In this document: piece by piece, positions 1 to 64,000 of the stretch | Layout: each line of letters opens with the position of its first letter | Numbering within the stretch: the first letter of the stretch is position 1 | Assembly (NCBI GenBank): GCA_965200555.1 | Contig: OZ241365.1 | Location: 920,605-984,604, forward strand | Reading direction: 5' to 3' | Origin: Dehalococcoidia bacterium | GTDB lineage: Bacteria; Chloroflexota; Dehalococcoidia; UBA2979 | Length of the DNA stretch: 64,000 nt | Notes under the pieces: generated by a model | Told to the model about the DNA's origin: nothing | Database searches by the model: none | The model's input: the letters and a program-made list of their open reading frames with translations, nothing else | Position numbers and translations under genes: made by a program

Positions 1-21
1 ACCCCGTCGCCGCGGCGGGCG

Positions 22-2577
22 TCACGAGGCGGCGAACGCGCGGCAGCGGATCGCCCGCTCGAGGTCGTCGTTGGCCTCGCGCAGCGAGCGCCGCAGCAGC
101 GGCAGCCGCTCGCCGAGCTCGCCGAGCAGCGCCAGCGAGCGGTCGAGCACGCGCTGCTCGACGCGGCCGTGGGGGAAGAGGCTGGCGAACCACGCGCGCG
201 TGAACTCGTTCTCGCGCCCGGCGAAGACCTCGGGCGCGCGCTCGAAGAACTCCATCGTCCAGGGTTCCAGCAGCCCGCGCTGGACGTGCCAGTGGAAGCC
301 GGACATCGCGGCGGCGGTGAGGTGCAGCGAGCCGTAGCCCTCCTCGCGGAAGCGCCGCCACGCCTCGGCCTTCACGGCGGCGTCGGGGACGGACGCCGCG
401 CAGCGCAGGGCGGCGCGCTGGCCGCGGTCCGAGGGGTCGCGCGCGCGCTCCGCCTCGACGCGCGCGTCCGCGCCCCCGGCGCCGTGCGCGACCGCGCGCG
501 CGGCGATCTCCCAGCGCATGTCCTGGTCCACCGTCAGCCCCGGCACGTCCAGTTCGCCGTCGGCGAGCGCCATCGCGCGCGCGAGGTCGCCGGGCGCGAT
601 CGCGAGGCCGATCAGCGCGCGCGCCCAGATGATGCGCGCGTCGGCGGCGGAGTCGTCCGCGGGCAGCGCGTTCAGCGCCTCCCACGCCACCTCCGAGAAG
701 CGGTGCGCCTCCTCCTCGCGGCGGTCGTCGGGCACGAAGCGCGCGATCGCCGTCGTGGCGGTGGCGAGCACCGTCTCGATCAGCTCGATGTCGGCCTCCG
801 CCGTCACCTTCGAGGCGGCCAGCGGCAGGTAGTCGGTCGAGCGCAGCTGGCGGTCGCGCACCATGTTCCACAGCGCCTGCCAGATCAGCTGCCGCAGCAG
901 CGGGTCCGCGATGCGCTCGAGGCGCTCCCGCACGTAGCCGAGCGAACGCTCGTCGAGCGCCACCTTGGCGAAGGCGTGGTCGTGCAGGTTCGGCATCACC
1001 AGCAGCGGCTCGGGCAGGCCGGCCGCCGCGGGCACATCGGTGCGCGGCCCGTCGATCGAGACGGCGAGGGCCTCGGCTTCGGCGCGCCCGCCGTCCTCGG
1101 TCACGAGCGCGACGTCGAGGCGGTGGGGGCGCAGCGTGGGGTGCTCCTCGGGCGCGGTCTGATCGATGGCGAGGGCGGCGATGCGGCCGTCCTCGGCGCG
1201 CCAGTCGGCGGCGACGGTGTTGAGCGAGGCGGTCTCGAGCCAGAGCGCGGCCCACTCGCGCAGGTCGCGCCCGGCGCCCTCGCCGATGGCGTCGAGGAAC
1301 TCGGCGAGGGTGGTGTTGCCGAAGGCGTGGCGGCGGAAGTAGCGGCGCATCCCGTCGCGGAAGGCGTCCGCGCCGACGGCGGCGACGAGCTGCTTGAGCA
1401 CCGCCGCGCCCTTGCCGTAGGTGATGCCGTCGAAGTTGAGGAAGGTGGCGTCGGTGTCCGGCACCTGCCCGGCGATGGGGTGCGTCGTCGGCAGCTGGTC
1501 CTGGCGGTAGGCCCACGCCTTCATGCCGGAGTTGAAGGCCAGCCACGCCGAGCCGAAGCGCGTCGCCTCGGCCATCGCGAGGTAGGCCATGTAGGTGGCG
1601 AAGCTCTCGTTCAGCCAGAGGTCGTTCCACCAGCGCATCGTCACGAGGTCGCCGAACCACATGTGCGCCATCTCGTGGAGGATGACCTCGGCGCGTCCGA
1701 GCCGCTGGTTGTCGGTCGGGGGGTCGCGGAAGACCATGCGCTCCGAGTGCGTGATCGCGCCGACGTTCTCCATCGCCCCGAAGTTGAACTCCGGCACGAA
1801 GACCTGGTCGTACTTGCCGAAGGGGTAGGGGTAGCCGAAGAACTCCGCGTAGAAGTCGAGCCCCTGCTTCGTCACCTCGAACAGCTCGCCGGCGTCGATG
1901 TGGGGCGCCAGCGACTCGCGGCAGAAGAAACCGAGCGGCACGCCGCGGTGGTCGCGCCGGAAGCCGCGGTAGGGGCCGGCGAGGAGCGCGAAGAGGTAGG
2001 TGGAGAACGGCGCGGTGCGCGCGAAGCGCCGCCGCACCCGCCCGTCCGCCAGCGGCGCGCGCTCCACCTCGGCGGAGTTGGCGATCAGCACCCATTCGGC
2101 GGGCGCGTCCACGGTCAGCTCGTAGGTCGCCTTGAGGTCGGGCTGGTCGAAGCAGGGGAAGAGGCGGTGGGCGTTGTAGGGCTCGAAGTTGGTGTAGAGG
2201 TACTCGGCGCCGTCCTCGGGGTCGACGAACTGGTGGAAGCCGTCGCCGGTGTGGTCGTAGTCGTGCTCCCAGGCGACGCGCACCTCGTTGCGCGCGGCCA
2301 GCGCCGCGGCCGGCAGCGTCAGCCGGTACGGCCCCGGCGAGGGCTCGACGGCCACGCCGTTGACCTCGAGGCGCTCGACGCCGCCGCCGCGGTGGTCGAG
2401 GTGGAGGTCGCCCTCGCCCGCGAGGCCGAAGCGGATCGCGGCCTCGCCGCGGTAGCGTTCCGCGCCGGGGACGAGGTCGAGCCGCAGTTCGTAGGAGACG
2501 CCGCCGACGCGGGCGGCGCGCGTGGCGGCCTCCTCCTGCGTCAGCACGTCGCGCACGGCGTCGGCCCCGGTCGTCAT
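22..2577 (-). CDS. pepN: Aminopeptidase N (M1 family metallopeptidase)
   Basis: Within the ORF 22..4620 the real protein begins at MTTGADAV (start codon complement at 2575-2577). It carries the GAMEN exopeptidase motif and the HEMAHMWFGD...E zinc-binding HEXXH motif. The 851-aa length is typical of PepN, and the stop TGA (complement) sits at 22-24. The upstream 680 aa of the ORF is Arg-rich artefact. Confidence 0.9.
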   Translation of the reverse strand: MTTGADAVRDVLTQEEAATRAARVGGVSYELRLDLVPGAERYRGEAAIRFGLAGEGDLHLDHRGGGVERLEVNGVAVEPSPGPYRLTLPAAALAARNEVRVAWEHDYDHTGDGFHQFVDPEDGAEYLYTNFEPYNAHRLFPCFDQPDLKATYELTVDAPAEWVLIANSAEVERAPLADGRVRRRFARTAPFSTYLFALLAGPYRGFRRDHRGVPLGFFCRESLAPHIDAGELFEVTKQGLDFYAEFFGYPYPFGKYDQVFVPEFNFGAMENVGAITHSERMVFRDPPTDNQRLGRAEVILHEMAHMWFGDLVTMRWWNDLWLNESFATYMAYLAMAEATRFGSAWLAFNSGMKAWAYRQDQLPTTHPIAGQVPDTDATFLNFDGITYGKGAAVLKQLVAAVGADAFRDGMRRYFRRHAFGNTTLAEFLDAIGEGAGRDLREWAALWLETASLNTVAADWRAEDGRIAALAIDQTAPEEHPTLRPHRLDVALVTEDGGRAEAEALAVSIDGPRTDVPAAAGLPEPLLVMPNLHDHAFAKVALDERSLGYVRERLERIADPLLRQLIWQALWNMVRDRQLRSTDYLPLAASKVTAEADIELIETVLATATTAIARFVPDDRREEEAHRFSEVAWEALNALPADDSAADARIIWARALIGLAIAPGDLARAMALADGELDVPGLTVDQDMRWEIAARAVAHGAGGADARVEAERARDPSDRGQRAALRCAASVPDAAVKAEAWRRFREEGYGSLHLTAAAMSGFHWHVQRGLLEPWTMEFFERAPEVFAGRENEFTRAWFASLFPHGRVEQRVLDRSLALLGELGERLPLLRRSLREANDDLERAIRCRAFAAS

Positions 2578-2775
2578 CGGCGTCTCCCGGCGTTGGCGCG
2601 GCGGCGGGCGGCGCGCCGCCCGCCGCTCCGAGTATAGCGCGCCGCCCGGCACGCTCAGCCCCCTCGGGCCGAACAGGATCGGGAGATCGCGATCGCCGGC
2701 GGCCCGCGCCGCGCCGCGTCCGCCGCCGCGCGCCGCCGTGCCAGCCTGCGCGACGCATCGAGGGGGCGCGAGGCG

Positions 2776-3687
2776 ATGGCCGAGGCGGGCGGCGGCGGGA
2801 ACGGCGATCCCGCGCCGTGGCTCGAGGGGCACGCCGGACGGCTGGGCGAGGCGCTCGGCCTCGACATCGAGATCACGGGGCGCGAGGCGGCCTGCCTGAT
2901 CGGCCGCGAGGCCGGCAGCGGCCGCGACGTGCTCGTCGGGGGCCGGCCGGGACCCACCGGCGACGCCGGCCTCGGCGGGCTGCTCGCCCGCGCCGCCGCC
3001 CTCGGCGCGCGCATCGTGGTGTGGGTCGGCGGCGAGGTGCGCGACGAGCACCGCGAGGCGATCCGCTGGCTCAACGCCTCGGACGCCGTCGCCTTCTTCG
3101 CCGTCGAGGCAACGGCGCCTCGCGGCGGCGGCCCGCTCCCGCGCCTCCGCGTGGCGGCGGGGCCCGCCCCGCCCGCGCGGGTCAAGGGCCGGCGGCCGCC
3201 GCCCGCGACCGCCGAGGGGAAGGCGTACCAAGCGTTCTACGGCGACCTGGTCGACCTGCTCAGGGAACGGCGCTTCACCGAGGCGCGCCGGAGCAGCGTC
3301 GGCACGGCCCCGTCGAAGACGTTCGGGTGGGGCATGAGGGGCTGCGCGGTGCGGATGGCGTTCGGGGAGGGCGAGTTCCGCGTCCAGCTCGTCGTCGAGG
3401 GCGGCACGAAGCAGCAGAACAAGGCGGTCTTCGACCGCCTGCACGCCGAGCGCGAGGCTATCGAGGCCGCACTGGGCGAGGCGCCCGCGTGGCTCCGCCT
3501 CGATCGCCTCAAGACGTCGCGCCTCGAATTCCGCAGGCCGGGATCGGTCGCGGCCTCCTCCGCCGCGGAGCTCGGCGAGCTGAAGCGCTGGGCCGCCGAC
3601 CTGCTGCCGCTCCTGCGCGACGTGTTCGGCCCGCGCGTCGCCGCGCTCAACCTCGACGCGCTGACCGCCGAGGCGCGCGAGGCGTGA
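2776..3687 (+). CDS. NucS-like PD-(D/E)XK nuclease-fold / DUF4268-like protein, degenerate paralog (catalytic motif lost)
   Basis: 303 aa and clearly paralogous to the next gene (WLxxHAxxLGxALGLxIE..., IVVW..., EHRxAIxWLN, AVAFFAVE, and the C-terminal ...RWAxDLLPxxRDxFxPRxAALxLDALxAEA). The segment corresponding to [32 protein letters not shown] is replaced here by LIGREAGSGRDVLVGGRPGPTGDAGLGGLL. Confidence 0.55.
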   Translation: MAEAGGGGNGDPAPWLEGHAGRLGEALGLDIEITGREAACLIGREAGSGRDVLVGGRPGPTGDAGLGGLLARAAALGARIVVWVGGEVRDEHREAIRWLNASDAVAFFAVEATAPRGGGPLPRLRVAAGPAPPARVKGRRPPPATAEGKAYQAFYGDLVDLLRERRFTEARRSSVGTAPSKTFGWGMRGCAVRMAFGEGEFRVQLVVEGGTKQQNKAVFDRLHAEREAIEAALGEAPAWLRLDRLKTSRLEFRRPGSVAASSAAELGELKRWAADLLPLLRDVFGPRVAALNLDALTAEAREA

Positions 3688-3750
3688 CCGCCGCCGCGCC
3701 GCCGCAACGCGGGGGCGTGCTACGCTGCGGCGCGAGGGGGCAAGCGGGCG

Positions 3751-4740
3751 ATGGCCGAGCTGGGCAGCATCACGAACGTGGACCCGCGCACCGTATGGCC
3801 GAACGAGGCCGGCGACTTCACGCCGTGGCTCGCGGAGCACGCCGACCTGCTCGGCGCGGCGCTGGGACTGGAAATCGAGACGGAGCAGCGCGAGGCCGCG
3901 GTCGGCGCGTTCAGCCTCGACCTGCTCGGCAGGGAGGTCGGCAGCGATCGCGTCGTGATCGTCGAGAACCAGCTGGAGCGCACCGATCACGGCCACCTCG
4001 GCCAGCTGCTCGCCTACGCCGCCGGCCTCGACGCGAAGATCGTGGTCTGGATCAGTCCCGACGTGCGCGAAGAGCACCGCGACGCCATCCACTGGCTCAA
4101 CGAGCAGACCACCGACGCGGTGGCCTTCTTCGCCGTCGAACTGGAGGTGTGGCGGATCGGGGAATCGCTGCCCGCTCCGCGCTTCAACGTGGTGGCAAGG
4201 CCGAGCGGATTCCAGCGGACGATCATACAGAGGACATCTGCCGCACCAAGCGAACGCGGCATCGCCTACCAGCAGTTTTTCCGTGACCTTGTGGGGCGGT
4301 TGCACGCACAACATCCCGGCTTTGCCCGCACTAATCTCGATCTGATCCGCTATGACAACTGGACAAGCTTTGGTGCGGGCCAATCCGGGTTCTCGATCGA
4401 GGCAGCGTTCGCACGCGATCGGTTCCGCGTCGATCTCTACATTTCCAATATGGGTACCGAACGGACCAGTGCAGCCTTCAACAGCCTGCATGGAAGCCGC
4501 GAAGCCGTAGAAGAAGAACTCGGCATGGCATTGGAATGGGAGCGGCTCCCGCGGACGTTCCGGGTAGCGGCATACCGGGATGGCGGTATCGACTCTGCCG
4601 AGGCCGTACTCGAAGCGCACAAGCGCTGGGCCGTCGACCTGCTCCCCCGCTTCCGCGACGCCTTCCAGCCGCGCATCGCCGCGCTCGACCTCGACGCGCT
4701 CGCCGCCGAGGCGTTCGAGTACGAGGAGGACGACGCATGA
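3751..4740 (+). CDS. NucS/EndoMS-like PD-(D/E)XK nuclease domain protein with DUF4268-type C-terminal region
   Basis: 329 aa. The N-terminal region has the LDLL...[25 protein letters not shown] pattern, matching the RecB-like nuclease core of NucS (DLL...VEIKR...QLTRYL) with ENQ in place of EIK. A GAGGGGG RBS lies 10 nt upstream. The stop TGA overlaps the hemB ATG (ATGA at 4737-4740). Family assignment (DUF4268) is from memory of Pfam and unverified. Confidence 0.6.
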
Positions 4741-5771
4741 CCATCGCCCCCACCGCTCCCGCGCCCACCGCCGCAGCCGCGCCGTTCGCGCGCACGAGGC
4801 GGATGCGGGCGAGCGAGGCGCTGCGCGGGCTGGCGCGGGAGACGCGGCTCGACCCCTCGGCGTTCGTGTACCCGCTGTTCGCCGTCGAGGGGCGCGGGGT
4901 GCGCGAGCCGATCGCGTCGATGCCGGGGCAGCGCCGGCTCTCGACCGACATGCTCGCGGACGAGGCGCGCGAGCTGCGCGAGCTGGGCGTGCGCGCGGTG
5001 CTGCTGTTCGGCGTGCCCGGCCGCAAGGACGCCGAGGGCAGCGGCGCGTGGGCGGCGGACGGCATCGCGCAGCGGGCGGCCTCGGCGCTGCGCGACGCCG
5101 ACCCGGCGCTCGCCGTGATCGCCGACGTCTGCCTCTGCGAGTACACCGACCACGGCCACTGCGGCCCCCTCGACGCGCGCGGCGAGGTCGTCAACGACGC
5201 GGCGGTCGAGCTGCTGGCGCGCACCGCCGTCTCGCTCGCCGAAGCGGGGGCCGGCATGGTGGCGCCCTCGGACATGATGGACGGGCGGGTCGGCGCCATC
5301 CGCGCCGAACTCGACGCGGCCGGCCACGCCGGGCTGCCGATCATGGCCTACAGCGCCAAGTACGCCTCGGCGTTCTACGGGCCGTTCCGCGAGGCGGCCG
5401 GCTCCGCCCCGGCGTTCGGCGACCGCCGCGGCTACCAGATGGACCCGCCGAACGTGCGCGAGGCCGTGCGCGAGGCCGCGATCGACGCCGCCGAGGGCGC
5501 CGACGCGGTGATGGTCAAGCCCGCGCTCGCCTACCTCGACGTGGTGCGCGCGGTGCGCGAATCGACCGGCCTGCCGCTGGCGGCGTACAACGTGTCGGGC
5601 GAGTACGCGATGCTGAAGGCGGCGGCGGCGCAAGGCTGGATCGAGGAGGAGCGCGCGGTGCTCGAAACGCTGACCGGCATCCGCCGCGCGGGGGCCGACG
5701 TCGTGATCACCTACCACGCCAAGGAGGCCGCGCGCTGGCTGCGCCGCGCTCCCGCCGGGGACGCCCCGTGA
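4737..5771 (+). CDS. hemB: Porphobilinogen synthase (delta-aminolevulinic acid dehydratase)
   Basis: 344 aa. Conserved HemB motifs are present ([19 protein letters not shown] metal/active-site region, [26 protein letters not shown] active-site Lys, VMVKPA). The ATG at 4737 overlaps the upstream stop. Confidence 0.92.
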
Positions 5772-6580
5772 GCGGCGGGGACGGCGCCCTCCCGCCCTTC
5801 GACGCCGGAGCGATCCGCGCCGTCGCCTTCGACGCCTACGGCACGCTCTTCGACTGGGACTTCCGCGCCTGCCTCGCGCAGGCGCTCGCCGAGCAGGGCC
5901 TCGCCGTCGAGGACCTCGACGCCGTCGCCCACAGCTTCGAGCAGGCGTGGAACAGGGTCAGCCCGTTCGCCGAACCCGGCGGCGGCGAGAAGCCCGACCG
6001 CGAGCTGCTGCTCGCCGGCGAGGCGCCCGAGTTCGTCACGACGTGGGAGATCTGGCGGCGGCAGTTCGCGTGGGTGTTCGGCGAGCAGGGCCTCGCCGGC
6101 GACGCGGGGGCGGGAGCCGACCTCTTCCGCGAGGTGCTGGGCCGCGCGCCGGCCTACCCCGACGCGCACGCGGCGGTGGACGCCCTCGCCGCGGCGGGCT
6201 ACCGGCTGGGGCTGCTGTCGAACGCCGACGAGGACTTCCTGCAGAGCGCGATCTCGCACAACCGGCTGCGCTTCTCCGTGATCCAGTCCTCGGAGTCGCT
6301 GCGCTGCTACAAGCCGCACCAGTCCACCTTCGGCGAACTCTGCCGGCGGCTCGGCTGCGAGCCGGGCGAGGTGCTGTACGTCGGCGACTCGCCGCAGGCC
6401 GACGTGCTGGGCGCGCGCCACGCCGGACTGCGCGTCGCCTGGCTGCGCCGCCGCGGCGACGGCTACGAGCTGCCCGAGGACTACCCCAGGCCCGACCGCG
6501 CCGTGGACTCGCTCGCCGCCGCCGCCGCCGTCCTCGGCGTCGGCGAGGCCGCCGGCGCCGCCGCCGGAGCGCGCTCGTGA
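5768..6580 (+). CDS. HAD-superfamily hydrolase (haloacid dehalogenase-like)
   Basis: It has the HAD motif [11 protein letters not shown], motif III K (CYKPH) and motif [16 protein letters not shown]. The GTG start at 5768 overlaps the hemB stop (GTGA), so the exact start is uncertain. Confidence 0.7.
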
Positions 6581-7899
6581 CCGCCGAGGGGCCGCGCGGG
6601 CCGGCGCGCGAGCGCTCGCGCGCGATCATGGAGCGCGCGCGCGCCGTGCTGCCGGGCGGCGTCAACTCGCCCGCCCGCGCCTACCGCGCCGTCGGCGGCG
6701 ACCCGATCGTGCTCGAACGCGGCGAGGGCGCGATCACCGTCGACGCCGACGGCAACGAGTACGCCGACTACCTCGGCTCGTTCGGGCCGCTGATCCTCGG
6801 CCACGCCCACCCCGCCGTCGTCGAGGCGGTGCGCGCCGCCGCCGCGCGCGGCGCCTCGTTCGGCGCCACCACCGAGGCCGAAGCCGAACTCGCCGAGCTC
6901 GTCGCCGACGCGCTGCCCTCGGTCGAGATGCTGCGCTTCGTCAACTCCGGCACCGAGGCCGCGATGAGCGCGCTGCGGCTCGCCCGCGCCGCCACCGGCC
7001 GCGACCTGATCGTGAAGTTCGAGGGCTGCTACCACGGCCACGCCGACGGCCTGCTCGCCGCCGCCGGCTCCGGCGTCGCCACCCTCGGGCTGCCCGACTC
7101 GCCCGGCGTGCCCGCCGCCTTCGCCGCGCAGACGATCGTCGCGCCCTACAACGACGCCGCGGCCGTCCGCGCCGTCCTCGAGGCGCGCCCGGGCGAGGTC
7201 GCCGCCGTGATCGTCGAGCCGGTGGCCGGCAACATGGGCGTCGTCGCGCCCGCGGCGGGGTTCCTCGAGGCGCTGCGCGCGCTCTGCGACGAGCACGGCG
7301 CGCTGCTCGTGTTCGACGAGGTGATCACCGGCTTCCGCCTCGGCTGGTCGGGCGCGCAGGGCCGCTTCGGCGTGCTGCCGGACCTCACCGCGCTCGGCAA
7401 GGTGATCGGCGGCGGCCTGCCGGTGGGGGCCTACGGCGGGCCGCGCGCGCTGCTGGAGCGGATGGCGCCGGCCGGCGACGTCTACCAGGCGGGCACGCTC
7501 TCCGGCAACCCGCTGGCGACCGCCGCCGGCCTCGCCACGCTGCGCGTGCTGCGCGCCGCCGAGACCGCCTACGAGCGCCTCGACGCCCTCGCCGCGCGCC
7601 TCGCCGGGGGCGTCGCGGCGGCGGCGGCGGACGCCGGCCTGCCCCTCGCCGTCGCCCGCGAGGGCTCGATGCTGACCCCCTTCTTCCGCGAATCGCCCCC
7701 GCGCGACTACGCCGAGGCCGCCGCGAGCGACACCGCGCGCTTCGCCCGCTTCCACCGCGCCATGCTCGACCGCGGCGTCCTGCTCCCGCCCTCGCAGTTC
7801 GAGGCGTGGTTCGTCTCCCTCGCCCACGACGAGGCGACGATCGACCGCACCGCCGCCGCCGCCCGCGACGCCCTCGCCGCGCTCGCGCGCGACGGGTAG
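6577..7899 (+). CDS. hemL: Glutamate-1-semialdehyde 2,1-aminomutase
   Basis: Strong HemL identity: LPGGVNSPARAY, FVNSGTEA, DEVITGFR, and the TALGKVIGGG PLP-binding lysine. The GTG at 6577 overlaps the HAD stop; an alternative ATG lies at 6628. Confidence 0.9.
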   Translation: MTAEGPRGPARERSRAIMERARAVLPGGVNSPARAYRAVGGDPIVLERGEGAITVDADGNEYADYLGSFGPLILGHAHPAVVEAVRAAAARGASFGATTEAEAELAELVADALPSVEMLRFVNSGTEAAMSALRLARAATGRDLIVKFEGCYHGHADGLLAAAGSGVATLGLPDSPGVPAAFAAQTIVAPYNDAAAVRAVLEARPGEVAAVIVEPVAGNMGVVAPAAGFLEALRALCDEHGALLVFDEVITGFRLGWSGAQGRFGVLPDLTALGKVIGGGLPVGAYGGPRALLERMAPAGDVYQAGTLSGNPLATAAGLATLRVLRAAETAYERLDALAARLAGGVAAAAADAGLPLAVAREGSMLTPFFRESPPRDYAEAAASDTARFARFHRAMLDRGVLLPPSQFEAWFVSLAHDEATIDRTAAAARDALAALARDG

Positions 7900-7950
7900 C
7901 CGCGCCCCTACGCCCGAGGCCGGCGATTGCCCCTCGCGGCATCGCGCCGG

Positions 7951-7997
7951 TATACTCGCGGCGAAGCGGTGCGCTCAACCGCGCGCGCGGTTGAGCG
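7951..7997 (+). promoter_or_regulatory. Putative dnaN promoter -10 (TATACT 7951-7956, within GCCGGTATACTCGCGG) followed by a perfect 26-nt palindrome (7972-7997, CGCTCAACCGCGC|GCGCGGTTGAGCG) in the 5' leader
   Basis: Read directly from the sequence. A TTGCCC -35-like hexamer sits 18 nt upstream. The palindrome lies between the -10 and the GTG start at 8021. Confidence 0.4.
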
Positions 7998-8020
7998 ATT
8001 GGGCCGGCGGGGGGCCGACC

Positions 8021-9310
8021 GTGCGCCTGAACGTACAGCAGGAAGACCTCCACCGCGGCCTCCGCGCCGTCTCGCGCGCCGTGCCCGCACGCAGCACCCT
8101 CCCGATCACGAGCAACATCCTGATCGAGGCCGGCAACGACGACGACGGCAGGGGCAGCCTCAAGCTCTCCGCCACCGACGCCGAGACCATCGCCATCACC
8201 TACACCGTGGGCGCCGAGGTCGAGGAGGACGGGGCGATCACGCTGCCCTCGCGCCTGCTCTCCGACTTCGTCGCCACGCTGCCCCCCGAACCCATCGAAC
8301 TCTCGCTCGCCGAGCGCTCGCGCCAGGTCAGCCTCGTCTGCGCCCGCAACGAGGCCTCGATCGGCGGCATGGCCGCCGAGGACTTCCCGCCGATCCCCCC
8401 CGTCGAGGACGGCGACACGATCCTGCTCGACCCGGGGGCGCTGCGGCGCTCCATCGATTACGTCGCCTTCGCCGCCGCCACCGACGACTCGCGGCCCGTC
8501 CTCACCGGCGTGCACTTCGGCATCCGCGAGGGCGCGCTCAAGCTGGCCGCCGCCGACGGCTTCCGCCTCGCCGTCCACACCGTCGCGCTGTCCGGCGAGC
8601 CTCCCGAACGCGAAGCGGTCGTGCCCGCCCGCGCTCTCACCGAGCTCGCCCGCCTGCTCGGCGAACGGCGCCTGCACGCCATCGAAGAGACGCGGCGGGC
8701 GGCCGACGCGGCCGAGGCCAGCGGAACGGACGGGGAGGCCCCCGACAACCTCAGGAAACAGGCCGACGAGCTGGACGCGACCCGCAGCGGCGAGGGCGGG
8801 GAGGACGTCCGCATGACGTTCAACGCCGCGTCCACGCAGGTGCTGTTCGACCTCGGCCACGCCACGCTCAGCGCCCAGCTGGTGCAGGGATCGTTCCCCA
8901 ACTACGAGCAGCTGATCCCGACCAGCCACACCACGCGCACCGAGGTCGGCCTCGGCGAGTTCACGCGCGAGACGCGCATCGCCTCGATCTTCGCGCGCGA
9001 CGGCTCCGGCATCGTGCGCCTCGTCGCCAGCCCCGGCGCCGACGGCGCGCCCGGCCAGCTCACCGTCACCGCGCGCGGCGAGCAGGGCGGCGACCAGGGC
9101 GGCAGCAACGAGGGCCTGATCGACGCGCTGGTCGAGGGCGAGGAGGCGAAGATCGCCTTCAACAGCCGCTACCTGACCGAGGTGCTCCAGGCCCTCGGCT
9201 CCGACCGCGTCACGATCGAGACCACGTCGCCCTCCAGCCCCGGCGTGCTCCGCCCCGTCGGCGACGACGACTACGTCCACGTCGTCATGCCGATGTTCGT
9301 GCAGTGGTAG
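8021..9310 (+). CDS. dnaN: DNA polymerase III beta subunit (sliding clamp)
   Basis: The N-terminus VRLNVQQEDLHRGLRAVSRAV aligns with the canonical MKFTVEREHLLKPLQQVSG. Three beta-clamp domains are present and the C-terminus ...VVMPMFVQW is typical. The track ORF starts at a TTG at 7991; I prefer the GTG at 8021. An about 45-aa acidic insert (EETRRAADAAEASGTDGEAPDNLRKQADELDATRSGEGGEDV) is present. Confidence 0.85.
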   Translation: MRLNVQQEDLHRGLRAVSRAVPARSTLPITSNILIEAGNDDDGRGSLKLSATDAETIAITYTVGAEVEEDGAITLPSRLLSDFVATLPPEPIELSLAERSRQVSLVCARNEASIGGMAAEDFPPIPPVEDGDTILLDPGALRRSIDYVAFAAATDDSRPVLTGVHFGIREGALKLAAADGFRLAVHTVALSGEPPEREAVVPARALTELARLLGERRLHAIEETRRAADAAEASGTDGEAPDNLRKQADELDATRSGEGGEDVRMTFNAASTQVLFDLGHATLSAQLVQGSFPNYEQLIPTSHTTRTEVGLGEFTRETRIASIFARDGSGIVRLVASPGADGAPGQLTVTARGEQGGDQGGSNEGLIDALVEGEEAKIAFNSRYLTEVLQALGSDRVTIETTSPSSPGVLRPVGDDDYVHVVMPMFVQW

Positions 9311-9429
9311 CGCCCGTCGCGTCCGCGCCCCGCCGGTAAGCGCCCTCGCGCCATCGGCACCCTCGGGCCGCGTCCCCACGCCTCGGCGGGATCGGGCCGC
9401 CTCGAACCGCGCTCGCGCGGCGAGGGCGG

Positions 9430-10773
9430 CTACGGCGTCGCGGCGTCCGGGCCGGGAAGCTCCGCTTCCCAGAGGATGCCGCCGGCGTCGTACTGGCCAG
9501 TGACGACGCGGACGAGGGGGTACGGGGGGAGTTCGACCGCCGTCATGCACCGCCCCCCGTGGTGCAGCCCGCCGTCGGCGAAAGCGAAGCCGGCGGTGTT
9601 GTACGGCTGCTCGCCTTCGAGGTCGTCCTCGCCGGCGGGGTAGTAGCGCAGGAAGAAGCGGCCCGCAGTGTCCGAGGCGGTGCACTCCTCCCGCGCCCAC
9701 GTCAGCGTGCGCCCGTCGAGGTACAGGCCGAAGGCCGCGTCCGCCGCCGGCTCGCCGGCCGTCGCGGCGTCCCAGCGGGCGAGCCACCCCCCGGCGTCGA
9801 GCGGGAACCCCGCGGCCCAGATCGTGCCGTCGGCGTCGTACTGGCCGGCGACGATGCGGTCGAGGCCGTAGGCGGGCGCCTCGACCGCCGTCATGCACCG
9901 CCCCCCGTGGTGCAGGCCGCCGTCGGCGAAGGCGAAGCCGGCGGTGTTGTACGGCTGCTCGCCCTCGAGGTCGTCCTCGGCGGCGGGGTAGTAGCGCACG
10001 AAGAAGCGGCCCGCGGTGTCCGAGGCGGTGCACCCCTCGCGCGCGAGGGTCAGCGTGCGCCCGTCGAGGTACACGCCGAAGGGGCCGCGCAACCTCGGTT
10101 CGCCGGACGTGGCGGCGTCCCAGCGGGCGAGCCACCCCTCGGCGGCGAGCGGGAACCCGGCGGCCCAGATCGTGCCGTCCTCGTCGTACTGGCCGGCGAC
10201 GATGCGGTCGAGGCCGTAGGCGGGCGCCTCGATCCTCATCATGCACATGTCCTCGTGGTACACGCCGTCGTCGGCGAAGCCGAAGCCGGCGGTGTTGTAC
10301 GGGTCCCCGCCTTCGAGGTCGTCCGCGTCGGCGGGGTAGTAGCGCACGAAGAAGCGGCCCGCGGTGTCCGAGGCGGAGCACTCCTCCCGCACCCAGGTCA
10401 GCGTGCGCCCGTCGAGGTAAAGGTCGAAGGGGCCGCGCAGCACCGGCCCGCCGGACGTGGCGGCGTCCCAGCGGGCGCGCCACGCCCCGGCGTTGAGCGG
10501 CGTCCCCCCGGACCCGGCGAGGCCGCCGCCGGAACCGGCAGCCGCCGTCGCGTCCGGCGTCGCCGTCGCGTCCGGCGCCGGCGCGGTCGGCGTCGCGGTG
10601 GGCGTGGGCGGGGCGGAGACGGCGGCCCCGTCCGGCAAGGGGCCTCCCGCGGGGTCGAACGGCACGACGAGCACGAAGACGGCGGCGGCCATCGCCAGCA
10701 GCACCGAAGCGGCGGCGAAGAAGTGGACGGGGCGTGCGGCCCGCAGGGCCGGCGCGACGAATGCCGACAGCAT
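9430..10773 (-). CDS. Secreted/membrane-anchored protein with three tandem ~116-aa repeats (unknown function)
   Basis: The start is MLSAFVAPALRAARPVHFFAAASVLLAMAAAVFVLVV (signal anchor), followed by a Pro/Thr/Ala-rich linker. Three repeats follow of W(L)ARWDAATSGxPxLRGPFxxYLDGRTLTxxREECxASDTAGRFFVRYYPAxxDDLEGxxPYNTAGFxFADxGxxHxxxCMxxxExPxYGLDRIVAGQYDxDGTIWAAGFPL. The upstream part of the track ORF (to 12102) is antisense artefact. Confidence 0.6.
   Translation of the reverse strand: MLSAFVAPALRAARPVHFFAAASVLLAMAAAVFVLVVPFDPAGGPLPDGAAVSAPPTPTATPTAPAPDATATPDATAAAGSGGGLAGSGGTPLNAGAWRARWDAATSGGPVLRGPFDLYLDGRTLTWVREECSASDTAGRFFVRYYPADADDLEGGDPYNTAGFGFADDGVYHEDMCMMRIEAPAYGLDRIVAGQYDEDGTIWAAGFPLAAEGWLARWDAATSGEPRLRGPFGVYLDGRTLTLAREGCTASDTAGRFFVRYYPAAEDDLEGEQPYNTAGFAFADGGLHHGGRCMTAVEAPAYGLDRIVAGQYDADGTIWAAGFPLDAGGWLARWDAATAGEPAADAAFGLYLDGRTLTWAREECTASDTAGRFFLRYYPAGEDDLEGEQPYNTAGFAFADGGLHHGGRCMTAVELPPYPLVRVVTGQYDAGGILWEAELPGPDAATP
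9470..10560. repeat. Tandem DNA repeat, period about 348 bp, three copies (encodes the protein repeats of the 9430..10773 gene)
   Basis: The same string (e.g. gtcatgcaccgccccccgtggtgcag) recurs at 9544 and 9892, with a diverged copy near 10240. Duplicated small plus-strand ORFs at 9668..9871 and 10016..10219 give near-identical peptides. Confidence 0.7.
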
Positions 10774-10908
10774 GGACGCCTTACCCCCGCGCGCCGTGGA
10801 GAGCGGAGCATAGGCGGGCGGACGCTTGACCGGAAGAGCGGGGGCTCGCTCGCGCGGAACGGCGCGGAGGGCGATACTGGCGGCGGCGGGGCCGCGGCAG
10901 GAGGCGTC

Positions 10909-12168
10909 GTGGCGTCCCGATCCCCCCGCATCGCGCACCTCGCACGGCTCGCGGTCGCCGTCGCGCTGCTGGCGGCGGCGGGTCTCGCGGCGCCCGCGGC
11001 CGCCGCCGGGCCGTTCGAGGCGGGCACGCGCCTCGTGCTGCGCGGCGAGAGCGGCGACTGCGTGCCGCTGCGCGCCGCGCCCTCGCTGTCCGCGTCGTCG
11101 GCGTACTGCGCGCCCGACGGCAGCGCCGCGACCGCGACCGGCGACCGCATCGCGGGCGACGGCCTCGACTGGGAGTACGTCCTCGCCGACGGGGGCCGCG
11201 GGTACGCGCCCGCCGCCCGCCTCGAACGCGCGGGCGCGGGCGGCGCGCCGCCCGCCGGGGCCGCGGCGCTGCCCGTCCCGCCGCCGGGCGGATTCGCGCA
11301 GGGCCTCGCGGGTACGTCGGACCCTCGCGGGCTGGTCGCGGCGCAGCCGTTCGCGGTCGCCGCGGTGTGGCTGTTCCAGCCGTCGAGCCAGACGTACCTG
11401 ACCTACGTCCCCGGCGCGCCCGCGTTCGTCAACACGCTCGGCGCCTCCTCGCTGCGCCCGGACAGCGCCGTCACCGTGCGGCGGGCGGGCGAGCTCGACC
11501 GCGCGGCGCTGCCGCCGCCCCCCGCCGCGCCCGCGGGCGCGGCGATCGAGGGCGCGCCGAACGTCTTCCCGGCGCCGCCCGCGGGCGGCTTCGCGCAGGG
11601 CGTCTCCGGCACGAACGACCCCGCCGCGCTCGCCGCCGCGCAGCCGTTCGGGGTGCGCGCGATCTGGGTGCTCGACACGCCCTCGCAGCAGTGGCTGACC
11701 TACATCCCCGGCGCGCCCGCCGCCGTCAGCACGCTCGCGCGCGGCCTGCTGCGCCCCGGCAGCATCGTCACGATCGGCGCGGCCGCGGCCACGACCGCGC
11801 CGGCGCCCGAACCCGAGGCGGGAACGACGATCGAGACCACGATCACGTACTACTACTGCGAGGGCACGGGCGGCGACGGCGGCGGCTTCTGCGGCTACAT
11901 GGCGAACGGCCAGATCGTGCACGCCGGGGCCGCCGCCTGCGCCCGCTCCCGCCTCGGCGAGCGCTTCCGCATCGTCGGCGACCCGACCGTCTACACCTGC
12001 GAGGACACGGGCGGCGCCGTCCACGGCCACCACCGCGACATCTGGTTCCGCTACAGCGCCGACGCCGCAGCCTGGGCGCGGCGGATGCTCGACGCCGGCC
12101 ATTTCGAGGATCGCCAGCTCGCCGACGGCAGCTGGCGGCGCTACGGCCGCATCGAGATCCTGCCGTAG
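10909..12168 (+). CDS. Secreted cell-wall-associated protein: SH3b-like domain, two ~65-aa repeats, C-terminal 3D domain (MltA/YabE/Rpf-type)
   Basis: GTG at 10909 is preceded by AGGAGG. The signal peptide is ASRSPRIAHLARLAVAVALLAAAGLAAPAAAAG. The C-terminus TITYYYCEGTGGDGGGFCGYMANGQIVHAGAAACARSRLGERFRIVGDPTVYTCEDTGGAVHGHHRDIWF...YGRIEIL matches the 3D-domain pattern (YC..G.T..G....G.vA......lG......G....v.DtGGAi.G..iDi.f...A..fG...v.iL). It is divergent from the repeat-protein gene, with a 135-bp shared intergenic region. Confidence 0.7.
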   Translation: MASRSPRIAHLARLAVAVALLAAAGLAAPAAAAGPFEAGTRLVLRGESGDCVPLRAAPSLSASSAYCAPDGSAATATGDRIAGDGLDWEYVLADGGRGYAPAARLERAGAGGAPPAGAAALPVPPPGGFAQGLAGTSDPRGLVAAQPFAVAAVWLFQPSSQTYLTYVPGAPAFVNTLGASSLRPDSAVTVRRAGELDRAALPPPPAAPAGAAIEGAPNVFPAPPAGGFAQGVSGTNDPAALAAAQPFGVRAIWVLDTPSQQWLTYIPGAPAAVSTLARGLLRPGSIVTIGAAAATTAPAPEPEAGTTIETTITYYYCEGTGGDGGGFCGYMANGQIVHAGAAACARSRLGERFRIVGDPTVYTCEDTGGAVHGHHRDIWFRYSADAAAWARRMLDAGHFEDRQLADGSWRRYGRIEILP

Positions 12169-12235
12169 CGGGCCCTCGCGCCGCCGGTCCGTGCGCGCCT
12201 CGCGCCGCCGCTCGCCGCGCCGCCGCCGCTGCGGC

Positions 12236-13663
12236 CTATCGCCCGCCGCTGCGCCCGATGTAGTCCGGGCTGCGGCCGTAGAAGGCGGCGGCGGCGTGCA
12301 TCAGCGTCTCCGACAGCGTCGGGTGCGGGTGCACGGTCAGTTCGAGGTCCTCCGCCACCGCCCCCAGCTCGATCGCCAGCGCCGCCTCGCCGATCAGCTC
12401 GCCCGCGCCGGGGCCGGCGATGCCGGCTCCGAGCACGCGGTGGGTGTGCGGCTCGATCACCAGCTTGGTCACGCCGTCGTTGCGCCCGAGCGTCGTCGCG
12501 CGGCCCGAGGCGGCCCACGGCATCGAGGACACGAGCACCTCGATGCGGCGGTCGGCGGCCTCGGTCTCGGTCAGGCCGGCCCACGCGATCTCGGGGTCGG
12601 TGTAGATCACGGCGGGGACGGCGGCCGGGTCCCACGCGGCGGGGCGGCCGGCGATGGCCTCGACGGCGACGCGCGCCTCGTGCGTGGCCTTGTGCGCGAG
12701 CATCGGCTCGCCCGCCACGTCGCCGACGGCGAAGACGTGCGGCTCGGCGGTGCGGCGCTGGGCGTCGACCTCGACGAAGCCGCGCGCGTCCAGCCGCACG
12801 GCGGTGCGTTCGAGGCCCAGCCGCGCGCTGTTGGGGCGGCGGCCGGTGGCGACCAGCACGCGCTCGAACTCGCAGTCCTCGGGCGGGCCGTCCGCGCCCG
12901 CGATGCGCGCGCGGACGGCCTCGCCGGTGTCCTCGATCGCCAGCACCGAGGTTTCGAGGCGGATCGCCTCGAAGTCGCGCTCGAGGCGGCGCTGGAGGTG
13001 GCGCACGAGGTCGCGATCGACGCCGGGCACGAGGCCGGCCGTCATCTCCACGACGGTGACGCGCGCGCCGAGCGCGGCGTAGACGCTGCCCAGCTCCAGC
13101 CCGATGTAGCCGCCGCCGACGACGAGCAGCGTCTCCGGCACGCGCTCCAGCTCCAGCGCCGAGGTCGAGTCGAGCACCCTCGGGCTGTCGAGGGCGAGCG
13201 CCGGGGGGCGCGCGGGGGCGGAGCCGGTGGCGACGATGGCGTAGTCGAAGCCGACGGTGCGCGCGGGGCCGCCGTCCGCGGGCGCGACGCTCAGCGCGTG
13301 GGGATCGACGAACGCCGCGCGGCCCTGCTCGTAGCGCACCCCGTGGCGGCGGGAGAGCTGGCCGAGGCCGCCCGTCAGGCGCTCGACGACGCCGCTGCGG
13401 AAGCCGCGCAGCCGTTCGAGGTCGATCTGCGGCTCGCCGAAGGCGACGCCCCACTCCTCGGCCTCCCGCGCCTCGCCGATCAGGGAGGCGACGTGGAGCA
13501 GGGCCTTCGAGGGGATGCAGCCGCGGTAGAGGCAGACGCCGCCGGGGTTCGGCTCCTCGTCGATCAGCGTGACCTGCATCCCGAGGCCGGCGGCGAGGAA
13601 GGCGGCGGGGTAGCCGCCGGGGCCCCCGCCGACGACGGCGAGGCGGACGCCTTCGTGGGTCAC
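12236..13663 (-). CDS. lpdA: Dihydrolipoyl dehydrogenase (E3)
   Basis: 475 aa with a GTG start. It has the FAD-binding GGGPGGY motif, the redox-active disulfide region GGVCLYRGCIPSK, the NAD-binding VVGGGYIGLELG motif, and the C-terminal dimerisation/His-Pro region HPHPTLSE. Confidence 0.9.
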   Translation of the reverse strand: MTHEGVRLAVVGGGPGGYPAAFLAAGLGMQVTLIDEEPNPGGVCLYRGCIPSKALLHVASLIGEAREAEEWGVAFGEPQIDLERLRGFRSGVVERLTGGLGQLSRRHGVRYEQGRAAFVDPHALSVAPADGGPARTVGFDYAIVATGSAPARPPALALDSPRVLDSTSALELERVPETLLVVGGGYIGLELGSVYAALGARVTVVEMTAGLVPGVDRDLVRHLQRRLERDFEAIRLETSVLAIEDTGEAVRARIAGADGPPEDCEFERVLVATGRRPNSARLGLERTAVRLDARGFVEVDAQRRTAEPHVFAVGDVAGEPMLAHKATHEARVAVEAIAGRPAAWDPAAVPAVIYTDPEIAWAGLTETEAADRRIEVLVSSMPWAASGRATTLGRNDGVTKLVIEPHTHRVLGAGIAGPGAGELIGEAALAIELGAVAEDLELTVHPHPTLSETLMHAAAAFYGRSPDYIGRSGGR

Positions 13664-13694
13664 GCGCGCTCCTCTCCCGCCGCGCCGCGGCGCG

Positions 13695-15122
13695 CTACAG
13701 CACCAGCTGCGGCGGCTCCTCGACGGCCTCGATGATCCAGTTGAGGGCGCGCGCGGCGTCGGCGCCGTCGATCAGGCGGTGGTCGACGGTGAGGCCGAGC
13801 GGCAGCCGCAGCCGCGGGCGGAACTCGCCCTCGATCCACACCGGCTCGCGCTCGGCGCGCCCGACGGCGAGGATGCCGACCTCCGGCGGATGCAGGATGG
13901 CGGTGAAGAAGCCCGTACCGAAGCCGCCGAGGTTGCTGATCGTGAAGGTGCCGCCCCGCAGCTCGTCGAGGCCGAGCCGCCGCTGGCGCGCCTTCGCCGC
14001 CAGCTCGCCGATCTCGACCGCGAGCTCGGTCAGCGACTTGCGGTCGGCGTCGCGCACGACGGGCACGACGAGGCCGCGCTCGGTGTCGGTGGCGACGCCG
14101 ACGTGGACGTAGCGGCGGTAGACGACCTCCAGCGTCGCGGCGTCGATCGAGGCGTTGAGGCGGGGGAAGGCCGCGAGCGCGCGGGCGACGACCTGCATCA
14201 GGATCGGCAGCATCGTGAGCGAGCCGCCGGCCTCGGCGACGCGGTCGCGGAACTGGCGGCGCAGCGCGTCGAGCTCGGTGACGTCGGCCTTCTGCTGGAG
14301 CGTGATGTGGGGGCTCTGCGTCCACGAGGCGCCGAGGGTGCGCGCCGTCGCGCGCCGCGTCGCCGACATCCGCTCGCGCTCGACCTCGCCGAACAGCGCG
14401 AGGTCGGGCAGCGGCAGCGCCGCGGGCGGGGCCTCGGCGGGCGGGGCGGCCCTCGGCGCGGGGGGCGGGGGCGGCTCGGGCGCGGCCCGCGCGGGGGCGG
14501 CGCCGGAGTAGAGCGCGGCCAGCAGGGCGCGCGCGTGCGCCTTCACGTCCTCGATCGAGACGCGCCCGCCGGGGCCGCTGCCGGCCACGTCGCCGATGCG
14601 GACGCCGATCTCGCGCGCGAACAGCCGCACCGACGGCGCGGCCGGCGCCGTCTCGCCCGGCGCGAGCGCGGCGGGCGGCAGCGCCGACGCGGGCGGCGCG
14701 ACCGGCGCGGCCGGCGGCGCGACGGGCGCGGCCGAGGCCGGCGCGGGCGTCGGGGGCGCCGGCGCGGCCTCGGCGGGCGGCGCGGGCGCCTCGGCGGCGG
14801 GCGGCGTGGACGCCTCGGCGGGCTGGGGGGCGGCCTCGCGCGGCGGGGGCGGCGCGGGGGCGGGCGGGGGCGAGGGCGCGGCGTCCGCGGGGGCGAGGGC
14901 GACGAGCGGCTGGCCGACGCGCACCACCTCGCCGACGGCGACGTGGACGGCCTCGATCACGCCCGCGTGCGGGGCGGGCACGTCGAGATTCGCCTTCTCG
15001 GTCTCGACCTCGATCAGCGGCTGGCCGGACTCGACGGCGTCGCCGGGGGCGACGAGGACGCCGATCACCTCGGCCTCCTCGATGCCCTCGCCGAGTTCGG
15101 GCAGGGTGAAATCGGCGGCCAT
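13695..15122 (-). CDS. aceF: Dihydrolipoamide acetyltransferase, E2 component of the pyruvate dehydrogenase complex (one lipoyl domain + PSBD + catalytic domain)
   Basis: The start is MAADFTLPELGEGIEEAEVIG, and the lipoyl-lysine sits in ETEKA. A Pro/Ala linker is followed by a peripheral subunit-binding domain (VRLFAREIGVRIGDVAGSGPGGRVSIEDV). The catalytic domain has DHRLIDGADAA (catalytic His/Asp). A GGAGGA RBS is present. Confidence 0.88.
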   Translation of the reverse strand: MAADFTLPELGEGIEEAEVIGVLVAPGDAVESGQPLIEVETEKANLDVPAPHAGVIEAVHVAVGEVVRVGQPLVALAPADAAPSPPPAPAPPPPREAAPQPAEASTPPAAEAPAPPAEAAPAPPTPAPASAAPVAPPAAPVAPPASALPPAALAPGETAPAAPSVRLFAREIGVRIGDVAGSGPGGRVSIEDVKAHARALLAALYSGAAPARAAPEPPPPPAPRAAPPAEAPPAALPLPDLALFGEVERERMSATRRATARTLGASWTQSPHITLQQKADVTELDALRRQFRDRVAEAGGSLTMLPILMQVVARALAAFPRLNASIDAATLEVVYRRYVHVGVATDTERGLVVPVVRDADRKSLTELAVEIGELAAKARQRRLGLDELRGGTFTISNLGGFGTGFFTAILHPPEVGILAVGRAEREPVWIEGEFRPRLRLPLGLTVDHRLIDGADAARALNWIIEAVEEPPQLVL

Positions 15123-15145
15123 GCGTCCTCCGCGCTGCGCTCGCC

Positions 15146-17893
15146 TCAGGCGAGCCGGGGGTTGACCTTGCCGGGGTCGATGCCGAGTTCGGCGACGGCG
15201 CGCCGCGGCAGGGCGGGGTCGACCGCGCCCTCGCGGGCGAGGGCCCAGAGCGCGGCGAGCGCGACATGCTTGGCGTCCACTTCGAAGTGGTCGCGCAGCG
15301 CGGCGCGCGTCTCGCTGAGCCCGAAGCCGTCGGTGCCGAGCGAGACGAGGCGGCCCGGCAGCCACTTCGCGATCGCGTCCGGCAGCGACTTGAGGTAGTC
15401 CGAGGCTGCCACGAACGGCCCCTCGGCGTCCGCCGTGATCGTCTCGAGGTACGAGCGGCGGGGCGGCTCGCCGGGGTGGAGCATATTCCAGCGCTCGGCG
15501 TCGAGGGCGTCGCGGCGCAGCTCGCTGTAGCTGGTGACGGACCAGACGGCGGCGGCGACGCCGTAGCGTTCGCCGAGGATGCGCTGCGCCTCGGCCACCT
15601 CGTTGAGGATGGCGCCGCTGCCGAGCAGCTGGACGCGCGGGCCGCCGGCGTCGGCGGGGCGGAGGCGGTACATGCCGCGCAGCACGCCCTCGGCGGCGCC
15701 GTCGGGCATCGGAGGCTGGCGGTAGGCCTCGTTGGTGACGGTGAAGTAGTAGATGACGGGCTCCTGCAGCTCGTGCATGCGGCGGATGCCCTCGCGCACG
15801 ATCGCGGCGATCTCGTAGGCGTAGGCCGGGTCGTAGCTGACGACGCTGGGCACGACCGAGGCCAGCACGTGGCTGTGGCCGTCCTGGTGCTGGAGGCCCT
15901 CGCCCTGCAGCGTGGTGCGCCCGGCCGTGGCGCCGACGAGGAAGCCCCGCGCGCGCGAGTCGGCGGCGGCCCAGATCAGGTCGCCCACGCGCTGGAACCC
16001 GAACATCGAGTAGAAGATGAAGACCGGCAGCGTGCACGCCCCGTGCACCGCGGCCGCCGTCCCCGCCGCGATGAACGAGGCGAGCGCCCCGGCCTCGGTG
16101 ATGCCCTCCTCGAGGATCTGGCCGTCGGTCGATTCCTTGTAGTAGATGAGGCTGTCGGCGTCGACGGGTTCGTAGAGCTGGCCGACGTGGGAGTAGATGC
16201 CGGCCTCGCGGAAGAGCGTCTCCATGCCGAAGGTGCGGGCCTCGTCGGCGACGATCGGCACGACGTGGGGGCCGATCGTCTCGTCGCGCAGCAGCTGGGC
16301 GAGCAGCCGCACGAAGGCGAGGGTGGTCGTGGCCTCGCGCTCGCCGGTGCCGGCGCGGAACTCGTCGTAGATCGTCTCTGCGGGGGCGATGCCGGCGCAG
16401 GAGATGGTGCGGCGCAGCGGCAGGAAGCCGCCCAGCGCGCGGCGGCGATCGTGGATGTAGCGGATCTCGGGGCTGCCCTCGTGCGGGCGGTAGAGCGGGG
16501 CGTGCACGACCTCGGCGTCGCTGAGCGGCACGCCGAAGCGGTCGCGGAACTCCATCAGCTCGTCTTCGTTGAGCTTCTTCTGCTGGTGGGTGATGTTCTT
16601 GCCCTCGCCCGCCTCGCCGAGGCCGTAGCCCTTGATCGTGCGGGCGAGCACGACGGTGGGCGCGCCGCGGTGGCGCACGGCGGCGTGGTAGGCGGCGTGC
16701 ACCTTGTCGGGGTCGTGCCCGCCGAGGCGCATCGCCCACAGCTCGTGGTCGCTGAGGTGCTCGACCATCCGCAGCAGGCGCGGGTCGGCGCCCCAGAAGT
16801 GGCGGCGGATGTAGGCGCCGCCGGCCACGGTGTACTTCTGGTACTCGCCGTCCACGACCTCGCCCATGCGGCGGGCGAGCAGGCCGTCCTCGTCGCGCGC
16901 GAGCAGGGCGTCCCACTCGCCGCCCCACAGCACCTTGATCACGTTCCAGCCCGCGCCGCGGAAGACGGCCTCCAGCTCCTGCACGATCTGCCCGTTGCCG
17001 CGCACCGGCCCGTCGAGGCGCTGGAGGTTGCAGTTGATGACGAAGATCAGGTTGTCGAGCTGCTCCCGCGCCGCCAGCGAGATCGCGCCCAGCGACTCCG
17101 GCTCGTCCGTCTCGCCGTCGCCGAGGAACGCCCACACGCGCGCGTCGGACGGCTCCTTCAGCCCGCGGTCGGCGAGGTAGCGCATGAACCGCGCCTGGTA
17201 GATCGCCATCAGCGGCGAGAGACCCATCGAGACCGTCGGGAACTTCCAGAAGTCCTCCATCAGCCACGGGTGGGGGTACGAGGACAGCCCCCCGCCCTCG
17301 GCCAGCTCGCGCCGGAAGTTGAGCAGCTGGCGCTCGCTCAGCCGCCCCTCGAGGAAGGCCCGCGCGTAGATGCCGGGCGAGGCGTGGCCCTGGATGTAGA
17401 TCAGGTCGCCGCCGCCCGGATCGCCGGCGCCGCGGAAGAAGTGCTGGAAGCCCACCTCGTAGAGCGTGGCCGCCGAGGCGAAGGTGGAGATGTGGCCGCC
17501 GATGCCCTCGACGCTCTGGTTGGCCGTCACCACCATCGCCATCGCGTTCCAGCGCACGAGGCTCTTGATGCGCTGCTCGACGGCGAGGTTGCCGGGGTAC
17601 GGCGGCTGGCGTTCGGCCGGAATGGTGTTGACGTAGGGCGTGCGCGAGGTGACGGGCAGCGGCGCCATCTCCTTCTGCGCCTCCAGCTGCAGCTCGCGCA
17701 GCAGCTCGGCGACGCGGCCGGGGCCGCGCCGGTACCGCACCTCGTGCAGCGACCGCCGCCACTCCTCGGTCTCGATCGCGTCGAGCTCGGCCTCGACGGC
17801 CTCGCGCGCAGCGGCGCCGCCCGCGCCGTTCCCCCCGTTCGCCGCCGCCGCGTCCGCGCGAGCCGCCGCCGCCCGCAGCCCCTCGATCGTCAT
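15146..17893 (-). CDS. aceE: Pyruvate dehydrogenase E1 component (homodimeric AceE type)
   Basis: 915 aa starting MTIEGLRAAAARAD. AceE-type motifs run throughout (TPYVNTIP, GGHISTFASAA, GDGETDEPES ThDP-binding motif, and so on). The start codon ATG overlaps the lipA stop (ATGA at 17890-17893). Confidence 0.9.
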   Translation of the reverse strand: MTIEGLRAAAARADAAAANGGNGAGGAAAREAVEAELDAIETEEWRRSLHEVRYRRGPGRVAELLRELQLEAQKEMAPLPVTSRTPYVNTIPAERQPPYPGNLAVEQRIKSLVRWNAMAMVVTANQSVEGIGGHISTFASAATLYEVGFQHFFRGAGDPGGGDLIYIQGHASPGIYARAFLEGRLSERQLLNFRRELAEGGGLSSYPHPWLMEDFWKFPTVSMGLSPLMAIYQARFMRYLADRGLKEPSDARVWAFLGDGETDEPESLGAISLAAREQLDNLIFVINCNLQRLDGPVRGNGQIVQELEAVFRGAGWNVIKVLWGGEWDALLARDEDGLLARRMGEVVDGEYQKYTVAGGAYIRRHFWGADPRLLRMVEHLSDHELWAMRLGGHDPDKVHAAYHAAVRHRGAPTVVLARTIKGYGLGEAGEGKNITHQQKKLNEDELMEFRDRFGVPLSDAEVVHAPLYRPHEGSPEIRYIHDRRRALGGFLPLRRTISCAGIAPAETIYDEFRAGTGEREATTTLAFVRLLAQLLRDETIGPHVVPIVADEARTFGMETLFREAGIYSHVGQLYEPVDADSLIYYKESTDGQILEEGITEAGALASFIAAGTAAAVHGACTLPVFIFYSMFGFQRVGDLIWAAADSRARGFLVGATAGRTTLQGEGLQHQDGHSHVLASVVPSVVSYDPAYAYEIAAIVREGIRRMHELQEPVIYYFTVTNEAYRQPPMPDGAAEGVLRGMYRLRPADAGGPRVQLLGSGAILNEVAEAQRILGERYGVAAAVWSVTSYSELRRDALDAERWNMLHPGEPPRRSYLETITADAEGPFVAASDYLKSLPDAIAKWLPGRLVSLGTDGFGLSETRAALRDHFEVDAKHVALAALWALAREGAVDPALPRRAVAELGIDPGKVNPRLA

Positions 17894-18786
17894 CGCGCCG
17901 CCTCCCGCCGCCCGGCTCCCTGCTGCTCCTCCGCGCGCCACGAGCTCCGCACCAGCGGCCCGCACTCGGCGTGGCGGAAGCCGATCGCCCGCGCGTGCGC
18001 GGCGATCTCCCCGAACTCGTCGGGATGCCAGTAGCGCTCGACCGGCAGGTGCTTCGCCGAGGGCCGCAGGTACTGGCCGACCGTCAGCAGCTCGCAGCCG
18101 TGCTCGCGCAGGTCCTCGATCGTGGCCTTGACCTCGGGCATCGTCTCGCCGAGGCCGACCATGACGCCGGACTTGGTGGTCATCGCCGGGTCGAGCTGCT
18201 TGACGCGGCGGATCAGGCCGAGCGACCGCGCGTAGCGCGCCTTCGGGCGCACCCGCCGGTACAGCCGCGGCACCGTCTCCGTGTTGTGGTTGAGCACCAC
18301 CGGCCCCGCCGCGACGACGGCGGCGAGGGCGTCGCGGTCGCCCTCGAAGTCCGGGATCAGCACCTCGACGCGCGCCGCCGGCAGGCGGCGGCGGATCGCG
18401 CGGATGCACGCCGCGAACACGCTCGCCCCCCCGTCCGGCAGGTCGTCGCGGTTGACCGAGGTGATCACCACGTAGTCCAGCCCCAGCGTCTCGACCGTCC
18501 GCGCCAGCCGGTACGGCTCCAGCGGGTCCAGCCCGGCCGGGCGGCCCGAGGTCACGTCGCAGAAGCCGCAGGCGCGCGTGCAGACGTCGCCGAGGATCAT
18601 GAACGTCGCCGTGCCGCGGTTGAAGCACTCGCCGATGTTGGGGCAGCGCGCCTCCTCGCACACGGTGTGCAGCTCCTGCTCGCGCAGCAGCCGCTTGATC
18701 GCGGTGAAGCGCTCGCCCGCCGGAAACGGCGCCTTCAGCCACGCCGGCTTGCGGGCCGGCCGCCGCGCGGGCGCCTCAGCGGGCAC
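17890..18786 (-). CDS. lipA: Lipoyl synthase (radical SAM)
   Basis: It has CEEARCPNIGEC (auxiliary cluster), CTRACGFC (radical-SAM CxxxCxxC), and RSSW near the C-terminus. Length is 298 aa. Confidence 0.92.
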   Translation of the reverse strand: MPAEAPARRPARKPAWLKAPFPAGERFTAIKRLLREQELHTVCEEARCPNIGECFNRGTATFMILGDVCTRACGFCDVTSGRPAGLDPLEPYRLARTVETLGLDYVVITSVNRDDLPDGGASVFAACIRAIRRRLPAARVEVLIPDFEGDRDALAAVVAAGPVVLNHNTETVPRLYRRVRPKARYARSLGLIRRVKQLDPAMTTKSGVMVGLGETMPEVKATIEDLREHGCELLTVGQYLRPSAKHLPVERYWHPDEFGEIAAHARAIGFRHAECGPLVRSSWRAEEQQGAGRREAAR

Positions 18787-19534
18787 CGGCGGCCTCCGCC
18801 CCCGCCGCGCGCGCCGCCCCGCCGGGCGCCGCCCCGCCGATCGAGGCGTCCTCGGCGAGCCGCATCGCGAAGACGGAGCCGAACGCGGCGGCCATCGCGT
18901 CCTCGACCGCGCGCATCGGCGGCGCGCCGTCCGGCAGCAGCCCGGCCATCGAGGCGACCCCGGCCCCGGCGATGCCGCACGGCACGATCCGCCCGAACCA
19001 CGAGAGGTCGGTCGAGACGTTGAGCGCGAGGCCGTGGCGGCTGACGCCGCGGCTGACGCGCACGCCGACGGCCGCGATCTTCGCGTCCCCCACCCACGCG
19101 CCGGGCCGCCCCTCGGCGCGGGCGGCCCCGATCCCGAACGCGCCGAGCGTCGCGATCGCGACGTCCTCGAGGCGCCGCACGTAGGCGGCGGCGCCGAGCC
19201 CGCGGCGGCGCAGGTCGAGGATCGGGTAGGCGACGAGCTGGCCGGGGCCGTGGAAGGTGACGTCGCCGCCGCGGTCGGTCGCGACGAGATCGGCGCCGCG
19301 GCGCGCGATGTCCTCGGGCGTGGCGAGCAGGCTGTCGCGCCGCCCGCGCGCGCCGAGGGTGAACACCGGCGGGTGCTCCAGCAGCGCGACGGCCTCGGGG
19401 CCGCGTCCGGCGGCGAGCGCCTCGGCGGCGGCGAGCTGCCAGCGCAGCGCGTCGCCGTAGGCGAGCACGCCCGCGCGCCACAGCGCGACGTCCGCCGTCG
19501 CCTCGGCGCCGCGCGCTGCGCGGATGGCGGTCAT
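18776..19534 (-). CDS. lipB: Octanoyltransferase (lipoyl(octanoyl) transferase)
   Basis: The start is taken at MTAIRAARGAE (ATG complement at 19532-19534), which is in-frame in the ORF 18776..19696. Motifs include RGGDVTFHGPGQLVAYPILDL, the AKIAAVGVRVSRGVSRHGLALNV active-site Lys, and VPCG. It overlaps the lipA start by 11 nt. Confidence 0.85.
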   Translation of the reverse strand: MTAIRAARGAEATADVALWRAGVLAYGDALRWQLAAAEALAAGRGPEAVALLEHPPVFTLGARGRRDSLLATPEDIARRGADLVATDRGGDVTFHGPGQLVAYPILDLRRRGLGAAAYVRRLEDVAIATLGAFGIGAARAEGRPGAWVGDAKIAAVGVRVSRGVSRHGLALNVSTDLSWFGRIVPCGIAGAGVASMAGLLPDGAPPMRAVEDAMAAAFGSVFAMRLAEDASIGGAAPGGAARAAGAEAAGAR

Positions 19535-19711
19535 GCGCCCTCCTCCGGCGCGGCCCCCGCGGCCCGCGCCTCCACGCAGTATAGGCCGCGCCGCCCGATA
19601 GCCGACGCTGCGACGTAAACGCCGAACTCCTTCCCGTGGTCGTTCCGATCCTCGCCCGGCCCCGGGACCTGCAGCTGGCGCGCCGGGGCGCGACACGCCC
19701 GGCGGAGCGCG

Positions 19712-20104
19712 TCAGCCGCGGGCGGGCGGGAGCTGCATCAGCTGGAGGGTGTTGCCGTCGGGGTCCTCGAACGTGGCGATGCGGCCGCCCCAGGGTTCGG
19801 CGGACGGCTCGCGCACGAAGGCGACGCCGGCCGCGCGCAGCCGCGCGGCGGCGGCCTCGACGTCGGCCACGGCGAAGTTGAGGAGGACGCGGCGGGAGTC
19901 GGCGTTGGCGCCGCGCACCCCGTCGTGCGCGCCGATCGTGAGGCGCACCCCGCCCCACTGGAAGTTGACGTGGCCCGGCCGGTCGGCCCGCGGCGTCAGG
20001 CCCAGCGTGTCCGCGTAGAAGGCGCGCAGCGCCCCGAAGCGCTCCGGCGCGACCCCGAGGATGACGCCGATCACCCCGCCGATCGCGTCCCCGCCGCCGC
20101 TCAC
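19712..20104 (-). CDS. VOC-family (glyoxalase/bleomycin-resistance fold) protein
   Basis: 130 aa. Pattern of a hydrophobic core plus H...E...: VNFQWGGVRLTIGAHDG ... GVAFVREPSAEPWGGRIATFEDPDGNTLQLMQ is typical of the VOC fold. Confidence 0.7.
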   Translation of the reverse strand: MSGGGDAIGGVIGVILGVAPERFGALRAFYADTLGLTPRADRPGHVNFQWGGVRLTIGAHDGVRGANADSRRVLLNFAVADVEAAAARLRAAGVAFVREPSAEPWGGRIATFEDPDGNTLQLMQLPPARG

Positions 20105-20158
20105 CGCGTCCCCGCTCCTCGCCGCCCGCGCGCGCCGCCCGGCCCCTCGGCCCCTCGC

Positions 20159-20395
20159 CTAGACGGGGAGCGCCTCGGCGGGCTCGCCGCGCGCGGCGTA
20201 GACCTCGCGGATCGCCGCCTCCAGCTCCTCCATCGAGCGGTAGGAGCGGTCGGGGATGGAGGCGAGCACGGCGAACACCTCGCGGTCGATGCCGCCCTGC
20301 ATCCGCGAGCGGCGCACGACCTCGTCGCGCGATGCGGGGAACAGCAGCCCCGCGAAAGCGTTGCGGTAATCGGCCCTGCCGGCGTGTACGACCAT
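20159..20395 (-). CDS. DUF2795 family small protein
   Basis: 78 aa. The ...ASRDEVVRRSRMQGGIDREVFAVLASIPDRSYRSMEELEAAI... pattern matches DUF2795 (recalled, not verified). Confidence 0.55.
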   Translation of the reverse strand: MVVHAGRADYRNAFAGLLFPASRDEVVRRSRMQGGIDREVFAVLASIPDRSYRSMEELEAAIREVYAARGEPAEALPV

Positions 20396-20481
20396 CGAGC
20401 CGCCTCCTCTCCCGCCGCCATCCTAGCGGCGTCCGCGCGCGGCGGCGAGCGCGCGCCGGCGGCGGCCGCTATCGTGGGGCC

Positions 20482-20631
20482 GTGCCCTACCGCGAAACGC
20501 CCCGCGAGGCGCGCTGCCGCTACTGCTTCGCGCCGACGGCGCGCGCCTGCATGCGCTGCGCCCATCCCGTCTGCGGCGACTGCGAGGCCCGCCACGACGC
20601 CTCGTTCGAGCACCGCGACTACACCGGCTGA
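20482..20631 (+). CDS. Possible small Cys-rich (zinc-ribbon-like) protein
   Basis: There is a GTG start and 49 aa with CRYC...CMRCAHPVCGDC. No homology is recognised, and it could be spurious. Confidence 0.25.
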   Translation: MPYRETPREARCRYCFAPTARACMRCAHPVCGDCEARHDASFEHRDYTG

Positions 20632-20640
20632 GCGCGCCCC

Positions 20641-20718
20641 TCGCGCCCCTCGCCCCGCGGGCCGGGGGTATACTCGCGGGCGCGCCGGCGGCCCGCCCGC
20701 CGGGGATCGGTTCGCGCC
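20641..20718 (+). promoter_or_regulatory. Conserved upstream element U1 (CCTCGCCCCGCGGGCCGGGGGTATACTCGCGGGCGCGCCGGCGGCCCGCCCGCCGGGGATCGGTTCGCGCC-ATG), putative promoter/leader with -10 TATACT at 20669-20674
   Basis: The element repeats nearly identically before each paralog (U2 21796..21871 with TATACT 21832-21837; U3 22925..23002 with TATACT 22953-22958). Confidence 0.45.
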
Positions 20719-21669
20719 ATGCGGTGGCGCTTGGCGTCCTTCGGTCTCGCGTTCCTCGCGATGGCGACCGTTGCCGTCGCGGTCTCCGTGCGCGGCGGCG
20801 GCCCGGCGCAGCCCCTCGTGGCGCCGACCGCGACCGTCGCGCCCGATGTCGCGCCCACCTCCCCGCCGATCCCGCGGGTGGCGCTGGGCCGCTATCTCGA
20901 GGGCGGAGGCACCTACGCCTTCCCCGGCGGCGCCTGGATCTTCGACGTGCCCGAGGGCATGCAGCTGCAGCACCACTGGCGGGCGAGCGGTGGCAGCGCA
21001 ACCTCTTACGGGTTCCTGAATCAGGCGACCGGCGCCTCTTTCAGTTTCAACGTGAAACCGGACAGCGCAGAGTTCCAGCTACAGGCACAGGCCACAATTC
21101 CCGCAGCTCGCGAGCTCGCTTCCGTTTGGCTGGACGCCGTAGAGGCGTCCGTCCGCCGCCCGCCGGGCTTCGTGGAGCCTCCGCCCACGCCCGTCCCGGG
21201 GCCGGGCGCGAACCCCGACGGCGTCCCCTACCTCCGCGGCTACGGCCTCCACGAAGAGGTGTTCGCGGGCGGGCGCACCTACGCCACTCCCGACGACCAG
21301 TGGCTCGTCGACGTGCCGGCCGGGCTCAGCGTCATGTTCCACGAGAATACCCAGGCCATGCCGACCTGCCTGGCACCCTCGACGGCGGCCTCGTGCGGTG
21401 AAGCCGTCGACACCTACGGTTTCGACGCCGTCGGGATACGGTCGAGCGTCTACATCAACAAAACGACGGGCAAGTTTGCTGGACGGAGCGGGGTCGTCAA
21501 CCCGCAGATGGATGCGTTGGCTGCTTCGTTCAAATCGGTTCGCGCCATGCGGTGGCGATGGGCGTCCTTCGGTCTCGCGTTCCTCGCGATGGCGGCCGTT
21601 GCCGTCGCGATCACCGTGCGCGCCGGCGACCCGGCGCAGCCCCTCGCGACGCCGACCGTTCGGTGGTGA
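20719..21669 (+). CDS. Secreted paralog P1 (signal anchor MRWRLASFGLAFLAMATVAVAV + two copies of a GGRTY...DVPxGM module), C-terminally fused in frame to a truncated next unit
   Basis: Read from the track translation. After ...MDALAASFKSV the ORF reads through RAMRWRWASFGLAFLAMAAVAVAITVRAGDPAQPLATPTVRW*, which is the N-terminus of another unit and indicates an unequal-crossover junction. Confidence 0.55.
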   Translation: MRWRLASFGLAFLAMATVAVAVSVRGGGPAQPLVAPTATVAPDVAPTSPPIPRVALGRYLEGGGTYAFPGGAWIFDVPEGMQLQHHWRASGGSATSYGFLNQATGASFSFNVKPDSAEFQLQAQATIPAARELASVWLDAVEASVRRPPGFVEPPPTPVPGPGANPDGVPYLRGYGLHEEVFAGGRTYATPDDQWLVDVPAGLSVMFHENTQAMPTCLAPSTAASCGEAVDTYGFDAVGIRSSVYINKTTGKFAGRSGVVNPQMDALAASFKSVRAMRWRWASFGLAFLAMAAVAVAITVRAGDPAQPLATPTVRW

Positions 21670-21793
21670 AGCCGTCGACACCTACCGTTTCGACGCCGTC
21701 GGGATACGGTCGAGCGTCTACATCAGCAAAACGACGGGCGAGTTTGCTGGACGGAGCGGGGCTGCGCTGGCTGCTTCGTTCAGGAAGCCGTAG
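21661..21793 (+). pseudogene. Orphan C-terminal fragment of a paralog unit (GEAVDTYRFDAVGIRSSVYISKTTGEFAGRSGAALAASFRKP*)
   Basis: Out of frame with P1; it matches the canonical unit C-terminus (...VNSQMDALAASFRKP*). Confidence 0.45.
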
Positions 21794-21795
21794 AA

Positions 21796-21871
21796 ACCGG
21801 CCTCGCCCCGCGGGCCGGGGGTATACTCGCGGGCGCGCCGGCGGCCCGCCCGCCGGGGATCGGTTCGCGCC
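21796..21871 (+). promoter_or_regulatory. Conserved upstream element U2 (TATACT 21832-21837)
   Basis: Near-identical to U1 and U3. Confidence 0.45.
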
Positions 21872-22927
21872 ATGCGGTGGCGCTTGGCGTCCTTCGGTCT
21901 CGCGTTCCTCGCGGTGGCGGCCGTCGCGGTCGCGATCGCCGTGCGCGCCGGCGGCCCGGCGCAGCCCCTCGCGGCGTCGACCGCGACCGTCGCGCCCGAT
22001 GTCGCGCCCACCGCCGCGCCGACGCTCACCCCCGAGACAGCTCCGGCGCCCACCCCCACGCCGATCCCGCAGGTGGAGCCCGGCGACTTCCTCGAGGGCG
22101 GACGCACCTACGCCCTCCCCGGCGGCGCCTGGATCTTCGACGTGCCCGAGGGCATGCGCCTGTGGCACAACGGAGACGAACCGGGGAAGAACCCCGGGGA
22201 CCCGCCGAACGGCTTCGGCTTCATGGACCGCGTGACCGGCTCCCTGATCACCATCTACCTGCGGCCGGACGGGTCCCTCGACTTCTACGGCTTCAACTAC
22301 GGGTCCACTCCCGAGGCCCGCGAGCTCGCGGACGCCTGGCTGCCCGCGATCGAGGCGTCCCTCCGCCGCCCGCCGGGCTTCGTGGAGCCTCCGCCCACGC
22401 CCGCGCCCGTCTTCCCGGGTCCGGGCGCGAACCCCGACGGCGTCCCCTACCTGCGCGACTACGGCCTCCACGACGAGGTGTTCGCGGGCGGGCGCACCTA
22501 CGCCACTCCCGACGACAAGTGGCTCGTCGACGTGCCGGCCGGGCTCAGCGTCATGTTCCACGAGAATACCCAGGCCATGTCGGTCTGCCCGCCGGGCTCG
22601 AGGGCCTCGTGCGGTGAAGCCGTCGACACCTACCTTTTCGACGCCGTCGGGATATGGTCGAGCGTCTACATCAGCAAAACGACGGGCAAGGTCGCTGGAC
22701 GGATCGCTGGACGGAGCGGGGATGTCAACTCGCAGATGGATGCGTTGGCCGCTTCGTTCAGATCGGTTCGCGCCATGCGGTGGCGCCGGGCGTCCTTCGG
22801 TCTCGCGTTCCTCGCGATGGGGGCCGTTGCCGTCGCGATCACCGTGCGCGCCAGCGAGTTTGCTGGACGAAGCGGGGTCGTCAACTCGCAGATGGATGCG
22901 CTGGCTGCTTCGTTCAGGAAGCCGTAG
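21872..22927 (+). CDS. Secreted paralog P2 (most complete copy; signal anchor, PT linker, two GGRTY...DVPxGM modules, C-terminus ...ASFRKP)
   Basis: 351 aa. It contains the in-frame micro-unit insert RAMRWRRASFGLAFLAMGAVAVAITVRA before the canonical C-terminus. Confidence 0.55.
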   Translation: MRWRLASFGLAFLAVAAVAVAIAVRAGGPAQPLAASTATVAPDVAPTAAPTLTPETAPAPTPTPIPQVEPGDFLEGGRTYALPGGAWIFDVPEGMRLWHNGDEPGKNPGDPPNGFGFMDRVTGSLITIYLRPDGSLDFYGFNYGSTPEARELADAWLPAIEASLRRPPGFVEPPPTPAPVFPGPGANPDGVPYLRDYGLHDEVFAGGRTYATPDDKWLVDVPAGLSVMFHENTQAMSVCPPGSRASCGEAVDTYLFDAVGIWSSVYISKTTGKVAGRIAGRSGDVNSQMDALAASFRSVRAMRWRRASFGLAFLAMGAVAVAITVRASEFAGRSGVVNSQMDALAASFRKP

Positions 22928-23002
22928 AACCGGCCTGCCCGCGGGCCGGGGGTATACTCGCGGGCGCGTCGGCGGCCTGCCCGCCGGGAATCGGTTCGCG
23001 CC
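22925..23002 (+). promoter_or_regulatory. Conserved upstream element U3 (TATACT 22953-22958)
   Basis: Near-identical to U1 and U2. Confidence 0.45.
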
Positions 23003-23737
23003 ATGCGGTGGCGCTTGGCGTCCTTCGGTCTCGCGTCCCTCGCGGTGGCGGCCGTCGCGGTCGCGGTCGCCGTGCGCGCCGGCGGCCCGGCGCAGCCCCT
23101 CGCGGCGTCGACCGCGACCGTCGCGCCCGAGGCCGCGCCCACCGTCGCGCCGACGCTCACCCCCGAGACAGATCCGGCGCCCACCCCCACGCCGATCCCG
23201 CAGGTGGAGCCCGACGCCGACCTCGAGGGCGGACGCACCTACGCCCTCGGGGGCGCCTGGATCTTCGACGTGCCCGAGGGCATGCGCCTGTGGCACACCG
23301 GGGGACCGCCGGGCGGCTTCGGCTTCATGGACCGCGTGACCGGTTCCGTGATCACCATCTACCTGCAGCCGGACGGGTCCCTCGACTTCTACGGCTTCAA
23401 CCACGGGTCCACCCCCGAGGAGCGTGAGCTCGCGGACGCCTGGCTGCCCGCGATCGAGGCGTCCGTCCGCCGCCCGCCGGGCTATGTGTACCCTCCGCCC
23501 ACGCCCGCGCCCGTCTTCCCGGGGCCGGGCGCGAACCCCGACGGCGTCCCCTACCTCCGCGACTACGGCTTCCACGAAGAGGTGTTCGAGGGCGGGCGCA
23601 CCTACGCCACTCCCGACGACCAGTGGCTCGTCGACGTGCCGACGGGCATCAGCATCCGCTTGGGCCTTGTGTTGGTTATGGCACATACCCTGCATACCCC
23701 GCACCCGCCCGCCACCGAAGCGTATAAAATTTTCTAA
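23003..23737 (+). pseudogene. Paralog P3, C-terminally disrupted
   Basis: Homology to P1/P2 holds up to ...WLVDVPTGISI and then diverges into a lower-GC segment (about 23650-23830), ending KIF*. The canonical C-terminal motif (YLDMLAASFRR) reappears in another frame (ORF 23424..23981), and further unit fragments extend to about 23960. Confidence 0.5.
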
Positions 23738-24116
23738 TGACGCGGACACGGCGGAATGGATAGCCGTCAGCAAGGACAGAGGCAGAGTCGTCGGTATCAG
23801 TGGCCAGCCCGGTCGTCCCGACAACACGTATCTGGATATGCTGGCTGCCTCGTTCAGAAGGAACTCCACGCCTGCAGACACCTCGACGCTCGTCTCCGCG
23901 CTCTGCTGCGCGCTCCTGCTCGGCCTCAACGCAGCACGCCGATCCCGCAGGCGGCGCTCGGCGCGTTCTCGCGTCCCGTAATCCGATCGCCGGCGGGCCG
24001 GACGGCGCGCCGCGCCCGCGCGCCGGCGCGGGCCGCGGGCACGCGCAGGAAGCGCCGCCGCAGCGCGGCGGGCCGCGCCGCTTCACGCGGCGAGGGGCGG
24101 CGCGTACCCTTGAGGC

Positions 24117-24965
24117 ATGACTGGACGCGGGCCGGGGCGCGCCGCAGCGGCGTCCGCAAGCGCCGTCGTCGGCGTCATGGACTCCGGCGTCGGCGGCCTC
24201 AGCGTCGTCGAGGCGATGCAGCGCGCGATGCCGGCGCTGCCCGTCCGCTACCTCGCCGACACCGCCCGCTTCCCCTACGGCGACCGGCCGGCGGCGGAGA
24301 TCGCCGCGCGCGTGCTCGAACTCGGCGAGCGGCTCGCGGGCGAGGGCTGCGCGCTGCTCGTCGTCGCCTGCAACACCGCCTCCTCGGCCGCCCTCGAATG
24401 GCTGCGCGAGCGCCTCGACGCGCCGGTGGTGGGCATGGAGCCGCCGCTCAAGCCGGCCGCCGAGCGCACCCGCAGCGGGCGCGTGGCCGTGCTCGTGACC
24501 GCCGCCACCGCGGGCGGCGAGCGGCTGGCGCGGCTGCACGCCAGCCACGCCGCTGGCCGCGAGGTGCTGACCGTGCCCATGCCGGGCCTCGCCGACCTCG
24601 TCGAGGCGGGCGAGCTGGCGGGGCCGCGCGTCGCGGCGATCCTCGAGGCGGCGGCGGCGCGGCTGCGCGCGGCCGGCGTCGACGAGGTGGCGCTGGGGTG
24701 CACGCACTACGCCTTCCTGCGGCCCGCGCTGGAGGCGCTGCTCGGCCCGGGCGTCGGCGTCATCGACGCCGCCGAGCCGGTCGCGCGGCGCGTGCGCCAG
24801 CAGCTGGCCGAGCACGGCCTGCCCGCGCCCGCCGGCGGCCCTCCCGCCGAGGCCGAGTGCGCCGCCACCGGCGACCCCGAGGCGTTCGCGGCGAGCCTCG
24901 AACGCCTGCGCGCCGCCGGCGCCCGCCTGCCCGCGCTGCGCCTCGCGAGCGGGGCGGCGGCGTGA
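24117..24965 (+). CDS. murI: Glutamate racemase
   Basis: MDSGVGGLSV (canonical FDSGVGGL), the active-site Cys in VVACNTAS, and the second Cys in GCTHY. An alternative start is the ATG at 24177. The stop overlaps the pyrF GTG (GTGA). Confidence 0.88.
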   Translation: MTGRGPGRAAAASASAVVGVMDSGVGGLSVVEAMQRAMPALPVRYLADTARFPYGDRPAAEIAARVLELGERLAGEGCALLVVACNTASSAALEWLRERLDAPVVGMEPPLKPAAERTRSGRVAVLVTAATAGGERLARLHASHAAGREVLTVPMPGLADLVEAGELAGPRVAAILEAAAARLRAAGVDEVALGCTHYAFLRPALEALLGPGVGVIDAAEPVARRVRQQLAEHGLPAPAGGPPAEAECAATGDPEAFAASLERLRAAGARLPALRLASGAAA

Positions 24966-25786
24966 GCGCCGCGCCCGCGCCGCGCACCTTCCGCGAGCGC
25001 CTCGAGGCCGCCGCCGCCGCCCACGGCTCGCTGCTCTGCGTCGGCCTCGACCCCGACCCCGAGCGCATCCCCCGCGGCGTCGCCGTCCGCGACTTCCTCG
25101 CCGCGATCGTCGAGGCGACCGCCGACCTCGTGTGCTGCTACAAGCCCAACGCCGCCTTCTTCGAGTCGCGCGGGCCCGAGGGCTACGAGGAGCTGAGGGC
25201 GCTGATCGCGTCCCTCCCCGACGGCGCGCCGGTGCTGCTCGACGCCAAGCGCGGCGACATCGGCCACAGCGCCGGGCACTACGCGCGCGCCGTCTTCGGG
25301 CAGCTCGGCGCGCACGCCGTCACCGTCAGCCCCTGGCTCGGCCGCGACGCGGTGGAGCCGTTCCTCGCGTGGGAGGACCGGCACAGCTTCGTGCTGTGCC
25401 GCACCTCGAACGCGGGGGCGGGCGACTTCCAGGACCTGCGCGCGGGCGAGGGGGGCCGTCCGCTCTACCTCGAGGTGGCGGCGGCGGCGGCGGCGTGGAA
25501 CGGGCGCGGCAACGTCGGCCTCGTCGTCGGCGCGACCTGGCCGGACGAGGCGCGCGAGGTGCGCGCGCTCTGCCCCGACATGCTGCTGCTGCTGCCCGGC
25601 GCCGGCGCGCAGGGCGGGGCGCTGGAGGACGCCGTCCGCGCGGCGCGCGACGCGAACGGCGGCGGCGTCATCGTCAACGCCTCGCGGGACGTGCTCTACG
25701 CCTCGGACGGCGCGGACTTCGCCGCCGCCGCCCGCCGCGAGGCGCGCCGCCTGCGCGACGCGATCGAGACGGCGCGGCGGTCGTGA
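24962..25786 (+). CDS. pyrF: Orotidine 5'-phosphate decarboxylase (type 2)
   Basis: It has LCVGLDP, DAKRGDIG (catalytic DxKxxD), and a length of about 275 aa, typical of the actinobacterial/type-2 PyrF. Confidence 0.88.
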   Translation: MSAAPAPRTFRERLEAAAAAHGSLLCVGLDPDPERIPRGVAVRDFLAAIVEATADLVCCYKPNAAFFESRGPEGYEELRALIASLPDGAPVLLDAKRGDIGHSAGHYARAVFGQLGAHAVTVSPWLGRDAVEPFLAWEDRHSFVLCRTSNAGAGDFQDLRAGEGGRPLYLEVAAAAAAWNGRGNVGLVVGATWPDEAREVRALCPDMLLLLPGAGAQGGALEDAVRAARDANGGGVIVNASRDVLYASDGADFAAAARREARRLRDAIETARRS

Positions 25787-25812
25787 GGCGCGCCCGGCCC
25801 GCCACGGCGTTC

Positions 25813-25842
25813 GTTGACGCCCTCGGATGGGCGAACCTACAC
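25813..25842 (+). promoter_or_regulatory. Sigma70-like promoter TTGACG-18 nt-TACACT upstream of the bifunctional nuclease gene
   Basis: TTGACG is at 25813-25818 and TACACT at 25837-25842. A GGAGG RBS precedes the ATG at 25877. Confidence 0.4.
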
Positions 25843-25876
25843 TCCGCAGCGGCCCGGCGCGGAGGCGGGCCGTCCG

Positions 25877-26467
25877 ATGATCGAGATGACTATCGAGTCG
25901 ATCCGCGTGAGTCTCCGCAACTACCAGCGGGTCGTGATCCTGCGCGAGCAGGGATCCGACCGCTACCTCCCGATCTGGATCGGCCCCGCCGAGGCCGACG
26001 CCATCGCCGTCCGCCTGCAGGAGCAGTCCGTCGCCCGCCCGCTCACCCACGACCTGCTCAACAACGTGATCGGCGAGTTCGGCGGCGCCGTCCGCTTCGT
26101 CGTCGTCAACGACCTCGAGAACGACACCTTCTTCGCCCGCATCCACGTCGAGCACGACGGGCGCACGATCGAGGTCGACTCGCGCCCCTCCGACGCGATC
26201 GCGCTGGCCGTGCGCGCGGGCGTCCCGATCTACGCCAGCGAGTCCGTGCTCGACCGCGCCGGCGTCCTCCTCAACGCCGAGGGCGAGCGCGTCGAGGAGG
26301 CCGGCCAGCCTCCCGCCGTCACCCCCGAGGAGCTGGAGAAGCTGTCCGCCTTCAGCGACTTCATCGGCGAGCTCGACCTCGACACCCTCGGCGAGGGCCC
26401 GGACAGCGGCGACGGAGGCGGCGGGGACGAGGACGACGAGGGCGGCGCGCCGGCGGCCGGCCGCTGA
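25877..26467 (+). CDS. Bifunctional nuclease family protein (BFN/DUF151 domain) with acidic C-terminal tail
   Basis: MIEMTIESIRVSL...YLPIWIGPAEADAIA...RPLTHDL....RIHVE...DSRPSDAIALAVRAGVPIY is a good match to the BFN-domain pattern. The start is chosen at the ATG with an RBS rather than the track start at 25814. Confidence 0.7.
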   Translation: MIEMTIESIRVSLRNYQRVVILREQGSDRYLPIWIGPAEADAIAVRLQEQSVARPLTHDLLNNVIGEFGGAVRFVVVNDLENDTFFARIHVEHDGRTIEVDSRPSDAIALAVRAGVPIYASESVLDRAGVLLNAEGERVEEAGQPPAVTPEELEKLSAFSDFIGELDLDTLGEGPDSGDGGGGDEDDEGGAPAAGR

Positions 26468-26526
26468 CGGCGGCGCGCCGGCTTCCGCGTCCGCAGCCCC
26501 GCGCGGGCCCGCCGCGTGCGGGCGCT

Positions 26527-26555
26527 TTGATCGATGGATCGGCGCGTGCTAGTCT
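26527..26555 (+). promoter_or_regulatory. Putative ATP synthase operon promoter TTGATC-17 nt-TAGTCT
   Basis: TTGATC is at 26527-26532 and TAGTCT at 26550-26555, about 30 nt upstream of the atpZ-like GTG. Confidence 0.35.
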
Positions 26556-26586
26556 CCCGACGGCCTCGCGGCGGAGGGACTGGCGC

Positions 26587-26820
26587 GTGGCCGTATGGAG
26601 ATCTCCGGCGGTCGGGCTGATCGGCATCGGCTTCTACCTGGCCACGTCGATCGTCGGGCTGACCATCGTGGGGACGCTGCTCGATCGCCGGTTCGGAAGC
26701 GAGCCGGTTCTCACGCTGGCGTTCCTGGTGCTGGGGCTGCTGGTGGGCTTCACGGGAGCGTGGCGGCAGCTGCGGACGGTGCTCCGCCACGCGGACGGGC
26801 GGAGCGGGGAGAGTCGCTGA
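26587..26820 (+). CDS. atpZ: AtpZ/AtpI-family small membrane protein preceding atpB
   Basis: It has a GTG start with a GGAGGG RBS and is 77 aa with two TM helices (AVGLIGIGFYLATSIVGLTIVGTLLD...VLTLAFLVLGLLVGFTGAW). It ends one codon before the atpB GTG. Confidence 0.6.
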   Translation: MAVWRSPAVGLIGIGFYLATSIVGLTIVGTLLDRRFGSEPVLTLAFLVLGLLVGFTGAWRQLRTVLRHADGRSGESR

Positions 26821-28231
<1,411 letters not shown>

Positions 28232-28271
28232 GGCGCCCTCGGGCGCGGCGCGGCGAGCGGGGCGAGGGACG

Positions 28272-28916
28272 ATGATCGAGCGAATGCGCGGAAGCGCGGC
28301 GCGGCCCGGCGCGCGCGCGGCGGCCGTGGCGGGCGGGCTGCTGCTCGCCGCCGCGCCCGCCGCGGCCGGCGCGGCGGAGGAGGCCGGCAGCGGCGGCATC
28401 GCCGCGCTCGGCTTCAGCCTGCCCTCGCTGGTGTCCAACCTGATCAACTTCACGATCCTGCTGATCGTGCTGCGGGTCTTCCTCTACAAGCCCGTCCTGC
28501 GGCTCCTCGACGAGCGCAAGGCGCGCATCCAGGAGGGCCTCGACGCCGCCTCGCGCGCGGCCTCCGACGCCTCCGACGCCGAGGCCGAGGCGCGGCGCAC
28601 GATCGAGGACGCCCAGCGCCAGGCGCGCGAACTCGTCGCGCAGGCGCAGGAGGGCGCAGCCCAGCTGCGCGCCGAACTCGAGGAGCGCGCCCGCGCCGAC
28701 GCCGAACAGATCGTCGCCCGCGCGCGCGAGGAAGTGCAGACCGAGCGCGACCAGGCGATCGAACTGCTCCGCCGCGAGTTCGCCGGCCTCACCATCGTCG
28801 CCGCCGAGCGCGTCACCCGGCAGTCGCTCGACCGCGCGGCCCACCAGCGCCTGATCGACGAGGTGCTGGCCGAGGGCGGCCCCGGCGGCGGCGGCGGCCT
28901 GGCGGGCGGAGGCTAG
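28272..28916 (+). CDS. atpF: F-type ATP synthase subunit b
   Basis: It has one TM helix ([20 protein letters not shown]) followed by a long charged coiled coil, and a Gly-rich C-terminal tail. Confidence 0.85.
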
Positions 28917-28919
28917 GCG

Positions 28920-29468
28920 ATGGCCGAGGCGCGGGACGTCGCGGGCCGCCGCTACGCGCTGGCGATCATGGCCTTCCTCGACGAGGACGAGGCCTCCGCC
29001 GCCGCCTGGAGCGCCGCCGTGGACGGCCTCGAGGCGCTGACCTCGCAGGCCTCCTACGTCGCCGCGCTGCAGTCCGACGGCATGACCGACGAGCGCTTCC
29101 GCGCCGTCGCCGAGCGCGTCGCCCCCGGCATCGGCGGGCCGCAGCTCAACCTGCTGCGGCTGCTGCGCCGCAAGAACCGGCTCGCGCTCGGCTCCTCGAT
29201 CGCCTCCTACTACCGCGAGCTGCTGGACGAGCGGCGGGGCGTGGCGCGGGCGCTGGTCCGCACCGCCGTCGAGCTCGACGACGAGCGCAGGCGGCGCTTC
29301 GGCGAGGAGCTGGCGCGGCGCACCGGGCGCAGCGTCGAACTCGAAACCGAGGTCGATCCCGACCTGATCGGCGGCGCGGTGATCCGCATCGGCGACCGCC
29401 TGATCGACGGGTCGACGCGCGCGGCGCTGCGCGGGCTGCGCCAGCGCCTGGAGCAGGGAACCCTCTAG
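28920..29468 (+). CDS. atpH: F-type ATP synthase subunit delta (OSCP)
   Basis: Position within the operon, a length of 182 aa, and the C-terminal [16 protein letters not shown] motif typical of delta. Confidence 0.85.
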
Positions 29469-29500
29469 CGGCGCCGCGCGCCGGGGAGCGACGGGAAGTC

Positions 29501-31009
<1,509 letters not shown>

Positions 31010-31053
31010 CGGCGGCCGCGCGCGCGGGAAGCTGAGGCGGAGGAGCCAACGGG

Positions 31054-31953
31054 ATGCCGGGCGCAGGCCAGGTTCGCGCGATCCGCGATCGCATCCGGTC
31101 GGTCGAGAACACGGCCAAGGTCACGAAGGCCATGGAGCTGGTCGCCGCCTCGAAGATGCGGCGGGCGCAGGATCGCGCGCTCTCGGCGCGGCCCTACGCC
31201 GAGCACATGCGCGCGGTGCTGCGGAGCCTCGCCCGCACGGCCGGCGGCGGCGACGCCGAGGAGCTGCACCCGCTGCTGGAGCAGCGGCCGGTGCGCCACT
31301 TCGCCTTCATCCACGTCACCGCCAACCGCGGCCTCGCCGGCGGCCTCAACTCCAACATGAACCGCGCCGGGGCCGCGCTCGCCCTCGAACGCCAGCCGCA
31401 CGCCGAGCGCGTCTCGGTGATCGCGGTGGGGCGCAAGGGGCGCGACTTCTTCCGCCGCGCCGGCTTCCCCCAGCTCGCCGAGTTCACCGACCTCGGCGAC
31501 TACCCGGGGGCCGCCGACACCCTGCCGATCGCGCGCATCGTCGTCGAGGACTACGCCGCGGGCGAGATCGATCAGGTCTACATCGGCTTCCAGCAGTTCG
31601 TGAACACCGCCGTGCAGCGCCCCGCCGTGCGCCAGATCCTGCCGATCCAGCCGCCCGCGGGGGACGAGGACGGCGAGGGCGCGGCGGCGGGCGCCGACTT
31701 CATCTTCGAGCCCTCGCCGCGGGCGCTGCTGGAGACGCTGCTGCCGCGTTACGTCGAGATGCAGGTCTACGGCGCGATCCTCGAGGCCTCCGCGTCCGAG
31801 CAGTCGGCGCGGATGGTGGCGATGCGGGCCGCCACCGACGCCGCCAACGACATGGTGGGCGGCCTCACCCTCACCTACAACAAGGCGCGGCAGGAACTGA
31901 TCACCAGCGAACTGCTCGACATCGTCGGCGGCACCGCCGCCGTCGAACGCTAG
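31054..31953 (+). CDS. atpG: F-type ATP synthase subunit gamma
   Basis: The N-terminus IRDRIRSVENTAKVTKAMELVAASKMRRAQ and the C-terminus ITSELLDIVGG are canonical gamma sequences. Confidence 0.92.
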   Translation: MPGAGQVRAIRDRIRSVENTAKVTKAMELVAASKMRRAQDRALSARPYAEHMRAVLRSLARTAGGGDAEELHPLLEQRPVRHFAFIHVTANRGLAGGLNSNMNRAGAALALERQPHAERVSVIAVGRKGRDFFRRAGFPQLAEFTDLGDYPGAADTLPIARIVVEDYAAGEIDQVYIGFQQFVNTAVQRPAVRQILPIQPPAGDEDGEGAAAGADFIFEPSPRALLETLLPRYVEMQVYGAILEASASEQSARMVAMRAATDAANDMVGGLTLTYNKARQELITSELLDIVGGTAAVER

Positions 31954-33435
<1,482 letters not shown>

Positions 33436-33439
33436 CGCC

Positions 33440-33883
33440 GTGCCGCTGCGGCTCTCCGTCGTCACCGCCGAGCGCGAGGTCGCCGCGCGCGACGACGTGC
33501 AGCGCCTGATCGTCCCCACCACCGAGGGCCAGATCACCGTGCTGCCCGGCCACGCCGCGCTCATGGCCAGCCTCGACGTCGGCGAACTCGTCGCCGTCTC
33601 CGCCGGGGAGGAGGAGCCGATGGTCGTGCACGGCGGCTTCCTCCGCGTCCTGCGCGACGAGGTGACGGTGCTCGCCGACGCCGCCGAGCGCGTGGACGAG
33701 ATCGACGAGGCCCGCGCCGAGGCCGCCCGCGAGCGCGCCGCCCAGCGCATGGCCGGCGGCGGCGCGCCCGCCGACGGGGCGCTCGACCTCGCGCGCGTGC
33801 GCGCCTCGATGCTGCGCGCGCAGATGCGTATCCGCGTGCGCCGCAAGCGCCGCCCCGGCGGCGCCCCCTCCGCCCGGCCGTAG
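33440..33883 (+). CDS. atpC: F-type ATP synthase subunit epsilon
   Basis: A GTG start preceded by AGGAG. The protein has a beta-sandwich followed by a helical C-terminus (LRLSVVTAEREV...VLPGHAALMASL...). The track ORF extends upstream out of context. Confidence 0.8.
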   Translation: MPLRLSVVTAEREVAARDDVQRLIVPTTEGQITVLPGHAALMASLDVGELVAVSAGEEEPMVVHGGFLRVLRDEVTVLADAAERVDEIDEARAEAARERAAQRMAGGGAPADGALDLARVRASMLRAQMRIRVRRKRRPGGAPSARP

Positions 33884-33940
33884 GCGCCACGCCCCGCCGC
33901 GCGGCGCGCTGCGATACGGGGCGCGACGGAGCACCGACCG

Positions 33941-34531
33941 ATGACGACTGTCGAGGCGACGGCGACCGGGGCACGGCTGCTGACCGCCGGCGACCTGCTG
34001 CGGCTGTCCTCGCAGGGCGTGCGCGGCGAGCTGATCATGGGGGTGTTGCACGAAACCGTGGCGGCGGGACTGAGACACGGCCGGATCGCGGCTCGGCTGA
34101 TCATGCGGCTGGGCGAATACGTCGAGCCGCGAGGCCTCGGGACCGTGGTCGGCACGGACTCCGGCGTGCTGCTGGATCGCGAACCCGACACCGTGCGCGA
34201 GCCGGACGTCGCGTTCTTCTCCGCGGACACGCTGCCCCTCGACGCCGACATCCCCGGCTACGCGGATGTCGTCCCCGGCCTCGTGGCGGAGATCCGCTCC
34301 CCCGGCGACACGCTGCGCGAGGTCCACGACAAGGCGCGGATGTGGCTGAGCTACGGCGTCCGCCTCGTCTGGGTGGTGCGCCCCGAGGAGCGCGCCGTCG
34401 ACGTCCACCGCCCCGGCGAGGTGATCGCGACCCTCGGCGAGGGCGACGCCCTCGACGGCCACGACGCGCTGCCCGGTTTCGCCTGCGAGGTCGCCGCCCT
34501 CTTCGGCCCGACGCCCGCTCCCGCGTCCTGA
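33941..34531 (+). CDS. Uma2-family endonuclease (DUF820, restriction-endonuclease-like fold)
   Basis: It matches the typical pattern: GELIMG....V...H...L...G.V......REPDVAFFS...P..VVPGLVAEIRSPGD......KARMWLSYGVRLVWVV. Confidence 0.7.
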   Translation: MTTVEATATGARLLTAGDLLRLSSQGVRGELIMGVLHETVAAGLRHGRIAARLIMRLGEYVEPRGLGTVVGTDSGVLLDREPDTVREPDVAFFSADTLPLDADIPGYADVVPGLVAEIRSPGDTLREVHDKARMWLSYGVRLVWVVRPEERAVDVHRPGEVIATLGEGDALDGHDALPGFACEVAALFGPTPAPAS

Positions 34532-34596
34532 GCCGTCGCGCCGCGCGCGTTCGCCGCGGCCCGGCGGGATCGCGCCGGCGGCGGCGGCCCTGCCGC

Positions 34597-35490
34597 CTAC
34601 TCTCCCTCGCGCTGGGAGCGGCGGAAGAAGCCCTCGAGGTCGCTGAGCAGGTCCTCGGCGGAGGGGAGGTCGGCTGCGCCGCCGTCCGCGACGGACGGGC
34701 CGGCGTCGGCGTCGTACTGCTCCTCGAGGTCGCGGACGTAGGCGGCGGCCTCGCTCGACTCCGCCAGCGCCTCGCGCACCTGCTCGGCGTACTCCTCGGC
34801 GCGCGCCTCGACGTCGGCGAGCGAGGTGCGGAGGCCGAAGCCGCGGTCGATGACCTCGACGAGCGCCGCGATCGCCCGCGGGTTCGGCCCCGCCGAGAGG
34901 TAGTGCGGCGCCTGCGCCCAGAGGCTGGCGTTGCGCCAGCCTCGCGACCGGTGCGAGAGGTTGAGCACCCCGACGATGCCCGTCGGCCCCTCGTAGCGCG
35001 ACTCCGGCACCTCGAGGCCGAACTGGCGCTCGAACCCGTCGTCGGAGGCGGAGAGCGTGACCGGCAGCGGGCGCGTGTGCGGCACGGCGGCGGCCTGCGC
35101 CGCGATGGTGATGCTGGTGGTGACGCCCGCCGCCTCCATCAGGTCGGCCACCGCCTCGCTGAAGGTGCGCCAGCGCAGGTGCGGCTCGGCGCTCGACAGC
35201 AGCAGGAAGTCGCGATCGGCGCCCTCCGGCGAGGCGACGCGGAACTTCGGCACGGGCCAGTCGATGGTGCGCCGCTCGCCGTCGAGGCGGACGATCGGGC
35301 GCTGCACGGTGAAGTCGAAGAACGGCTCCGGCTCGATCTCGGCGAGGTCGCTCGCACCCCACTGCTCGCAGAGGTGGTCGATGGTGGCGAGGGCGGCGCC
35401 GCCGAAGTCGTTGAGGCCGGAGAAGGCGGCGATCAGCACCGGATCGCGCAGCGGGCGCACCTCGCCGATCGCGCGCAGCGCCTCGTGCAT
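34597..35490 (-). CDS. PAC2 (proteasome assembly chaperone 2)-family protein
   Basis: LIAAFSGLNDFGGAALATIDHL...IVRLDGERRTIDWP resembles the Rv2125-like PAC2 family. A GGAGGG RBS is present. The upstream part of the track ORF is artefact. Confidence 0.6.
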   Translation of the reverse strand: MHEALRAIGEVRPLRDPVLIAAFSGLNDFGGAALATIDHLCEQWGASDLAEIEPEPFFDFTVQRPIVRLDGERRTIDWPVPKFRVASPEGADRDFLLLSSAEPHLRWRTFSEAVADLMEAAGVTTSITIAAQAAAVPHTRPLPVTLSASDDGFERQFGLEVPESRYEGPTGIVGVLNLSHRSRGWRNASLWAQAPHYLSAGPNPRAIAALVEVIDRGFGLRTSLADVEARAEEYAEQVREALAESSEAAAYVRDLEEQYDADAGPSVADGGAADLPSAEDLLSDLEGFFRRSQREGE

Positions 35491-35534
35491 GGCCTCTCCC
35501 TCCGGCGCGCGGGCGCGGCCCCGCGCCCGATCCA

Positions 35535-36164
35535 TCATACGCCGCCGGCGCTCCCCGCTCCGGCGCCGGCGCGACGGCGCGTCCACAGCAGCCAGCCCGC
35601 GGCGGCGGCCAGCAGCCCCGCCGTCAGCGCCACCGCCACGAGGTCGAAGCGTTCGGCGAGGAACGCCTCGAAGCGGTCGCCCCAGAGGAAGATCGCCGCC
35701 CCGAACGCCCCGAAGCGCAGCCCCCGCCCCAGCAGCGAGGCGAACACGAACGGCGCGCGCGGGACGCCGAGCACCCCGGCGGCGACGGTGCAGACCTTGT
35801 AGGGGATCGGCGTGAGGCCGGCGATCACGATCGCCCAGAAGCCGTAGCGCGCGAACAGCGCCTCCGCGCGCGCCTCCTTGCCGCGCCCGAAACGCTGCAG
35901 CAGCGGCCGCCCGAGCCGCACGCCGAGCCAGTGCCCGGCCAGCCCTCCCGCCGTCGAGGCGACGGTGGTGAGCGCGGCGAGCGCCAGCGCCGCGTCGGGG
36001 TTGCGGAGCGCGAGCGCGATCAGCAGCGGGTCGGGCGGCAGCGGGAAGAAGATCGCCTCGGACGCCGTGACGAGGGCCAGCGCGATCGGCCCGGCGGGGC
36101 TGTCGGCCCAGGCGACGAGCCAGTCCCCGAGGTCGTGCAGCCGGGCGCGGAGGGAGTCGAGCAC
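35535..36164 (-). CDS. YqaA/DedA-like (VTT domain) membrane protein
   Basis: SPAGPIALALVTASEAIFFPLPPDPLLIALAL is the YqaA-family signature; multiple TM helices. Confidence 0.65.
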   Translation of the reverse strand: MLDSLRARLHDLGDWLVAWADSPAGPIALALVTASEAIFFPLPPDPLLIALALRNPDAALALAALTTVASTAGGLAGHWLGVRLGRPLLQRFGRGKEARAEALFARYGFWAIVIAGLTPIPYKVCTVAAGVLGVPRAPFVFASLLGRGLRFGAFGAAIFLWGDRFEAFLAERFDLVAVALTAGLLAAAAGWLLWTRRRAGAGAGSAGGV

Positions 36165-36301
36165 CGTACGCGCAGCGTGCGGCGTGGCGCGCCAGCGGGC
36201 AAGCGGCGGCGCGCGCGCCTCCGGGGATCGAGGGAAACGCGGAGCGCGGCCCCGCCCGCGGCGCGGCGGCGGGCGGGGCCGTACGGGGCGCGGAGCCTAG
36301 T

Positions 36302-37350
36302 TGTAGGTCCCAGGGAGGTTGTTGACAGGCGAGGAGCCTCGCTGCTGCCGTTGCGTGAGCAACAGCGACGACGGCAGGAGGCTCCTCGTGTCCCACCCTA
36401 ACGCACGGTTGACCCCGAAGGCGCGCCTCGACCTCGTGTTGGAGGTCGAGGCCGGCTGGACCCGGGCCGAGGCGGCGCGGCGGTTCCGTGTCTCGCGCGC
36501 CACCGCCGCCAAGTGGGTGCGCCGCTACCGCGGCGAGGGCGAGGCCGGCCTGCGCGACCGCTGCTCACGCCCGCGCCGGTCGCCCGGCATCACGGCGCCG
36601 TCCGAGGCGGAGGCCGTCCTCGGGTTGCGCCGCGAGCGCGGCTGGGGGCCGCACCGCATCGCCTGGGCGCTGGGCATGGCCCCCTCCACCGCATACGCCG
36701 TCCTGCGCCGGGCCGGTCTCCACCGCCGCGACCGGATGCACCGCGTCAGCCGCGAGGTCGTGCGCTACGAGCGCGGCAGGCCGGGCGAGCTGCTGCACCT
36801 CGACGTCAAGAAGCTCGGGCGCGTCCCGCCGGGCGGCGGCAAGCGCTTCGCGCCCGGCTTCGCGGAGACCCGCAGCGGACCGAGGGGCAGGGGCAGGGGC
36901 GGCGGCGGCATCGACTGCGTGCACGTCGCCGTGGACGACCGCTCGCGCTACGCCTACGCCGAGGCGCTGCCGGACGAGCGCGGCGTCACCACCGCGGCCT
37001 TCCTCGAGCGGGCGATCGCCCGCTTCGCCGGCCTCGGCGTGCGGGTGGAGCGGGTGCTCACCGACAACGGCGGGAACTACCTCAGCGGCGCCTTCCGCGA
37101 GATGGCCGCGGCGCACGGGGTGGGGCTGCGGCGGACGAGGCCGTACCGGCCGCAGACCAACGGCAAGGCCGAGGCGTTCATCAAGATCCTGCAGGACGAG
37201 TGGGCGTACCGGCGCGCCTACGGCTCGAACGCGGAGCGGCTCGCCGCGCTCCCGCTCTTCCTGAGCGAGTACAATCACGCCCGTCCGCACGGCGGCATCG
37301 GCGGGGCCGTCCCCGCCTCCCGCCTGTAAACAACGTCCCTGGGACCTACA
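36302..37350 (+). mobile_element. IS481-family insertion sequence (1049 bp) with 28-bp imperfect terminal inverted repeats (TGTAGGTCCCAGGGAGGTTGTTGACAGG / ...CCTGTAAACAACGTCCCTGGGACCTACA) and 6-bp target site duplication CCTAGT (36296-36301 and 37351-37356)
   Basis: The TIRs (26/28 identity) and the flanking direct repeats were read directly. The single ORF encodes an IS481-type DDE transposase. Confidence 0.85.
36388..37329 (+). CDS. IS481-family transposase (HTH + DDE rve integrase core)
   Basis: GTG start with AGGAGG 7 nt upstream. VSHPNARLTPKARLDLV is the typical IS481 N-terminus, and the DDE-domain motifs include HLDVKKL..., VHVAVDDRSRYAY, and TDNGGNY...NGKAE. Confidence 0.85.
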   Translation: MSHPNARLTPKARLDLVLEVEAGWTRAEAARRFRVSRATAAKWVRRYRGEGEAGLRDRCSRPRRSPGITAPSEAEAVLGLRRERGWGPHRIAWALGMAPSTAYAVLRRAGLHRRDRMHRVSREVVRYERGRPGELLHLDVKKLGRVPPGGGKRFAPGFAETRSGPRGRGRGGGGIDCVHVAVDDRSRYAYAEALPDERGVTTAAFLERAIARFAGLGVRVERVLTDNGGNYLSGAFREMAAAHGVGLRRTRPYRPQTNGKAEAFIKILQDEWAYRRAYGSNAERLAALPLFLSEYNHARPHGGIGGAVPASRL

Positions 37351-37351
37351 C

Positions 37352-37708
37352 CTAGTGGCCGCCGCCCGCGGCGCAGCCGCAGCCGCCGCCACCGCCGGAG
37401 GACTGGGCGTTGGGGGCGTCGATGGTGAAGCCCTTCCGCATCAGGTCGTCCTCGGTGTAGCCGATCGAGGCGCCTTCGAGGCTGACGGCGGCGCCGGGGT
37501 CGACGATGAAGCGCACGCCGTGGATGTCGAGCACGGCGTCGTCCTCGGCGGGGCGGTCGATGCCCATGGCGAACGAGGGGCCGCTGCAGCCGCAGCCGCC
37601 GCCACGCTCGAAGATACGCAGGCCTTGCGCCTCGTCCTCGCGCTGCTGGGTGACGATCATGCCGAGCCGCTGCGCCGCGTCCTCGCTGACGGTGAGGGTG
37701 AGAGTCAT
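37352..37708 (-). CDS. HesB/IscA-family iron-sulfur cluster insertion protein
   Basis: MTLTLTVSEDAAQRL...GLRIFERGGGCGCSGPSFAMGID...GVRFIVD...SIGYTED....GFTIDAPNA...CGC is the IscA/ErpA pattern. The stop codon lies inside the right-hand IS target duplication. Confidence 0.75.
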   Translation of the reverse strand: MTLTLTVSEDAAQRLGMIVTQQREDEAQGLRIFERGGGCGCSGPSFAMGIDRPAEDDAVLDIHGVRFIVDPGAAVSLEGASIGYTEDDLMRKGFTIDAPNAQSSGGGGGCGCAAGGGH

Positions 37709-37858
37709 GTGGCTCCTCCGCTGCGCCGCGCCGCGTCCGCGCGACGCCCCCAGCATGACGCCGCCCCCGCCCCGTGGCAAGCGCCCCGCCCTCGCCCGGC
37801 CGCGGCTCCGGCCTCGCCGAAGCCGCGATCGCGCGGGCGTTCGCCGCGAGGCGAGGCG

Positions 37859-40800
37859 TCAGGGCGCGGCCCGCAGCCTGGCGGCGGCGGAGGCGACGAT
37901 CGCGTCGAACAGCGCGCCCACGTCCCGGGAAGCCGTTCCCGAAGCGCCCGCCGCCGCTGCATCGATCAGGCGGCCGTGCTCCTCGCCGGTGAAGCCGTCC
38001 ACGAGCAGCAGCGAACCGCTCTCTTCGTCGTCCAGCCTCACCGTGAACGTCCCGTCGTCGTTGAGCGCCCATCCACGGTAGACGAGCGTCATGCCCGCCG
38101 GTACGTCGACGACGAGGCCCGACGAGACGCGGTACGCGCGTGCGCCCTCGACCGGCTGTCCGCGACGCATCCGCGGGATGCCGTCGGCTCCCACCTCGAG
38201 GGGCGGCGGCGGGCCCCACCGGAACTCGACGGCGGCATCGGCTTCGACACGGAACCTGCCGTCGGCATCGTGGCAATCGTACTCGTAGGCTACTCCTTCG
38301 ACGGAAAATCGCTTACGAGGCGGCATGGGCGGGTCCGCCAGCACGGCCGTCACCTCGTAGTGACCCCAGCAGCCGTCGGCGTGCCATACGGTGAATTCGT
38401 CGCCGACCTCGACCCCGCCGTAGAAATTGGACCGCGATACGCCCCCTGCGTCCGTCGGGTGCACCAGCAGGCCTCCGGCGTGATCTCGAATCCACGCAGA
38501 TCCACTAAACCCGCTCGTCAGGTCGCTGGCGTCCTCGAGGAAGGCGTAGCTGCCCGGCGCGATGGCGCCGCCCGTCGTGTCGCGTCGGTGGTAGCGCAGC
38601 ACGGCCTCGCCCTCGCCGGTCCTCGCGGAGGCGGCGATCAGGTCGAACAGCGCGCCCACGTTCCTCGCCGCGCCGGAAGCGGTGACGCGGCGGCCGGTCT
38701 CGCCGCCGTGCCAGCCGCCCACGAGGAGCAGCGAGCCGCTGGCTTCGTCCTCCAGTCTCGCCGAAACCGTCCATGCGTCGTTGCGCGTCCACCCCCTGTG
38801 GACGAGCGTCATCCCCGCGGGCACGTCGACGACGAGGGACGACGAGACGCGGTACGCGCGTCCGCCCTCGGATGGCCGACCGAGGCGCAGCCACGGGATG
38901 CCGTCTGCTCTCGCGTCGGGCCGCGCGGAGGCGGCGATCAGGTCGAACGCCAGGCTCACGTCCGGGCGCGATCCGGGAGTGATCGTGCGTCCGAAATCCG
39001 CGCCCGTCTCGGCGGCAAGAAACAGGCGGGAGCCGCTCTCCTCGTCCTTCAGCACGACTTCCTCTTCGCCGGGGGAAGGATTGCTGAGGATCACCCAAGC
39101 GAATATCAACCTCATGCCCGCCGGTACGTCGATGACGAAACTGCGTCCGCGCTCTCCGAGACGATACGTCCCGCCTCCGACCGGCTGGCCCTGCCGCATC
39201 CACGGGATACCGTCGGCGCCTACTTCGAGGGGCGGCGGCGGACCCCACCGGAACTCGATGGCGACAGCGGGTTCCGCGGTGTCGCCGCAGCCTTCGCTTT
39301 CGTAGGTGACGCTCTCGATGGCGAACCGCTTGCGCGGCGGATCGGGCGGGTCCGCCAGCACGGCCGTCACCTCGTAGTGGCCCCAGCAATCCGCGGCGAC
39401 CCATGCGGTGAACTCGTCGCCGGCCTCGACATCTCCATAGAAGCCCGACCGCGACACGCCGCCGGCGTCCGTCTGGTGCACCAGCAGACCTTCGCCGAAG
39501 ACGCTCAGCCACGCGGAACCGGCATCCCCGCCCGTCAGGTCGCTGGCGTTCCTGAGGAAGGCGTAGCTGCCCGGCGCGATGGCGCCGCCCGTCGTGTCGC
39601 GGCGGTCGTAGGGCAGCACAGCCCCGCCGGCGGGCTCGGGCGGGCGGCAGAGGCCGAGCGCGGCCTCGATCGCCGCGGCGGGGTCGCCGCCGCGCATCGC
39701 CCCGGCGTAGCCGCGCACCGAGCATTCGAGGCCCGACGCGGCGTCGAAGACGCGCACGAACACGCTCAGGCGCGGGTCGTGCGCGGGGCCGGGCGGGCTG
39801 TAGCGCACGAGCGCCGGACGCCCGCCGGCGACGCGCGCCTCGGTGACGGACGAGCCGTCGCCGCCGCGCGCCGCCCAGACGTAGTCCGGCTGCGCGCCGA
39901 GGCGCCGCACCTCGGCGCGCAGCGCCGTGCGGCCGGCGGCGTCGTCCCAGATCGCGCGGTAGCCGTCCGCCGGGGCGGTGCGCGTGCCCGCCTCCGCCAG
40001 CGCGAGCGTCCAGCCCTCCGGCAGCCCCGCCGGGTCGCGCCAGAGCGCGATCCGTCGGCGCGCCTCGGCCGCGTCCGAGGTCTCGAACGGCGCGGCGGCG
40101 TCTCCCGGCGGCGGCGAGGCCCCGCCCCGCGGCTCGACCGACGCGCCCGCGGCCGGCAGCGCGCGTCCGTCCGAGGGCGCCGCGACGCCCTCCCAGTCGG
40201 TCGGGATCAGCAGCCACGGCCCGTGGCGCGCGGGCGCCTCCAGCGTTGCGGCGGCGAGGGGCGGAGGGTTCCACGAGACCTCGGCGTCCGCGTCCGCCGC
40301 GATCGCGCCCGCGCAGCCGGCCGCGGCCCAGGTCAGCGGTTCGACGGCGAACCCGTCGCGCTCTCCCCGCGGGAGCGCAGTCGCCAGATACCGCACCCAG
40401 CAGCCGTCCGCCGCGCGCCATTCGAGGACGCCGCCGGCTTCCGCGCCCTCGTAGGCGAGGGCCGCGCCGTCCGCGCCCGCGCCGAGGCGCAGCACGGCGG
40501 CGTCGCGGCGCAGGCCCTCCCACGTCGCGATCGGCTCGCCGTCCGCGTCGAGGAAGGCGTACGCGCCCGCCGCCAACGCCTCGCCCGTCGCGTCGAGGCG
40601 GTCGTAGCGCGCCGTCGGCGGCGGCGCGCCGGGCGGCGCCGGCGTCCCGTCGGCGCAGGCGAGCAGCAGCGGCTCGCCCGCGGGCGGCGAGGCGTCCTCG
40701 TGGCGGTCGAGGAAGGCGCGGTTGGCGGCGGCGGACGCGCCGAAGCGGTAGCGGACGAAGCCGCCGTCCGCGCCGTTCGCCCACGCCGAGCGCAGCGCGC

Positions 40801-41338
40801 AGCCGCCCGCCGCGGACGCCGCGCCGCCGAGCCTCTCGAGCGTCCCGCCCGGCCACGCGATCAGCTCCACGCCGCGCGTGGGCGGCGGCGCGGCGAGCGG
40901 CCACGGCGAGGGCGCGGGCGGCGGATCGAGCCGCGCGAGGAAGCCGCTCGCCACCCACCCGCCCAGGCGCGGGCCGGCGGCGACCGCCTCCCATACGTAG
41001 CCGTCGGCCTCGGCGCGCTCGCCGCGGGCGGTCAGCCCCGTGCCCTCGGGCAGGCAGGCCGCGATCGGCGCGGCGAGGGCGGGCGCGGCGCGCAGGTTGA
41101 GGCAGGTGTCGCCGGCGGTGTCCACCACGACGCGCGCCCCCCCGGCGAGCGGCCCGCCCGCGTCCGCGCGCCCGCCCCCGAGGGCGAGCGCGGCCAGCGC
41201 GAGGGCGGCTGCGAGCAGCGCGAGCGCGTCGCGTCGAGGGCGCATCGTGCGGCCTCCGATCGCGCGCAGCATACGCCGCGCGGCGCGGGCGGCGGCGTCA
41301 GGCGCCGGAGGGGGAAGGCCGTCCGGCGTCCGCGGCAC
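37859..41338 (-). CDS. Large secreted surface protein (SH3b-like N-domain + two ~330-aa internal repeats containing GGxxY...DVPAGM modules)
   Basis: Track ORF of 1159 aa. The probable true start is the internal ATG near 41270 (MRPRRDALALLAAALALAALALGGGRADA signal peptide), which avoids overlap with the DUF4145 gene end at 41298. The module DGIPW(L/M)R..G....GG.(T/A)YR.......V(I/V)DVPAGM.L occurs three times, and the VLPYDRRDTTGGAIAPGSYAFL... repeat occurs twice. Confidence 0.6.
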   Translation of the reverse strand: MPRTPDGLPPPAPDAAARAARRMLRAIGGRTMRPRRDALALLAAALALAALALGGGRADAGGPLAGGARVVVDTAGDTCLNLRAAPALAAPIAACLPEGTGLTARGERAEADGYVWEAVAAGPRLGGWVASGFLARLDPPPAPSPWPLAAPPPTRGVELIAWPGGTLERLGGAASAAGGCALRSAWANGADGGFVRYRFGASAAANRAFLDRHEDASPPAGEPLLLACADGTPAPPGAPPPTARYDRLDATGEALAAGAYAFLDADGEPIATWEGLRRDAAVLRLGAGADGAALAYEGAEAGGVLEWRAADGCWVRYLATALPRGERDGFAVEPLTWAAAGCAGAIAADADAEVSWNPPPLAAATLEAPARHGPWLLIPTDWEGVAAPSDGRALPAAGASVEPRGGASPPPGDAAAPFETSDAAEARRRIALWRDPAGLPEGWTLALAEAGTRTAPADGYRAIWDDAAGRTALRAEVRRLGAQPDYVWAARGGDGSSVTEARVAGGRPALVRYSPPGPAHDPRLSVFVRVFDAASGLECSVRGYAGAMRGGDPAAAIEAALGLCRPPEPAGGAVLPYDRRDTTGGAIAPGSYAFLRNASDLTGGDAGSAWLSVFGEGLLVHQTDAGGVSRSGFYGDVEAGDEFTAWVAADCWGHYEVTAVLADPPDPPRKRFAIESVTYESEGCGDTAEPAVAIEFRWGPPPPLEVGADGIPWMRQGQPVGGGTYRLGERGRSFVIDVPAGMRLIFAWVILSNPSPGEEEVVLKDEESGSRLFLAAETGADFGRTITPGSRPDVSLAFDLIAASARPDARADGIPWLRLGRPSEGGRAYRVSSSLVVDVPAGMTLVHRGWTRNDAWTVSARLEDEASGSLLLVGGWHGGETGRRVTASGAARNVGALFDLIAASARTGEGEAVLRYHRRDTTGGAIAPGSYAFLEDASDLTSGFSGSAWIRDHAGGLLVHPTDAGGVSRSNFYGGVEVGDEFTVWHADGCWGHYEVTAVLADPPMPPRKRFSVEGVAYEYDCHDADGRFRVEADAAVEFRWGPPPPLEVGADGIPRMRRGQPVEGARAYRVSSGLVVDVPAGMTLVYRGWALNDDGTFTVRLDDEESGSLLLVDGFTGEEHGRLIDAAAAGASGTASRDVGALFDAIVASAAARLRAAP

Positions 41339-41951
41339 GCCCGTCGAACTCGCGCCGCCGCGCCTCGTTCCTGCCGGGAGCGACGAAGTAGTAGTCGAAC
41401 AGCCCGTCCACGACCTCCAGCGCCCACTCCGCCTCGCCGGGGCCGACGGGCATGATCTCGCCCGTATGCTCCGACTCGATCGGGTGAGCGGCGAAGTTCC
41501 CGATCTCGCGCAGGTAGTGGAGGTTGCGGCTCAGCGCCGAGGGAGTGCGTTCGTCCTCGACGAAGGCGCCGATCTGCCGGGCAAGGGTCGTCTGCTCGTA
41601 ACCGCCTTGCCCGGTCAGCACCTGCTGCACGATCCGGCGCGCCAGCGCGGCGCTCGCCTGCGGGCTGAGCGCGAGGATGGCGACGGCCTCGGCGTAGTCG
41701 GAGCGCAGCGGTTCGGGGACCTCGGGCGGAGCCGTGCGGCCGGTGGCGTTCCGCGGGTAGGCGACGTACTCTTCCACCTCCTCCTCCACCTCGCCGTCGC
41801 CCCTGCCCGCGCGGATCCGGATGATGCTCTTGCGGCACCGAGGGCACAGCGTGCTCTGGACGTAGACGGTGGCGTTCTCGCCGGGACTGTCGGTCGACAG
41901 CGCATTCCGCCACTGGTCGTGAAACTCGATCGTGCAGTGCGGGCACTTCAT
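41298..41951 (-). CDS. Zinc-ribbon + DUF4145 (HEPN-like) domain protein
   Basis: The start is MKCPHCTIEF...LCPRCRKS (C4 ribbon), and the C-terminal domain carries the LHYLREIGNFAAHP motif characteristic of DUF4145 (membership of the HEPN clan is recalled, not verified). It lies 22 nt downstream of recQ on the same strand. Confidence 0.55.
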   Translation of the reverse strand: MKCPHCTIEFHDQWRNALSTDSPGENATVYVQSTLCPRCRKSIIRIRAGRGDGEVEEEVEEYVAYPRNATGRTAPPEVPEPLRSDYAEAVAILALSPQASAALARRIVQQVLTGQGGYEQTTLARQIGAFVEDERTPSALSRNLHYLREIGNFAAHPIESEHTGEIMPVGPGEAEWALEVVDGLFDYYFVAPGRNEARRREFDGRAADAGRPSPSGA

Positions 41952-41973
41952 CGCTTGTTCCCCCCTCCCCCCG

Positions 41974-44289
<2,316 letters not shown>

Positions 44290-44392
44290 CCTACACGACG
44301 AACGCGAGTTCGCGCACCCGCGCGAGCGGATGCGCCGGGGTGCTGCGCGGCCCCCGCCCCGCCCTCGGAGGCGGCAGGCCGCGCGCGGCGGC

Positions 44393-45484
44393 TCAGGCCC
44401 CGGCGGCGATGCGCCTCCTCGCGGTCAGCGCGGCGGCGCCGAGGAGCAGCGCCGAGGCGGCGAGCAGGCCAGCCTTCGGCGCGGCGGGGGCGGACGCATC
44501 GGGCGCGGCGAGGCCGGCGTTGCCGGTCGCCGGGGCGCCGGGCGCCGCCGTCGCCGCGCCCGCGCCGGCCTGCGCGGGCAGGACGCCCGGCACGGGGAAG
44601 GTCGCGATGCGCTGCGCCCAGCCGTAGGCCTGGACGATGCCCCCGCGCGCCGAGATCAGCGAGGCGGCGGCCCCGGACAGCGCGGCCTTGCCCTCCTCGA
44701 GGCTGTCCGCCGCGAGCGCGGCCTGCGTCTGCCCGCGCACCCGCAGCGTCCGCGCCTCGGCGATGGTGGCCATGTAGTCCACCTGCGCCGCGAAGACGTC
44801 GATGCCGGGGCCGTGGGCGCCCGCCAGCAGTTCGGTGTGGATCGCGGCCTCCTCCGCCAGCAGCAGCTCGTCGAGGGCGAGCAGCCGCCGGGCGGCTTCG
44901 CGGAAGCCGTCGAGGTCCTCGGCCGCCATCGCCTCGTTCGCCACGCCGATCGCCAGCTGCAGGTCGTCGCGGATCGCGATCAGCAGGCCGGGCCGATCGG
45001 GATCGCCGGGACCGTGCACGTGCGCCCCTTCGGCGAGGCCGTGCGAGATCAGGTGCTGCACGTGGAGCAGCAGCGCCGGGGGGTGGGTGTAGGAGTAGAC
45101 CACCTCCGACGGCTCCGCGCCGTCGTCCGGCACGGGCTCGAGCGAGATCTCGACGGTGTCGTATCCCAGTCCGAGGACGTTCGCTGCGCCGGGGGCGCGC
45201 CAGGCGTGGTCGATGGCGCCAGCCTCGACCGCCATGACGCCGGTGCTGACGCGGGCGCCGGTGGCGCTGTTCACCAGCCAGCCCTCGTACGCCCTGTCCG
45301 CCGGCAGCGGCGCGACGCCGTCGATGTCGTAGACGAGGCCGTCGCCGAGCGCCGTCACGTCGGCGAGCAGGACGAGGCCGACGCCCTCGAAGCGGTGGCG
45401 GTCGGCGCGCGCCGTCCCCGTCGCGAGCGGCGCGAGGAGCAGCAACAGCAGCCCCGCCGCCGCGAGCACCCTGGACCACGTCAT
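44393..45484 (-). CDS. Secreted protein with anti-sigma-K RskA-like C-terminal-type domain and C-terminal hydrophobic anchor
   Basis: Signal peptide MTWSRVLAAAGLLLLLLAPLATGTARA. AYEGWLVNSATGARVSTGVMAVEAG...LGLGYDTVEISLEPVPDDGAEPSEVVYS matches the extracytoplasmic RskA domain pattern (Y.lWli...g..S.G.f.........vTvEP.GGS..PT). The C-terminal LLAASALLLGAAALTARRR forms a hydrophobic anchor. No cytoplasmic anti-sigma domain is present. Confidence 0.5.
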   Translation of the reverse strand: MTWSRVLAAAGLLLLLLAPLATGTARADRHRFEGVGLVLLADVTALGDGLVYDIDGVAPLPADRAYEGWLVNSATGARVSTGVMAVEAGAIDHAWRAPGAANVLGLGYDTVEISLEPVPDDGAEPSEVVYSYTHPPALLLHVQHLISHGLAEGAHVHGPGDPDRPGLLIAIRDDLQLAIGVANEAMAAEDLDGFREAARRLLALDELLLAEEAAIHTELLAGAHGPGIDVFAAQVDYMATIAEARTLRVRGQTQAALAADSLEEGKAALSGAAASLISARGGIVQAYGWAQRIATFPVPGVLPAQAGAGAATAAPGAPATGNAGLAAPDASAPAAPKAGLLAASALLLGAAALTARRRIAAGA

Positions 45485-45534
45485 CGCGCACCTCCCGCCG
45501 CCCGCGGCGATGCTGGACGCCGCCCGCGCGCGCG

Positions 45535-46089
45535 TCAACCGCCGCCCTCCTCGCCGCCCGCGAGCTCGCCGTCCTCGCCGAGGCCGGCGAGCTCGCGGGC
45601 GCGGGCGACGAGGGCCGGCACGCCCGCGATCTCGCCCTCGACGGCGATGTGGGCGCCGCCGCGCGCGACCAGCCGCCAGCGCACGTTGCCGAGCGTCTCC
45701 ACGCGCTCGATGCGTTCGAGGTCGCTCCAGCGCAGTTCGCGCCGCACCTCGCCGCGGTGCAGCGCCAGCGCCGCCTCGCGCGTGAGCGCGATCGCCGTCG
45801 CCGTGCCCCGCCACGTGAACCACACCACCGGCAGCTGCAGCACCAGCACCACGCCGAGGAACGCGCCGAACCCCGTCGCCTCCGCCGATCCCGCAAGGAA
45901 GCCGATCGCGAGGAAGAGCGCGCACCCGATCAGCGGCAGCGCGAACGAGGCGTGGTTCCACCAGTGCGAGAGGTTGGGGTGCGCCGCCACCACCTCGAGG
46001 CCGGACAGCGCCTCGCGATCCTCGCGCCGCAGCGCGGCGAGCGGGCCGGAGGCGGCGGGCGGCGCGTCGCCGGGGCGGTCGCTGGTCAC
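45535..46089 (-). CDS. Membrane protein with bacterial PH (bPH_2/YdbS-like) domain
   Basis: Two TM helices (FALPLIGCALFLAIGFLAG, FGAFLGVVLVLQLPVVWFTW) are followed by a PH-like beta-rich domain. The start is uncertain (GTG at 46089 or ATG at 46167). Confidence 0.45.
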   Translation of the reverse strand: MTSDRPGDAPPAASGPLAALRREDREALSGLEVVAAHPNLSHWWNHASFALPLIGCALFLAIGFLAGSAEATGFGAFLGVVLVLQLPVVWFTWRGTATAIALTREAALALHRGEVRRELRWSDLERIERVETLGNVRWRLVARGGAHIAVEGEIAGVPALVARARELAGLGEDGELAGGEEGGG

Positions 46090-46232
46090 AGCGGCAGGGT
46101 AGCGCCCCGCGGCAGGACGCGGCGAGGCCGCCCGCTCCGGCGGACATCCGCATATTGATCCTCGCATTTGATGCTTCTAGCCTTGCGGGTATGCTCGCGG
46201 GGTGCGTGCGGGCTCGCGGAAGGAGTGGCGCG

Positions 46233-48665
46233 ATGGGTTCGGTGTGGCATCTCGCGCGGAGGCCCCTCGGCCTGCTGCTGACGCTGGCGCTGGCGGTCTC
46301 GCTCGTCGCCGCGTGCGGCGGCGACGACGACGGCGGCGAGCAGCTCAAGCTCGGCTTCCTCGTCGACTTCACCGGCGGCCTCGCCGAGTACGGCGAGTCG
46401 GCGCAGACCGGCATCGACCTCGCGATCCTGCACATCAACGCGGCGGGCGGCGTCAACGGCCAGGACGTGGTCTACGTCACCGGCGACACCCGCGTCGACC
46501 CGACGCAGGCGACCGAGGAGGCGCGCCGCCTCGTCGACGTCGAGGGCGTGCACGCGATCGTCGGCCCGCTGTCGAGCACCGCGACGCTGGCCGTGGCGGA
46601 GAGCGTGACCGGGCCGGGCGGCGTCCCCCAGATCTCGCCGTCGGCGACCTCGCCCGCGCTGACCACGGTGGACGACGACGGCTACCTCTTCCGCACCACC
46701 ATCTCCGACGCCGCGCAGGGCGTGGTGCTCGCCCAGCTCGCCGCCGAGGAGGGCTACGACAACGTCGGCGTGATCCACCGCGACGACGCCTACGGGCAGG
46801 GCCTCGCCGAGGCCTTCGCCGCCGCCTTCGGCGGCCGCAGCACCCTCGCCGCCTACCCCGACGCCGGACAGGCCTCGTACCTCTCCGAGCTGCAGGCGGC
46901 GGCGGCCAACGGCGCGGACGTGCTGCTCGCCATCGGCTTCGCCGAGACCGAGATCTTCGTCCGCGAGGCGCTGGAGCAGGGCCTCTTCTCGGCGTTCCTG
47001 TTCTGCGACGGCAACAAGAGCCAGGACCTGATCGACCAGCTCGGGGCCGACAACCTCGAGGGCTTCAAGGGCACGGCCCCGGGCAGCGACCCCGAGGCGC
47101 CCTCGACGATGGCGTGGAACGCGGCCTACGTGGCCGAGTACGGCGCGCCGCCCGCGCTGCCGTTCGTGCGCGAGACCTACGACGCGGTGGTCGCGCTCGC
47201 GCTCGCGGCCGAGGCCGCCGGCTCGACCGGCGGCGCCGCGATCCGCGACCAGCTGGCGCGCATCGGCGGCCCCGGCGGCGCTGCCTTCCTCGCCGACGCC
47301 GACGGCGTGCGCGCCGCCCTCGAGGCCGTGCGCGCGGGCGACGACATCGACTTCGTCGGCGCCGCCACCTCGGTGGACTGGGACGGCGCCGGCGACGTGC
47401 CCTCCGGCTTCGTCGAGATCTGGGAGTACCGCGGCGGCGAGCCGGTCACGCTCGACACCGTGCCGTTCGACCTCGCGGCGCCGGCCGCCGCGGCGACGCC
47501 CGCGGCGACCGAGGAGCCGGGCGAGCAGCTGCGGATCGGCTTCCTCTCCGACTTCACCGGCGCGCTCTCCGAGTACGGCGAGGGCACGCTGGCGGGCGCG
47601 CGGCTGGCGATCGCCCACCTCAACGCCGCGGGCGGCGTCAACGGCCAGGACGTGACGCTCGTCACCGGCGACACCCGCGTCGAGACCGTGCAGGGCGTCG
47701 AGGAGGCGCGCCGCCTCGTCGACGTCGAGGGCGTGCACGCCATCGCCGGGCCGCTGTCGAGCAACGTCACCCTTGCCGTCTCGGCGTCGGTGACGACGCC
47801 GGGCGGCATCCCCCAGATCTCGCCCTCGGCGACCTCGCCCGCGCTGACCCAGGCCGAGGACGACGGCTACCTCTTCCGCACCACCGGCTCCGACTCGGTG
47901 CAGGGCGTGGTGCTGGCCGGCCTCGCCAAGAGCGAGGGCCACGACAACGTCGGCGTGATCTACCGCGACGACGCCTGGGGCCAGGGCCTCTCCGAGGTCT
48001 TCGCCGCCAACTTCGACGGCACGGCCACGCTCGCCTCCTACAACGCCAACGGCCAGCCCAGCTACATCGCCGAGCTGCGGCAGGCCGCCGGCGAGGGCGC
48101 GACGGCGCTGGTGGCGATGGGCTTCGCGGAGACCGAGGTGTTCCTGCGCGAGGCGATCGAGAACGGCCTGTTCACGACCTTCATCCTCACCGACGGCAAC
48201 AAGAGCGAGGAACTGATCGAGCAGATCGGCGCGGACTACCTCGAAGGCACGGTCGGCACCGCCCCGAGCAGCAACCCCGACGCGCCCTCGACGGTGGCGT
48301 GGGACGCGGCGTGGCTCGTCGAGTACGGCGACACGCCGGCGCTGCCGTTCGTGCGCGAGGCGTACGACGCGGTGATCGCGATCGGCCTCGCCGCCGAGGC
48401 CGCCGGCTCGACCGACGGCGCCGCCATCCGCGACGCGCTCCCGCGCATCGCCGGCCCGCCCGGCGACGCCTACATCGCCGGCCCGATCGGCGTGGCCTCC
48501 GCCATGCAGGCCCTGCGCGCGGGCGAGGACATCAACTACGAGGGCGCCGCCACCCCGATCGACTGGGACGGCGCCGGCGACGTGACCTCCGGCTTCATGG
48601 AGATCTACGGCGTCCGCGACGGCGCCCTCGTGACCGTCGAGGTGCGCGCCTTCACCCTCGAGTAG
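46233..48665 (+). CDS. Fused tandem double substrate-binding lipoprotein of a branched-chain amino acid (Liv/type-1 PBP) ABC transporter
   Basis: The lipobox is LVAAC with a GGAAGGAG RBS. There are two complete SBP units (about residues 30-415 and 430-810), each beginning EQL(K/R)(L/I)GFL.DFTG.L.EYGE...IAHLNAAGGVNGQDV...GDTRV...EEARRLVDVEGVHAI.GPLSS. A TATGCT -10-like element lies at 46187-46192 inside the GCGGGTATGCTCGCGG motif. Confidence 0.75.
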   Translation: MGSVWHLARRPLGLLLTLALAVSLVAACGGDDDGGEQLKLGFLVDFTGGLAEYGESAQTGIDLAILHINAAGGVNGQDVVYVTGDTRVDPTQATEEARRLVDVEGVHAIVGPLSSTATLAVAESVTGPGGVPQISPSATSPALTTVDDDGYLFRTTISDAAQGVVLAQLAAEEGYDNVGVIHRDDAYGQGLAEAFAAAFGGRSTLAAYPDAGQASYLSELQAAAANGADVLLAIGFAETEIFVREALEQGLFSAFLFCDGNKSQDLIDQLGADNLEGFKGTAPGSDPEAPSTMAWNAAYVAEYGAPPALPFVRETYDAVVALALAAEAAGSTGGAAIRDQLARIGGPGGAAFLADADGVRAALEAVRAGDDIDFVGAATSVDWDGAGDVPSGFVEIWEYRGGEPVTLDTVPFDLAAPAAAATPAATEEPGEQLRIGFLSDFTGALSEYGEGTLAGARLAIAHLNAAGGVNGQDVTLVTGDTRVETVQGVEEARRLVDVEGVHAIAGPLSSNVTLAVSASVTTPGGIPQISPSATSPALTQAEDDGYLFRTTGSDSVQGVVLAGLAKSEGHDNVGVIYRDDAWGQGLSEVFAANFDGTATLASYNANGQPSYIAELRQAAGEGATALVAMGFAETEVFLREAIENGLFTTFILTDGNKSEELIEQIGADYLEGTVGTAPSSNPDAPSTVAWDAAWLVEYGDTPALPFVREAYDAVIAIGLAAEAAGSTDGAAIRDALPRIAGPPGDAYIAGPIGVASAMQALRAGEDINYEGAATPIDWDGAGDVTSGFMEIYGVRDGALVTVEVRAFTLE

Positions 48666-48688
48666 CGGAGCGCGCGCCGCCGCACCGC

Positions 48689-48716
48689 GAGGGGCGGCCT
48701 CCGGGCCGCCCCCTCC
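48689..48716 (+). terminator. GC-rich hairpin downstream of the SBP gene (GAGGGGCGGCC-tccg-GGCCGCCCC(C)TC), candidate intrinsic terminator without U-tract
   Basis: An 11-bp stem with one bulge and a 4-nt loop, sitting 24 nt after the stop. Confidence 0.3.
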
Positions 48717-48770
48717 GCGTCCGCGCGCGGAGCGGGCGCGCCTCGCCGGGACCGGGTGTAGGATGCCGCC

Positions 48771-50453
48771 GTGACGCGGAAGCTGGCGCTGGCGGGACTG
48801 GTCGTCGCCGTGCTCGTCGCGGGCGCGGCGTCCGCGCTGGCGCAGGACGCAGGGTCCGAGGTGCGGATCGCCGCGCGGCGGCTCGCCGACGGGCGCGTCG
48901 AGTTCGCGCTGCAGCCCCGCTCCGGCGGCGGCTGGGGCGCGCGCGTGCTGCCGTCCAGCCGCTACTTCCCCGCGAACGCCGCCGTCGGCCGCTGGCTCAG
49001 CTCCTCGCCGGTGGACGCCGGCGGTGTCGAGGTGCGGATCAGCGCACAACGGCTCGCCGACGGGCGCGTCGAGTTCGCGCTGCAGCCGCGCGCGGGCGGC
49101 GGCTGGGGCGAGCGCGTCCTGCCGTCCAGCCGCTACTTCCCCGCGAACGCCGCCGCCGGCCGCTGGCTCAGCTCCTCGCCGGTGGCGCTCGGCGGCGCGG
49201 CGGCGATGACGGGCGACGATCCCGCCTCGTGCGCCCTCGCCGACCATATCGACCGCGTGAGGGCCGCGACGTTCCAGGTGCGGACCGCCTCCGGCGCCGG
49301 TACGGCCTTCTACATCGGCAACGACGAGTGGCTGACGAACCACCACGTCGTCGAGGACGCGACGCGGGCCGAGCTGGTCCACGGCGGCACTCGCCTCTCC
49401 GCCGCCGTCGCGGGCAGCCTGCCGGGGTACGACCTCGCGCTGCTGAGGGCGCGGCCTCCGTCCTCGGTGCGCCCGCTCCGCCTCGCCGCCGCGAGGCCGG
49501 CGGTGCTGGCGAGCGTGGCGGTGGTGGGGTTCCCGCCCCCCGTCTCGGGCACCCCGTCGGCCACCCGCGGGGTGGTGTCGAAGCACGCCCCGTTCTCCCA
49601 ATTCCCGGACCAGCTCGACGGCAGCGGCGTCGTGCTGCAGACCGACGCCGAGATCAACCCCGGCAACAGCGGCGGCCCCATCGTCGACGGCTGCGGTACG
49701 GTGGCCGCCGTCGCCACGTTCAAGCGGTCCTCGTCGCAGGACGGACGCGACGTCGACGGCATCGGCTTCGGCGTCGCCGCCGAGACGGTCGCCGCGCGGC
49801 TCGCCCAGCTGCGCTCTACCGAGCATGTGGCGGGAGGCGCGCCGCAAGCCGCCGCCGAGGCCGCCTTCAATACCTGTATGGCGAACTGGGGCGACACCTA
49901 TGGCAACCAGATTGGGGCCACTCTCGCCGCCATCCGCACTGTTGAGGACATCGAGGACGAGGTTACCGGGTGGGGCGTACCCACCTCTTACATTACCGCC
50001 ATCTACGCCGACCCCAGCATCATTCCCCCCGGTGGTCTCTTCGTAACCCCGGGGTTTCCCCTCGGCACTGATAGCCCAGGCGTTTTCAGAATCTTCGGTG
50101 GCAACTTTGACAACCTGCGGGCGCTGATCCAAGGGGCCACTGGGGTTGCGATTATTCGCGACGACTCGATCGGTTTCGCTACAGCGGCGACTCGTCGCGA
50201 GACGCTCTCTGTGGACAGGTTCTTCTTTCGGCTGGATATTATTCGCGAGACTTGGCATTACTCCATCAGCCCGTGGTTCGCTCCTGCCGATCAGGGGCCG
50301 TTGAGTCTGGACTTCACAGCTGCGAAGAACTCTCTGGAGGCTAACAGGCTTCGGCTGGTGGGGCTGCAGGCGGCTGACCGAGACAACTGGGAACGCTACT
50401 GCGCGTCGGCGGCTGGACAAACTGTTGGGCCGGACGAGCATACCCCCCGATAG
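48771..50453 (+). CDS. Secreted trypsin-like (S1/chymotrypsin family) serine protease with two N-terminal ~52-aa tandem repeats and a C-terminal extension encoded by lower-GC DNA
   Basis: Signal peptide MTRKLALAGLVVAVLVAGAASALA. The repeats are EVRIAARRLADGRVEFALQPRSGGGWGARVLPSSRYFPANAAVGRWLSSSPV, present twice. The catalytic His is in TAFYIGNDEWLTNHHVV and the Ser in NPGNSGGPIVD. From about 49860 the coding DNA drops to roughly 58% GC. Confidence 0.7.
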   Translation: MTRKLALAGLVVAVLVAGAASALAQDAGSEVRIAARRLADGRVEFALQPRSGGGWGARVLPSSRYFPANAAVGRWLSSSPVDAGGVEVRISAQRLADGRVEFALQPRAGGGWGERVLPSSRYFPANAAAGRWLSSSPVALGGAAAMTGDDPASCALADHIDRVRAATFQVRTASGAGTAFYIGNDEWLTNHHVVEDATRAELVHGGTRLSAAVAGSLPGYDLALLRARPPSSVRPLRLAAARPAVLASVAVVGFPPPVSGTPSATRGVVSKHAPFSQFPDQLDGSGVVLQTDAEINPGNSGGPIVDGCGTVAAVATFKRSSSQDGRDVDGIGFGVAAETVAARLAQLRSTEHVAGGAPQAAAEAAFNTCMANWGDTYGNQIGATLAAIRTVEDIEDEVTGWGVPTSYITAIYADPSIIPPGGLFVTPGFPLGTDSPGVFRIFGGNFDNLRALIQGATGVAIIRDDSIGFATAATRRETLSVDRFFFRLDIIRETWHYSISPWFAPADQGPLSLDFTAAKNSLEANRLRLVGLQAADRDNWERYCASAAGQTVGPDEHTPR

Positions 50454-50682
50454 TGAAGGCTCGTGCCCCTCGAACTTCAGCGCCGTCGTGACCGAACCCG
50501 AGCGTTAGCCGCGCCGATCCCTCGCGCGAGCCTCGATGCGTCGCGCGGCGTCAGCCGGCGGGGGCGAGCGGGGCCGCCGCCGGGTAGAACACAGCGGATG
50601 CTCGCCCGACAGCGGGGGCATCAAAGGCACGCCAGCTCCCAACGGCCGCTGGTTCCACTTCATGCACATCCTGCTGTGGCAG

Positions 50683-51786
50683 CTAGGTCAATCCCAAAAG
50701 GAACTCGCGAGGCTGGCGCACACGCTTAATCCTGAAGTTGGCGACACGTACCCCATCATCAGCAAGGTACGTTGTCTTGCGAGACCCTTCTCGCACTGCA
50801 GTGATGTAATCGTTGAACCGCCTGATCATCACATCCCTTTTCTCCCAATCAAGAGAATCCCACCAAGTGGGAGCAATACAGAGACTTTCGGACGCTTCGA
50901 TCAAGAAACGAATCAAGGCATCAGGCATGTCTTCCCGTCCTATGCTCAGTAGCGACTTGGCGAATCGCACCGGGGCTGTTGATCCACGCAACCAGGACAG
51001 AATAACCGCACCACTTCCGGGAGTTGCTATACTGGAAACAAGCAGTTGCTCCATGGGGATATCGACTTGCATCTGATTCTGTAGCAAATTTCCTTTAAAA
51101 TCGCAGTCTGGCATCCATGCGAAGCTCGCGAGTATCGGCGGATGTCGGTCCGTTTCCAACACGAGAGACCGGATTTCATCGAAACGGCTCATCTGCAGGT
51201 AACGATCCAAATCCGCTTTGACCCTTTGCAAATCCGCACGCCCGAGACGTATGCCTATTCTCTGGTGGTTCAAAAACTCTTGAGTCTCCTTTTGTCCCGC
51301 TGGGGGCATCCCGCGGTCAGCGTTGAGTTTAGCCCACTGGATGTGTTGTTCTGCTCCGATCTTGAAGTACAGCTCACGACTGGCCGCCCTGAAAGCGAAG
51401 AGGAAGTTCTGCTGATCCGAAAAATCGATGGTATTCCCTTTCTCGATGGGATCGAACAACGCATCATGCGCTTGGCAGAATCCTCTGAAGATAGATGCTT
51501 GGCTGACACCGAACAACCTCGGAAGCACTTGGTGGTCACTCACTGCGCGCCTGAAGTAATAGACATGTCCACCCTCAGCGATAGCGGACAACATGGCGAG
51601 CTGCACACCGTGGGCGCGTATGGCGGGGCCGCAGCCTGTCGGCGCATCCGGGTGCAAGCATTCCTCGCGCCCGACGAAGTAAGTTTGTTCGGCTCGGTGC
51701 ATCTCAGAAAGACTCAAGGGGGGTTGATCTTCGCGCCCGCGATGGCACTGAGCGAACTCGACGCCAGAGTCACACCAGCACAGCAT
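50683..51786 (-). CDS. SEC-C metal-binding motif protein of unknown function on a ~50% GC island
   Basis: The start is chosen at MLCWCDSGVEFAQCH (C-x-C-x-S-G-x5-C-H, the SecA C-terminal SEC-C motif). The rest of the 367 aa has no recognised domain. The track ORF extends upstream to 51963 in high-GC DNA that overlaps the livM 3' end. Confidence 0.5.
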   Translation of the reverse strand: MLCWCDSGVEFAQCHRGREDQPPLSLSEMHRAEQTYFVGREECLHPDAPTGCGPAIRAHGVQLAMLSAIAEGGHVYYFRRAVSDHQVLPRLFGVSQASIFRGFCQAHDALFDPIEKGNTIDFSDQQNFLFAFRAASRELYFKIGAEQHIQWAKLNADRGMPPAGQKETQEFLNHQRIGIRLGRADLQRVKADLDRYLQMSRFDEIRSLVLETDRHPPILASFAWMPDCDFKGNLLQNQMQVDIPMEQLLVSSIATPGSGAVILSWLRGSTAPVRFAKSLLSIGREDMPDALIRFLIEASESLCIAPTWWDSLDWEKRDVMIRRFNDYITAVREGSRKTTYLADDGVRVANFRIKRVRQPREFLLGLT

Positions 51787-51898
51787 ATCCCGGCGGCCCC
51801 TACCTGCGCTCTGGATGGTAGCACTCCACGTTGCCGTCTCGCAACTGCAGGTCGATACACCCCGACTGATATCGCCGCCCGCGCACGGCACGCGGCGG

Positions 51899-52990
51899 TC
51901 AGCCGGCGAGGGCGCGGAGGCGCGCGCGCAGCGCGGCGAGGGGCGAGCCGGGGCCGCCTCCACCGCCGCCTCCCTCGCCGCGCGGGGCGAAGCGGCTGAC
52001 GATCGCGCGCTCGGGGACGAGGCCCTGCGGGCGCGCCAGCACGAACAGCACGATCAGCAGCCCGATCGCCACCCGCCGCAGCACGAACACGCGCGTCCCG
52101 AGGAAGTCCGGCAGGCTCTCCTGGAACAGCGGCAGCCCGAACCACACGAACGCCACCACCAGCGCCCCCACGACGGCGCCGCGGTTGTTGCCGCTGCCGC
52201 CCACGATCACCATCGTCCAGACGAGGAACGTCATCAGGTTCTCGAACGAGTCGGGCGCGATCGTGCCGTAGCGGTGCGCCCAGATCGCGCCCGCCAGCCC
52301 CATCAGCGCCCCGCCCAGCACGAAGCTCTGCATCCGGTAGCTGGCCGTCCACTTGCCGACCGAGCGCGCGGTGTCCTCGTTCTCGCGGATCGCGCGCAGC
52401 ACGCGGCCCCACGGCGAGGCCGTCGCCCCCCGCACCGCGACGAACACGGCGGCCAGCGTCAGCAGCGTGATCGCCAGCAGCACGAGGTCGTAGTCGATGC
52501 CGCGCTCGCCGGCGGCGGCCTCGAACGGCCTCGGGATGCCGTTGAGGCCGCGCGCGCGGTTGACGAGGCCCTCCTGCGTGTTGGCGATGCTCCGCAGGAT
52601 CGAGGTGATGCCGATCGTCGCGATCGCGAGGAAGTCGTCGCGCAGCCGCAGCGTCGGCAGCCCCACCAGCAGCGCGAGCGCGGCGCCGGCGGCCATGCCG
52701 CCCAGCCAGCCGATCGGGATCGGCAGCTCGTACCCGCCGACGTAGCTCTCGAACTGGCCGGGCGGGTCGAGCGTCAGCAGCGCGCTGGCGTAGGCGCCGA
52801 CGGCGAGGTAGGCGATCACGCCGAAGTTGACCGTGCCGGTGTAGCCCCACTGCACGTTCAGCGCGAGCGTGGCGATGCCGAGGATCGCCGCCGTCGTGAG
52901 GAACCCGACGGTCCAGTTCGCGCCGCCGGTCACGGAGATCTGCAGCGCCCCGTCGAGCGGCAGTCCCGCCAGCCCCGCCAGCGCCTCCAC
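51899..52990 (-). CDS. livM: Branched-chain amino acid ABC transporter permease (LivM-like)
   Basis: It is polytopic and has the LivM pattern ...NFGVIAYLAVGAY...; the C-terminus is Gly-rich. Confidence 0.8.
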   Translation of the reverse strand: MEALAGLAGLPLDGALQISVTGGANWTVGFLTTAAILGIATLALNVQWGYTGTVNFGVIAYLAVGAYASALLTLDPPGQFESYVGGYELPIPIGWLGGMAAGAALALLVGLPTLRLRDDFLAIATIGITSILRSIANTQEGLVNRARGLNGIPRPFEAAAGERGIDYDLVLLAITLLTLAAVFVAVRGATASPWGRVLRAIRENEDTARSVGKWTASYRMQSFVLGGALMGLAGAIWAHRYGTIAPDSFENLMTFLVWTMVIVGGSGNNRGAVVGALVVAFVWFGLPLFQESLPDFLGTRVFVLRRVAIGLLIVLFVLARPQGLVPERAIVSRFAPRGEGGGGGGGPGSPLAALRARLRALAG

Positions 52991-52999
52991 GCCGCGCCC

Positions 53000-53920
53000 C
53001 TATCCCGCGCCCTGGATCGAGGAGCCGAACAGCCCGCGCGGGCGGACGATCAGCATCAGGATCAGGATCGCGAACGGCACCCCGGGCTTGAACCCGGTGT
53101 CGATCCACAGCGTCGAGACCTCCTGCGAGACGCCGACGACGAGGCCGCCGACGAGCGCGCCCCACGGGTTGCCGATGCCGCCGAGGATGACCGCGGCGAA
53201 CATCGGCAGCAGCAGGAACTCGAAGCCCGCGTCGAAGCGCAGCTGGGACTGCACGGCGAACATCACGCCGGCGACGGCCGTCAGCGCGCCGGCGATCACC
53301 CACGTCGCCTGGCGGATGCGGTCGGTGTCGATGCCGCTCGCCTCGGCGAGCTGGGCGTTGTCGGAGGTGGCGCGCATCGCCGTGCCGATGCGGGTGCGGT
53401 GCAGCAGCAGGTGCAGCGCCGCCGCCAGCACCAGCGTGAGCGCGATGATCAGCGCGTGGTCGGGCTTGATCCTCAGCCCGCCCGCGAACGCCCACGCCTC
53501 CTGGATGCCCGTCGAGTAGCGCTCCGGCGAGGAGCCCCACAGTCCCTGCACCACCGCCTGCAGCAGGATCGCGATGCCGAGCGCGGCGATCTCCATCGTC
53601 AGGAAGCCGCTGCCGCGCGTCCGCAGCCGCCGGAACACCAGCCGCTCCGCCGCGACCGAGACCGCCGCCACGCCCGCGCACGCGAACGCCACCCCCCCCA
53701 GCATCCCCCACCCGATCGAGAACGGCCCGATCGGGCTGCCCGCCAGCCCGAGGTTCACGACCACGAAGAACGCGAGGTACATCCCCAGCGTCATCATGTC
53801 CGCGTGCGCGAAGTTCGCGAACTTGAACACCCCGTACGTCAGCGTCAGCCCCATCGCCCCCAGCCCGACGATCGAGCCGACGATCACGCCGACGATGACG
53901 AGCTGGACGAACTCGATCAC
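53000..53920 (-). CDS. livH: Branched-chain amino acid ABC transporter permease (LivH-like)
   Basis: MIEFVQLVIVGVIVGSIVGLGAMGLTLTYGV... has the LivH signature, and the protein is 306 aa. Confidence 0.82.
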   Translation of the reverse strand: MIEFVQLVIVGVIVGSIVGLGAMGLTLTYGVFKFANFAHADMMTLGMYLAFFVVVNLGLAGSPIGPFSIGWGMLGGVAFACAGVAAVSVAAERLVFRRLRTRGSGFLTMEIAALGIAILLQAVVQGLWGSSPERYSTGIQEAWAFAGGLRIKPDHALIIALTLVLAAALHLLLHRTRIGTAMRATSDNAQLAEASGIDTDRIRQATWVIAGALTAVAGVMFAVQSQLRFDAGFEFLLLPMFAAVILGGIGNPWGALVGGLVVGVSQEVSTLWIDTGFKPGVPFAILILMLIVRPRGLFGSSIQGAG

Positions 53921-54690
53921 GCGCCGCCTCCGCCGTCCGCCGCCCCCGCCGCGGCGGCGCCGTCCGCGCCCGCCTCGGCGGCGTCGAGGCCGAGGAACAT
54001 GCGGCCCACGTCGGCGTTGGCGAGCATCTCCGGGCCGGGCTGCTCGTGCGCCTTGCGGCCGTCGACGAGCAGGTAGCCGCGGTCGGAGATGGCGAGGGCC
54101 TCGCGCGCGTTCTGCTCGACCATGAGCAGCGCGACGCCGCGCTCGCGCACCTCGCGCAGGCGCTCGAAGATGCCCTCGCGGCGGCTCGGCGAGAGGGCGG
54201 CGGTCGGCTCGTCGAGCAGCAGCACGCGCGGCTCCAGCATGAGCGCGCGCGCGATCGCCAGCGCCTGCCGCTGCCCGCCCGAGAGGTGGGATGCGCGCGC
54301 GCCGGAGCGCTCGTCCAGCTCGGGGAACATCCGCAGCACCTCGGCCGCCCGCTCCGCCGCGTCGCCGCGCCGCTGGTACCCCCCCATCTCGAGGTTCTCG
54401 CGGATGCTCAGCGACGGGAACACGTTCTCGGTCTGCGGCACGAACGACGCCCCCAGCCGCACCATCCGCGAGGGCGCCTCGTCCGTCACGTCGCGCCCGT
54501 CCAGCAGCACCCGCCCTTCCCCGACCGGCAGCAGCCCGAAGATCGCCTTCAGCAGCGTGGACTTGCCCGCCCCGTTCGGCCCGATGATCGTGACCAGCTC
54601 GCCGCGGTCGAGGCGCAGCGACACCTCGTGCACGATCATCACGCCGTCGTAGCCCGCGCTGACGCCCTCGGCCTCCAGCAGCGCGCTCAC
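53917..54690 (-). CDS. livF: Branched-chain amino acid ABC transporter ATP-binding protein (LivF-like)
   Basis: Walker A GPNGAGKST, the signature LSGGQRQ, and Walker B LLLDEP. The GTG start overlaps the livG stop (GTGA). Confidence 0.82.
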   Translation of the reverse strand: MSALLEAEGVSAGYDGVMIVHEVSLRLDRGELVTIIGPNGAGKSTLLKAIFGLLPVGEGRVLLDGRDVTDEAPSRMVRLGASFVPQTENVFPSLSIRENLEMGGYQRRGDAAERAAEVLRMFPELDERSGARASHLSGGQRQALAIARALMLEPRVLLLDEPTAALSPSRREGIFERLREVRERGVALLMVEQNAREALAISDRGYLLVDGRKAHEQPGPEMLANADVGRMFLGLDAAEAGADGAAAAGAADGGGGA

Positions 54691-55457
54691 CGGTACTGGC
54701 TCCCGAGGTAGGCGGCCTGCACGCCGGCGTCCTCCAGCACCGTGCGCGGGTCGCCCGTGATCAGCACGCTGCCGTTGGTCATCACGATCAGGCGCTCGCA
54801 CAGCCGGCTCATGAAGTCCATGTCGTGCGCGATCACGAAGAACGTGACGCCGAGGCGCTCGCGCAGGCCCTCGATGTGCCCGGCGAGGCGCATCGCGAGC
54901 GTGGGGTTGACGCCGGCGCTCGGCTCGTCGAGCAGGATCAGGCGCGGTTGCGCCATCAGCGCGCGCGCCAGTTCGAGCAGCTTGCGCTGCCCGCCCGAGA
55001 GGTTGCCGGCGTAGTTCCACGCCTCGCGTTCGAGGTCGACCTGCGCCAGCACCTCGTGCGCCTGCTCGGCGACCTCGCGCTCGCGGGCGGCGACGCGGCG
55101 GGGCCGCAGCCAGCTCTCCCACACGTGCTCGCCGGGCTGCTCCCCGGGCACGACCATGAGGTTCTCGAGCACGGTCAGAGCGCCCAGTTCCTGCGGTATC
55201 TGGAAGGTGCGGACCAGCCCGCGCCGGAACACGCGGTGCGGCGGCAGGCCGGTGATGTCCTCGCCGCCGAGGCGCACGCGGCCCTCGTCGGGGCGCAGCG
55301 ATCCGGCGATGCAGTGGAAGCAGGTGGTCTTGCCCGCGCCGTTGGGTCCGATCAGCCCGGTGATCGAGCCCTCGGCGACCTCGAAGGCGGCGCGATCGAC
55401 GGCGCGGAAGCCCCCGAAGCTCTTGACCAGCCCCTGCACGTCGAGCAGCGCGTCCAC
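54687..55457 (-). CDS. livG: Branched-chain amino acid ABC transporter ATP-binding protein (LivG-like)
   Basis: Walker A GPNGAGKTT, the signature LSGGQRK, and Walker B ILLDEP. The start is taken at the GTG (VDALLDVQGL). Confidence 0.8.
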   Translation of the reverse strand: MDALLDVQGLVKSFGGFRAVDRAAFEVAEGSITGLIGPNGAGKTTCFHCIAGSLRPDEGRVRLGGEDITGLPPHRVFRRGLVRTFQIPQELGALTVLENLMVVPGEQPGEHVWESWLRPRRVAAREREVAEQAHEVLAQVDLEREAWNYAGNLSGGQRKLLELARALMAQPRLILLDEPSAGVNPTLAMRLAGHIEGLRERLGVTFFVIAHDMDFMSRLCERLIVMTNGSVLITGDPRTVLEDAGVQAAYLGSQYR

Positions 55458-55605
55458 CGGCCCGCCCCGTTCGCGGCCCCGCCCCGCGGTCCGTCGCGGC
55501 GATGCTATCCCCGCGCACGGCGCGGCGATAGTATGCCGGCGGGCGCGGCGGCGGAGCCGGGGGCCGCCCGAGGCCCCGGCGAGAAGGGCGACGGGGGGCG
55601 GCGCA

Positions 55606-56490
55606 GTGGAGATCGGCGTCACGTTCCCGCAGACCGAGATCGGCGGCGACCCCGCCGCCGTGCGCGACTTCGCGCAGGCCGCCGAGGACGCCGGCTACGC
55701 CTACCTCCTCGCCTACGACCACGTGCTGGGCGGCGACCCCTCGAAGCACGACCTCGGCGGGCCGTACACCCACGAGTCGATGTTCCACGAGCCGTTCGTG
55801 CTGTTCGGCTACCTCGCGGGGCTGACGGGGCGCATCGGGCTGGTCACGGGCATCGTGATCCTGCCCCAGCGCCAGACCGCGCTGGTCGCCAAGCAGGCGG
55901 CCGAGGCGGACGTGCTGTCCGGCGGGCGGCTCACCCTCGGCGTCGGCATCGGCTGGAACCGCCTCGAATACGAGGCGCTGGGGCAGGACTTCGCGACGCG
56001 CGGACGCCGCTCGGAGGAGCAGGTGCGGCTGCTGCGCCGGCTCTGGGACGAGCCGCTCGTCACCTTCGAGGGCGAGTTCGACCGCGTGCGCGACGCCGGC
56101 ATCCACCCGCGGCCGGGGCGCCGCATCCCGATCTGGTTCGGCGGCGGCGCCGACGCCGTGCTGCGCCGCGCCGGACGGCTCGGCGACGGCTGGCTGCCCC
56201 TCGGCCGCAGCGACCCCGCGCGCGAACCCGGCGAGGTGCTCGCCCGCTTCGAGCTCGTGCGCGCCAGCGCCCGCGAGGCCGGGCGCGACCCCGGCGCGCT
56301 CGCCCTCGTCGGGCGCGTCGAGGCCTCGCGCGGCCCGCTCGAGGCGCAGCTGGAGCAGGCGCGCGGCTGGGCCGCGGCCGGCGCGACGCACGCCACGCTC
56401 AACACCCTCGGCGCGGGCCTGCGGACGCCGCGCGAACACATCGAAGCCGTCGCCGCCTTCGCCGAGGCGCGCCGGAGCGAGGGGCGGTGA
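55606..56490 (+). CDS. LLM-class (luciferase-like monooxygenase) F420-dependent oxidoreductase
   Basis: VEIGVTFPQTEIGGDPAAVRDFAQAAEDAGYAYLLAYDHV...ILPQR...TLGVGIGWN is typical of the TIGR03619-like F420-dependent LLM family. It has a GTG start. Confidence 0.7.
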   Translation: MEIGVTFPQTEIGGDPAAVRDFAQAAEDAGYAYLLAYDHVLGGDPSKHDLGGPYTHESMFHEPFVLFGYLAGLTGRIGLVTGIVILPQRQTALVAKQAAEADVLSGGRLTLGVGIGWNRLEYEALGQDFATRGRRSEEQVRLLRRLWDEPLVTFEGEFDRVRDAGIHPRPGRRIPIWFGGGADAVLRRAGRLGDGWLPLGRSDPAREPGEVLARFELVRASAREAGRDPGALALVGRVEASRGPLEAQLEQARGWAAAGATHATLNTLGAGLRTPREHIEAVAAFAEARRSEGR

Positions 56491-57767
56491 CGCCGCCCCG
56501 CAGGGGGCCGCCGTCGCCGTCGCCCCTGCTGCTGGCCGCGGCGGCGCTGTGCGCGCTGTTCGCGGCCGCCGCCTGCGGTGGAGGCGGGAGCGAGCCGCTG
56601 ACGATCGGCCACCTCGCGAGCTACACGGGGCCGCTCGGCTACATCGGGCCGGTGACGGAGCGCGGCGTCGAGCTGGCGATCCGCGACCTCAACGCCGCGG
56701 GCGGCGTGCTGGGGCGCGACGTCGTGCTCGTCGCCGCCGACACGGCGGGCGACCCGGCGCAGGCGGTGCGCGAGGCGCGCCGCCTGATCGAGAACGAGGG
56801 CGTGCACGCGATCGTCGGCGGCAGCGGCAGCGAGGTCACGCTGACGTTCGTCGAGGCGGTCGCGGGACCCCGCGGCGTGCCCGTGATCACGCCCTCGGCG
56901 TCCTCGCCGCGGCTGGCCTCGGCGGACGACGGCGGCTACCTCTTCCGCGCCATCTCCTCGGCCGGCCTGCAGGCGCGGGCGCTCGCCGCCCTCGCCGCCC
57001 GCGAGGGCATCGGCAGCGTCGGCGTGCTCTACCGCGACGACGCCTGGGGGCGCGGCTACTTCGAGGCGTTCGCCGCCGCCTACGGCGGCGCGATGTCCGC
57101 CGTCGCCTACTCCGCCGCCGGCCAGGCCTCGTACCGCGAGGAGCTGCGGCTCGCGGCCGAGGGCGGCGCCGATCGCCTGATCGCCATCTCCTTCCCGCCC
57201 GAGACCGCCGTCTTCGTCGCCGAGGCGATCGACGGCGGCTTCTTCCGCCGCTTCCTCTTCACCGACGGCTCGAAGAGCCTCGGCCTCGCGGACGCCGTCG
57301 GCGCCGGGGCGCTCGAGGGCTCGCGCGGCACGGCGGCGGGCGCGGACCCGTCGAGTCCGGCGGCGCTGGCCTGGGACGCGGGCTACGCCGCCGCCTACGG
57401 CGGGCCGCCTCCGGCCGGCTCGCCGCACGCCGCCTACGCCGTCGAGGCGCGCGCCGCCTACGACGCCGCCGTCGCGATCGCCCTCGCCGCCGAGGCGGCA
57501 GGCTCGCTCGGCGGCGTGGCCATCCGCGATCGCCTCCCCGCCGTCGCCGGGCCGCCCGGCGCCGCCTACCTCGCCGGACCGGAGGGCGTGCGCTCGGCCC
57601 TCGCCGCCGTGCGCGCGGGCGGGACGCCCGACTACGAGGGCGCCGCCACCTCGCTCGACTGGAACGCCGCCGGCGACGTGGCCGAGGGCCTCGTCGAGAT
57701 CTGGGAGTGGCGCGACGGCAGCATCGTCACCGCCGAACTCGCCTCGTTCCGCGAGGACGCACCGTGA
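56487..57767 (+). CDS. Liv-type ABC transporter substrate-binding lipoprotein
   Basis: Lipobox AAAACGG. It is homologous to both halves of the fused SBP (LTIGHLASYTGPLGYIGPVTERGVELAIRDLNAAGGVLGRDV...). The GTG start overlaps the LLM stop (GTGA). Confidence 0.75.
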   Translation: MTPPRRGPPSPSPLLLAAAALCALFAAAACGGGGSEPLTIGHLASYTGPLGYIGPVTERGVELAIRDLNAAGGVLGRDVVLVAADTAGDPAQAVREARRLIENEGVHAIVGGSGSEVTLTFVEAVAGPRGVPVITPSASSPRLASADDGGYLFRAISSAGLQARALAALAAREGIGSVGVLYRDDAWGRGYFEAFAAAYGGAMSAVAYSAAGQASYREELRLAAEGGADRLIAISFPPETAVFVAEAIDGGFFRRFLFTDGSKSLGLADAVGAGALEGSRGTAAGADPSSPAALAWDAGYAAAYGGPPPAGSPHAAYAVEARAAYDAAVAIALAAEAAGSLGGVAIRDRLPAVAGPPGAAYLAGPEGVRSALAAVRAGGTPDYEGAATSLDWNAAGDVAEGLVEIWEWRDGSIVTAELASFREDAP

Positions 57768-59941
57768 TCGCGCGGGCCCGCGCCGCGCTCGCCCGCCGCG
57801 CGCGGGCCGCGCTCGGGGCCGCGCGCCGCGCGCCGAGGCCGCTCGCGTCGTGGCTGCTGCTCGTCCTCGGGGCGCTGCTGCTGATCGCGGCGCAGCTCAC
57901 GCTCTGGACCGAAAGCGCGCTGTTCGACTCCGACGGCTTCGCCGACCGCGCCTCCGCGGCCCTCGGCGACGAGCGGGTGCAGGCCTACGTCGCCTCGTTC
58001 ATCGTCGACCAGCTGATCGAGCGCGGGTCGTCCGAGCTGGTGGCGGCGCGTCCGCTGATCGAGGCGGCGGTGCAGGCCGTGATCGGCAGCGCCGCGTTCG
58101 AGCAGCTCTACGACACGGCGCTGCGCCAGACGCACCGCGCGCTGCTCGGCGACGAGCCGATCGTGCTCCAGATCGTGGACGCCTCGGTGGTGGTGCGGAG
58201 CACGCTGGAGAGCTTCAACCCCGACCTCGCGGCGTCGCTGCCGGAGATCGACGCCTCGCTGGAGGTGGCGGACTCGGTCTACGTGGACGGCGTGCTGCGG
58301 GTGGCGAATGCCGTGCGCTTCCTCGCGCTCGCGCTGCCGCTGCTGGCCCTCGCCGCCTTCGCCGGCTCGTGGGCGGTCGCGCGCGGACGCCGGGGCGCGC
58401 TCATGCGCGTCGGCGTCGCAGCGGTCGCCGTCGCGCTGCTGACGGTGCTCGCGCTCGACGCGGCGCGCGCCGTGCTCGCCGCCGCCGTGGGCGGCGGGCA
58501 GGCCGGCGAGGCCGTCGAGGGCGCGTGGAACGCCTTCCTCGGCGACCTCCGCAGCTGGAACGTCGCGATCGGCGCCGCCGGCGCGGTGCTGGCGACGGCG
58601 GCCAGCCCGTGGATGGCCGGCCGCAGCCCCCTGCAGGCGCTGCGGCGGCTCGGCGGCCTGAGCGTCGCGCCCGGGACCGGCGCGTGGCAGCTGGCGCGCC
58701 CCCTCGCCCTCGTCGCCGTCGGCGCGATCGCCCTGCTCAACCCCCGGGGCTTCGCCGATCTCGCGATCGCCGTCGGCGGCATCGTCGCGATCTACCTCGG
58801 GCTGGCCGAGCTCGCGCGCCTGCTGCGGCGGCCCGCGCTGCCCTCGGCCGAGGGGCTGGCGCGCGCCGCGTCCGGGGCCGCCGCGCGGCGTCCGGCGGCG
58901 CGCGTCCCGACCCGCGCCGTCGCCGTCGCCGCGCTGCTGGCCGCCGGCGCCGTCCTCCTCTGGACGCAGCTGCCCGGCCTGCTGCCGTTCGGCGGCGGGG
59001 CGGCCGAGGCGCGGCCCGCCGTCTGCAACGGCCACGCCGCGCTCTGCGACCGCCGCGTCGACGAGGTCGCCTTCCCCGCCACCCACAACTCGATGTCCTC
59101 GGCCGCCGAAGGCTGGCTCCTCGCCACCCACCGCGACGGCATCGCCGCGCAGCTCGAGGCCGGCGTGCGCGGACTGCTGATCGACGTCTGGTACGGCTTC
59201 CCCACCGGCGCCGGCGTCGTCACCGAGCGGCTCGGCGGCGACCGCGAGGCGCTGGCCGAACGCTACGGCGAGAGCGTGATGGCCGCGCGCGACCGCGTCG
59301 CCGCCGCGCTCGGCGCCGACGCCTCGCGCGCCCTCTACCTCTGCCACGTCTTCTGCGAAGCCGGCGCGACGCCCCTCGGCGACGCGCTCTCCGGTATCCG
59401 CCGCTTCCTCGTCACCAACCCCGGCGAGATCCTGATCGTCGTCGTCCAGGACGAGGCTCCCGCCGCCGACGTCGCCGCCGCGTTCGCGGAGGCCGGCCTC
59501 GACCGCTACGCCTACGCGCACCCCGGCCCGGCCGAGCCGTGGCCCACCCTCGGCGAGCTGGCCGACCGCAACGAGCGCCTGATCGTGATGACGGAGAAGG
59601 CCGCCGCGGCGCCGCGGCCGTGGATGCATCGCGGCTTCGAGCTGATGCAGGAGACGCCCTACTCGTTCCGCTCCGCCGGGGAGCTGAGCTGCGAGCCCAA
59701 CCGCGGCCCCGCGGACGCCGCGCTGTTCCTCGTCAACCACTGGATCGAGGACGTGTCGCCCTCGATCGCGGACGCCGAGCGCCTGAACGCGCGCGACTTC
59801 CTGCTCTCGCGCCTGCGCCGGTGCGAGAACGAGCGCGGCCTGCTCCCCAACCTCGTCGCCGTCAACTTCTACCGCAGCGGAGACCTCTTCGCCGCCGTCG
59901 ACGAACTCAACGGCGTCGCCGCCGGGACGGTCGCCGAGTAG
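57764..59941 (+). CDS. Polytopic membrane protein with C-terminal PI-PLC-X-like (PLC-like phosphodiesterase) domain
   Basis: About 8 TM segments occupy the N-terminal 420 aa. The C-terminal FPATHNSMSS...GVRGLLIDVWYG...LYLCHVFCE resembles the phosphatidylinositol-specific phospholipase C X-box catalytic His region. The GTG overlaps the SBP stop (GTGA). Confidence 0.55.
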   Translation: MIARARAALARRARAALGAARRAPRPLASWLLLVLGALLLIAAQLTLWTESALFDSDGFADRASAALGDERVQAYVASFIVDQLIERGSSELVAARPLIEAAVQAVIGSAAFEQLYDTALRQTHRALLGDEPIVLQIVDASVVVRSTLESFNPDLAASLPEIDASLEVADSVYVDGVLRVANAVRFLALALPLLALAAFAGSWAVARGRRGALMRVGVAAVAVALLTVLALDAARAVLAAAVGGGQAGEAVEGAWNAFLGDLRSWNVAIGAAGAVLATAASPWMAGRSPLQALRRLGGLSVAPGTGAWQLARPLALVAVGAIALLNPRGFADLAIAVGGIVAIYLGLAELARLLRRPALPSAEGLARAASGAAARRPAARVPTRAVAVAALLAAGAVLLWTQLPGLLPFGGGAAEARPAVCNGHAALCDRRVDEVAFPATHNSMSSAAEGWLLATHRDGIAAQLEAGVRGLLIDVWYGFPTGAGVVTERLGGDREALAERYGESVMAARDRVAAALGADASRALYLCHVFCEAGATPLGDALSGIRRFLVTNPGEILIVVVQDEAPAADVAAAFAEAGLDRYAYAHPGPAEPWPTLGELADRNERLIVMTEKAAAAPRPWMHRGFELMQETPYSFRSAGELSCEPNRGPADAALFLVNHWIEDVSPSIADAERLNARDFLLSRLRRCENERGLLPNLVAVNFYRSGDLFAAVDELNGVAAGTVAE

Positions 59942-59994
59942 GCGCGCACGGCCCGACCTCGAACGAGGCGCCCTCCGGCGCCGTGCGCCTCGCG

Positions 59995-60675
59995 TCAGCG
60001 TTCGGCGGCCTGCCGGCGGAGCCAGTCGCGCACGAAGGGGTTGTGCTCGCGCTCGAAGCCGATCGAGGTCTCCTCCATGTGGCCGGGGAGGACGAGCGTC
60101 TCGTCGGGGAGGGCGAGCAGCTTGCCGGTGATGCTGTCCATCTCCTGCTCGTAGGAGCCTCCGGGGAAGTCGGTGCGGCCGATCGAGCCGCGGAAGAGGG
60201 TGTCGCCGCTGAACAGCAGGCCCGCGTCCTCGGCGTAGTAGCTGACGGAGCCGCCGGTGTGTCCGGGAGTGGCGATCACCCTCAGCCGCAGCCCGTCCGC
60301 CTCGACGATGTCGCCGTCGCCGACGTAGCCGTCGGGGGCGGGCGGCCCCTGCGAGGCGTCGAAGCCCATCTGCGAGGCGCCCGCCTGCCAGCCGTCGCGG
60401 AGCAGGCCGAGATCGGCCTCGTGGAGCAGGAAGCCGGCGCCGGTGGCGGCGTGGACGCCCTGCACGCCCATGATGTGGTCCACGTGGGCGTGGGAGTTGG
60501 CGATGGTCTTGATCGTCACGCCCATGTCGCGGGCGAGCGCGAGCACCTCGTCGTGGTCGCCGCCGGGGTCGATGCAGATCGCCTCGCCGGTGCGGCGGTT
60601 GCCGACGACCCAGCAGTTCTCCATGAACACGCCGACGACGATGCCGCGCACCATGAGTTCGTTCGCGACTTCCAT
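59995..60675 (-). CDS. MBL-fold metallo-hydrolase (glyoxalase II-like)
   Basis: HAHVDHIMG (HxHxDH), plus ATPGHTGGS, and later DTLF, ...GH.... Confidence 0.8.
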   Translation of the reverse strand: MEVANELMVRGIVVGVFMENCWVVGNRRTGEAICIDPGGDHDEVLALARDMGVTIKTIANSHAHVDHIMGVQGVHAATGAGFLLHEADLGLLRDGWQAGASQMGFDASQGPPAPDGYVGDGDIVEADGLRLRVIATPGHTGGSVSYYAEDAGLLFSGDTLFRGSIGRTDFPGGSYEQEMDSITGKLLALPDETLVLPGHMEETSIGFEREHNPFVRDWLRRQAAER

Positions 60676-60773
60676 GCCCGCATTCTACGCCCGCCGCGCC
60701 GTCGCGCGAGCCGCCCGCCGACGCCGCGCCTCGCAGCCCTCGATACGCCTCGAGGCGCGGCGCTACGCCGGGC

Positions 60774-60908
60774 CGGGGCCGAGCAGCGCGGCGGCGAGGA
60801 AGCCGACGGCGGCCTCGCGCACGTGCGGGGGCGCGTCGGCGTGGCCGCCGGGGTTGGCGAGCAGGCGCTTGTCGGCGGAGCCGATCGCGTCGTAGAGGGC
60901 GAGCGCGT
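60774..60908. repeat. 135-bp perfect direct repeat (copy A) of the 3' end of the alpha/beta-hydrolase gene; copy B at 61671..61805
   Basis: Identical strings from CGGGGCCGAGCAGCGCGGCGGCGAGGAAGCC... to ...GTCGTAGAGGGCGAGCGCGT at both sites. Together they flank a 762-bp lower-GC insert (60909..61670). Confidence 0.85.
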
Positions 60909-60922
60909 GGCGTCAGGCTGCC

Positions 60923-61570
60923 CTAAGCGCCCTTCAGGAAGGTCACCGTCACCTTGCCCTTGCTGCGGATACCGCGACGGCCCGCGAGGACGCTCAACCC
61001 GCCGGTCAGGATCAGCCGCCCGGCGTGGATGTGGCTCCCTTGCGTATCCTGCCCCTCGATCCGGTACCCGTTCCTGAGGAGTACGCCCGCTTCGTTCTCG
61101 TAACGCTCGATACCCTTGTCATCGGAGTCGTACTGCCGAACGACCACCGGCTTCGTGTAGCTGCTGGTGATCCGCCCCAGGTCATAAGCGCTGAGTCCGC
61201 CGGGCTGGCCGCCCTCGGCCAGTACCTCGTCGATCAGGCGCTGGTGGGCCGCGCGGTCGAGCGACTGCCGCAGGGTGGATTGCCGTGGATTGCTGGGGCG
61301 CACTGCGATGATGATCAGCCAGAGCACCAGCACGGCGAAGACCAGCCAGAAGACTGGCCAGAAGAAGGGTTCCAGCACGTCCGTGATGGTACGCGCTTCG
61401 GCGGTTCGCTCCGCGGGAGGCCCGAAACAGTCGTCGCGCGCCTCGCACGCTTGCCGAGCCCGCTCAAGCTCTGCAGCGTCCTGCGTCCGATCCTCTGCGG
61501 GCTGCTGTGCACACGCGATCATGAGCAAGGCAATCCACACCAGCGCCCCGGCCAGCAGCCGTCCGTTCAT
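60923..61570 (-). CDS. Lipoprotein-like membrane protein of unknown function (cassette gene), chimeric: contains a 64-nt near-identical copy of the atpF 3' end
   Basis: ATG at 61568-61570 preceded by a GGAAGGAAG RBS. The signal/lipobox is MNGRLLAGALVWIALLMIAC, and there is a second TM helix FFWPVFWLVFAVLVLWLIIIAV. The segment [20 protein letters not shown] is identical to the AtpF C-terminus; the DNA at 61207..61270 versus atpF 28819..28882 has 1 mismatch. The C-terminal ~90 aa is unrecognised. Confidence 0.5.
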   Translation of the reverse strand: MNGRLLAGALVWIALLMIACAQQPAEDRTQDAAELERARQACEARDDCFGPPAERTAEARTITDVLEPFFWPVFWLVFAVLVLWLIIIAVRPSNPRQSTLRQSLDRAAHQRLIDEVLAEGGQPGGLSAYDLGRITSSYTKPVVVRQYDSDDKGIERYENEAGVLLRNGYRIEGQDTQGSHIHAGRLILTGGLSVLAGRRGIRSKGKVTVTFLKGA

Positions 61571-61659
61571 CGGCGTGCTTCCTTCCGGGAACCTGCTCGC
61601 CGCTCCGCGCACCCCGCTGGCCGGGGCGAACTATACACCTCGCCTCACGGCGAGCGGCG

Positions 61660-62400
61660 CTACGGCGGATCGGGGCCGAGCAGCGCGGCGGCGAGGAAGC
61701 CGACGGCGGCCTCGCGCACGTGCGGGGGCGCGTCGGCGTGGCCGCCGGGGTTGGCGAGCAGGCGCTTGTCGGCGGAGCCGATCGCGTCGTAGAGGGCGAG
61801 CGCGTCCGCGCGCGGGAACAGCTCGTCGTCCCACTGCATCACGAACAGCACGGGGCAGCGCAGCCGCGGCGCGTCGGCGGCGAGGCGCGCGTAGAGGCCG
61901 GCCCCGGCGCCCCCGCCGCCGGACGACAGCCCGCACAGCCCGAGCACCGCCGCGCGCGGCCGCCCGTCGGCGGCGACGAACGGCAGCCCGAACATCGTGC
62001 CCATCGAGACGCCGCCGTAGGCGACGCGGGAGCCGTCGATCGCCTCGAGCGCGGCGAGGGCGTCGAGCGTCGCGCGCCAGTCGGCCGCCATCGAGTCGGC
62101 GGCGGCCTCGCCGTACCCGGGTTCCGCGGCGCCGGGGGCGGGGGCGCGGTCGCCGTGGAACGGGCCGTCGATGGCGGCGGCGGCGATGCCCCTCGCGGCG
62201 TAGGCGAGGGCGTAGGCGGTGCGGCTCTCGTCCCGCTTGTGGCCGGCGCCGCCGTGGCCGAGCAGCACCAGCGGCGCGGGCGTCCTCGCGGCGGCGGGCG
62301 TCCACAGCACGCCGGGCACGGTCGCGCCGCCGCGCGGCACGCCGAAGCGCCGCTCGGTTGCGGCGCCGCGATCCTCGGCCTCGCCGATCCACTCCAGCAC
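61660..62400 (-). CDS. Alpha/beta hydrolase (dienelactone hydrolase-like)
   Basis: GVSMGTMFG (nucleophile elbow GxSxG), a C-terminal ...GGHADAP catalytic His region, and a GTG start preceded by AGGAGGatcgAGGAGG. Confidence 0.7.
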   Translation of the reverse strand: MLEWIGEAEDRGAATERRFGVPRGGATVPGVLWTPAAARTPAPLVLLGHGGAGHKRDESRTAYALAYAARGIAAAAIDGPFHGDRAPAPGAAEPGYGEAAADSMAADWRATLDALAALEAIDGSRVAYGGVSMGTMFGLPFVAADGRPRAAVLGLCGLSSGGGGAGAGLYARLAADAPRLRCPVLFVMQWDDELFPRADALALYDAIGSADKRLLANPGGHADAPPHVREAAVGFLAAALLGPDPP

Positions 62401-62591
62401 GCCGCCTCCTCGATCCTCCTCGATCGCCGCGCCTCCCGCGCCGCGCGCCCCTCGGGTTGCGCGCGACGGCGCGGGAGCCTGTATGATGCCGCGCACCGCG
62501 GGCGTGCGCGCGCGCGCCGGCGCGGGTATGATGGCGCGCCGCGAGGCGGAGCGCCGCCGCTGCGGGCGGGGGCGCGGGAAAGGGCCTGACG

Positions 62592-63545
62592 ATGGGTCGG
62601 TACATCATCCGGAGGCTGCTGACCGCCCTCCCGTCGCTCGTGATCGTGACGATCCTGATCGCCGGCCTGGTGCGGCTCCAGCCCGGCGACGTGGTGATGG
62701 CGCGCCTGTCCGAAGCGGGCTACGTCGAGCAGGAAGACATCGACAGGATGCGGGCCGATCTGGGCCTCGACAAGAGTTTCCCTCAGCAGTACGTCGAGTG
62801 GGCGCTCGGCGTGCTGCGGGGCGACCTCGGCGAATCGCTGTGGAGCGAGGGGACGTCGGTGCTGGGGCAGCTGGGTCAGCGCTCGCGGCTCTCGGTGCAG
62901 CTGGCGCTGATGGCGATGTTCGTGGCGGTGCTGGCGGCGATTCCGCTGGGCATCATCTCGGCGGTGCGCCAGGACAGCTGGATGGACTACGCGTCAAGGC
63001 TGTTCTCGATCTCGGGGCTGTCCATCCCGGACTTCTTCCTGGCGACCATGCTGCTGTACGTACTCTCCGTCTGGGTCGGGTGGCTACCCGAGTTCGGCTA
63101 CACGCCGCCGTGGGAAGACCCGTGGAAGAACTTCACGGCCCTGATCTTCCCGGCGCTGATCGTGGGCTACCGCTTCAGCGCGATCAGCGCGCGCATGACG
63201 CGCTCGGCGATGCTCGAGGTGCTGCGCCAGGACTACGTGCGGACGGCGCGGGCCAAGGGGCTGGTGGAGCGCGTGATCATCTTCAAGCACGCGCTGCGTA
63301 ACGCGCTGATCCCGGTGATCACGATCATGGGCAGCCAGCTGACGTTCCTGCTCGGTGGCCTCGTGATCATCGAGACCGTGTTCTCGCTGCCGGGCGTGGG
63401 CCGGATGGGCGTCGACGCGATCCTCGTCCGCGACTACCCGAGCGTGCAGGGCGTGGTGCTCTTCACCGCGCTCCTGTTCATCTTCTCGAACCTGCTGGTC
63501 GACCTCTCGTACGCGCTGATCGACCCGCGCATCCGGTACTCGTAG
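62592..63545 (+). CDS. ABC transporter permease (OppB/DppB-type, binding-protein-dependent transport system inner membrane component)
   Basis: MGRYIIRRLLTALPSLVIVTILIAGLVRLQPGD is the canonical OppB N-terminus, and there is an EAA-like loop ...YVRTARAKGL. -10-like TATGAT elements lie at about 62481 and 62527. Confidence 0.82.
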   Translation: MGRYIIRRLLTALPSLVIVTILIAGLVRLQPGDVVMARLSEAGYVEQEDIDRMRADLGLDKSFPQQYVEWALGVLRGDLGESLWSEGTSVLGQLGQRSRLSVQLALMAMFVAVLAAIPLGIISAVRQDSWMDYASRLFSISGLSIPDFFLATMLLYVLSVWVGWLPEFGYTPPWEDPWKNFTALIFPALIVGYRFSAISARMTRSAMLEVLRQDYVRTARAKGLVERVIIFKHALRNALIPVITIMGSQLTFLLGGLVIIETVFSLPGVGRMGVDAILVRDYPSVQGVVLFTALLFIFSNLLVDLSYALIDPRIRYS

Positions 63546-63582
63546 GCCGGCGCGACGAGGCGCAGGAAAGGCGAATCGACTG

Positions 63583-64000
63583 ATGGCGACGACGACCGCG
63601 GACGCCACCTTCTCCGGCATCGCCGCGCGGCAGCGCCACCCGGCGCTGGACTCGACGATCAAGATCGTGCGCAGCCCGGTGGGCGCCGGGTCGTCCGCCG
63701 TGATCCTCGGGCTGATCGCGGTGGCGGCGCTGGCGCCCTGGATCGCCCCGTTCGACCCGCAGGAGATCTCGCGCGACAAGCTGGTCGCGCCGGGCGAGGC
63801 CGGGCACCTGCTCGGCGCCGACGGGATCGGCCGCGACATCCTCTCGCGCCTCATGTACGGCGCGCGCATCTCGCTCTACGCCGGCTTCCTGACCGTCGGC
63901 TTCGGCACGCTGGTGGGAGCGATCATCGGGCTCGTGTCCGGCTTCGCCGGCGGCTGGGTCGACCTCACGATCCAGCGCGTGGTGGACGCCATCCAGTCGT
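63583..64000 (+). CDS. ABC transporter permease (OppC/DppC-type), 3'-truncated by window end
   Basis: ...PWIAPFDP......LLGADGIGRDILSRLMYGARISL is the typical OppC N-terminal region. It follows the OppB-type gene. Confidence 0.75.
   Translation, partial: MATTTADATFSGIAARQRHPALDSTIKIVRSPVGAGSSAVILGLIAVAALAPWIAPFDPQEISRDKLVAPGEAGHLLGADGIGRDILSRLMYGARISLYAGFLTVGFGTLVGAIIGLVSGFAGGWVDLTIQRVVDAIQS

Follow-up and report, generated by a model that had tools for sequence, protein, structure and literature searches.

A probable horizontally exchanged defense-type nuclease gene next to hemB and its apparently decaying paralog in a Dehalococcoidia genome

Two adjacent paralogous genes, ORF-A (2776..3687, plus strand, 303 aa) and ORF-B (3751..4740, plus strand, 329 aa), precede hemB in the window, i.e., the whole 64,000-nucleotide stretch of Dehalococcoidia DNA that was analyzed here. 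ORF-B is an intact protein of the PDC-S11/DUF4268 family, and ORF-A is a catalytically dead paralog of ORF-B. We consider it probable, taking both genes together, that ORF-B is a horizontally exchanged, stand-alone nuclease of the defense type that occupies a slot next to hemB and that ORF-A is a decaying older allele. Both open reading frames are present exactly as delimited in the first-pass annotation, and the end-to-end similarity noticed there is borne out by BLASTP (42% identity over 312 columns, E = 5e-63), far beyond chance.

On its left, the locus in the window genome is bounded by a gene on the minus strand (22..2577; 851 aa when translated from the MTTGADAV start), divergent from ORF-A, with a putative aminopeptidase-N-like product given the HEMAHMWFGD motif of the zinc aminopeptidase type in the translation. 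This neighbor is not constant, being replaced by ScpB/DUF503 in the related locus L085 and by cobA-hemD in L002 and L003. The intergenic region between this presumable pepN gene and ORF-A (2578..2775) is the presumed promoter region of ORF-A, ORF-B, hemB, a HAD hydrolase gene and hemL. A scan of positions 2400-9500 for sigma-70 promoters and terminators returned a sole promoter-like site, which precedes dnaN at 7927, and none in 2578..2775, the sigma-70 consensus being uninformative in a genome of 75% GC; a search of the entire window with Rfam at the gathering threshold yielded no match. A Shine-Dalgarno-like GAGGGGG is located 5′ of ORF-A (2760-2766) and is repeated 5′ of ORF-B (3734-3740), within the 63-nt spacer between the two genes (3688..3750), and the start context ATGGCCGAG is common to both. 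ORF-B and hemB share the ATGA claimed in the first-pass annotation, the stop of the former and the start of the latter overlapping at 4737..4740 (plus strand), and the downstream gene (4737..5771, plus strand) indeed encodes porphobilinogen synthase (ALAD; Pfam PF00490, E = 4e-142). It is followed, on the same strand, by the HAD hydrolase gene (5768-6580) and hemL (6577-7899), each overlapping the preceding gene by 4 nt. ORF-B, connected to hemB, HAD and hemL through these successive overlaps, would be co-transcribed with them.

In agreement with the earlier DUF4268-type assignment, both proteins score above the Pfam gathering score of 27 for DUF4268 (PF14088), ORF-A with 44.7 bits over residues 152-286 (3229..3633, plus strand) and ORF-B with 50.4 bits over residues 174-307 (4270..4671, plus strand). 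The PDC-S11 profile (PDLC04911) aligns with ORF-B from end to end (residues 1-310 to model positions 1-313 of 318, E = 8e-101) and with residues 13-289 of ORF-A (E = 1.6e-35). The NCBIfam search gave no match for either protein, and sequence and profile searches of the PDB retrieved no solved-structure relative and no NucS, only chance matches (7ms2, 6nuk). PDC-S11 is a single-gene phage defense candidate of PADLOC-DB v2, nominated because it is found inside BREX, DISARM or type I RM loci (Payne et al., 2024, bioRxiv 10.1101/2024.01.29.577857); the sole other mentions of it that we found in the literature are in genome surveys. Like this candidate, ORF-B is a single gene without a conserved partner, but it resides in a heme-biosynthesis operon together with a dead paralog. 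The family comprises more than 1,291 homologs from many bacterial phyla and archaea and is carried on 67 plasmids and one Archaeoglobus provirus. No recurrent partner gene was detected among 140 immediate neighbors from 72 loci, the largest neighbor cluster being a group of 5 that come exclusively from related Dehalococcoidia; the occasional neighbors are type I RM, type IIG, DISARM, PIN, IS21 and NERD/helicase genes. ORF-B is a further member of this widespread nuclease family, which is suspected of anti-phage defense.

The PD-(D/E)XK-like core attributed earlier to the downstream copy is present in ORF-B, including the quoted stretch that begins with LDLL (20 further letters not shown here). 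The domain has the alpha-beta-beta-beta-alpha-beta topology with the acidic residue at the start of strand 2 and the (D/E)xK position on strand 3, and its active-site block (3892..4017, plus strand) contains E48, D57 (FSLDLL), E72-N-Q74 (VENQ), TDHxH and Q85xxxY89. In the 32-sequence family alignment, E48, D57, E72, N73, Q74, T78, D79, H80, H82, G84 and Y89 are conserved in at least 90% of the sequences, and Q85 is the majority residue, replaced by K in some members. The canonical lysine of ExK is a glutamine in ORF-B (E72-x-Q74); there is precedent for an ExQ active site in BglII. Catalysis by the N-terminal domain would involve D57 and E72-x-Q74, together with the QxxxY helix. The C-terminal DUF4268 domain is where the gene is mosaic and hypervariable, and it presumably serves as the target-recognition module. 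Its T3SS-chaperone/YbjN/YktB-like fold resembles chaperone-like proteins rather than known readers of DNA or of modified bases.

The label "NucS-like" given to these genes holds at the level of the fold; at the family level, there is no NucS Pfam match at E ≤ 1, DUF4268 being the only domain found by the Pfam scan in both proteins, and the domain order is reversed. In ORF-B, the nuclease core (residues ~40-150) precedes DUF4268, which stands in place of the ssDNA/mismatch-binding domain that is N-terminal in NucS/EndoMS (PF01939; PDB 2vld) and absent from ORF-B, and Q is substituted for the catalytic K. Despite the fold resemblance, it is thus extremely improbable that ORF-B is a mismatch-repair endonuclease of the NucS/EndoMS type: its patchy distribution, presence on plasmids and allele turnover are unlike those of a core repair gene, and the adjacency to dnaN is absent in L002 and L085.

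The closest parallels are found among modification-dependent enzymes. GmrSD homologs, which are type IV enzymes, recurrently carry DUF4268 as an accessory domain (PMC4619093), and the domain is also present in MdgA and MdgB, modification-dependent antiphage nucleases (Cell Host Microbe 2025, PMC12366544). MdgA homologs are spread over many phyla, and the E77A mutant of MdgA is inactive (PMC12366544). By domain description, MdgA and MdgB resemble ORF-B in that a stand-alone gene encodes both DUF4268 and a predicted nuclease domain, and the catalytic Glu 77 of MdgA compares with Glu 72 of ORF-B, an offset within the N-terminal length variation of the family; activity on modified DNA, however, has been demonstrated for MdgA only. 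The type IV enzymes GmrSD/BrxU and MspJI/AspBHI are likewise stand-alone nucleases without a cognate methyltransferase, and the nuclease domains of AspBHI and MspJI are among the top structural matches of ORF-B, but GmrSD uses DUF262 and DUF1524 (His-Me) domains, neither of which is present in ORF-B, and MspJI/AspBHI read modified cytosine through an SRA-like domain that ORF-B lacks. No cognate methyltransferase adjoins ORF-B (the surrounding genes encode the aminopeptidase-like protein, ORF-A, HemB, HAD and HemL), and the same holds for the related loci. By analogy with these systems, ORF-B most likely would function as a type-IV-like restriction enzyme without a partner methyltransferase that cuts invading, possibly modified, DNA. 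The candidate PDC-S11 gains a concrete structural reading that fits defense, namely, a NucS-like PD-(D/E)XK core with an ExQ variant of the active site, joined to a hypervariable DUF4268 module that recombination would swap between alleles.

In ORF-A, the former nuclease domain (2776..3195, plus strand, codons 1-140) is degenerate, with G, A, R and P accounting for 56% of the residues. The string GRDVLVGGRPGPTGDAGLGGLL, which the first-pass annotation regarded as a replacement of the catalytic core, is present in the translation, and the 32-sequence alignment corroborates the loss of the core: D57 is deleted, E72-N-Q74 is changed to G-G-R, Q85 to G and Y89 to R. Of the core residues, ORF-A retains only E48, L83 and G84; instead of the acidic residues expected of a PD-(D/E)XK nuclease, E48 is the sole catalytic residue left. 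Strictly, the core has undergone mutation and partial loss and not replacement, because the substitutions are accompanied by two deletions in the alignment, one of 6 residues that takes out D57 and another of 12 residues in the N-terminal part. Identical active-site losses are found in the ORF-A orthologs P0122 and P0123.

The substitution pattern of ORF-A is that of a neutrally evolving sequence. Its pairwise dN/dS values are 0.90, 0.83 and 1.10, compared with 0.12-0.44 for the neighboring genes (hemB, HAD, hemL and same-allele ORF-B), and the ratio of nonsynonymous to synonymous changes is 60:20 versus 111:115 for hemB, HAD and hemL combined (Fisher p = 7e-5), the former count being compatible with neutrality (p = 0.71). 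The N-terminal domain shows dN/dS of about 1.5-1.7, or 1.74 from variant-codon counts, a value that does not differ from 1. The DUF4268 domain is better conserved in domain-wise identity; its half of the gene has accumulated 3.9-fold fewer nonsynonymous changes than the N-terminal half (p = 4e-6) at a dN/dS of about 0.66-0.81 (0.74 from variant-codon counts), and the domain therefore may be under weak constraint, but these dN/dS values are indistinguishable from neutral. Purifying selection on this domain, suggested by its conservation in comparison with P0123, was considered and rejected: the synonymous divergence is lower as well, and dN/dS does not differ detectably from 1. The frame of ORF-A is open over the full length in the window, L083/L084 and L085, where the Shine-Dalgarno motif and the start codon are kept, and in L087-L090 as far as those contigs reach into it (its 3′ part), and the indels relative to L083 and L085 are in-frame; still, an intact frame is weak evidence either way because open frames persist easily in DNA of 78% GC. 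Taken together, a dN/dS well below 1 combined with a conserved frame, the signature of a selected coding gene, is not seen in ORF-A.

The first-pass annotation proposed that the active and inactive paralogs form a heterodimer or a regulator-enzyme pair. Under such a scenario, ORF-A would be kept as a nuclease-dead partner, either in a nickase-like or regulated heterodimer or as a DUF4268 specificity, decoy or regulatory module. We regard this as unlikely, given that dN/dS for ORF-A is about 1, and that of the DUF4268 half (0.74-0.81 across 8 sequences) is not different from 1. Moreover, in the closest relative, L001, the ORF-A ortholog contains two 1-nt deletions resulting in two frameshifts, both in the DUF4268 half; truncated cluster members occur as well; and ORF-A is missing from L002 and L003, which still possess the hemB-linked active gene. 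A second copy is present in only about 4 of the 80 family loci, and in one such pair (L078) both genes are intact. The AF2 model says little about the foldability of ORF-A because the underlying alignment consists mostly of active family members. An extended version, in which the DUF4268 domain of ORF-A was retained to provide the active enzyme with a partner lacking the nuclease, a decoy or a second module for specificity, this arrangement arose repeatedly (in the window clade, L021 and L047) and the hemB slot is a dedicated site of allele swapping, appears improbable as well. It takes into account L021, where a DUF4268-only ORF accompanies a full-length copy whose active site is degenerate, and L047, which also encodes a DUF4268-only ORF; if it were true, defense-nuclease alleles would be swapped whole at the hemB slot, borrowing their expression from an essential operon. 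We read ORF-A instead as a fossil allele, a pseudogene in progress and not a regulatory partner. Given that ORF-A is dead and drifts like a pseudogene, we see in the pair a curiosity of this lineage and not a new system. An active gene and its inactive paralog in a very GC-rich genome thus can represent a slowly decaying fossil with an open frame, which is a caution for genome scans and does not overturn existing views.

The placement of a nuclease gene within a tetrapyrrole operon, considered unexpected when the locus was first annotated, is real, and so is the coupling; the functional link to tetrapyrrole synthesis is the part that fails. An ORF-B-type gene is linked to hemB in 10 related loci (L001, L002, L003, L083, L085, L087-L090 and the window), directly 5′ of a hemB whose identity to that of the window ranges from about 82% to 99%, and the ATGA overlap, where measured, is present in 9 of these loci, having survived both the replacement of ORF-B alleles and the rearrangement of the upstream flanks. 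This persistence could be explained by a housekeeping role of ORF-B in tetrapyrrole synthesis or in hemB-hemL expression. Such a role seems very unlikely, however: of the 80 family loci of the genome scan, 79, from other lineages, have no hemB within 8 kb (the exception being L003), the family is carried on plasmids and a provirus, and the slot gene is foreign in its GC and turns over even among near-identical genomes, with alleles 54-78% identical where hemB is 82-98% identical. Furthermore, L002 tolerates two opposite-strand genes inserted between the ORF-B-type gene and hemB. A functional tie to heme synthesis was accordingly rejected on distribution, and the hemB linkage is confined to one clade. 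We propose instead that, in this Chloroflexota-like clade, the ORF-B gene occupies a fixed slot directly 5′ of hemB, which would imply that a defense-type gene can lodge stably in a housekeeping operon, translationally coupled to an essential gene.

The composition of ORF-B is foreign, and divergent alleles are swapped between near-identical genomes. ORF-B has a GC content of 0.66, with GC3 of 0.73 in the 3′ half and a dip to 0.62 within DUF4268, and the ORF-B-type genes in general range from 0.61 to 0.66 in loci of 0.73-0.77 (host about 0.75). The identity to the window ORF-B and hemB is, respectively, 97.9 and 99.4% in L001, 59.4 and 97.7% in L083, 68.8 and 92.2% in L085, 77.7 and 82.2% in L002, and 58.3 and 83% in L003 (the latter hemB by tblastn only). 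Between the window and L083, dS is 0.69 for ORF-B and 0.03 for hemB; nearly all of the first ~40 and the last ~40 residues are shared, and the middle is different. Between the window and L087, the synonymous sites of the DUF4268 core are saturated and those of the flanks show dS of about 0.15.

Given that ORF-A has a host-like composition (GC 0.777, GC3 0.96) and ORF-B a foreign one, and that the identity of ORF-A to each of the five alleles compared (those of the window, L002, L003, L083 and L085) is 41-47%, a recent in situ tandem duplication was rejected as the origin of the pair. The nearest of these five allele types is that of L003, and ORF-A would be the remnant of an older allele of this type, left upstream, that lost its active site and now probably drifts neutrally under the GC pressure of the host. 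New alleles would enter the slot by homologous recombination anchored in hemB and in the conserved terminal segments of the gene, 5′ and 3′; anchoring in these segments would account for the preservation of the ATGA junction when the central part is exchanged.

Alternatively, ORF-A could be maintained as a silent cassette that stores a DUF4268 variant for transfer into ORF-B, the expressed copy, by recombination via conserved flanks, as in antigenic variation. In line with this possibility, the DUF4268 core is mosaic among the alleles P0019, P0010 and P0020, which are 95-100% identical in the N-terminal domain and the tail, ORF-A and ORF-B have conserved segments in common on either side of the core, and the tail of the DUF4268-only ORF in L047 is near-identical to that of its full-length neighbor. 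When the expressed alleles of the related genomes were checked for an ORF-A-type core, none was found, the best core identity being 45-48%; the tract replaced in L083 extends beyond DUF4268 to include the nuclease core; ORF-A itself evolves neutrally; and the incoming alleles have foreign GC whereas ORF-A is GC-rich, a difference that indicates an outside source for them and not copying of ORF-A. A donor role of ORF-A is therefore exceedingly unlikely. A conserved catalytic domain combined with a mosaic DUF4268, foreign GC and allele replacement is what would be expected of a specificity domain engaged in an arms race, and this combination is in favor of the published proposal that DUF4268 serves in substrate recognition. 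Within an allele type, ORF-B is under purifying selection, with dN/dS of 0.13 in comparison with L001 and 0.32 in comparison with L090. Its acidic tail (10 letters, not shown here) differs among alleles.

The two tandem genes, ORF-A (2776–3687, +; 303 aa) and ORF-B (3751–4740, +; 329 aa), are paralogs sharing 42% identity over their whole length (pairwise protein comparison, E 5e-63). As the first-pass annotation supposed, this is a DUF4268 pair with exact ORF boundaries: in a Pfam scan both proteins score above the gathering threshold for this domain, C-terminal in each. A GAGGGGG Shine-Dalgarno-like motif and a ATGGCCGAG start are common to both genes. The annotated ATGA overlap is present at 4737–4740, where the ORF-B stop overlaps the start of the next ORF (from 4737, +), identified as hemB/ALAD by PF00490 (E 4e-142). 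A HAD hydrolase gene and hemL follow, with a 4-nt overlap at each join, so that ORF-B, hemB, HAD and hemL form a chain of start/stop overlaps (4737–7899); the hydrolase is kept between hemB and hemL clade-wide (the window and the homologous loci L001, L002, L003 and L085). The window has a GC content of about 75%, and because local GC reaches ~75–80%, spurious long ORFs run over real genes: 22–4620 (−; 1,532 aa), 169–2637 (+; 822 aa) and 2817–4286 (+; 489 aa). At this locus, an open frame by itself is thus no evidence of a gene.

Both proteins are also members of PDC-S11, a PADLOC single-gene family that ORF-B matches end to end (E 8e-101) and ORF-A from residue 13 on (E 1.6e-35); the PDC systems are 145 "phage defence candidates" nominated for their occurrence inside BREX, DISARM or type I RM loci. 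Neither ORF has a match in NCBIfam or in a PDB sequence search. There are more than 1,291 homologues in the protein database, most of them ~330 aa long and carrying no name but "DUF4268 domain-containing protein". A genome scan of species representatives places the ORF-B family in many phyla (Chloroflexota, Bacillota, Acidobacteriota, Planctomycetota, Pseudomonadota and Actinomycetota, and, among archaea, Methanoperedens and Halobacteriota), and it is found on 67 plasmids and in one Archaeoglobus provirus.

In a 32-sequence alignment, E48, D57 (FSLDLL), E72-N-Q74, T78-D79-H80-x-H82 and Y89 (ORF-B numbering) are near-invariant, and Q85 of the QxxxY motif is mostly conserved. The AF2 model of ORF-B (pLDDT 87.7) has these residues on strands 1–3 and the next helix of an alpha/beta core. 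Structure comparison of the N-domain gave values of 11.7 for Pyrococcus abyssi NucS, 9.6 for AspBHI, 9.4 for AF1548, 7.9 for Can2, 7.8 for FokI and 7.7 for MspJI. Given these matches, the N-domain is assigned to the RecB/NucS type of PD-(D/E)XK nucleases, Q standing where the lysine would be. The "NucS-like" description in the first-pass annotation thus holds for the fold but not for the family: NucS/EndoMS membership is rejected since the NucS profile PF01939 gives no match in the Pfam scan even at E≤1 and the domain order of ORF-B is reversed relative to NucS, in addition to the substitution of Q for the NucS-type lysine.

ORF-B belongs to the PD-(D/E)XK superfamily, whereas ORF-A does not by its catalytic residues. 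In agreement with the suspected loss of the catalytic core in the upstream copy, only E48 is kept; D57 is missing through a 6-residue deletion (same alignment), E72-N-Q74 is replaced by GGR, Q85 and Y89 are gone, and 12 N-terminal residues are absent. Identical lesions occur in the ORF-A orthologs P0122 (94% identical) and P0123 (82% identical), and therefore the inactivation is older than the divergence of these orthologs. The L001 ortholog carries two separate 1-nt deletions, of which ORF-B (98% identical) and hemB (99% identical) at the same locus are free, and the 90%-identity cluster of ORF-A contains truncated members. Its composition is host-like (GC3 0.96), and Gly, Ala, Arg and Pro make up 56% of the dead half, as drift under GC pressure would produce.

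Codon analysis gives a similar picture. Between the window and L001, dN/dS is 0.90 for ORF-A, 0.13 for ORF-B and 0.12 for hemB; against L083, ORF-A yields 0.83; against L085, the deepest pair with DNA for codon comparison, it yields 1.10 (59.5 nonsynonymous and 20.5 synonymous changes), with 0.21 for hemB, 0.44 for HAD and 0.39 for hemL. The substitution pattern of ORF-A differs from that of neighbouring genes (Fisher p 7e-5) and is compatible with neutrality (p 0.71). The dN/dS of ORF-B is 0.13–0.37. When variant codons are counted in up to eight ORF-A sequences, the ratio is ~1.7 in the former nuclease half and ~0.74–0.81 in the DUF4268 half; neither value is distinguishable from 1. Nonsynonymous changes are nevertheless 3.9-fold fewer in the DUF4268 half than in the N-half (p 4e-6), no frame disruption affects the window, L083/84 or L085, nor the 3' portions to which L087–L090 are limited, and the indels relative to L083 and L085 are in-frame, all of which would speak for retention of ORF-A in a non-catalytic function. 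Because open frames persist by default in DNA of 78% GC, we rate this reading as rather unlikely and consider ORF-A to be, quite probably, a decaying fossil.

The active/inactive heterodimer proposed for the two proteins is disfavoured by the neutral evolution of ORF-A, the frameshifts in its ortholog and the existence of sister lineages without ORF-A; second family copies elsewhere are rare and heterogeneous. Of the three copies in L021 (8001–10700), one is intact, one consists of a DUF4268-only ORF, and one is full-length but degenerate in its active site (IIQSR, HFGELLAC); L047 (8001–9625) has an intact nuclease copy and a DUF4268-only ORF with near-identical tails, and L078 (6966–8945) two paralogs, both intact.

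The linkage to hemB recurs in ten related loci, the window included, but in the genome scan the family gene adjoins hemB in only 1 of 80 loci (L003, labelled Dehalococcoidia bacterium); the remaining cases are close relatives of the window locus. In L002 and L003, the gene lies between cobA/hemD and hemB in a complete hemA-hemC-hemD-hemB-HAD-hemL operon, preceded by hemA, hemC, cobA/hemD, sirC-like and MerR-like genes (L002 879–6001, L003 2882–7980). All five are without a match in the 64-kb window, in which an aminopeptidase-like gene takes the left-hand position (ScpB/DUF503 in L085); therefore, the heme operon was split in the window lineage, with the DUF4268 gene remaining beside hemB. Nine of the 10 loci have the ATGA junction, the exception being L002, in which two opposite-strand genes (7027–7988, −; 134 and 195 aa), without Pfam matches and found in that relative only, form an insertion between the DUF4268 gene and hemB, suggesting that the slot also takes other cargo.

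Across these loci, ORF-B identity does not follow hemB identity. Relative to the window (100% for both), the respective values are 97.9 and 99.4% in L001, 59.4 and 97.7% in L083, 68.8 and 92.2% in L085, 77.7 and 82.2% in L002, and 58.3 and 83% (tblastn) in L003; L087–L090, short contigs arranged as in the window, are outside this comparison. Between the window and L083, dS is 0.69 for ORF-B and 0.03 for hemB and ORF-A, and the L083 allele has its first ~40 and last ~40 residues nearly all as in ORF-B, with a different middle. In L087, the replacement is confined to the DUF4268 core, saturated at synonymous sites, with flanks at dS ~0.15. Furthermore, family alleles that agree at 95–100% in N-domain and tail can differ strongly in the core: the family proteins P0010, P0019 and P0020 are 90–100% identical to ORF-B in the N-domain and C-terminal tail and only 32–51% in the core, so that the DUF4268 core behaves as an exchangeable cassette family-wide. 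The GC content of all ORF-B-type genes in the slot is 0.61–0.66, compared with 0.73–0.77 for the loci that contain them. Together, the decoupled identities, the dS contrast, the mosaic alleles and the foreign GC identify the slot as a clade-specific hotspot for foreign alleles. We propose that these recombined into it via the conserved ends of the family gene, in which case the hemB coupling would be kept as a by-product. The closest affinity of ORF-A is to the L003-type allele (47% identity versus 41–44% for other alleles), which fits an older allele displaced upstream.

No conserved partner gene was found among 140 immediate neighbours of the family. Many are housekeeping genes; a further copy of PDC-S11 is the commonest neighbour (3 cases), and type I RM R and S subunits, a type IIG enzyme, DISARM DrmA/DrmD, PIN toxins and IS21 occur occasionally. 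On the Rhodococcus plasmid pROB02, a NERD protein and a helicase-related protein are encoded ~4 kb from the gene. Among GmrSD type IV enzymes, DUF4268 recurs as an accessory domain (PMC4619093), and the DUF4268-containing nucleases MdgA and MdgB, found by functional selection, protect Escherichia coli against T4 but give no protection against T4-GT7; in purified form, MdgA is far more active in degrading T4 DNA than the unmodified DNA of T4-GT7, and its E77A mutant is dead (PMC12366544). MdgA resembles ORF-B in architecture (nuclease plus DUF4268). With its intact active site and no adjacent methyltransferase, ORF-B is best understood as a stand-alone nuclease against phages or plasmids, possibly modification-dependent, for which we infer cleavage, target and defence alike; its DUF4268 domain might set the target range. 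The locus would thus be a known kind of candidate system with local twists, namely a place inside the hem operon, combined with allele turnover, and a probable fossil allele next to it.

Downstream, dnaN lies directly 3' of hemL (7927–9310), and the sole sigma-70-like promoter match in 2400–9500 is just 5' of it (7927–7956); the hemL-dnaN adjacency is common to L001, has a partial match further downstream in L003 and is absent from L002 and L085. A long ORF (−) downstream of dnaN, whose L001 counterpart (6838–8155, −) has no Pfam match, contains a 348-nt tandem repeat (9477–10500; 2.9 copies, 88% matches), the unit of which would encode 116-aa repeats.

What the first reader, a model, noticed from the sequence alone, without database searches (positions are those of the whole stretch)
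20637..23960. Tandem array of paralogous secreted-protein genes, each preceded by a conserved promoter-like element and scarred by unequal crossover
Three full or partial gene units follow one another (P1 20719-21669, P2 21872-22927, P3 23003-23737). Each is preceded by a near-identical about 78-bp element ending ...GGGGGTATACTCGCGGGCGCGCCGGCGGCCCGCCCGCCGGGGATCGGTTCGCGCC-ATG. Between and inside the units there are in-frame fusions of a unit C-terminus with the next unit's N-terminus (RA-MRWR(W/R)ASFGLAFLAM...), an orphan C-terminal fragment (21661-21793), a micro-unit (22766-22927), and a third copy interrupted by a lower-GC segment with more unit fragments out to about 23960.

The picture is of a locus undergoing frequent intra-array recombination, expansion and contraction, reminiscent of contingency or antigenic-variation loci. 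The encoded proteins (signal anchor + Pro/Thr linker + two GGRTY...DVPxGM modules) match no family I know.
Basis: seen in the sequence. Interest (0 to 1): 0.8.

Follow-up and report, generated by a model that had tools for sequence, protein, structure and literature searches.

The report
Recombining surface-protein gene array, sponge symbiont
Three head-to-tail copies of a gene for an uncharacterised, probably cell-surface protein sit in the genome of an uncultured Chloroflexota bacterium from Agelas sponges, and comparison with the same locus in other sponges shows that the copies are reshuffled, gained and lost by recombination; this is a familiar way for bacteria to vary their surface, here with a new protein domain.

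Summary
Window 20648-23981 carries three direct repeats of a promoter, leader and gene (77-91% identical over about 1 kb). Pieces of the N-terminus are re-inserted into C-termini, and an orphan tail fragment is present.

The "promoter-like element" carries TATACT, which is this genome's ordinary -10 box. Copy 3 is not interrupted. Its lower-GC stretch is the native core of a divergent second domain, and the ORF is cut by one extra A in an A-run.

Seven syntenic loci from Agelas sponge metagenomes carry 2-3 units. Some are clear chimeras: L006 unit 1 is the window's unit 1 at its 5' end and unit 2 at its 3' end. The mini-units sit at different array positions. Expansion and contraction by unequal crossover is therefore shown between strains.

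No switching device was found (no simple repeats, invertible promoter or silent cassettes), so "contingency locus" remains unproven.

Verdict: a new member of a known kind, of moderate interest.

The parts
20648..20718 (+). Unit 1 promoter and leader; -10-like TATACT at 20669-20674, 44 nt before the ATG
   Evidence: Identical to the unit 2 element. TATACT is conserved in all 21 units of 8 loci.
20719..21669 (+). P1, the unit 1 (type 1) gene. Signal anchor 20734-20790, module A 20881-21177, module B 21244-21532, then the fused N' piece.
21533..21658 (+). N'a: a copy of the last 14 nt of the leader plus the first 112 nt of a unit CDS, fused in frame to the tail of P1. Junction 1 lies at 21532|21533.
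   Evidence: (93% identical to 20706-20830). The same junction occurs in L087 and L088.
21659..21793 (+). Orphan C-terminal tail C' (FGGEAVDTYRF...ASFRKP*), out of frame with P1. It is the remnant of an internally deleted unit and carries an 18-nt internal deletion.
   Evidence: 92-94% identical to 21380-21493 and 22613-22706.
21801..21871 (+). Unit 2 promoter and leader; TATACT at 21822-21827
21872..22927 (+). P2, the unit 2 gene, a mosaic. Its 5' end equals unit 1, its linker equals unit 3, and its tail is of the unit 1 type. It contains a 12-nt tandem duplication at 22692-22715.
22761..22856 (+). N'b: a second, shorter copy of the leader-14 plus signal-anchor piece, in frame. Junction 1 lies at 22760|22761.
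   Evidence: Both N' copies share the AITVRA variant, so they have a common origin. Also found in L003, L006 and L089.
22857..22927 (+). C'': a duplicated last third of the tail (EFAGRSGVVNSQMDALAASFRKP*), in frame
   Evidence: 22854-22916 is 94% identical to 21470-21532.
22933..23002 (+). Unit 3 promoter and leader; TATACT at 22953-22958
23003..23981 (+). Unit 3 (type 3) gene, split by a +1 frameshift in the A-run at 23722-23725. It is annotated or read as P3 23003-23737, but the true stop is at 23979-23981.
   Evidence: alignment to L006; the intact 332-aa and 308-aa homologues P0009 and P0014.
23886..23978 (+). C-terminal hydrophobic helix (23886-23936) plus Arg-rich tail (23937-23978) of the type 3 protein. 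23935-23968 is a relic of a TPIPQV..G linker/module-A boundary read in another frame.
   Evidence: (D10). Distant members P0030 and P0032 also end in a transmembrane helix plus a basic tail.

Best explanation
This is a three-unit tandem array of paralogous genes in an uncultured Dehalococcoidia (Chloroflexota) symbiont of Agelas sponges. Each unit has its own ordinary -10 promoter, a short leader and a nearly identical signal anchor. These are followed by a Pro/Thr-rich stalk and two homologous copies of a novel ~100-residue domain, a seven-stranded sheet packed by a C-terminal helix.

The conserved blocks are the promoter-leader-signal region, the GGxTY..W..DVPxGM motif, the RRPPG..GPGANPDGVPYLR inter-domain segment and the ...ASFRKP tail. 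They act as substrates for homologous recombination between units. Unequal crossover and gene conversion change copy number (2 or 3 units) and make mosaic genes. Occasional deletions with only 1-5 nt of shared sequence at the break make truncated mini-units. One ~86-nt deletion removed a stop codon and a promoter, fusing a mini-unit in frame to the preceding gene. These scars are then moved around the array by further crossovers.

Shown:
- the repeats and the junctions;
- copy-number and junction polymorphism between strains, with the chimeric breakpoints;
- faster protein evolution in the array than in its flanks.

Inferred:
- the proteins are displayed on the cell surface of this Chloroflexota bacterium (presumed to lack an outer membrane);
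- the turnover diversifies the surface seen by the sponge host, phages or neighbours;
- the fused N' pieces are neutral scars rather than functional anchors.
For: Array and junctions.

Same genomic slot. The array lies between glyoxalase/DUF2795 and murI/pyrF in 7 independent assemblies from Agelas tubulata and A. conifera (Grand Cayman, St Croix, Curacao), plus one other assembly.

Structure of each locus:
- L002: 2 units, no insert.
- L001: 3 units, no insert.
- L006: 2 units.
- L003, L087, L088: 3 units.
- Insert a follows unit 1 in the window but unit 2 in L087 and L088.
- Insert b follows unit 2 in the window and L003, but unit 1 in L006 and L089.

Chimeras:
- L006 unit 1 is 93-100% (mostly 97-100%) identical to window unit 1 up to module B, then 99-100% identical to window unit 2.
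- Window unit 2 switches its nearest relative three times.
- The tail of window unit 1 is 95-100% identical to the tail of L088 unit 2.

Promoter: TATACT is kept in 21 of 21 units and in the distant loci L091 and L092 (TATACT, TATGCT). The same hexamer class lies upstream of about a dozen other genes in the window.

Evolutionary rate: dN is 0.05-0.10 and dN/dS 0.6-1.0 in the array between the window and other strains. In the flanking genes dN is 0-0.02 and dN/dS 0-0.5 (0.7 for the 78-codon DUF2795 gene).

Domain:
- Modules A and B are homologous (hhalign probability 99.2%, E 2e-19).
- The AF2 domain model has pLDDT 94.4.

Surface context:
- an N-terminal hydrophobic segment in all close relatives;
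- lipoboxes in P0015, P0016 and P0024;
- a C-terminal transmembrane helix plus basic tail in type 3, P0030 and P0032;
- fusion with LRR in L092, and co-occurrence with fn3, LRR and InlB B-repeat domains in distant hits.
Against: - Most comparison loci are short-read metagenome scaffolds of mixed strains. Some contain N gaps and frameshifts. The order of units or mini-units in them could be partly mis-assembled.
- dN/dS near 1 and the frameshifts are also what decaying genes would show.
- No expression, localisation or within-population data exist.
- The N-terminal segment may be a cleaved signal peptide or an uncleaved anchor; this is unresolved.
Confidence: 0.6

Rival explanations
1. Programmed contingency or antigenic-variation locus. 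Recombination among units occurs at high frequency within a single symbiont population and switches the displayed protein. The N' fusions and mini-units serve as working cassettes or anchors.
For: - The layout has a conserved 5' region with variable mature parts, and the structure differs in every sponge sampled.
- Amino-acid change is elevated.
- The fused N' piece adds a second hydrophobic helix at the C-terminus, while type 3 and the distant members P0030 and P0032 carry C-terminal anchors of their own.
- The G-run before the -10 box is G5 in most units but G4 in L003 unit 2 and L087 unit 3.
Against: - No simple-sequence tract was found: TRF shows only short GC-rich repeats and one 12-nt duplication.
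- No inverted repeats flank a promoter.
- Among the immediately flanking genes examined there is no recombinase or invertase.
- Every full unit has its own promoter, so there is no single expression site with silent donors.
- The basic residues lie on the N-terminal side of the fused helix (RAMRWRR). Going by the positive-inside rule (general knowledge, not a tool result), that is the wrong side for a C-terminal out-to-in anchor.
- Junction 2a is out of frame.
- All variation seen is between hosts.
Confidence: 0.15
2. Decaying, functionless gene cluster. The units are relics drifting neutrally, and the scars, frameshifts and rearrangements simply accumulate.
For: - dN/dS is 0.6-1.0.
- There is a frameshift in window unit 3 and in several units of L002, L003 and L088.
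- Truncated mini-units and an out-of-frame orphan tail are present.
- The array is less GC-rich (0.70-0.71) than the genome (0.75).
Against: - Units 1 and 2 are intact ORFs with GC3 of 0.86-0.90.
- The -10 box is strictly kept in 21 of 21 units while neighbouring bases vary.
- The domain motifs and both domains are kept down to 40% identity and in other lineages and architectures.
- Intact type 3 genes exist (P0009, P0014, P0055).
- The window frameshift is a single base in a homopolymer and could be a sequencing error.
Confidence: 0.15
3. Assembly artefact. The odd fusions and fragments are mis-joins of a collapsed repeat.
For: Tandem repeats of 77-100% identity are hard to assemble. L001 turns into unrelated low-GC sequence after its third unit, and L003 and L089 contain N gaps.
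Against: - Junction 1 (TTCA[A/G]ATCGGTTCGCGCC) joins sequences that share only 1-2 nt, so it cannot arise from a k-mer mis-join.
- It recurs in the 2.49-Mb contig that holds the window and in 5 independent scaffolds from different sponges.
- Junctions 2a and 2b also recur.
Confidence: 0.04
4. Array of secreted immunity proteins against extracellular or contact-delivered toxins, by analogy with tandem T6SS lipase-immunity genes.
Against: - No toxin or effector gene is adjacent; the neighbours are glyoxalase, DUF2795, murI and pyrF.
- There are no PADLOC hits.
- Relatives are fused to LRR and fn3 adhesion-type domains.
Confidence: 0.05

Closest known systems
Tandem paralogous lipoprotein clusters such as the Staphylococcus aureus lpl (tandem lipoprotein, DUF576) cluster (from my own knowledge, not tested here)
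   Same: Head-to-tail paralogues of a small secreted or anchored protein. Copy number differs between strains through unequal recombination. A role in host interaction is presumed.
   Different: The window proteins have no lipobox and no DUF576 or other Pfam match. The domain is unrelated, the organism is a Chloroflexota sponge symbiont, and fused mini-units are present.
Variable surface-protein multigene families with a conserved promoter, leader and signal region and variable mature parts, such as Mycoplasma vlp/vsa and the Borrelia upstream-homology-box families (from my own knowledge)
   Same: The promoter-leader-signal block is ~90-100% conserved among units, while the mature part drops to 44-58% nucleotide identity in its cores. 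Each gene carries its own promoter.
   Different: Those systems switch by promoter homopolymer slippage, site-specific inversion or cassette conversion. None of these devices was found here, and high-frequency switching has not been shown.
Mog1/PsbP-like fold proteins, including the mycobacterial proline-rich secreted antigens Apa and MTC28, the T6SS immunity proteins TplEi and Tli4, and BT_1490
Eukaryote-like repeat proteins (LRR, fn3, ankyrin) of sponge symbionts (from my own knowledge)
   Same: The family is found in sponge metagenomes. A sister-lineage gene fuses the same signal and linker to an LRR domain plus modules A and B. Distant hits carry fn3, LRR and InlB B-repeat domains.
   Different: The window's three proteins contain no LRR or fn3 domain. 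The A/B module itself has no eukaryotic counterpart that I could detect.

Membership tests
Tandem gene array evolving by unequal crossover or gene conversion | Direct head-to-tail repeats of a whole gene with its promoter | tested here: met
   Three units, 77-91% identical over ~1 kb. The period is 1153 and 1131 nt.
Tandem gene array evolving by unequal crossover or gene conversion | Copy-number polymorphism at the same chromosomal slot in related strains | tested here: met
   2 units in L002 and L006; 3 in the window, L001, L003, L087 and L088. All lie between DUF2795/glyoxalase and murI.
Tandem gene array evolving by unequal crossover or gene conversion | Chimeric units whose switch points lie in shared homology | tested here: met
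   L006 unit 1 is window unit 1 (5') joined to window unit 2 (3'). The switch lies in module B, where the two units are 96-99% identical. Window unit 2 is a multi-part mosaic.
Contingency / phase- or antigenic-variation locus | A dedicated switching device: a simple-sequence tract, an invertible promoter with a recombinase, or silent cassettes feeding one expression site | tested here: not met
   No SSR. No promoter-flanking inverted repeats. Every full unit has its own -10 box. The immediately adjacent genes are housekeeping.
Contingency / phase- or antigenic-variation locus | High-frequency variation within one clonal population | not testable with these tools
   Only consensus assemblies are available; no reads.
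Mog1/PsbP-like fold superfamily | Clear structural or profile similarity to members | tested here: inconclusive
C-terminal sorting signals (LPXTG/sortase, PEP-CTERM, GlyGly-CTERM, PGF-CTERM) | A signature motif recognised by the curated models, followed by a transmembrane helix and a basic tail | tested here: not met
   The type 3 tail has the helix and the Arg-rich tail. No NCBIfam sorting-domain model matches, even at E 10.
Bacterial lipoproteins | A lipobox cysteine at the end of the signal peptide | tested here: not met
   There is no Cys in the N-terminal 45 residues of P1, P2 or type 3. Lipobox-like motifs occur only in the distant members P0015, P0016, P0020 and P0024.
Any curated protein family (Pfam, NCBIfam, PADLOC, PHROGs) | A score above the family threshold | tested here: not met
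   Searches give no meaningful hit for the whole proteins or for 48 isolated domains.

The most novel reading that the evidence does not exclude
The array is a genuine on-going variation system of a sponge symbiont. Recombination among the units happens often enough within one host to keep several surface variants in the population, driven by sponge recognition or phagocytosis, or by phages. The in-frame re-use of the gene's own signal anchor at the C-terminus is a newly evolved way of tethering both ends of the protein, paralleling the independent C-terminal anchor of the type 3 unit.
Probability: 0.15. Interest if true: 0.65.

Novelty: new member of a known kind. Interest (0 to 1): 0.42.

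Why it matters
The finding adds an uncharacterised extracellular domain family. The family has only about 40 cluster representatives among 1.84 billion. All close relatives whose sample could be traced come from Agelas sponge tissue.

It also gives a concrete, well-delimited example of strain-level structural variation in a surface-protein locus of an uncultured Chloroflexota symbiont. If the proteins mediate host or phage interaction, the locus would be a useful marker of symbiont strain identity and a candidate determinant of host specificity.

It does not reveal a new genetic mechanism. The behaviour is what homologous recombination does to any tandem array.

Tried and rejected
RNA and promoter checks
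- Rfam on 19.5-25 kb (E up to 1) and on the whole window (gathering threshold): no RNA family. No tRNAs.
- The leader RNA does not fold better than shuffled sequence (z +0.5 to +1.65), so a riboswitch or structured leader is rejected.
- A sigma-70 consensus scan found no -35/-10 pair. The -10 alone is conserved, so only a '-10-type promoter' is claimed.

Searches for relatives
- A scan of GTDB representative genomes and of JGI metagenomes with the family profile found no relative. Cross-genome comparison therefore rested on ENA assemblies.
- Exact look-up of P1 in the contig index failed.
- No NCBI accession or name was available for the source genome.

Structure and family searches
- Foldseek against the PDB was uninformative.
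- PADLOC and PHROGs gave no hits.
- NCBIfam sorting-signal models did not match the type 3 tail.

Other
- I tested whether the 5' regions group by genome, which would indicate concerted evolution. They do so only weakly (0.91 within genomes versus 0.89 between), so no claim is made.
- A paper on sponge-holobiont strain variation (PMC11410982) does not mention this lineage or locus.
Full report
**1. The observation**

Self-BLAST of 20.4-24.3 kb against the whole window gives two very strong alignments and no copy anywhere else in the 64 kb:
- 20648-21629 versus 21801-22857: 81% over 1064 nt, E 0.
- 21760-22552 versus 22894-23656: 91% over 793 nt, E 0.

The unit period is 1153 and 1131 nt.

The element in front of each ATG is 71-75 nt long. 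It is identical between units 1 and 2 and differs at a few bases in unit 3.

A piece made of the last 14 nt of the leader plus the first 82-112 nt of the CDS recurs inside the 3' ends of units 1 and 2, at 21533-21658 and 22761-22856. It is 90-93% identical to the true N-termini and gives the in-frame ...ASF(K/R)-SVRAMRWR... fusions.

The orphan tail at 21659-21793 is out of frame with P1. The duplicated tail end at 22857-22927 is in frame. Both are real.

**2. Corrections to the observation**

Copy 3 is not interrupted. Homologues from other assemblies (P0009 of 332 aa, P0014 of 308 aa, and P0055) run straight through the lower-GC stretch. In them it is the core of a divergent second domain. 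They end in ...[44 protein letters not shown].

Alignment with L006 shows that the window has TATAAAATTTTC where L006 has TATAAATTTTC. One extra A at 23722-23725 breaks the frame. The gene therefore spans 23003-23981. The change may be a real mutation or a homopolymer sequencing error.

The fragment at 23935-23968 is a relic of a TPIPQV..G linker/module-A boundary (D10). Read in another frame, it supplies the Arg-rich end of the type 3 protein.

**3. Organism and habitat**

The ATP synthase beta subunit of the window (32026-33435) is 90% identical to that of a Dehalococcoidia MAG. Nearly all of the next dozen matches are also Chloroflexota, mostly Dehalococcoidia.

The proteins of the array occur in one NCBI/ENA contig of 2.49 Mb and in ENA metagenome contigs. 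The scaffolds labelled PANK22-1 belong to PRJNA555077 (Pankey et al. 2022, Caribbean sponges). Every sample with a related locus is Agelas tissue: A. tubulata, A. conifera, A. clathrodes and A. citrina from Grand Cayman, St Croix and Curacao. This comes from supplementary file 8 of PMC13083261.

The family profile found nothing in GTDB representative genomes or in JGI metagenomes.

**4. The promoter-like element**

TATACT is kept in all 21 unit upstream regions of the eight loci, even where neighbouring bases vary. A TATACT or TATGCT sits at the same distance in the distant homologues L091, L090 and L092.

In this GC-rich window, TAT(A/G)(A/C)T-type hexamers are rare. About a dozen of them outside the array lie 6-67 nt upstream of high-GC3 ORFs, for example at 7951(+), 19583(-), 2636(-), 46190(+), 41273(-), 35539(-) and 10812(-). 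The element is therefore the genome's ordinary -10 box plus a ~37-nt leader.

No -35 consensus was found. The leader folds no better than shuffled sequence, and Rfam finds nothing. Each full unit thus has its own plausible promoter. The fused N' pieces have lost theirs.

**5. The proteins**

No Pfam, NCBIfam, PADLOC or PHROGs family matches.

The family is tiny. There are 18 hits among 5.8 billion clustered proteins. A profile search finds 39 hits with E ≤ 1e-3 among 1.84 billion representatives.

Each protein has these parts:
- an N-terminal hydrophobic segment after MRWR;
- a Pro/Thr/Ala-rich linker;
- two modules that are homologous to each other (hhalign probability 99.2%, E 2e-19).

AlphaFold2 models were made for the whole protein and for one module:
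- Whole protein: pLDDT 77, with the domains at 85-95.
- One module, with a 48-sequence alignment: pLDDT 94.4, pTM 0.85. It has seven β-strands and a C-terminal helix.

Structure searches gave no close relative:
- Foldseek gives nothing below E 0.01.
- PDB sequence profiles give nothing below E 0.03.

I therefore treat the module as a new domain family without a solved relative.

Context points to the cell surface:
- lipobox-like motifs in P0015, P0016 and P0024;
- a C-terminal helix plus basic tail in type 3, P0030 and P0032;
- up to five modules in P0024;
- fn3, LRR and InlB B-repeat domains in distant hits;
- in a sister lineage, a tandem pair in which the second gene has the same promoter, leader and signal but carries LRR + A + B (L092).

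**6. Comparison of the locus between strains**

Seven other assemblies hold the same slot, between glyoxalase/DUF2795 and murI/pyrF. Landmark mapping and translation give these structures:

| Locus | Units | N' inserts |
|---|---|---|
| L002 | 2 (type 1, type 3) | none |
| L001 | 3 | none |
| L006 | 2 | b after unit 1 |
| L003 | 3 | b after unit 2 |
| L087, L088 | 3 | a after unit 2 |
| L089 | at least 2 | b after unit 1 |
| Window | 3 | a after unit 1, b after unit 2 |

A sliding comparison shows the mosaics:
- L006 unit 1 is 93-100% (mostly 97-100%) identical to window unit 1 up to module B. It is then 99-100% identical to window unit 2.
- The switch lies where the two window units are 96-99% alike. 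This is the expected product of an unequal crossover that turns three units into two, or the reverse.
- Window unit 2 is itself a mosaic. Its promoter and signal equal unit 1, its linker equals unit 3, its module A equals L001 and L003 unit 2, and its tail equals L006 unit 1.
- The tail of window unit 1, including insert a and the orphan fragment, is 95-100% identical to the tail of L088 unit 2. That tail hangs on a different kind of unit.

It is clearly not met.

**7. Origin of the scars**

Junction 1 joins ...GCTTCGTTCA(G/A) to ATCGGTTCGCGCC-ATG. It is an ~86-nt deletion that removed the last five codons, the stop codon and the promoter of the next unit. The ends share only 1-2 nt. Such a join cannot be produced by a k-mer mis-assembly, and it recurs in six independent assemblies.

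Junction 2a joins N' nt 112 to ...TTCGGTGGTGAAGCC, the PFGGEAVDTY start of a type 1 tail as seen in L001 and L002. It is an internal deletion of both modules.

Junction 2b can be derived from 2a by a further deletion across a GGCGA repeat. Both N' copies share the AITVRA variant, and both tail remnants share the EFAG variant.

The simplest history has three steps:
1. One unit lost its modules.
2. It was fused to its upstream neighbour.
3. The resulting mini-unit, and a shortened derivative, were spread to other array positions by crossovers in the flanking tail repeats.

Nothing suggests that the fused pieces work:
- Their basic residues precede the helix. Going by the positive-inside rule (general knowledge, not a tool result), this is the wrong side for a C-terminal anchor.
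- Junction 2a is out of frame.
- Their intactness is expected from their youth.

**8. Selection**

Nei-Gojobori estimates between the window and other strains were compared with the flanking genes in the same genome pairs:

| Genes | dN | dS | dN/dS |
|---|---|---|---|
| Same-type array units | 0.05-0.10 | 0.05-0.13 | 0.6-1.0 |
| Glyoxalase, DUF2795, murI, pyrF | 0-0.02 | 0.02-0.05 | 0-0.5 (0.7 for the 78-codon DUF2795) |

The array proteins thus change five to ten times faster. This fits diversifying pressure mixed with constraint. It equally fits relaxed constraint plus exchange between paralogues. I cannot separate these possibilities with the present data.

**9. Verdict**

The locus is a recombining tandem array of surface-type protein genes. 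The "interrupted" third copy was a misreading.

The contingency-locus analogy lacks its defining features. There is no switching device, and within-population variation is untested.

Caveats:
- The comparison loci are mostly short-read scaffolds with some gaps and frameshifts.
- L001 becomes unrelated low-GC sequence after its third unit.

Individual array orders should therefore be confirmed with long reads. The recurring junction sequences, and the 2- versus 3-unit scaffolds that reach both flanks (L002, L003), do not depend on that.

Noticed in passing
window 50000-51950: A low-GC island (about 0.60 versus 0.75 for the genome). It holds a 426-aa ORF on the minus strand (50683-51963) with only a weak SEC-C motif hit. 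Next to it is a trypsin-like peptidase ORF (48771-50453) whose 3' end is also lower in GC. This may be recently acquired DNA.
   Followed up: partly
window, e.g. 7951(+), 19583(-), 2636(-), 46190(+), 41273(-), 35539(-), 10812(-), 60687(-): TAT(A/G)(A/C)T-type hexamers are rare in this 75% GC sequence. About a dozen outside the array lie 6-67 nt upstream of high-GC3 ORFs, often as G/C-rich sequence + TATACT/TATGCT + CGCGG. This looks like a usable -10 promoter signature for this lineage.
   Followed up: partly
window 20332-20631 (+): A small Cys-rich ORF (…CRYCFAPTARACMRCAHPVCGDCEARHD…, weak B-box zinc-finger hit, E 0.01) ends 17 nt before the first unit's upstream element. Its 5' part overlaps the DUF2795 gene on the other strand, so the true start is probably later. 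Its 3' end is conserved in all syntenic loci.
   Followed up: no
L092 965-3968 and L093 784-3787: A sister lineage (two PANK22-1 sponge samples) has a tandem pair with a shared ~75-nt upstream element (TATGCT) and shared signal. One gene has modules A-A-B, with a near-identical internal module duplication. The next gene has an LRR domain followed by A-B.
   Followed up: partly
L001 11457 onward: The long contig ctg385707 loses all similarity to the window inside its third unit and continues as low-GC sequence with almost no called genes. The locus GC is 0.56 overall. This is probably a chimeric join at the repeat.
   Followed up: no
window 22692-22715: A perfect 12-nt tandem duplication (TCGCTGGACGGA x2) inside P2 gives ...AGRIAGRSG... 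It is an in-frame slipped-strand duplication that is also present in L003 and L006.
   Followed up: no
window 20664-20668, 21817-21821, 22948-22952; L003 unit 2, L087 unit 3: The G-run directly before the -10 box is G5 in most units but G4 in two units of other assemblies. It is too short and too poorly sampled to call phase variation, but it is the only length-variable homopolymer near the promoters.
   Followed up: no
window 20960-21100, 21400-21800, 22500-22900, 23600-23900: The most divergent cores and the tails of the units are the lowest-GC parts of the array (0.60-0.67). The conserved blocks are 0.76-0.82. The cause is unknown; relaxed constraint or a different origin of the cores are possibilities.
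   Followed up: no
L004 10001-13536, L005 9243-12748: The most distant two-module homologue (P0018, 40% identity) is single-copy. In both contigs it sits directly upstream of an MMPL-family transporter gene, near IS21 and IS110 transposases.
   Followed up: no

Follow-up and report, generated by a model that had tools for sequence, protein, structure and literature searches.

Listeria internalins of the InlB type, in which LRR, B-repeat and C-terminal GW modules follow one another, form an expanded family of modular surface proteins with terminal repeats. SLH, CWB2, GW and choline-binding repeats are lineage-restricted modules for anchoring to the cell wall or S-layer, found C-terminally, in one to several tandem copies and on varied passengers. 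In sponge symbionts, eukaryote-like and adhesion proteins with fn3, LRR and cadherin domains have been surveyed; the fn3 and LRR genes are enriched there, and fn3 is especially abundant in Chloroflexota (PMC8163846). The Tepidiformaceae, which are prevalent in sponges, are monoderms that possess peptidoglycan as well as an S-layer, the latter located outside the wall in cultured Tepidiforma (PMC10284905).

Here, a stretch of 64,000 nucleotides from a Dehalococcoidia genome (contig OZ241365.1), hereafter the window, is described, in which a giant surface protein and an array of small paralogs share a repeated unit, designated module B. Module B is a real domain of ~105 residues that folds autonomously, is presumably extracellular and lacks annotation in current databases.

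Module B in a giant surface protein and a paralog array

In a six-frame motif search of the window, the minus-strand ORF 37859-41338 yielded three occurrences of the pattern DGIP[WR][ML]R...V[IV]DVPAGM. Three ORFs on the plus strand (20719-21669, 21872-22927 and 23003-23737) each have the pattern DGVPYLR...DVP[AT]G[LI] and contain a second unit of the form GG.TY...IFDVPEGM; the window has no occurrence of the motif outside these four ORFs. When all window ORFs were scanned with the HMM, nine instances of module B were recovered, of which eight are complete and the ninth is interrupted by a frameshift (Table 1). The consensus of the module is G.DGIP...EGGrTYR...vIDVPaGMrL...L.D..SGS.L.lD..TGeE..R...RDVgALFDqIvASaR. 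The copies of the giant protein are 44-63% identical to one another and 22-29% identical to the modules of the small paralogs. Real module sequences score 31-56 bits, compared with at most 6 bits for shuffled and reversed controls, and the hhalign probability of homology is 97%, which confirms the proposal of the first-pass annotation that a real module is common to the two sets of proteins. The DG[IV]P motif, which had been placed twice in each small paralog, is present in the second module and is replaced by IPQVEPG in the first, both being B-type modules.

The giant protein had been read as a 1159-residue surface protein; the ORF stands, but the likely start is Met32, as annotated in an identical database protein (P0001) of 1128 aa. 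Its homologs are 90%, 82% and 56% identical, and the protein has two or three B modules depending on the strain. Self-BLAST and HMMs give the order signal peptide, SH3b-like domain, region X, A1, region Y, A2-B1-B2-A3-B3, where A denotes a second, larger repeat (~135 aa, three copies) that had been overlooked and is without annotation. Regions X and Y have no match in Pfam. Similarity of region X (aa 140-240) to two internal repeats of the 3D-domain protein was considered and was not found by BLAST.

The N-terminal domains of the giant and the 3D-domain protein, which had been proposed to be homologous and SH3b-like, are indeed 45% identical over 64 aa, and a profile built from four such sequences matches the cell-wall-binding C-terminal region of endolysin LysB4 (residues 212-254, E 7.6e-5) and, more weakly, two further wall-binding domains from phage proteins or amidases. 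The scores against Pfam SH3_3 (PF08239) are below the gathering threshold of 27 bits, both for the giant (15.4 bits, E 0.021) and for the 3D-domain protein (12.1 bits, E 0.23). The 3D-domain assignment of the latter is suggestive only, the match to PF06725 being partial (profile positions 31-59 of 72) and scoring 19.2 bits (E 0.0015), below the gathering threshold of 23.8 bits.

The small paralogs form a tandem array with a repeat period of 1.13-1.15 kb. In the third paralog, comparison with P0013 places a +1 frameshift of the second module in an A4T4 run (23726-23733). The ends of the first and second paralogs carry relics of a paralog 5' region that belong to a direct-repeat family (D2) of five copies, and read-through relic tails are also found in relatives. 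The copy number at the same locus is one and three in two relatives and three in the window, and one related protein, P0008, is a chimera. Module arrays are also present in other, related genomes, in agreement with the local expansion suggested earlier. There is no conserved operon partner; the neighbors are housekeeping genes (RecQ, DUF4145, IscA, ATP synthase, murI and pyrF), syntenic in a relative. By its variation in copy number and module content between strains, this locus type ranks with the fastest-changing regions of genomes that are otherwise syntenic, as is typical of genes at the interface between an organism and its surroundings.

Table 1. Features of the window that carry or accompany modules A and B
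Feature	Position	Strand	Remarks
3D-domain protein	10909-12168	+	No B module; N-terminal SH3b-like domain at about 11005-11241
Small paralog P1	20719-21669	+	N-terminal hydrophobic anchor/signal, Pro/Thr-rich linker; B-type modules 20854-21162 and 21205-21546
Relic of paralog 5' region	21478-21629	+	Upstream sequence and signal-peptide codons, fused in frame to the P1 end
Small paralog P2	21872-22927	+	B-type modules 22046-22372 and 22424-22768
Second relic of paralog 5' region	22706-22857	+	At the P2 end
Small paralog P3	23003-23981	+	Module 1 23177-23476; module 2 split, 23528-23698, then 23724-23864 in another frame
Giant surface-protein gene	37859-41245	-	ORF extends to 41338; likely start Met32
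Putative Sec signal peptide	41159-41245	-	MRPRRDALALLAAALALAALALGGGRADA; from reading the sequence
SH3b-like N-terminal domain	40928-41140	-	Sub-threshold SH3_3 match; 3D-domain-protein similarity; LysB4 profile match
Module A, copy 1	40244-40618	-	Divergent; self-BLAST, HMM
Module A, copy 2	39215-39622	-	~135 aa, two invariant Cys; directly upstream of B1
Module B, copy 1	38915-39226	-	DGIPWMR...GGGTYR...VIDVPAGMRL...AFDLIAASAR; motif, self-BLAST, HMM
Module B, copy 2	38615-38917	-	Motif, self-BLAST, HMM
Module A, copy 3	38186-38605	-	Directly upstream of B3
Module B, copy 3	37862-38197	-	AlphaFold-modelled; motif, self-BLAST, HMM

Database status, predicted fold and wider family

No Pfam-A family covers module B in the window proteins or in any of 77 relatives, and when 63 isolated modules were compared with Pfam-A at E<=10, no family matched more than one of them. 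Nor does any NCBIfam model cover B in the same three sets: the NCBIfam matches in relatives fall in LRR regions (XopAC, XopL, internalin), with the exception of a single 'invert_tail' match in one relative that was not reproduced on the isolated modules. The earlier description of the modules as unknown therefore holds for B, and A and B each become a candidate for a new Pfam family.

The AlphaFold model of the third B copy of the giant (pLDDT 93.2) contains seven beta strands and a C-terminal helix, and in the model of P2 both modules reach a pLDDT of about 85-95. The predicted fold is alpha+beta, a 7-stranded antiparallel meander sheet with a long C-terminal helix lying over it, and not the beta-sandwich or lectin-like fold that had been guessed. 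The model is confident and without a close solved structural relative; its weak top matches (polo-box, Bet v 1/START, TULIP/BPI and GNAT core) have in common with it the packing of a C-terminal helix against a curved antiparallel sheet. The best-conserved positions are mainly turn Gly/Pro and helix residues and may be purely structural. Among the polar residues, D31, D57, R76, D98, S103 (97%) and, in the C-terminal AS.R motif, the Arg (92%) are strongly conserved, and the beta4-beta5 hairpin is hypervariable.

Full-length matches of the B profile were obtained for 225 protein clusters at E<=1e-3 and for 84 at E<=1e-10, a family far wider than the locally expanded one envisaged by the first-pass annotation. 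A further protein search with the module profile yielded 17 short proteins and extended this picture little. Nor is the module confined to this genome, having been recovered in 19 genome loci through a single peptide pattern, RDV[GN]ALFDxI, on which the taxonomy rests; as far as seen by this pattern, the proposed lineage restriction stands, all 19 loci belonging to Dehalococcoidia, Tepidiformaceae or unclassified Chloroflexi MAGs. A sponge is the source of at least one of them (locus L003, MAG SB0661_bin_44 from Ircinia ramosa), and several B-bearing Dehalococcoidia come from marine sponges, a link drawn from some of the relatives.

Most members of the family are putative signal-peptide or lipoprotein precursors that carry the module C-terminally. 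No more than 15 aa follow the last B in 78 of 126 relatives; an N-terminal hydrophobic signal is present in 75 of the 126, and 28 of these 75 have a lipobox-like motif as detected by a regular expression. The giant and the small paralogs of the window have no lipobox Cys. An LPXTG-like motif was found in the last 60 aa of just two of 173 proteins, neither from the window, and other C-terminal sorting signals are absent, so that a sortase feature common to the members, an idea raised earlier, finds no support. Each protein contains one to five copies of B, which occur alone, in tandem, after A or after fn3. At least 47 proteins contain module A, with its two invariant Cys, and in them it almost always stands immediately in front of B. 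Among the 77 relatives, fn3 accompanies B in 31, LRR in 19 and the InlB B-repeat in six, and the locus protein L005 has the order LRR, B-repeat, fn3, B. Proteins of 131-149 aa that consist of no more than a signal and a single B indicate that B works alone. Phage receptor-binding relatives or other signs of phage origin were absent from IMG/VR.

Possible roles of module B at the cell envelope

With confidence divided about evenly for and against, module B is regarded as a building block of Chloroflexota envelope proteins that most likely serves as a distal ligand-binding (adhesion) head and whose repertoire has been diversified by recombination. This is the likeliest reading because the anchor is N-terminal wherever it can be recognized, B is usually the last domain and its partners are of the adhesion type. 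As judged from domain matches, the usual fn3, LRR and InlB B-repeat partners point to adhesion and not to wall metabolism; of the earlier suggestion that the family is cell-wall or adhesion related, the second half is the better supported, the first resting on the SH3b-like domain, which was seen in the giant and its three close homologs and in none of the 77 further relatives that were scanned. Envelope proteins with B as a component would be used by Chloroflexota of the Dehalococcoidia/Tepidiformaceae type, which include sponge symbionts. The giant would be secreted, its SH3b-like N-domain probably holding peptidoglycan and its A-B units projecting outward, and the small paralogs would be three tandem membrane-anchored proteins, each with a stalk that bears two B domains. 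The repertoire would have been diversified by duplication in tandem, by unequal crossing-over and by the gain or loss of modules. The analysis shows the homology, the limits of the domains, the predicted fold, the distribution, the domain partners and the variation in copy number; the binding function and ligand of B, the SH3b anchoring and the extracellular location are inferred. Several considerations count against an adhesion head: a C-terminal, repeated, lineage-restricted module on varied passengers is also the classic signature of surface anchoring; with an S-layer outside the wall as in cultured Tepidiforma, a protein tethered to the membrane may fail to extend beyond the envelope; and the conservation of B, being mainly in turn and helix residues, may be purely structural.

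The first of these considerations leads to the main rival explanation, which is possible and rated clearly below the adhesion head, namely that B docks on the envelope (a lineage-specific wall polymer, peptidoglycan or S-layer) and holds LRR or fn3 passengers there. In function, module B would then tentatively correspond to GW, SLH or CWB2 repeats, in keeping with its mostly C-terminal position, its one to five copies per protein, its varied N-terminal partners, which include the InlB-like order LRR, B-repeat, fn3, B, its restriction to one lineage whose cultured members have peptidoglycan together with an S-layer, and the lack of a sortase or other C-terminal sorting signal as an alternative. 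However, many members already have an N-terminal anchor, whether a lipobox-like motif, a hydrophobic signal or anchor, or, in the giant, the SH3b-like domain; the small paralogs, like the putative lipoproteins of 131-149 aa, consist of an anchor and B alone, with no passenger to be held; and B is also internal in the giant (B1 and B2).

A bolder extension of the adhesion-head reading, doubtful as it stands, would make A and B two new folds and the main adhesin or 'surfaceome' toolkit, hidden until now, of Dehalococcoidia associated with sponges, with B recognizing a ligand of the sponge matrix or cell surface and the arrays, chimeras, relics and frameshift forming a system akin to antigenic or phase variation; if this were true, the symbiont could vary what the host sees on its surface. 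Slightly less probable again is that B has no ligand and extends or stabilizes surface proteins as a structural spacer, stalk, folding or oligomerization unit. Its regular, beads-on-string alternation with A or fn3 would fit such a role, as would conserved positions dominated by turn Gly/Pro and by the sheet-packing helix, but B is usually terminal and not internal, anchor-plus-B proteins exist, the polar residues named above are strongly conserved, and the hypervariable hairpin is what would be expected of a recognition surface. That the shared motif is a by-product of composition in Ala/Gly/Pro/Arg-rich proteins, or part of an already described family, might be suspected from the extreme G+C of the window (~75%) and the low cross-family identity, but is refuted by the tests run here: the shuffled and reversed controls and the hhalign result rule out the artefact, and the confident model, the 225 independent clusters matching the full module and the negative Pfam and NCBIfam comparisons of the 63 modules all speak against this explanation.

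Comparison with described surface modules

The likeness to SH3b wall-binding domains such as SH3_3 and that of LysB4 concerns the N-terminal domain of the giant and the 3D-domain protein only, which remains below the Pfam gathering score and is unrelated to module B. With the Listeria internalins, the family shares modular architecture, terminal repeats and expansion, and some relatives match the order signal, LRR, InlB B-repeat (Pfam Flg_new_2), fn3, B, with B in the place of GW. However, B is not GW- or SH3-like, has no Pfam match and is predicted to combine a sheet and a helix; many B proteins are putative lipoproteins or putatively membrane-anchored, and the organisms are Chloroflexota as opposed to Bacillota. 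According to Pfam, the window proteins contain no LRR, which is seen in some distant relatives only, so that they do not qualify as internalins. Module B resembles SLH, CWB2, GW and choline-binding repeats in its C-terminal position, tandem copies, varied passengers and lineage restriction, but matches none of them in sequence or fold, and, unlike them, occurs in many proteins that are already N-terminally anchored and in module-only proteins.

The adhesion proteins surveyed in sponge symbionts (PMC8163846) have the same fn3 and LRR partners and come partly from the same genomes, the Ircinia ramosa MAG being an example. Such surveys, which address how symbionts attach to their sponge hosts and come to be tolerated by them, count known Pfam domains, fn3, LRR, ankyrin and cadherin among them, and A and B have been invisible to them because no model exists. 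The domains so missed, of which B is present in at least 225 clusters and A in 47 proteins or more, are located on the same proteins as the adhesion domains and are arrayed in the genomes of Dehalococcoidia and Tepidiformaceae.

A domain shared by the giant protein and the small paralogs

The first-pass annotation described a motif, DG[IV]P...DVP[AE]GM, common to a giant surface protein and an array of small paralogs (P1, P2 and P3). A six-frame motif search of the window located it three times in the giant ORF, in three consecutive plus-strand ORFs and nowhere else, and an HMM scan of all window ORFs yielded nine instances of the corresponding domain, module B (about 100-110 aa in the giant). 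The three giant copies are 44-63% identical to each other. Since identity between giant and small-paralog modules is only 22-29%, three similarity tests were applied. An HMM built from the giant copies alone recovered every small paralog and relatives, with both modules matched in each, at 31-56 bits (equivalent to E 1e-13 to 1e-5 in a one-million-sequence database), compared with a maximum of 6 bits for about 270 controls made by shuffling or reversing these same proteins. With hhalign, giant B matched the first and second small-paralog domains with probabilities of 97.3% (P 2.6e-11) and 97.5% (P 6.8e-12), respectively, and these two domains matched each other with 99.1%. Because the profile-profile comparison is significant, the shared module, in triplicate in the giant and in duplicate in each small paralog, stands; in P3 the second copy is split between frames. 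Given these hhalign and control scores, a composition artefact is excluded in this window of about 75% G+C.

A known family is excluded as well, as initially proposed: no Pfam-A or NCBIfam model covers B in the window proteins or in 77 relatives, no family from these databases matches more than one of 63 isolated modules at E<=10, and PDB sequences gave no match. AlphaFold2 modelled both P2 modules with pLDDT of about 85-95 (16 homologs) and the third giant copy, B3, with pLDDT 93.2 and pTM 0.85 (63 modules); in the predicted B3 fold, seven antiparallel strands are accompanied by two helices, one short and one, at the C-terminus, of 18 residues. Across 266 instances, conservation is highest at P33 (100%), S103 (97%) and the Arg of the C-terminal AS.R motif (92%), with G6, G18, G35, G71 and D98 also among the most conserved positions, and the beta4-beta5 hairpin and the loop preceding the helix are hypervariable.

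Protein architecture and traces of recombination

Features of the window and of related loci (L002, L009 and L019, in locus coordinates)
Feature	Position	Strand	Remark
Three-repeat protein	9430-10791	-	probable secreted/membrane protein
3D-domain protein	10909-12168	+	
P1	20719-21669	+	motif-bearing ORF
P2	21872-22927	+	motif-bearing ORF
P3	23003-23737	+	motif-bearing ORF
Relic gene 5'-end copies	21478-21629, 22706-22857	+	signal-peptide codons
A4T4 run in P3	23726-23733	+	one extra base
IS481-family transposase	36319-37329	+	rve, LZ_Tnp_IS481
Giant ORF	37859-41338	-	1159 codons
Module A copies	38186-38605, 39215-39622, 40244-40618	-	~135 aa, unannotated repeat of giant
DUF4145 protein	41298-41963	-	
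Serine protease	48771-50453	+	trypsin-like
Low-G+C stretch	50001-52000		
L002 array	1-6402		tandem module-B-ending genes
L009 array	2007-7092		tandem module-B-ending genes
L019 array	5035-8774		tandem module-B-ending genes

The database copy of the giant, P0001 (1128 aa), starts at Met32 with a typical signal peptide, MRPRRDALALLAAALALAALALGGGRADA. Self-comparison and HMMs gave the order signal peptide, SH3b-like domain (aa 67-137), region X, A1, region Y, A2-B1-B2-A3-B3. Module A is a second repeat, missed by the first-pass annotation, with the consensus RYD..DTTG.A..PGSYAFL...CW.RYRVT.V..P...RK.F...C...W.PPP and two invariant cysteines; neither A nor regions X and Y has a Pfam or PDB sequence match. 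In 47 relatives A lies nearly always immediately N-terminal to B, so that A-B is a recurrent two-domain unit.

The proposed homology between the N-domains of the giant and the 3D-domain protein is supported by 45% identity across 64 aa, and the formal assignments fall short of threshold, both for Pfam SH3_3 (E 0.021 and 0.23, respectively) and for the 3D domain (E 0.0015). Because SH3_3 is sub-threshold, yet the N-domain profile matches the C-terminal cell-wall-binding region of endolysin LysB4 (E 7.6e-5), "SH3b-like" appears a reasonable label rather than formal membership. The HMM scan of window ORFs found no B in the 3D-domain protein, which has two unannotated internal repeats of about 85 aa (aa 120-320; 56% mutual identity; GGFAQG..G..DP..L.AAQPF.V.A.W......Q..LTY.PGAPA.V.TL), unrelated to region X. 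Head-to-head with its gene lies that of the three-repeat protein, with internal repeats of about 125 aa (WLARWDAATSGEP...GRFFVRYYPA...PYNTAGF.FAD) and a sole, sub-threshold Pfam match to CBM_26 (E 0.0023). Elsewhere in the window, the serine protease (Trypsin_2, E 4e-25) carries two repeats of about 50 aa N-terminal to its protease domain, VRIAARRLADGRVEFALQPR...WG.RVLPSSRYFPANAA.GRWLSSSPV, and a stretch with G+C of 0.60, against 0.71-0.79 across the rest, may reflect DNA acquisition or a region with an RNA gene.

In each small paralog, a Pro/Thr/Ala-rich linker connects an N-terminal hydrophobic segment (MRWRLASFGLAFLAVAAVAVAIAV) to a pair of B-type modules, which are themselves linked by RRPPG(F/Y)VEP. 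At the DNA level the three genes are tandemly repeated every 1.13-1.15 kb. The P1 and P2 ORFs run in frame into the relics, acquiring C-terminal hydrophobic tails also found in several relatives, and in the database relative P0008, a chimera, a P1-type first module is followed by a P2-type second one; relic tails and chimera are footprints of unequal crossing-over. The extra base breaks the P3 ORF, leaving the second module spanning two frames; with the base removed, P3 matches the relative P0013 up to its end, and the downstream frame reaches 23981. The extra base might stem from an assembly error, mark a pseudogene or belong to a phase-variable tract.

Distribution and strain variation

For the giant, word-indexed searches turned up only four relatives, and for the small paralogs 18; ENA metagenome assemblies supplied nearly all of these sequences, none of which carries an annotation. 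A profile of 18 B modules, run against 1.84 billion cluster representatives, matched 225 proteins at E<=1e-3, of which 84 also passed E<=1e-10; most matches span the whole module. One relative, encoded in a Chloroflexi MAG, bears no annotation beyond "hypothetical protein". A search of IMG/VR viral contigs found no relatives. When one genome per GTDB species was scanned for RDV[GN]ALFDxI, 19 loci were confirmed; every one belongs to Dehalococcoidia, Tepidiformaceae or unclassified "Chloroflexi bacterium" MAGs, and several have two to four B-bearing genes in an array, accompanied by fn3 or LRR domains. Because tandem arrays occur in other Dehalococcoidia/Tepidiformaceae genomes (L002, L009 and L019: two to four genes, each ending in B, several with fn3), local expansion is a general habit of the family. 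One of the MAGs with confirmed loci, SB0661_bin_44, has the sponge Ircinia ramosa as its source (PMC8163846 supplement); Tepidiformaceae are reported to be prevalent in sponges, and cultured Tepidiforma is monoderm and has a peptidoglycan layer as well as an S-layer (PMC10284905).

A 45-kb contig of a related strain is syntenic with the window around the giant gene, with conserved order of periplasmic binding protein, RecQ, DUF4145, giant, IscA and VTT. Both here and in the syntenic contig L020, the RecQ and giant genes flank that of the DUF4145 protein, whose N-terminus carries a zinc-ribbon-like CxxC...CxxC. The IS481-type transposase, about 500 bases downstream of the giant's stop and past the small IscA gene, is missing from the corresponding site of that syntenic contig. 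Upstream of murI and pyrF, the small-paralog locus contains a single gene in the 45-kb-contig strain, against three both in another strain and in the window. The number of B modules in the giant also differs, at three in two strains and two in a third. No operon partner was seen to be conserved.

Possible function of module B

In 78 of 126 relatives, no more than 15 aa separate the end of the last B from the C-terminus; 75 relatives have an N-terminal hydrophobic signal, 28 of these with a lipobox-like motif. Recognisable anchors are all N-terminal, be it the lipobox-like motif of many relatives, the hydrophobic segment and Pro-rich stalk of the small paralogs or the SH3b-like domain of the giant, and B is C-terminal. 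Relatives of 131-149 aa comprise a signal and a single B, nothing else; because B also stands alone in small lipoproteins, it is a self-contained functional unit and not a tag. The domains found with it (fn3 in 31/77 relatives, LRR in 19/77, InlB B-repeats in 6/77) are of the adhesion type, a kind reported to be enriched in sponge symbionts (PMC8163846). The B-bearing genes vary through duplication and recombination. The best-supported reading, with roughly an even chance of being correct, is that B is a distal binding (adhesion) head. The main rival, a less likely one, is that B might dock proteins to the envelope by analogy with GW, SLH or CWB2 repeats, which would account for its C-terminal, repeated and lineage-restricted pattern but fits poorly with proteins consisting of an anchor and B only. 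A ligand-free structural role is improbable.

B is a real domain family, unannotated in the searched databases, as is a second one, A. Both should be useful for annotation and sponge-symbiosis work; on present evidence they introduce no new biological principle and fall within a familiar object, the modular bacterial surface proteins.

Follow-up and report, generated by a model that had tools for sequence, protein, structure and literature searches.

The window analysed here is a 64,000-nt stretch of a high-GC Dehalococcoidia chromosome, and the locus of interest lies within it between two convergent amino-acid-transporter genes, livM and livK. On the minus strand is livM (51899-52990), which encodes a branched-chain amino-acid ABC permease (Pfam BPD_transp_2, E = 9.6e-42). 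On the plus strand is the gene for a secreted S1C serine protease, the native part of which (codons 1-353, 48771-49829) comprises a signal peptide, two tandem repeats of ~56 aa (48857-49024 and 49028-49195, 92% identical), and a trypsin-like domain (Pfam Trypsin_2 at aa 177-314, E = 4e-25). An additional 207-aa C-terminal domain (codons 354-560 plus stop, 49830-50453) completes the protease. Between livM and the protease gene, on the minus strand, is an ORF (50683-51786) for a 367-aa protein with the N terminus MLCWCDSGVEFAQCH, a SEC-C zinc motif followed by an uncharacterised body. The ATG start of this SEC-C gene is supported by one of its alleles, L166, which has an in-frame stop four codons upstream. 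Its 5′ leader (51787-51878, minus strand) carries the SD-like sequence GGTAGGGG upstream of the ATG, and no sigma-70-like promoter was found in this leader; since the gene is co-oriented with livM, read-through from the liv operon could possibly transcribe it. On the other side, a 3′ tail (50584-50682, minus strand) runs from the SEC-C stop to a distal repeat and is partly unalignable with the sister strains, the alignment with sister strain L001 picking up again only at 50645.

Analysis of base composition showed that both GC and GC3 collapse between 49.83 and 51.89 kb and nowhere else around it, with a GC content of 49 to 62% compared to ~75% in the surroundings. In 200-nt windows, the GC content was 0.72 to 0.82 in the flanks on both sides, 0.58 to 0.66 at 49.8-50.4 kb, 0.70 to 0.72 at 50.4-50.7 kb, 0.49 to 0.535 at 50.7-51.6 kb, and 0.62 to 0.65 at 51.5-51.9 kb. 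In 300-nt windows, the mean over the 64 kb was 0.747 (sd 0.054), and the minimum of the dip, 0.49, was the deepest in the 64 kb, more than 4 sd under the mean. The GC3 values were 0.98 to 0.99 for livM, livH, and livK (0.986 for livM) and 96 to 99% for host genes, compared to 0.603 for the SEC-C gene. Within the protease, GC3 was host-like (0.958) over codons 1-353 and 0.705 over codons 354-560. The first-pass annotation had described a single island of foreign composition. The windowed GC and GC3 values bear out the foreign composition; however, the segment is not one unit but the product of at least two separate events. The older event is the insertion of the SEC-C gene, and the other is the replacement of ~675 bp, from 49826 to ~50500, spanning the protease tail. 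The higher-GC spacer between the two low-GC parts is the displaced livM end.

The 3′ end of livM is present twice. The proximal functional copy, which is the true livM 3′ end (51879-51958, minus strand), includes the stop codon (51899-51901) and ~20 nt downstream. The distal copy (50531-50583, minus strand) is degenerate and consists of ~30 nt of pre-stop sequence, a TGA pseudo-stop (50551-50553), and 20 nt of post-stop sequence, with an internal deletion of 27 to 28 nt relative to livM. Judged from the window alone, this copy is borderline, its local alignment score of 50 being at the ~98th to 99th percentile of the GC-rich background, and the proof that it is real comes from comparison with a sister strain. 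A 28-nt probe taken from the true livM end of L001, covering the stop and downstream sequence (CCGGCTGACGCCGCGCGACGCCTCGAGG), matches 50531-50558 on the minus strand with one mismatch, whereas the expected number of matches was 0.00 (100 shuffles), which upholds the earlier claim of a flanking livM duplicate. At the corresponding position, the distal copy of the sister strains is longer (86% identity over 44 nt ungapped, ~64 nt with gaps).

A second cassette with the same architecture, as the first-pass annotation had suggested, lies at 60.9 kb. Here, the distal duplicate of the 3′ end of an alpha/beta-hydrolase gene (60746-60908, minus strand), including the stop and ~19 nt past it, is followed by a single-gene cassette (60909-61640, minus strand) and the proximal functional copy, which is the true hydrolase 3′ end (61641-61805, minus strand; hydrolase gene 61660-62496, Pfam Hydrolase_4, E = 1.9e-7). 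The cassette holds a 229-aa ORF (60923-61612; GC3 0.83) for a lipoprotein-like/TM protein with no family assigned and no match in Pfam, PHROG, or PADLOC. The two copies form a repeat of 152 to 165 nt and are 96 to 98% identical to each other and also to the single copy in the sister strain, hence the repeat is host DNA. Among the assemblies compared, this cassette was seen in the window only. L001 supplies the empty site, and the difference between the filled and the empty site is exactly one repeat plus the insert.

The SEC-C insertion is common to four sister assemblies, with alleles that are 77 to 81% identical at the amino acid level. Values of dN/dS among three alleles, 0.28 to 0.39, point to purifying selection on the gene. 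In family-level relatives, in which LivM is ~80% identical, livM directly abuts livK, and there is neither a protease nor a SEC-C gene. This argues that the SEC-C gene was acquired. An ancestral origin would have left the segment in syntenic position throughout the relatives; instead, the SEC-C gene is syntenic in the closest strains only, and the protease tail is conserved in none. One might also ask whether the segment is an assembly artefact, such as two sequences joined into a chimera or a strain bubble that was collapsed, because the source is evidently a lineage known from metagenome-assembled genomes, repeats of ~150 nt are within the k-mer range of assemblers, and the 60.9-kb cassette is confined to the window. 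This is highly improbable given that livM, the SEC-C gene, and the protease gene are arranged alike in five further assemblies that are independent and come from different samples (L001, L002, L003, L166/L167, and L174), the livM repeats are diverged rather than exact, and the reading frames are unbroken and evolve under purifying selection.

A common insertion mechanism for the two cassettes, which the first-pass annotation considered plausible, is still no more than plausible. On the one hand, in both cassettes the ORF is co-oriented, the start lies 19 to 20 nt beyond the host stop, and the distal repeat extends over the stop plus these ~20 nt. On the other hand, no recombinase ORF was found inside either cassette, no tRNA or tmRNA target was found at either, and no significant target motif is shared between them. 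The likeness of the post-stop sequences is weak (p ~0.012 with the distal copy in the window, p ~0.10 with the ancestral empty site), and the repeats are unlike in sequence and in length, ~55 to 75 nt for livM and 152 to 165 nt for the hydrolase. Genomic islands that target tRNA or tmRNA genes integrate into gene 3′ ends, regenerate them, and leave a direct repeat, and actinomycete integrative elements and the ssrA islands of Dehalococcoides are further 3′-end integrators. As in such islands, direct repeats derived from the host 3′ end bracket compositionally foreign DNA and the host gene is intact. Unlike in them, the targets are protein coding (livM and the hydrolase gene), the inserts are 0.7 to 1.3 kb with one ORF and no integrase, and the repeats differ between the two sites.

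Two explanations for this architecture can be considered. First, both cassettes may be small nonautonomous integrative elements moved by a site-specific recombinase whose gene lies in another part of the genome. They would insert ~20 nt past the host stop and carry a duplicate of the host 3′ end that serves as the attachment site, the repeats then being attL and attR. Besides the common architecture and the exact filled and empty sites at 60.9 kb, this would agree with SEC-C alleles that are unameliorated, showing no drift to the high GC of the host (W>S 83 versus S>W 115), and far more diverged than their flanks (dS of 0.3 to 0.4 compared to 0.02), as if variants had been repeatedly delivered to one site. 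However, we consider it unlikely, since both cassettes lack a recombinase ORF and an RNA gene target, a convincing likeness between the repeats or the post-stop sequences is missing, the stretch of 135 nt that is identical between the two hydrolase copies suggests DNA of host origin and not a foreign attP, and distant homologues of the SEC-C gene have no flanking repeats of the host-gene-end type. Second, the repeats may be recombination scars rather than parts of a dedicated element, the recipient's own 3′ end having been left as a partial duplicate. This could occur when DNA of a related strain carrying the host gene plus an accessory gene recombines through the host gene as a homologous anchor and is joined illegitimately at the other end, or when a single Campbell-type crossover integrates a small circle on which the host 3′ end is present. 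The host origin of the hydrolase repeat agrees with this, and the distal livM copy in the window retains the ancestral stop and downstream sequence of the L001 proximal copy, as a displaced original end would. In addition, the locus is a mosaic, with a SEC-C 3′ end that is 94 to 100% identical to L001 and a gene middle that is ~80% identical, and the spot is plastic, L166 having a deleted PD40 remnant and L174 having no distal livM copy. Such scars are a better prospect than a dedicated element but still a tentative one, because it requires donors from this same high-GC lineage, which is not easily reconciled with the unameliorated GC content of 54% and the lack of an AT-to-GC bias, and because two independent events ending 19 to 20 nt past a stop would be a coincidence if the mechanism were nonspecific.

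The SEC-C protein itself could be placed in a family. The SEC-C motif that the first-pass annotation had recognized at its start is present, with a Pfam E value of 7.5e-4 and a score of 19.8 bits, just below the gathering cutoff of 20.4 bits, and 8 of 11 relatives show the motif clearly (best E = 4.9e-11). The body, previously called unrecognizable, proved to be identifiable. BLASTP matched the protein to the lactococcal protein Rugutis with E = 3e-22 over 325 aa at 23% identity, hhalign of the SEC-C family profile with Rugutis gave 99.95%, and a second Lactococcus lactis homologue likewise matches the family. The Rugutis sequence compared was L171:3980-5059 from plasmid pUCCL633A (359 aa); the paper prints no sequence, and its pUCCL633_059 was equated with WP_137016746.1 by plasmid name, the 359-aa length, and annotation. 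The motifs AHxIQ, GFCxxHD, PIE, and ENxxIxPxxW are kept between the two proteins, and a Cys/His/Asp cluster is strictly conserved (C43, C52, H59 in AH(T/S)(I/V)Q, and C104, H107, and D108 in GFCxxHD). The protein is thus a full-length, though distant, Rugutis homologue. The two also resemble each other in size (367 and 359 aa), in the N-terminal zinc motif, in a confidently predicted fold without a PDB counterpart, and in being stand-alone genes on mobile or accessory DNA. They differ in that Rugutis is on a lactococcal plasmid among IS elements whereas the gene in the window is on a chromosome, directly behind a housekeeping transporter operon. Rugutis is a single-gene antiphage system that acts after DNA injection with an Abi-like phenotype (Grafakou et al., Nucleic Acids Res 2024, PMC11381338). 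[quoted passage not shown] Antiphage activity and the terminase trigger have been reported in Lactococcus only, and the gene in the window is a candidate known from its sequence.

The Rugutis-like family is large (>5,000 clusters) and mobile, with members in defence islands, on plasmids, and on contigs of prophage or viral origin. For instance, a homologue in L005 adjoins CTD9/MC5/AAA_23 and a Gabija-like pair, one on a Salmonella plasmid is within a P4-like island with an AAA+DUF4435 pair, one in Vibrio is beside Abi and an ATPase+helicase pair, and those on lactococcal plasmids are flanked by IS elements. Homologues are also carried by 46 IMG/VR contigs, some near the contig ends. The co-occurring partner genes that the first-pass annotation had proposed to look for were not found, as no partner is kept across these contexts. 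Defence hotspots are known in mobile elements and between core genes, such as P4-like satellites and the "moron" loci at prophage ends. The locus in the window is similar in having strain-variable content between near-identical core flanks (LivM is 99% identical to that of L001 at the amino acid level), and the placement of family members in the P4-like island and near viral contig ends is a further likeness. It is different in that it occupies an intergenic gap within a transporter operon on the chromosome, lacks a satellite or prophage backbone, and holds only one defence-type gene. The neighbours of this gene are transport genes and the protease, with no other defence genes.

The protease shows a different kind of variation. 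Its first 353 residues are 93% identical to those of the L001 protease; the homology then ends (at 49825 in the DNA), and this is exactly the end of the catalytic domain. The tail beyond is an open reading frame with a coding-type order of GC3>GC1>GC2, but it has no match in Pfam, PHROG, or IMG/VR, and is shared by 0 of 120 protease relatives; a single-sequence AF2 prediction reached a pLDDT of 33.6, too low to be informative. Elsewhere, the nearest relatives have a PD40 propeller and most of the family another domain. The tail is therefore a graft that replaced the native C-terminal domain, and the earlier suggestion of a foreign C terminus is confirmed by the break at codon 353, the lower GC3, and the absence of the tail from all relatives. 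C-terminal replacement of toxin tips occurs in Rhs/CDI-type polymorphic secreted proteins. The protease is alike in its conserved N-terminal body, homology that ends abruptly at the border of a domain, the alternative tails in strains and relatives, and the lower GC of the new tails. It is unlike them in that no toxin domain is recognised, the tails being a PD40 propeller, Cys-rich/FN3-like, or orphan; in that no co-oriented immunity gene accompanies it; and in that the body is an S1C protease and not an Rhs/CdiA scaffold.

Because both variable parts adjoin between near-identical flanks and the protease combines a conserved N terminus with a tail that varies among strains, the protease and the SEC-C protein could be imagined as one functional module, with 49.83-51.89 kb exchanged as a unit, for example a pair resembling polymorphic toxin and immunity proteins or a protease-coupled defence system. 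The protease also weakly matches the protease domains of the defence proteins RT-Protease_XI and Avs1b. However, these matches span the generic trypsin fold only, no protease was found beside Rugutis homologues in the neighbourhoods examined, and Rugutis works as a single gene. Furthermore, the two genes are convergent and form no operon, they differ in GC content (62% for the tail, 54% for the SEC-C gene), and their histories differ, the tail being unalignable with the sister strains and the SEC-C gene 84 to 86% identical at the nucleotide level. The signal peptide and the extracellular-type tails of the relatives also place the action of the protease outside the cytoplasm. A joint module is thus disfavoured and very unlikely. 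Most likely, the protease is an extracytoplasmic enzyme unrelated to the SEC-C protein, with a modular substrate-binding tail.

Taken together, we estimate a probability of about 75% that livM and livK, which converge, flank an accessory spot that varies among strains and holds an acquired Rugutis-family gene with a Rugutis-like action and a tail-swapped S1C protease. The Rugutis-family gene would have been horizontally acquired and installed ~20 nt past the livM stop in the orientation of the liv operon, leaving behind a duplicate of the last ~30 to 60 nt of livM plus ~20 nt downstream. The native C-terminal domain of the protease was replaced at codon 353 by 207 foreign orphan codons. By analogy with Rugutis, the SEC-C protein would act alone after entry of the phage DNA, and its activation may depend, directly or indirectly, on the phage large terminase. 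It would then halt the growth of the infected cell or kill it, resulting in abortive infection, although the effector step is a guess; the conserved Cys/His/Asp cluster would most plausibly form its metal or catalytic center. The unusual composition, the kinship with Rugutis, the stand-alone gene, the mobile family, the flanking repeats, and the exchanged protease domain are directly supported by the sequences, whereas an antiphage role in this host, activation by the terminase, and the function of the conserved residues are inferred. The gene itself is a new but ordinary addition to a known family, and what is notable is the duplicated host-gene end that accompanies it without a recombinase.

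The deepest GC dip of the window was found at 49.8 to 51.9 kb, where GC falls to a minimum of 49% compared to a window mean of 74.7% (sd 5.4% in 300-nt windows). From 49.83 to 50.45 kb the GC content is 58 to 66%. It is back up to 70 to 72% between 50.45 and 50.65 kb, drops to 49 to 54% from 50.7 to 51.6 kb, and then stays at 62 to 65% until 51.89 kb. The contrast is sharper in third-codon-position GC (GC3) than in GC: the GC3 values are 0.98 to 0.99 for livM, livH, and livK, 0.958 for codons 1 to 353 of the S1C protease gene, 0.705 for its codons 354 to 560, and 0.603 for the SEC-C gene. The low-GC island claimed here by the first-pass annotation is thus real, and its gene content (S1C protease, 367-aa SEC-C protein, and livM) was recovered by ORF and Pfam analysis. 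The gene order is a tandem-fused LivK (46155-48665, plus strand), the secreted S1C protease (48771-50453, plus strand), the 367-aa SEC-C-motif protein (50683-51786, minus strand), and livM (51899-52990, minus strand), plus livH. In one SEC-C allele, an in-frame stop lies 4 codons upstream of the ATG, which confirms this codon as the start. A promoter and terminator scan showed nothing above background level, and Rfam gave no match in 48.5 to 53 kb.

Some other repeats and low-GC segments were apparent in the window. In LivK, two complete Peripla_BP_6 domains for ligand binding are fused in tandem, with an internal repeat (46318-47439 and 47502-48624) that is 81% identical; some relatives carry two separate livK genes instead. 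The "first" low-GC island, at 2776-4740, consists of two paralogous ORFs in tandem (303 and 329 aa), the second of which falls to 57 to 68% GC, and the 226-nt repeats there (2890-3107 and 3914-4139) are due to the paralogy of the two ORFs and not to a flanking duplication. A direct-repeat array at 20648-23653 (77 to 97% identical, 125 to 820 nt) suggests genes or domains duplicated in tandem.

Further analysis of the SEC-C protein pointed to Rugutis, a 359-aa single-gene antiphage protein of lactococci (PMC11381338). First, BLASTP aligned the window protein to Rugutis (pUCCL633_059, found as WP_137016746.1 on plasmid pUCCL633A) over 325 of its 367 aa at 23% identity (E value of 3e-22). Second, the family profile matched Rugutis by hhalign with a probability of 99.95% and an E value of 2e-38 over 319 columns. 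Third, the invariant motifs of the family are common to the window protein and Rugutis. At the N terminus (aa 2 to 15), the SEC-C motif PF02810 scored slightly below the cutoff in the window protein (E value of 7.5e-4, 19.8 bits compared to 20.4 bits). This metal-binding motif, CxC...C[H/C], is present at the N terminus of 8 of the 11 aligned relatives (best E value of 4.9e-11), and in the PDB the family profile matches zinc peptides from the C terminus of SecA (E value of 2.4e-4). The fold was predicted confidently, with no PDB match beyond the SEC-C motif. Nor did Pfam, NCBIfam, PADLOC, or PHROGs recognize anything in the body of the protein beyond that motif. The PADLOC negative carries no weight because Rugutis itself has no body match in PADLOC-DB v2.0. 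Exact-sequence look-ups of the window LivM, the SEC-C protein, a 229-aa ORF near 60.9 kb, P0161, and P0164 returned no record.

The SEC-C gene is therefore assigned to the Rugutis family, of which it is a new and distant member, with a putative function that follows from this homology. As one more member of a known antiphage family, the central gene is an ordinary result. Rugutis acts after DNA injection and shows abortive-infection-like behavior (PMC11381338). In phage c2 mutants that escape it, the changes lie in the large terminase, within its ATPase domain. Expression of this terminase is toxic to Rugutis cells, but so is expression of the mutant form (PMC12184496). Both properties, post-injection Abi-like protection and activation by the large terminase, have been described for no family member other than the one from lactococci (PMC11381338, PMC12184496).

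A word-index search, which found 10 SEC-C homologues, suggested that the family is rare, but an exhaustive profile search refuted this by finding 5,446 family clusters, 2,043 of them at an E value of ≤1e-30. Nearly all of these clusters consist of full-length proteins of about 370 aa. On annotated plasmids, the members are labeled "SEC-C domain-containing protein," and members were also found on 46 IMG/VR viral contigs. Other members lie next to an AAA+DUF4435 pair in a P4-like island, near an Abi protein plus an ATPase+helicase pair, and on a contig (L005) that carries CTD9/MC5/AAA_23 plus a Gabija-like pair. The family is thus carried by plasmids, viral contigs, and defense-rich neighborhoods, that is, by accessory or mobile DNA. 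Its organization is that of a single gene, as the neighbors vary in every context examined and no partner is conserved. Repeats were looked for around the distant Rugutis homologues and none were found.

The closest homologues of the SEC-C protein (77 to 79% aa identity) are on metagenomic contigs of sister strains in which the gene order is unchanged. A good example is contig L001, which is 97.5% identical in nucleotide sequence to the window at 44352-49825, unalignable at 49826-50644, about 84 to 86% identical in the SEC-C gene, and 97 to 100% identical from the livM stop codon onward; the two LivM proteins are 99% identical. Synonymous divergence (dS) is 0.016 to 0.023 in livM, livH, and livK, 0.08 in the protease N terminus, and 0.31 to 0.42 among three SEC-C alleles (window 50683-51786, L001:10001-11098, and L166:121-1230). 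The dN/dS of these three alleles, 0.28 to 0.39, means that all are under purifying selection. When substitutions were polarized on the three allele branches, there were 83 W>S changes compared to 115 S>W changes, hence no AT-to-GC bias. This absence, despite a host GC3 of 96 to 99%, argues that the SEC-C alleles diverged outside this host's compositional regime, and it rules out an old resident gene that is slowly ameliorating. It suggests that the alleles were imported or exchanged from a lower-GC pool, which is not a full explanation.

Comparison with more distant Dehalococcoidia showed how the gap between livM and livK varies. In family-level MAGs (LivM about 80% identical), livM is directly convergent on livK, with neither the protease nor the SEC-C gene between them. 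In one of these MAGs, from another Dehalococcoidia species (L017:7131-7826), the gap holds a different, co-oriented ORF for a 231-aa membrane protein; its GC is like that of the host, and no repeat flanks it. The gap is thus a spot for accessory genes, perhaps a recurrent one, and both the SEC-C gene and the protease were added to it in a lineage-specific manner. Strains also differ greatly in the spacer that separates the protease from the SEC-C gene. In L166:1-1680, only the last ~50 nt of a PD40 protease tail are left, joined to a different upstream gene, and in L174:6082-6252 the PD40 tail is shorter (591-aa protein) and the distal livM repeat is absent.

The first-pass annotation had also proposed that the C terminus of the protease is a foreign graft, and the comparison with L001 agreed with this. 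The two proteases are 93% identical up to residue 353, where all similarity is lost and GC3 drops from 0.958 to 0.705. Among 120 relatives of the protease N terminus, five tail classes were found: a Cys-rich plus FN3-like tail of about 205 aa (71 relatives), two smaller classes (13 and 6 relatives), a PD40 beta-propeller (10 relatives; PD40 E value of 4.8e-69), and the window's own tail, which is a singleton. The PD40 class holds all the nearest relatives of the window protease (91 to 95% identity), and one relative of 79% identity that carries the common tail is at a different locus. The catalytic part has a higher GC content than either the PD40 tail or the window tail. The window tail has an open frame and a coding-like GC distribution over codon positions, and it showed no relatives among the 120 protease relatives or in IMG/VR, Pfam, NCBIfam, PADLOC, or PHROGs. 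That no relative shares it rests on the 120-relative survey and the IMG/VR search and not on the word-index search, which gave no match with the 207-aa tail yet missed the identical 207 aa in P0161 and is thus unreliable as a negative. In JGI metagenomes, the protease N terminus had no close relatives (≤39% identity), and a single-sequence AF2 model of the tail (pLDDT of 33.6) was not used. Taken together, these results support a tail of foreign origin that was grafted on at the domain boundary.

The N-terminal part of the protease has features of its own. Two tandem units of about 56 aa at 48857-49195, EVRI(A/S)A(R/Q)RLADGRVEFALQPR...WLSSSPV, are 92% identical in nucleotide sequence, and such units are kept across the Chloroflexota protease family. 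The protease of sister-strain contig L002 has about 100 bp extra in its N-terminal region compared to the window and L001 (L002:7486-7585, a lower-GC region), and its gene call starts at an internal Met.

Close relatives that share a conserved body but differ in their C-terminal domains resemble polymorphic toxins with a displaced C-terminal tip. However, the tails here (PD40, Cys-rich/FN3-like, or an orphan without matches) include no recognizable toxin domain, and there is no co-oriented immunity gene; the next gene is convergent and is the Rugutis homologue. Nothing indicates that the protease and the SEC-C protein cooperate. The two genes are convergent and unlike in both composition and history, and no protease is found next to Rugutis homologues in other genomes.

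A degenerate copy of the livM 3' end was claimed to lie on the far side of the SEC-C gene. In the window alone, this copy (50531-50583, minus strand) was borderline, scoring at about the 98th to 99th percentile of background alignment scores for this GC-rich DNA. The comparison with L001 settled the claim: the true livM end of L001 plus 20 nt downstream, CCGGCTGACGCCGCGCGACGCCTCGAGG, matches window positions 50531-50558 (minus strand) with one mismatch, where 0.00 such matches are expected. The window's distal copy consists of about 30 nt before the pseudo-stop and 20 nt after it, with an internal deletion of 27 to 28 nt, and L001 and L166 have longer distal copies at the same place that decayed differently.

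The cassette at 60.8 kb, which was said to share this architecture, does so. Repeats of the 3' end of an alpha/beta-hydrolase gene (60746-60908 and 61641-61805; 152 to 165 nt, 96 to 98% identical) bracket 732 bp whose sole ORF, co-oriented, encodes a 229-aa lipoprotein-like/TM protein (60923-61612, minus strand); Pfam, NCBIfam, PADLOC, and PHROGs recognized no family in it. L001 has the empty site, and this second cassette is recent. Overall, the first-pass interpretation was essentially right. In both cassettes, 19 to 20 nt separate the host stop codon from the start of the insert, and the distal repeat takes in this stop codon and the 19 to 20 nt after it. A motif shared after both stop codons (P of ~0.012 for one copy and ~0.10, not significant, for the ancestral site) was rejected as evidence.

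Direct repeats of the target gene's 3' end flank the insert at both livM and the hydrolase gene, as in integrase-borne 3'-end genomic islands. Unlike such islands, the inserts carry no recombinase: none was found in 50584-51878 or 60909-61640, and their sole ORFs, the SEC-C gene and the 229-aa ORF, have no recombinase domain. The expected tRNA or tmRNA target was not found either, as ARAGORN detected no tRNA or tmRNA gene in the whole 64 kb. What remains odd are the two single-gene cassettes, which lack a recombinase and are each marked by a duplicate of a host 3' end, the deep, unameliorated allelic divergence at one fixed site, and the strain-level swapping of protease domains; a new mechanism behind them is not yet established. 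It is conceivable, at roughly one chance in seven, that high-GC Dehalococcoidia capture single accessory genes as promoter-less, recombinase-less mini-cassettes about 20 nt past a host stop codon, with the last 55 to 165 nt of the host gene duplicated and the alleles repeatedly resupplied from a lower-GC pool. Such resupply, if true, would explain why the SEC-C alleles are 15 to 20 times more diverged than their flanks at synonymous sites and have not drifted toward the 98% GC3 of the host. In-frame addition of new C-terminal domains to host proteins might be a further outcome of this process.

These findings suggest that an unannotated gene from a very GC-rich, uncultured lineage of Dehalococcoidia probably functions in phage defense of the abortive-infection type, and they take the experimentally defined Rugutis family far beyond the Firmicutes. 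The conserved Cys, His, and Asp residues are obvious targets for mutagenesis. Nature has also set up a clean experiment at this locus, in which near-identical strains differ only in the allele of the putative defense gene and in the protease tail domain, and 10 kb away the second cassette offers both filled and empty sites. If the architecture of 3'-end duplication without a recombinase is systematic, it would represent a gene-capture route that has not yet been described.
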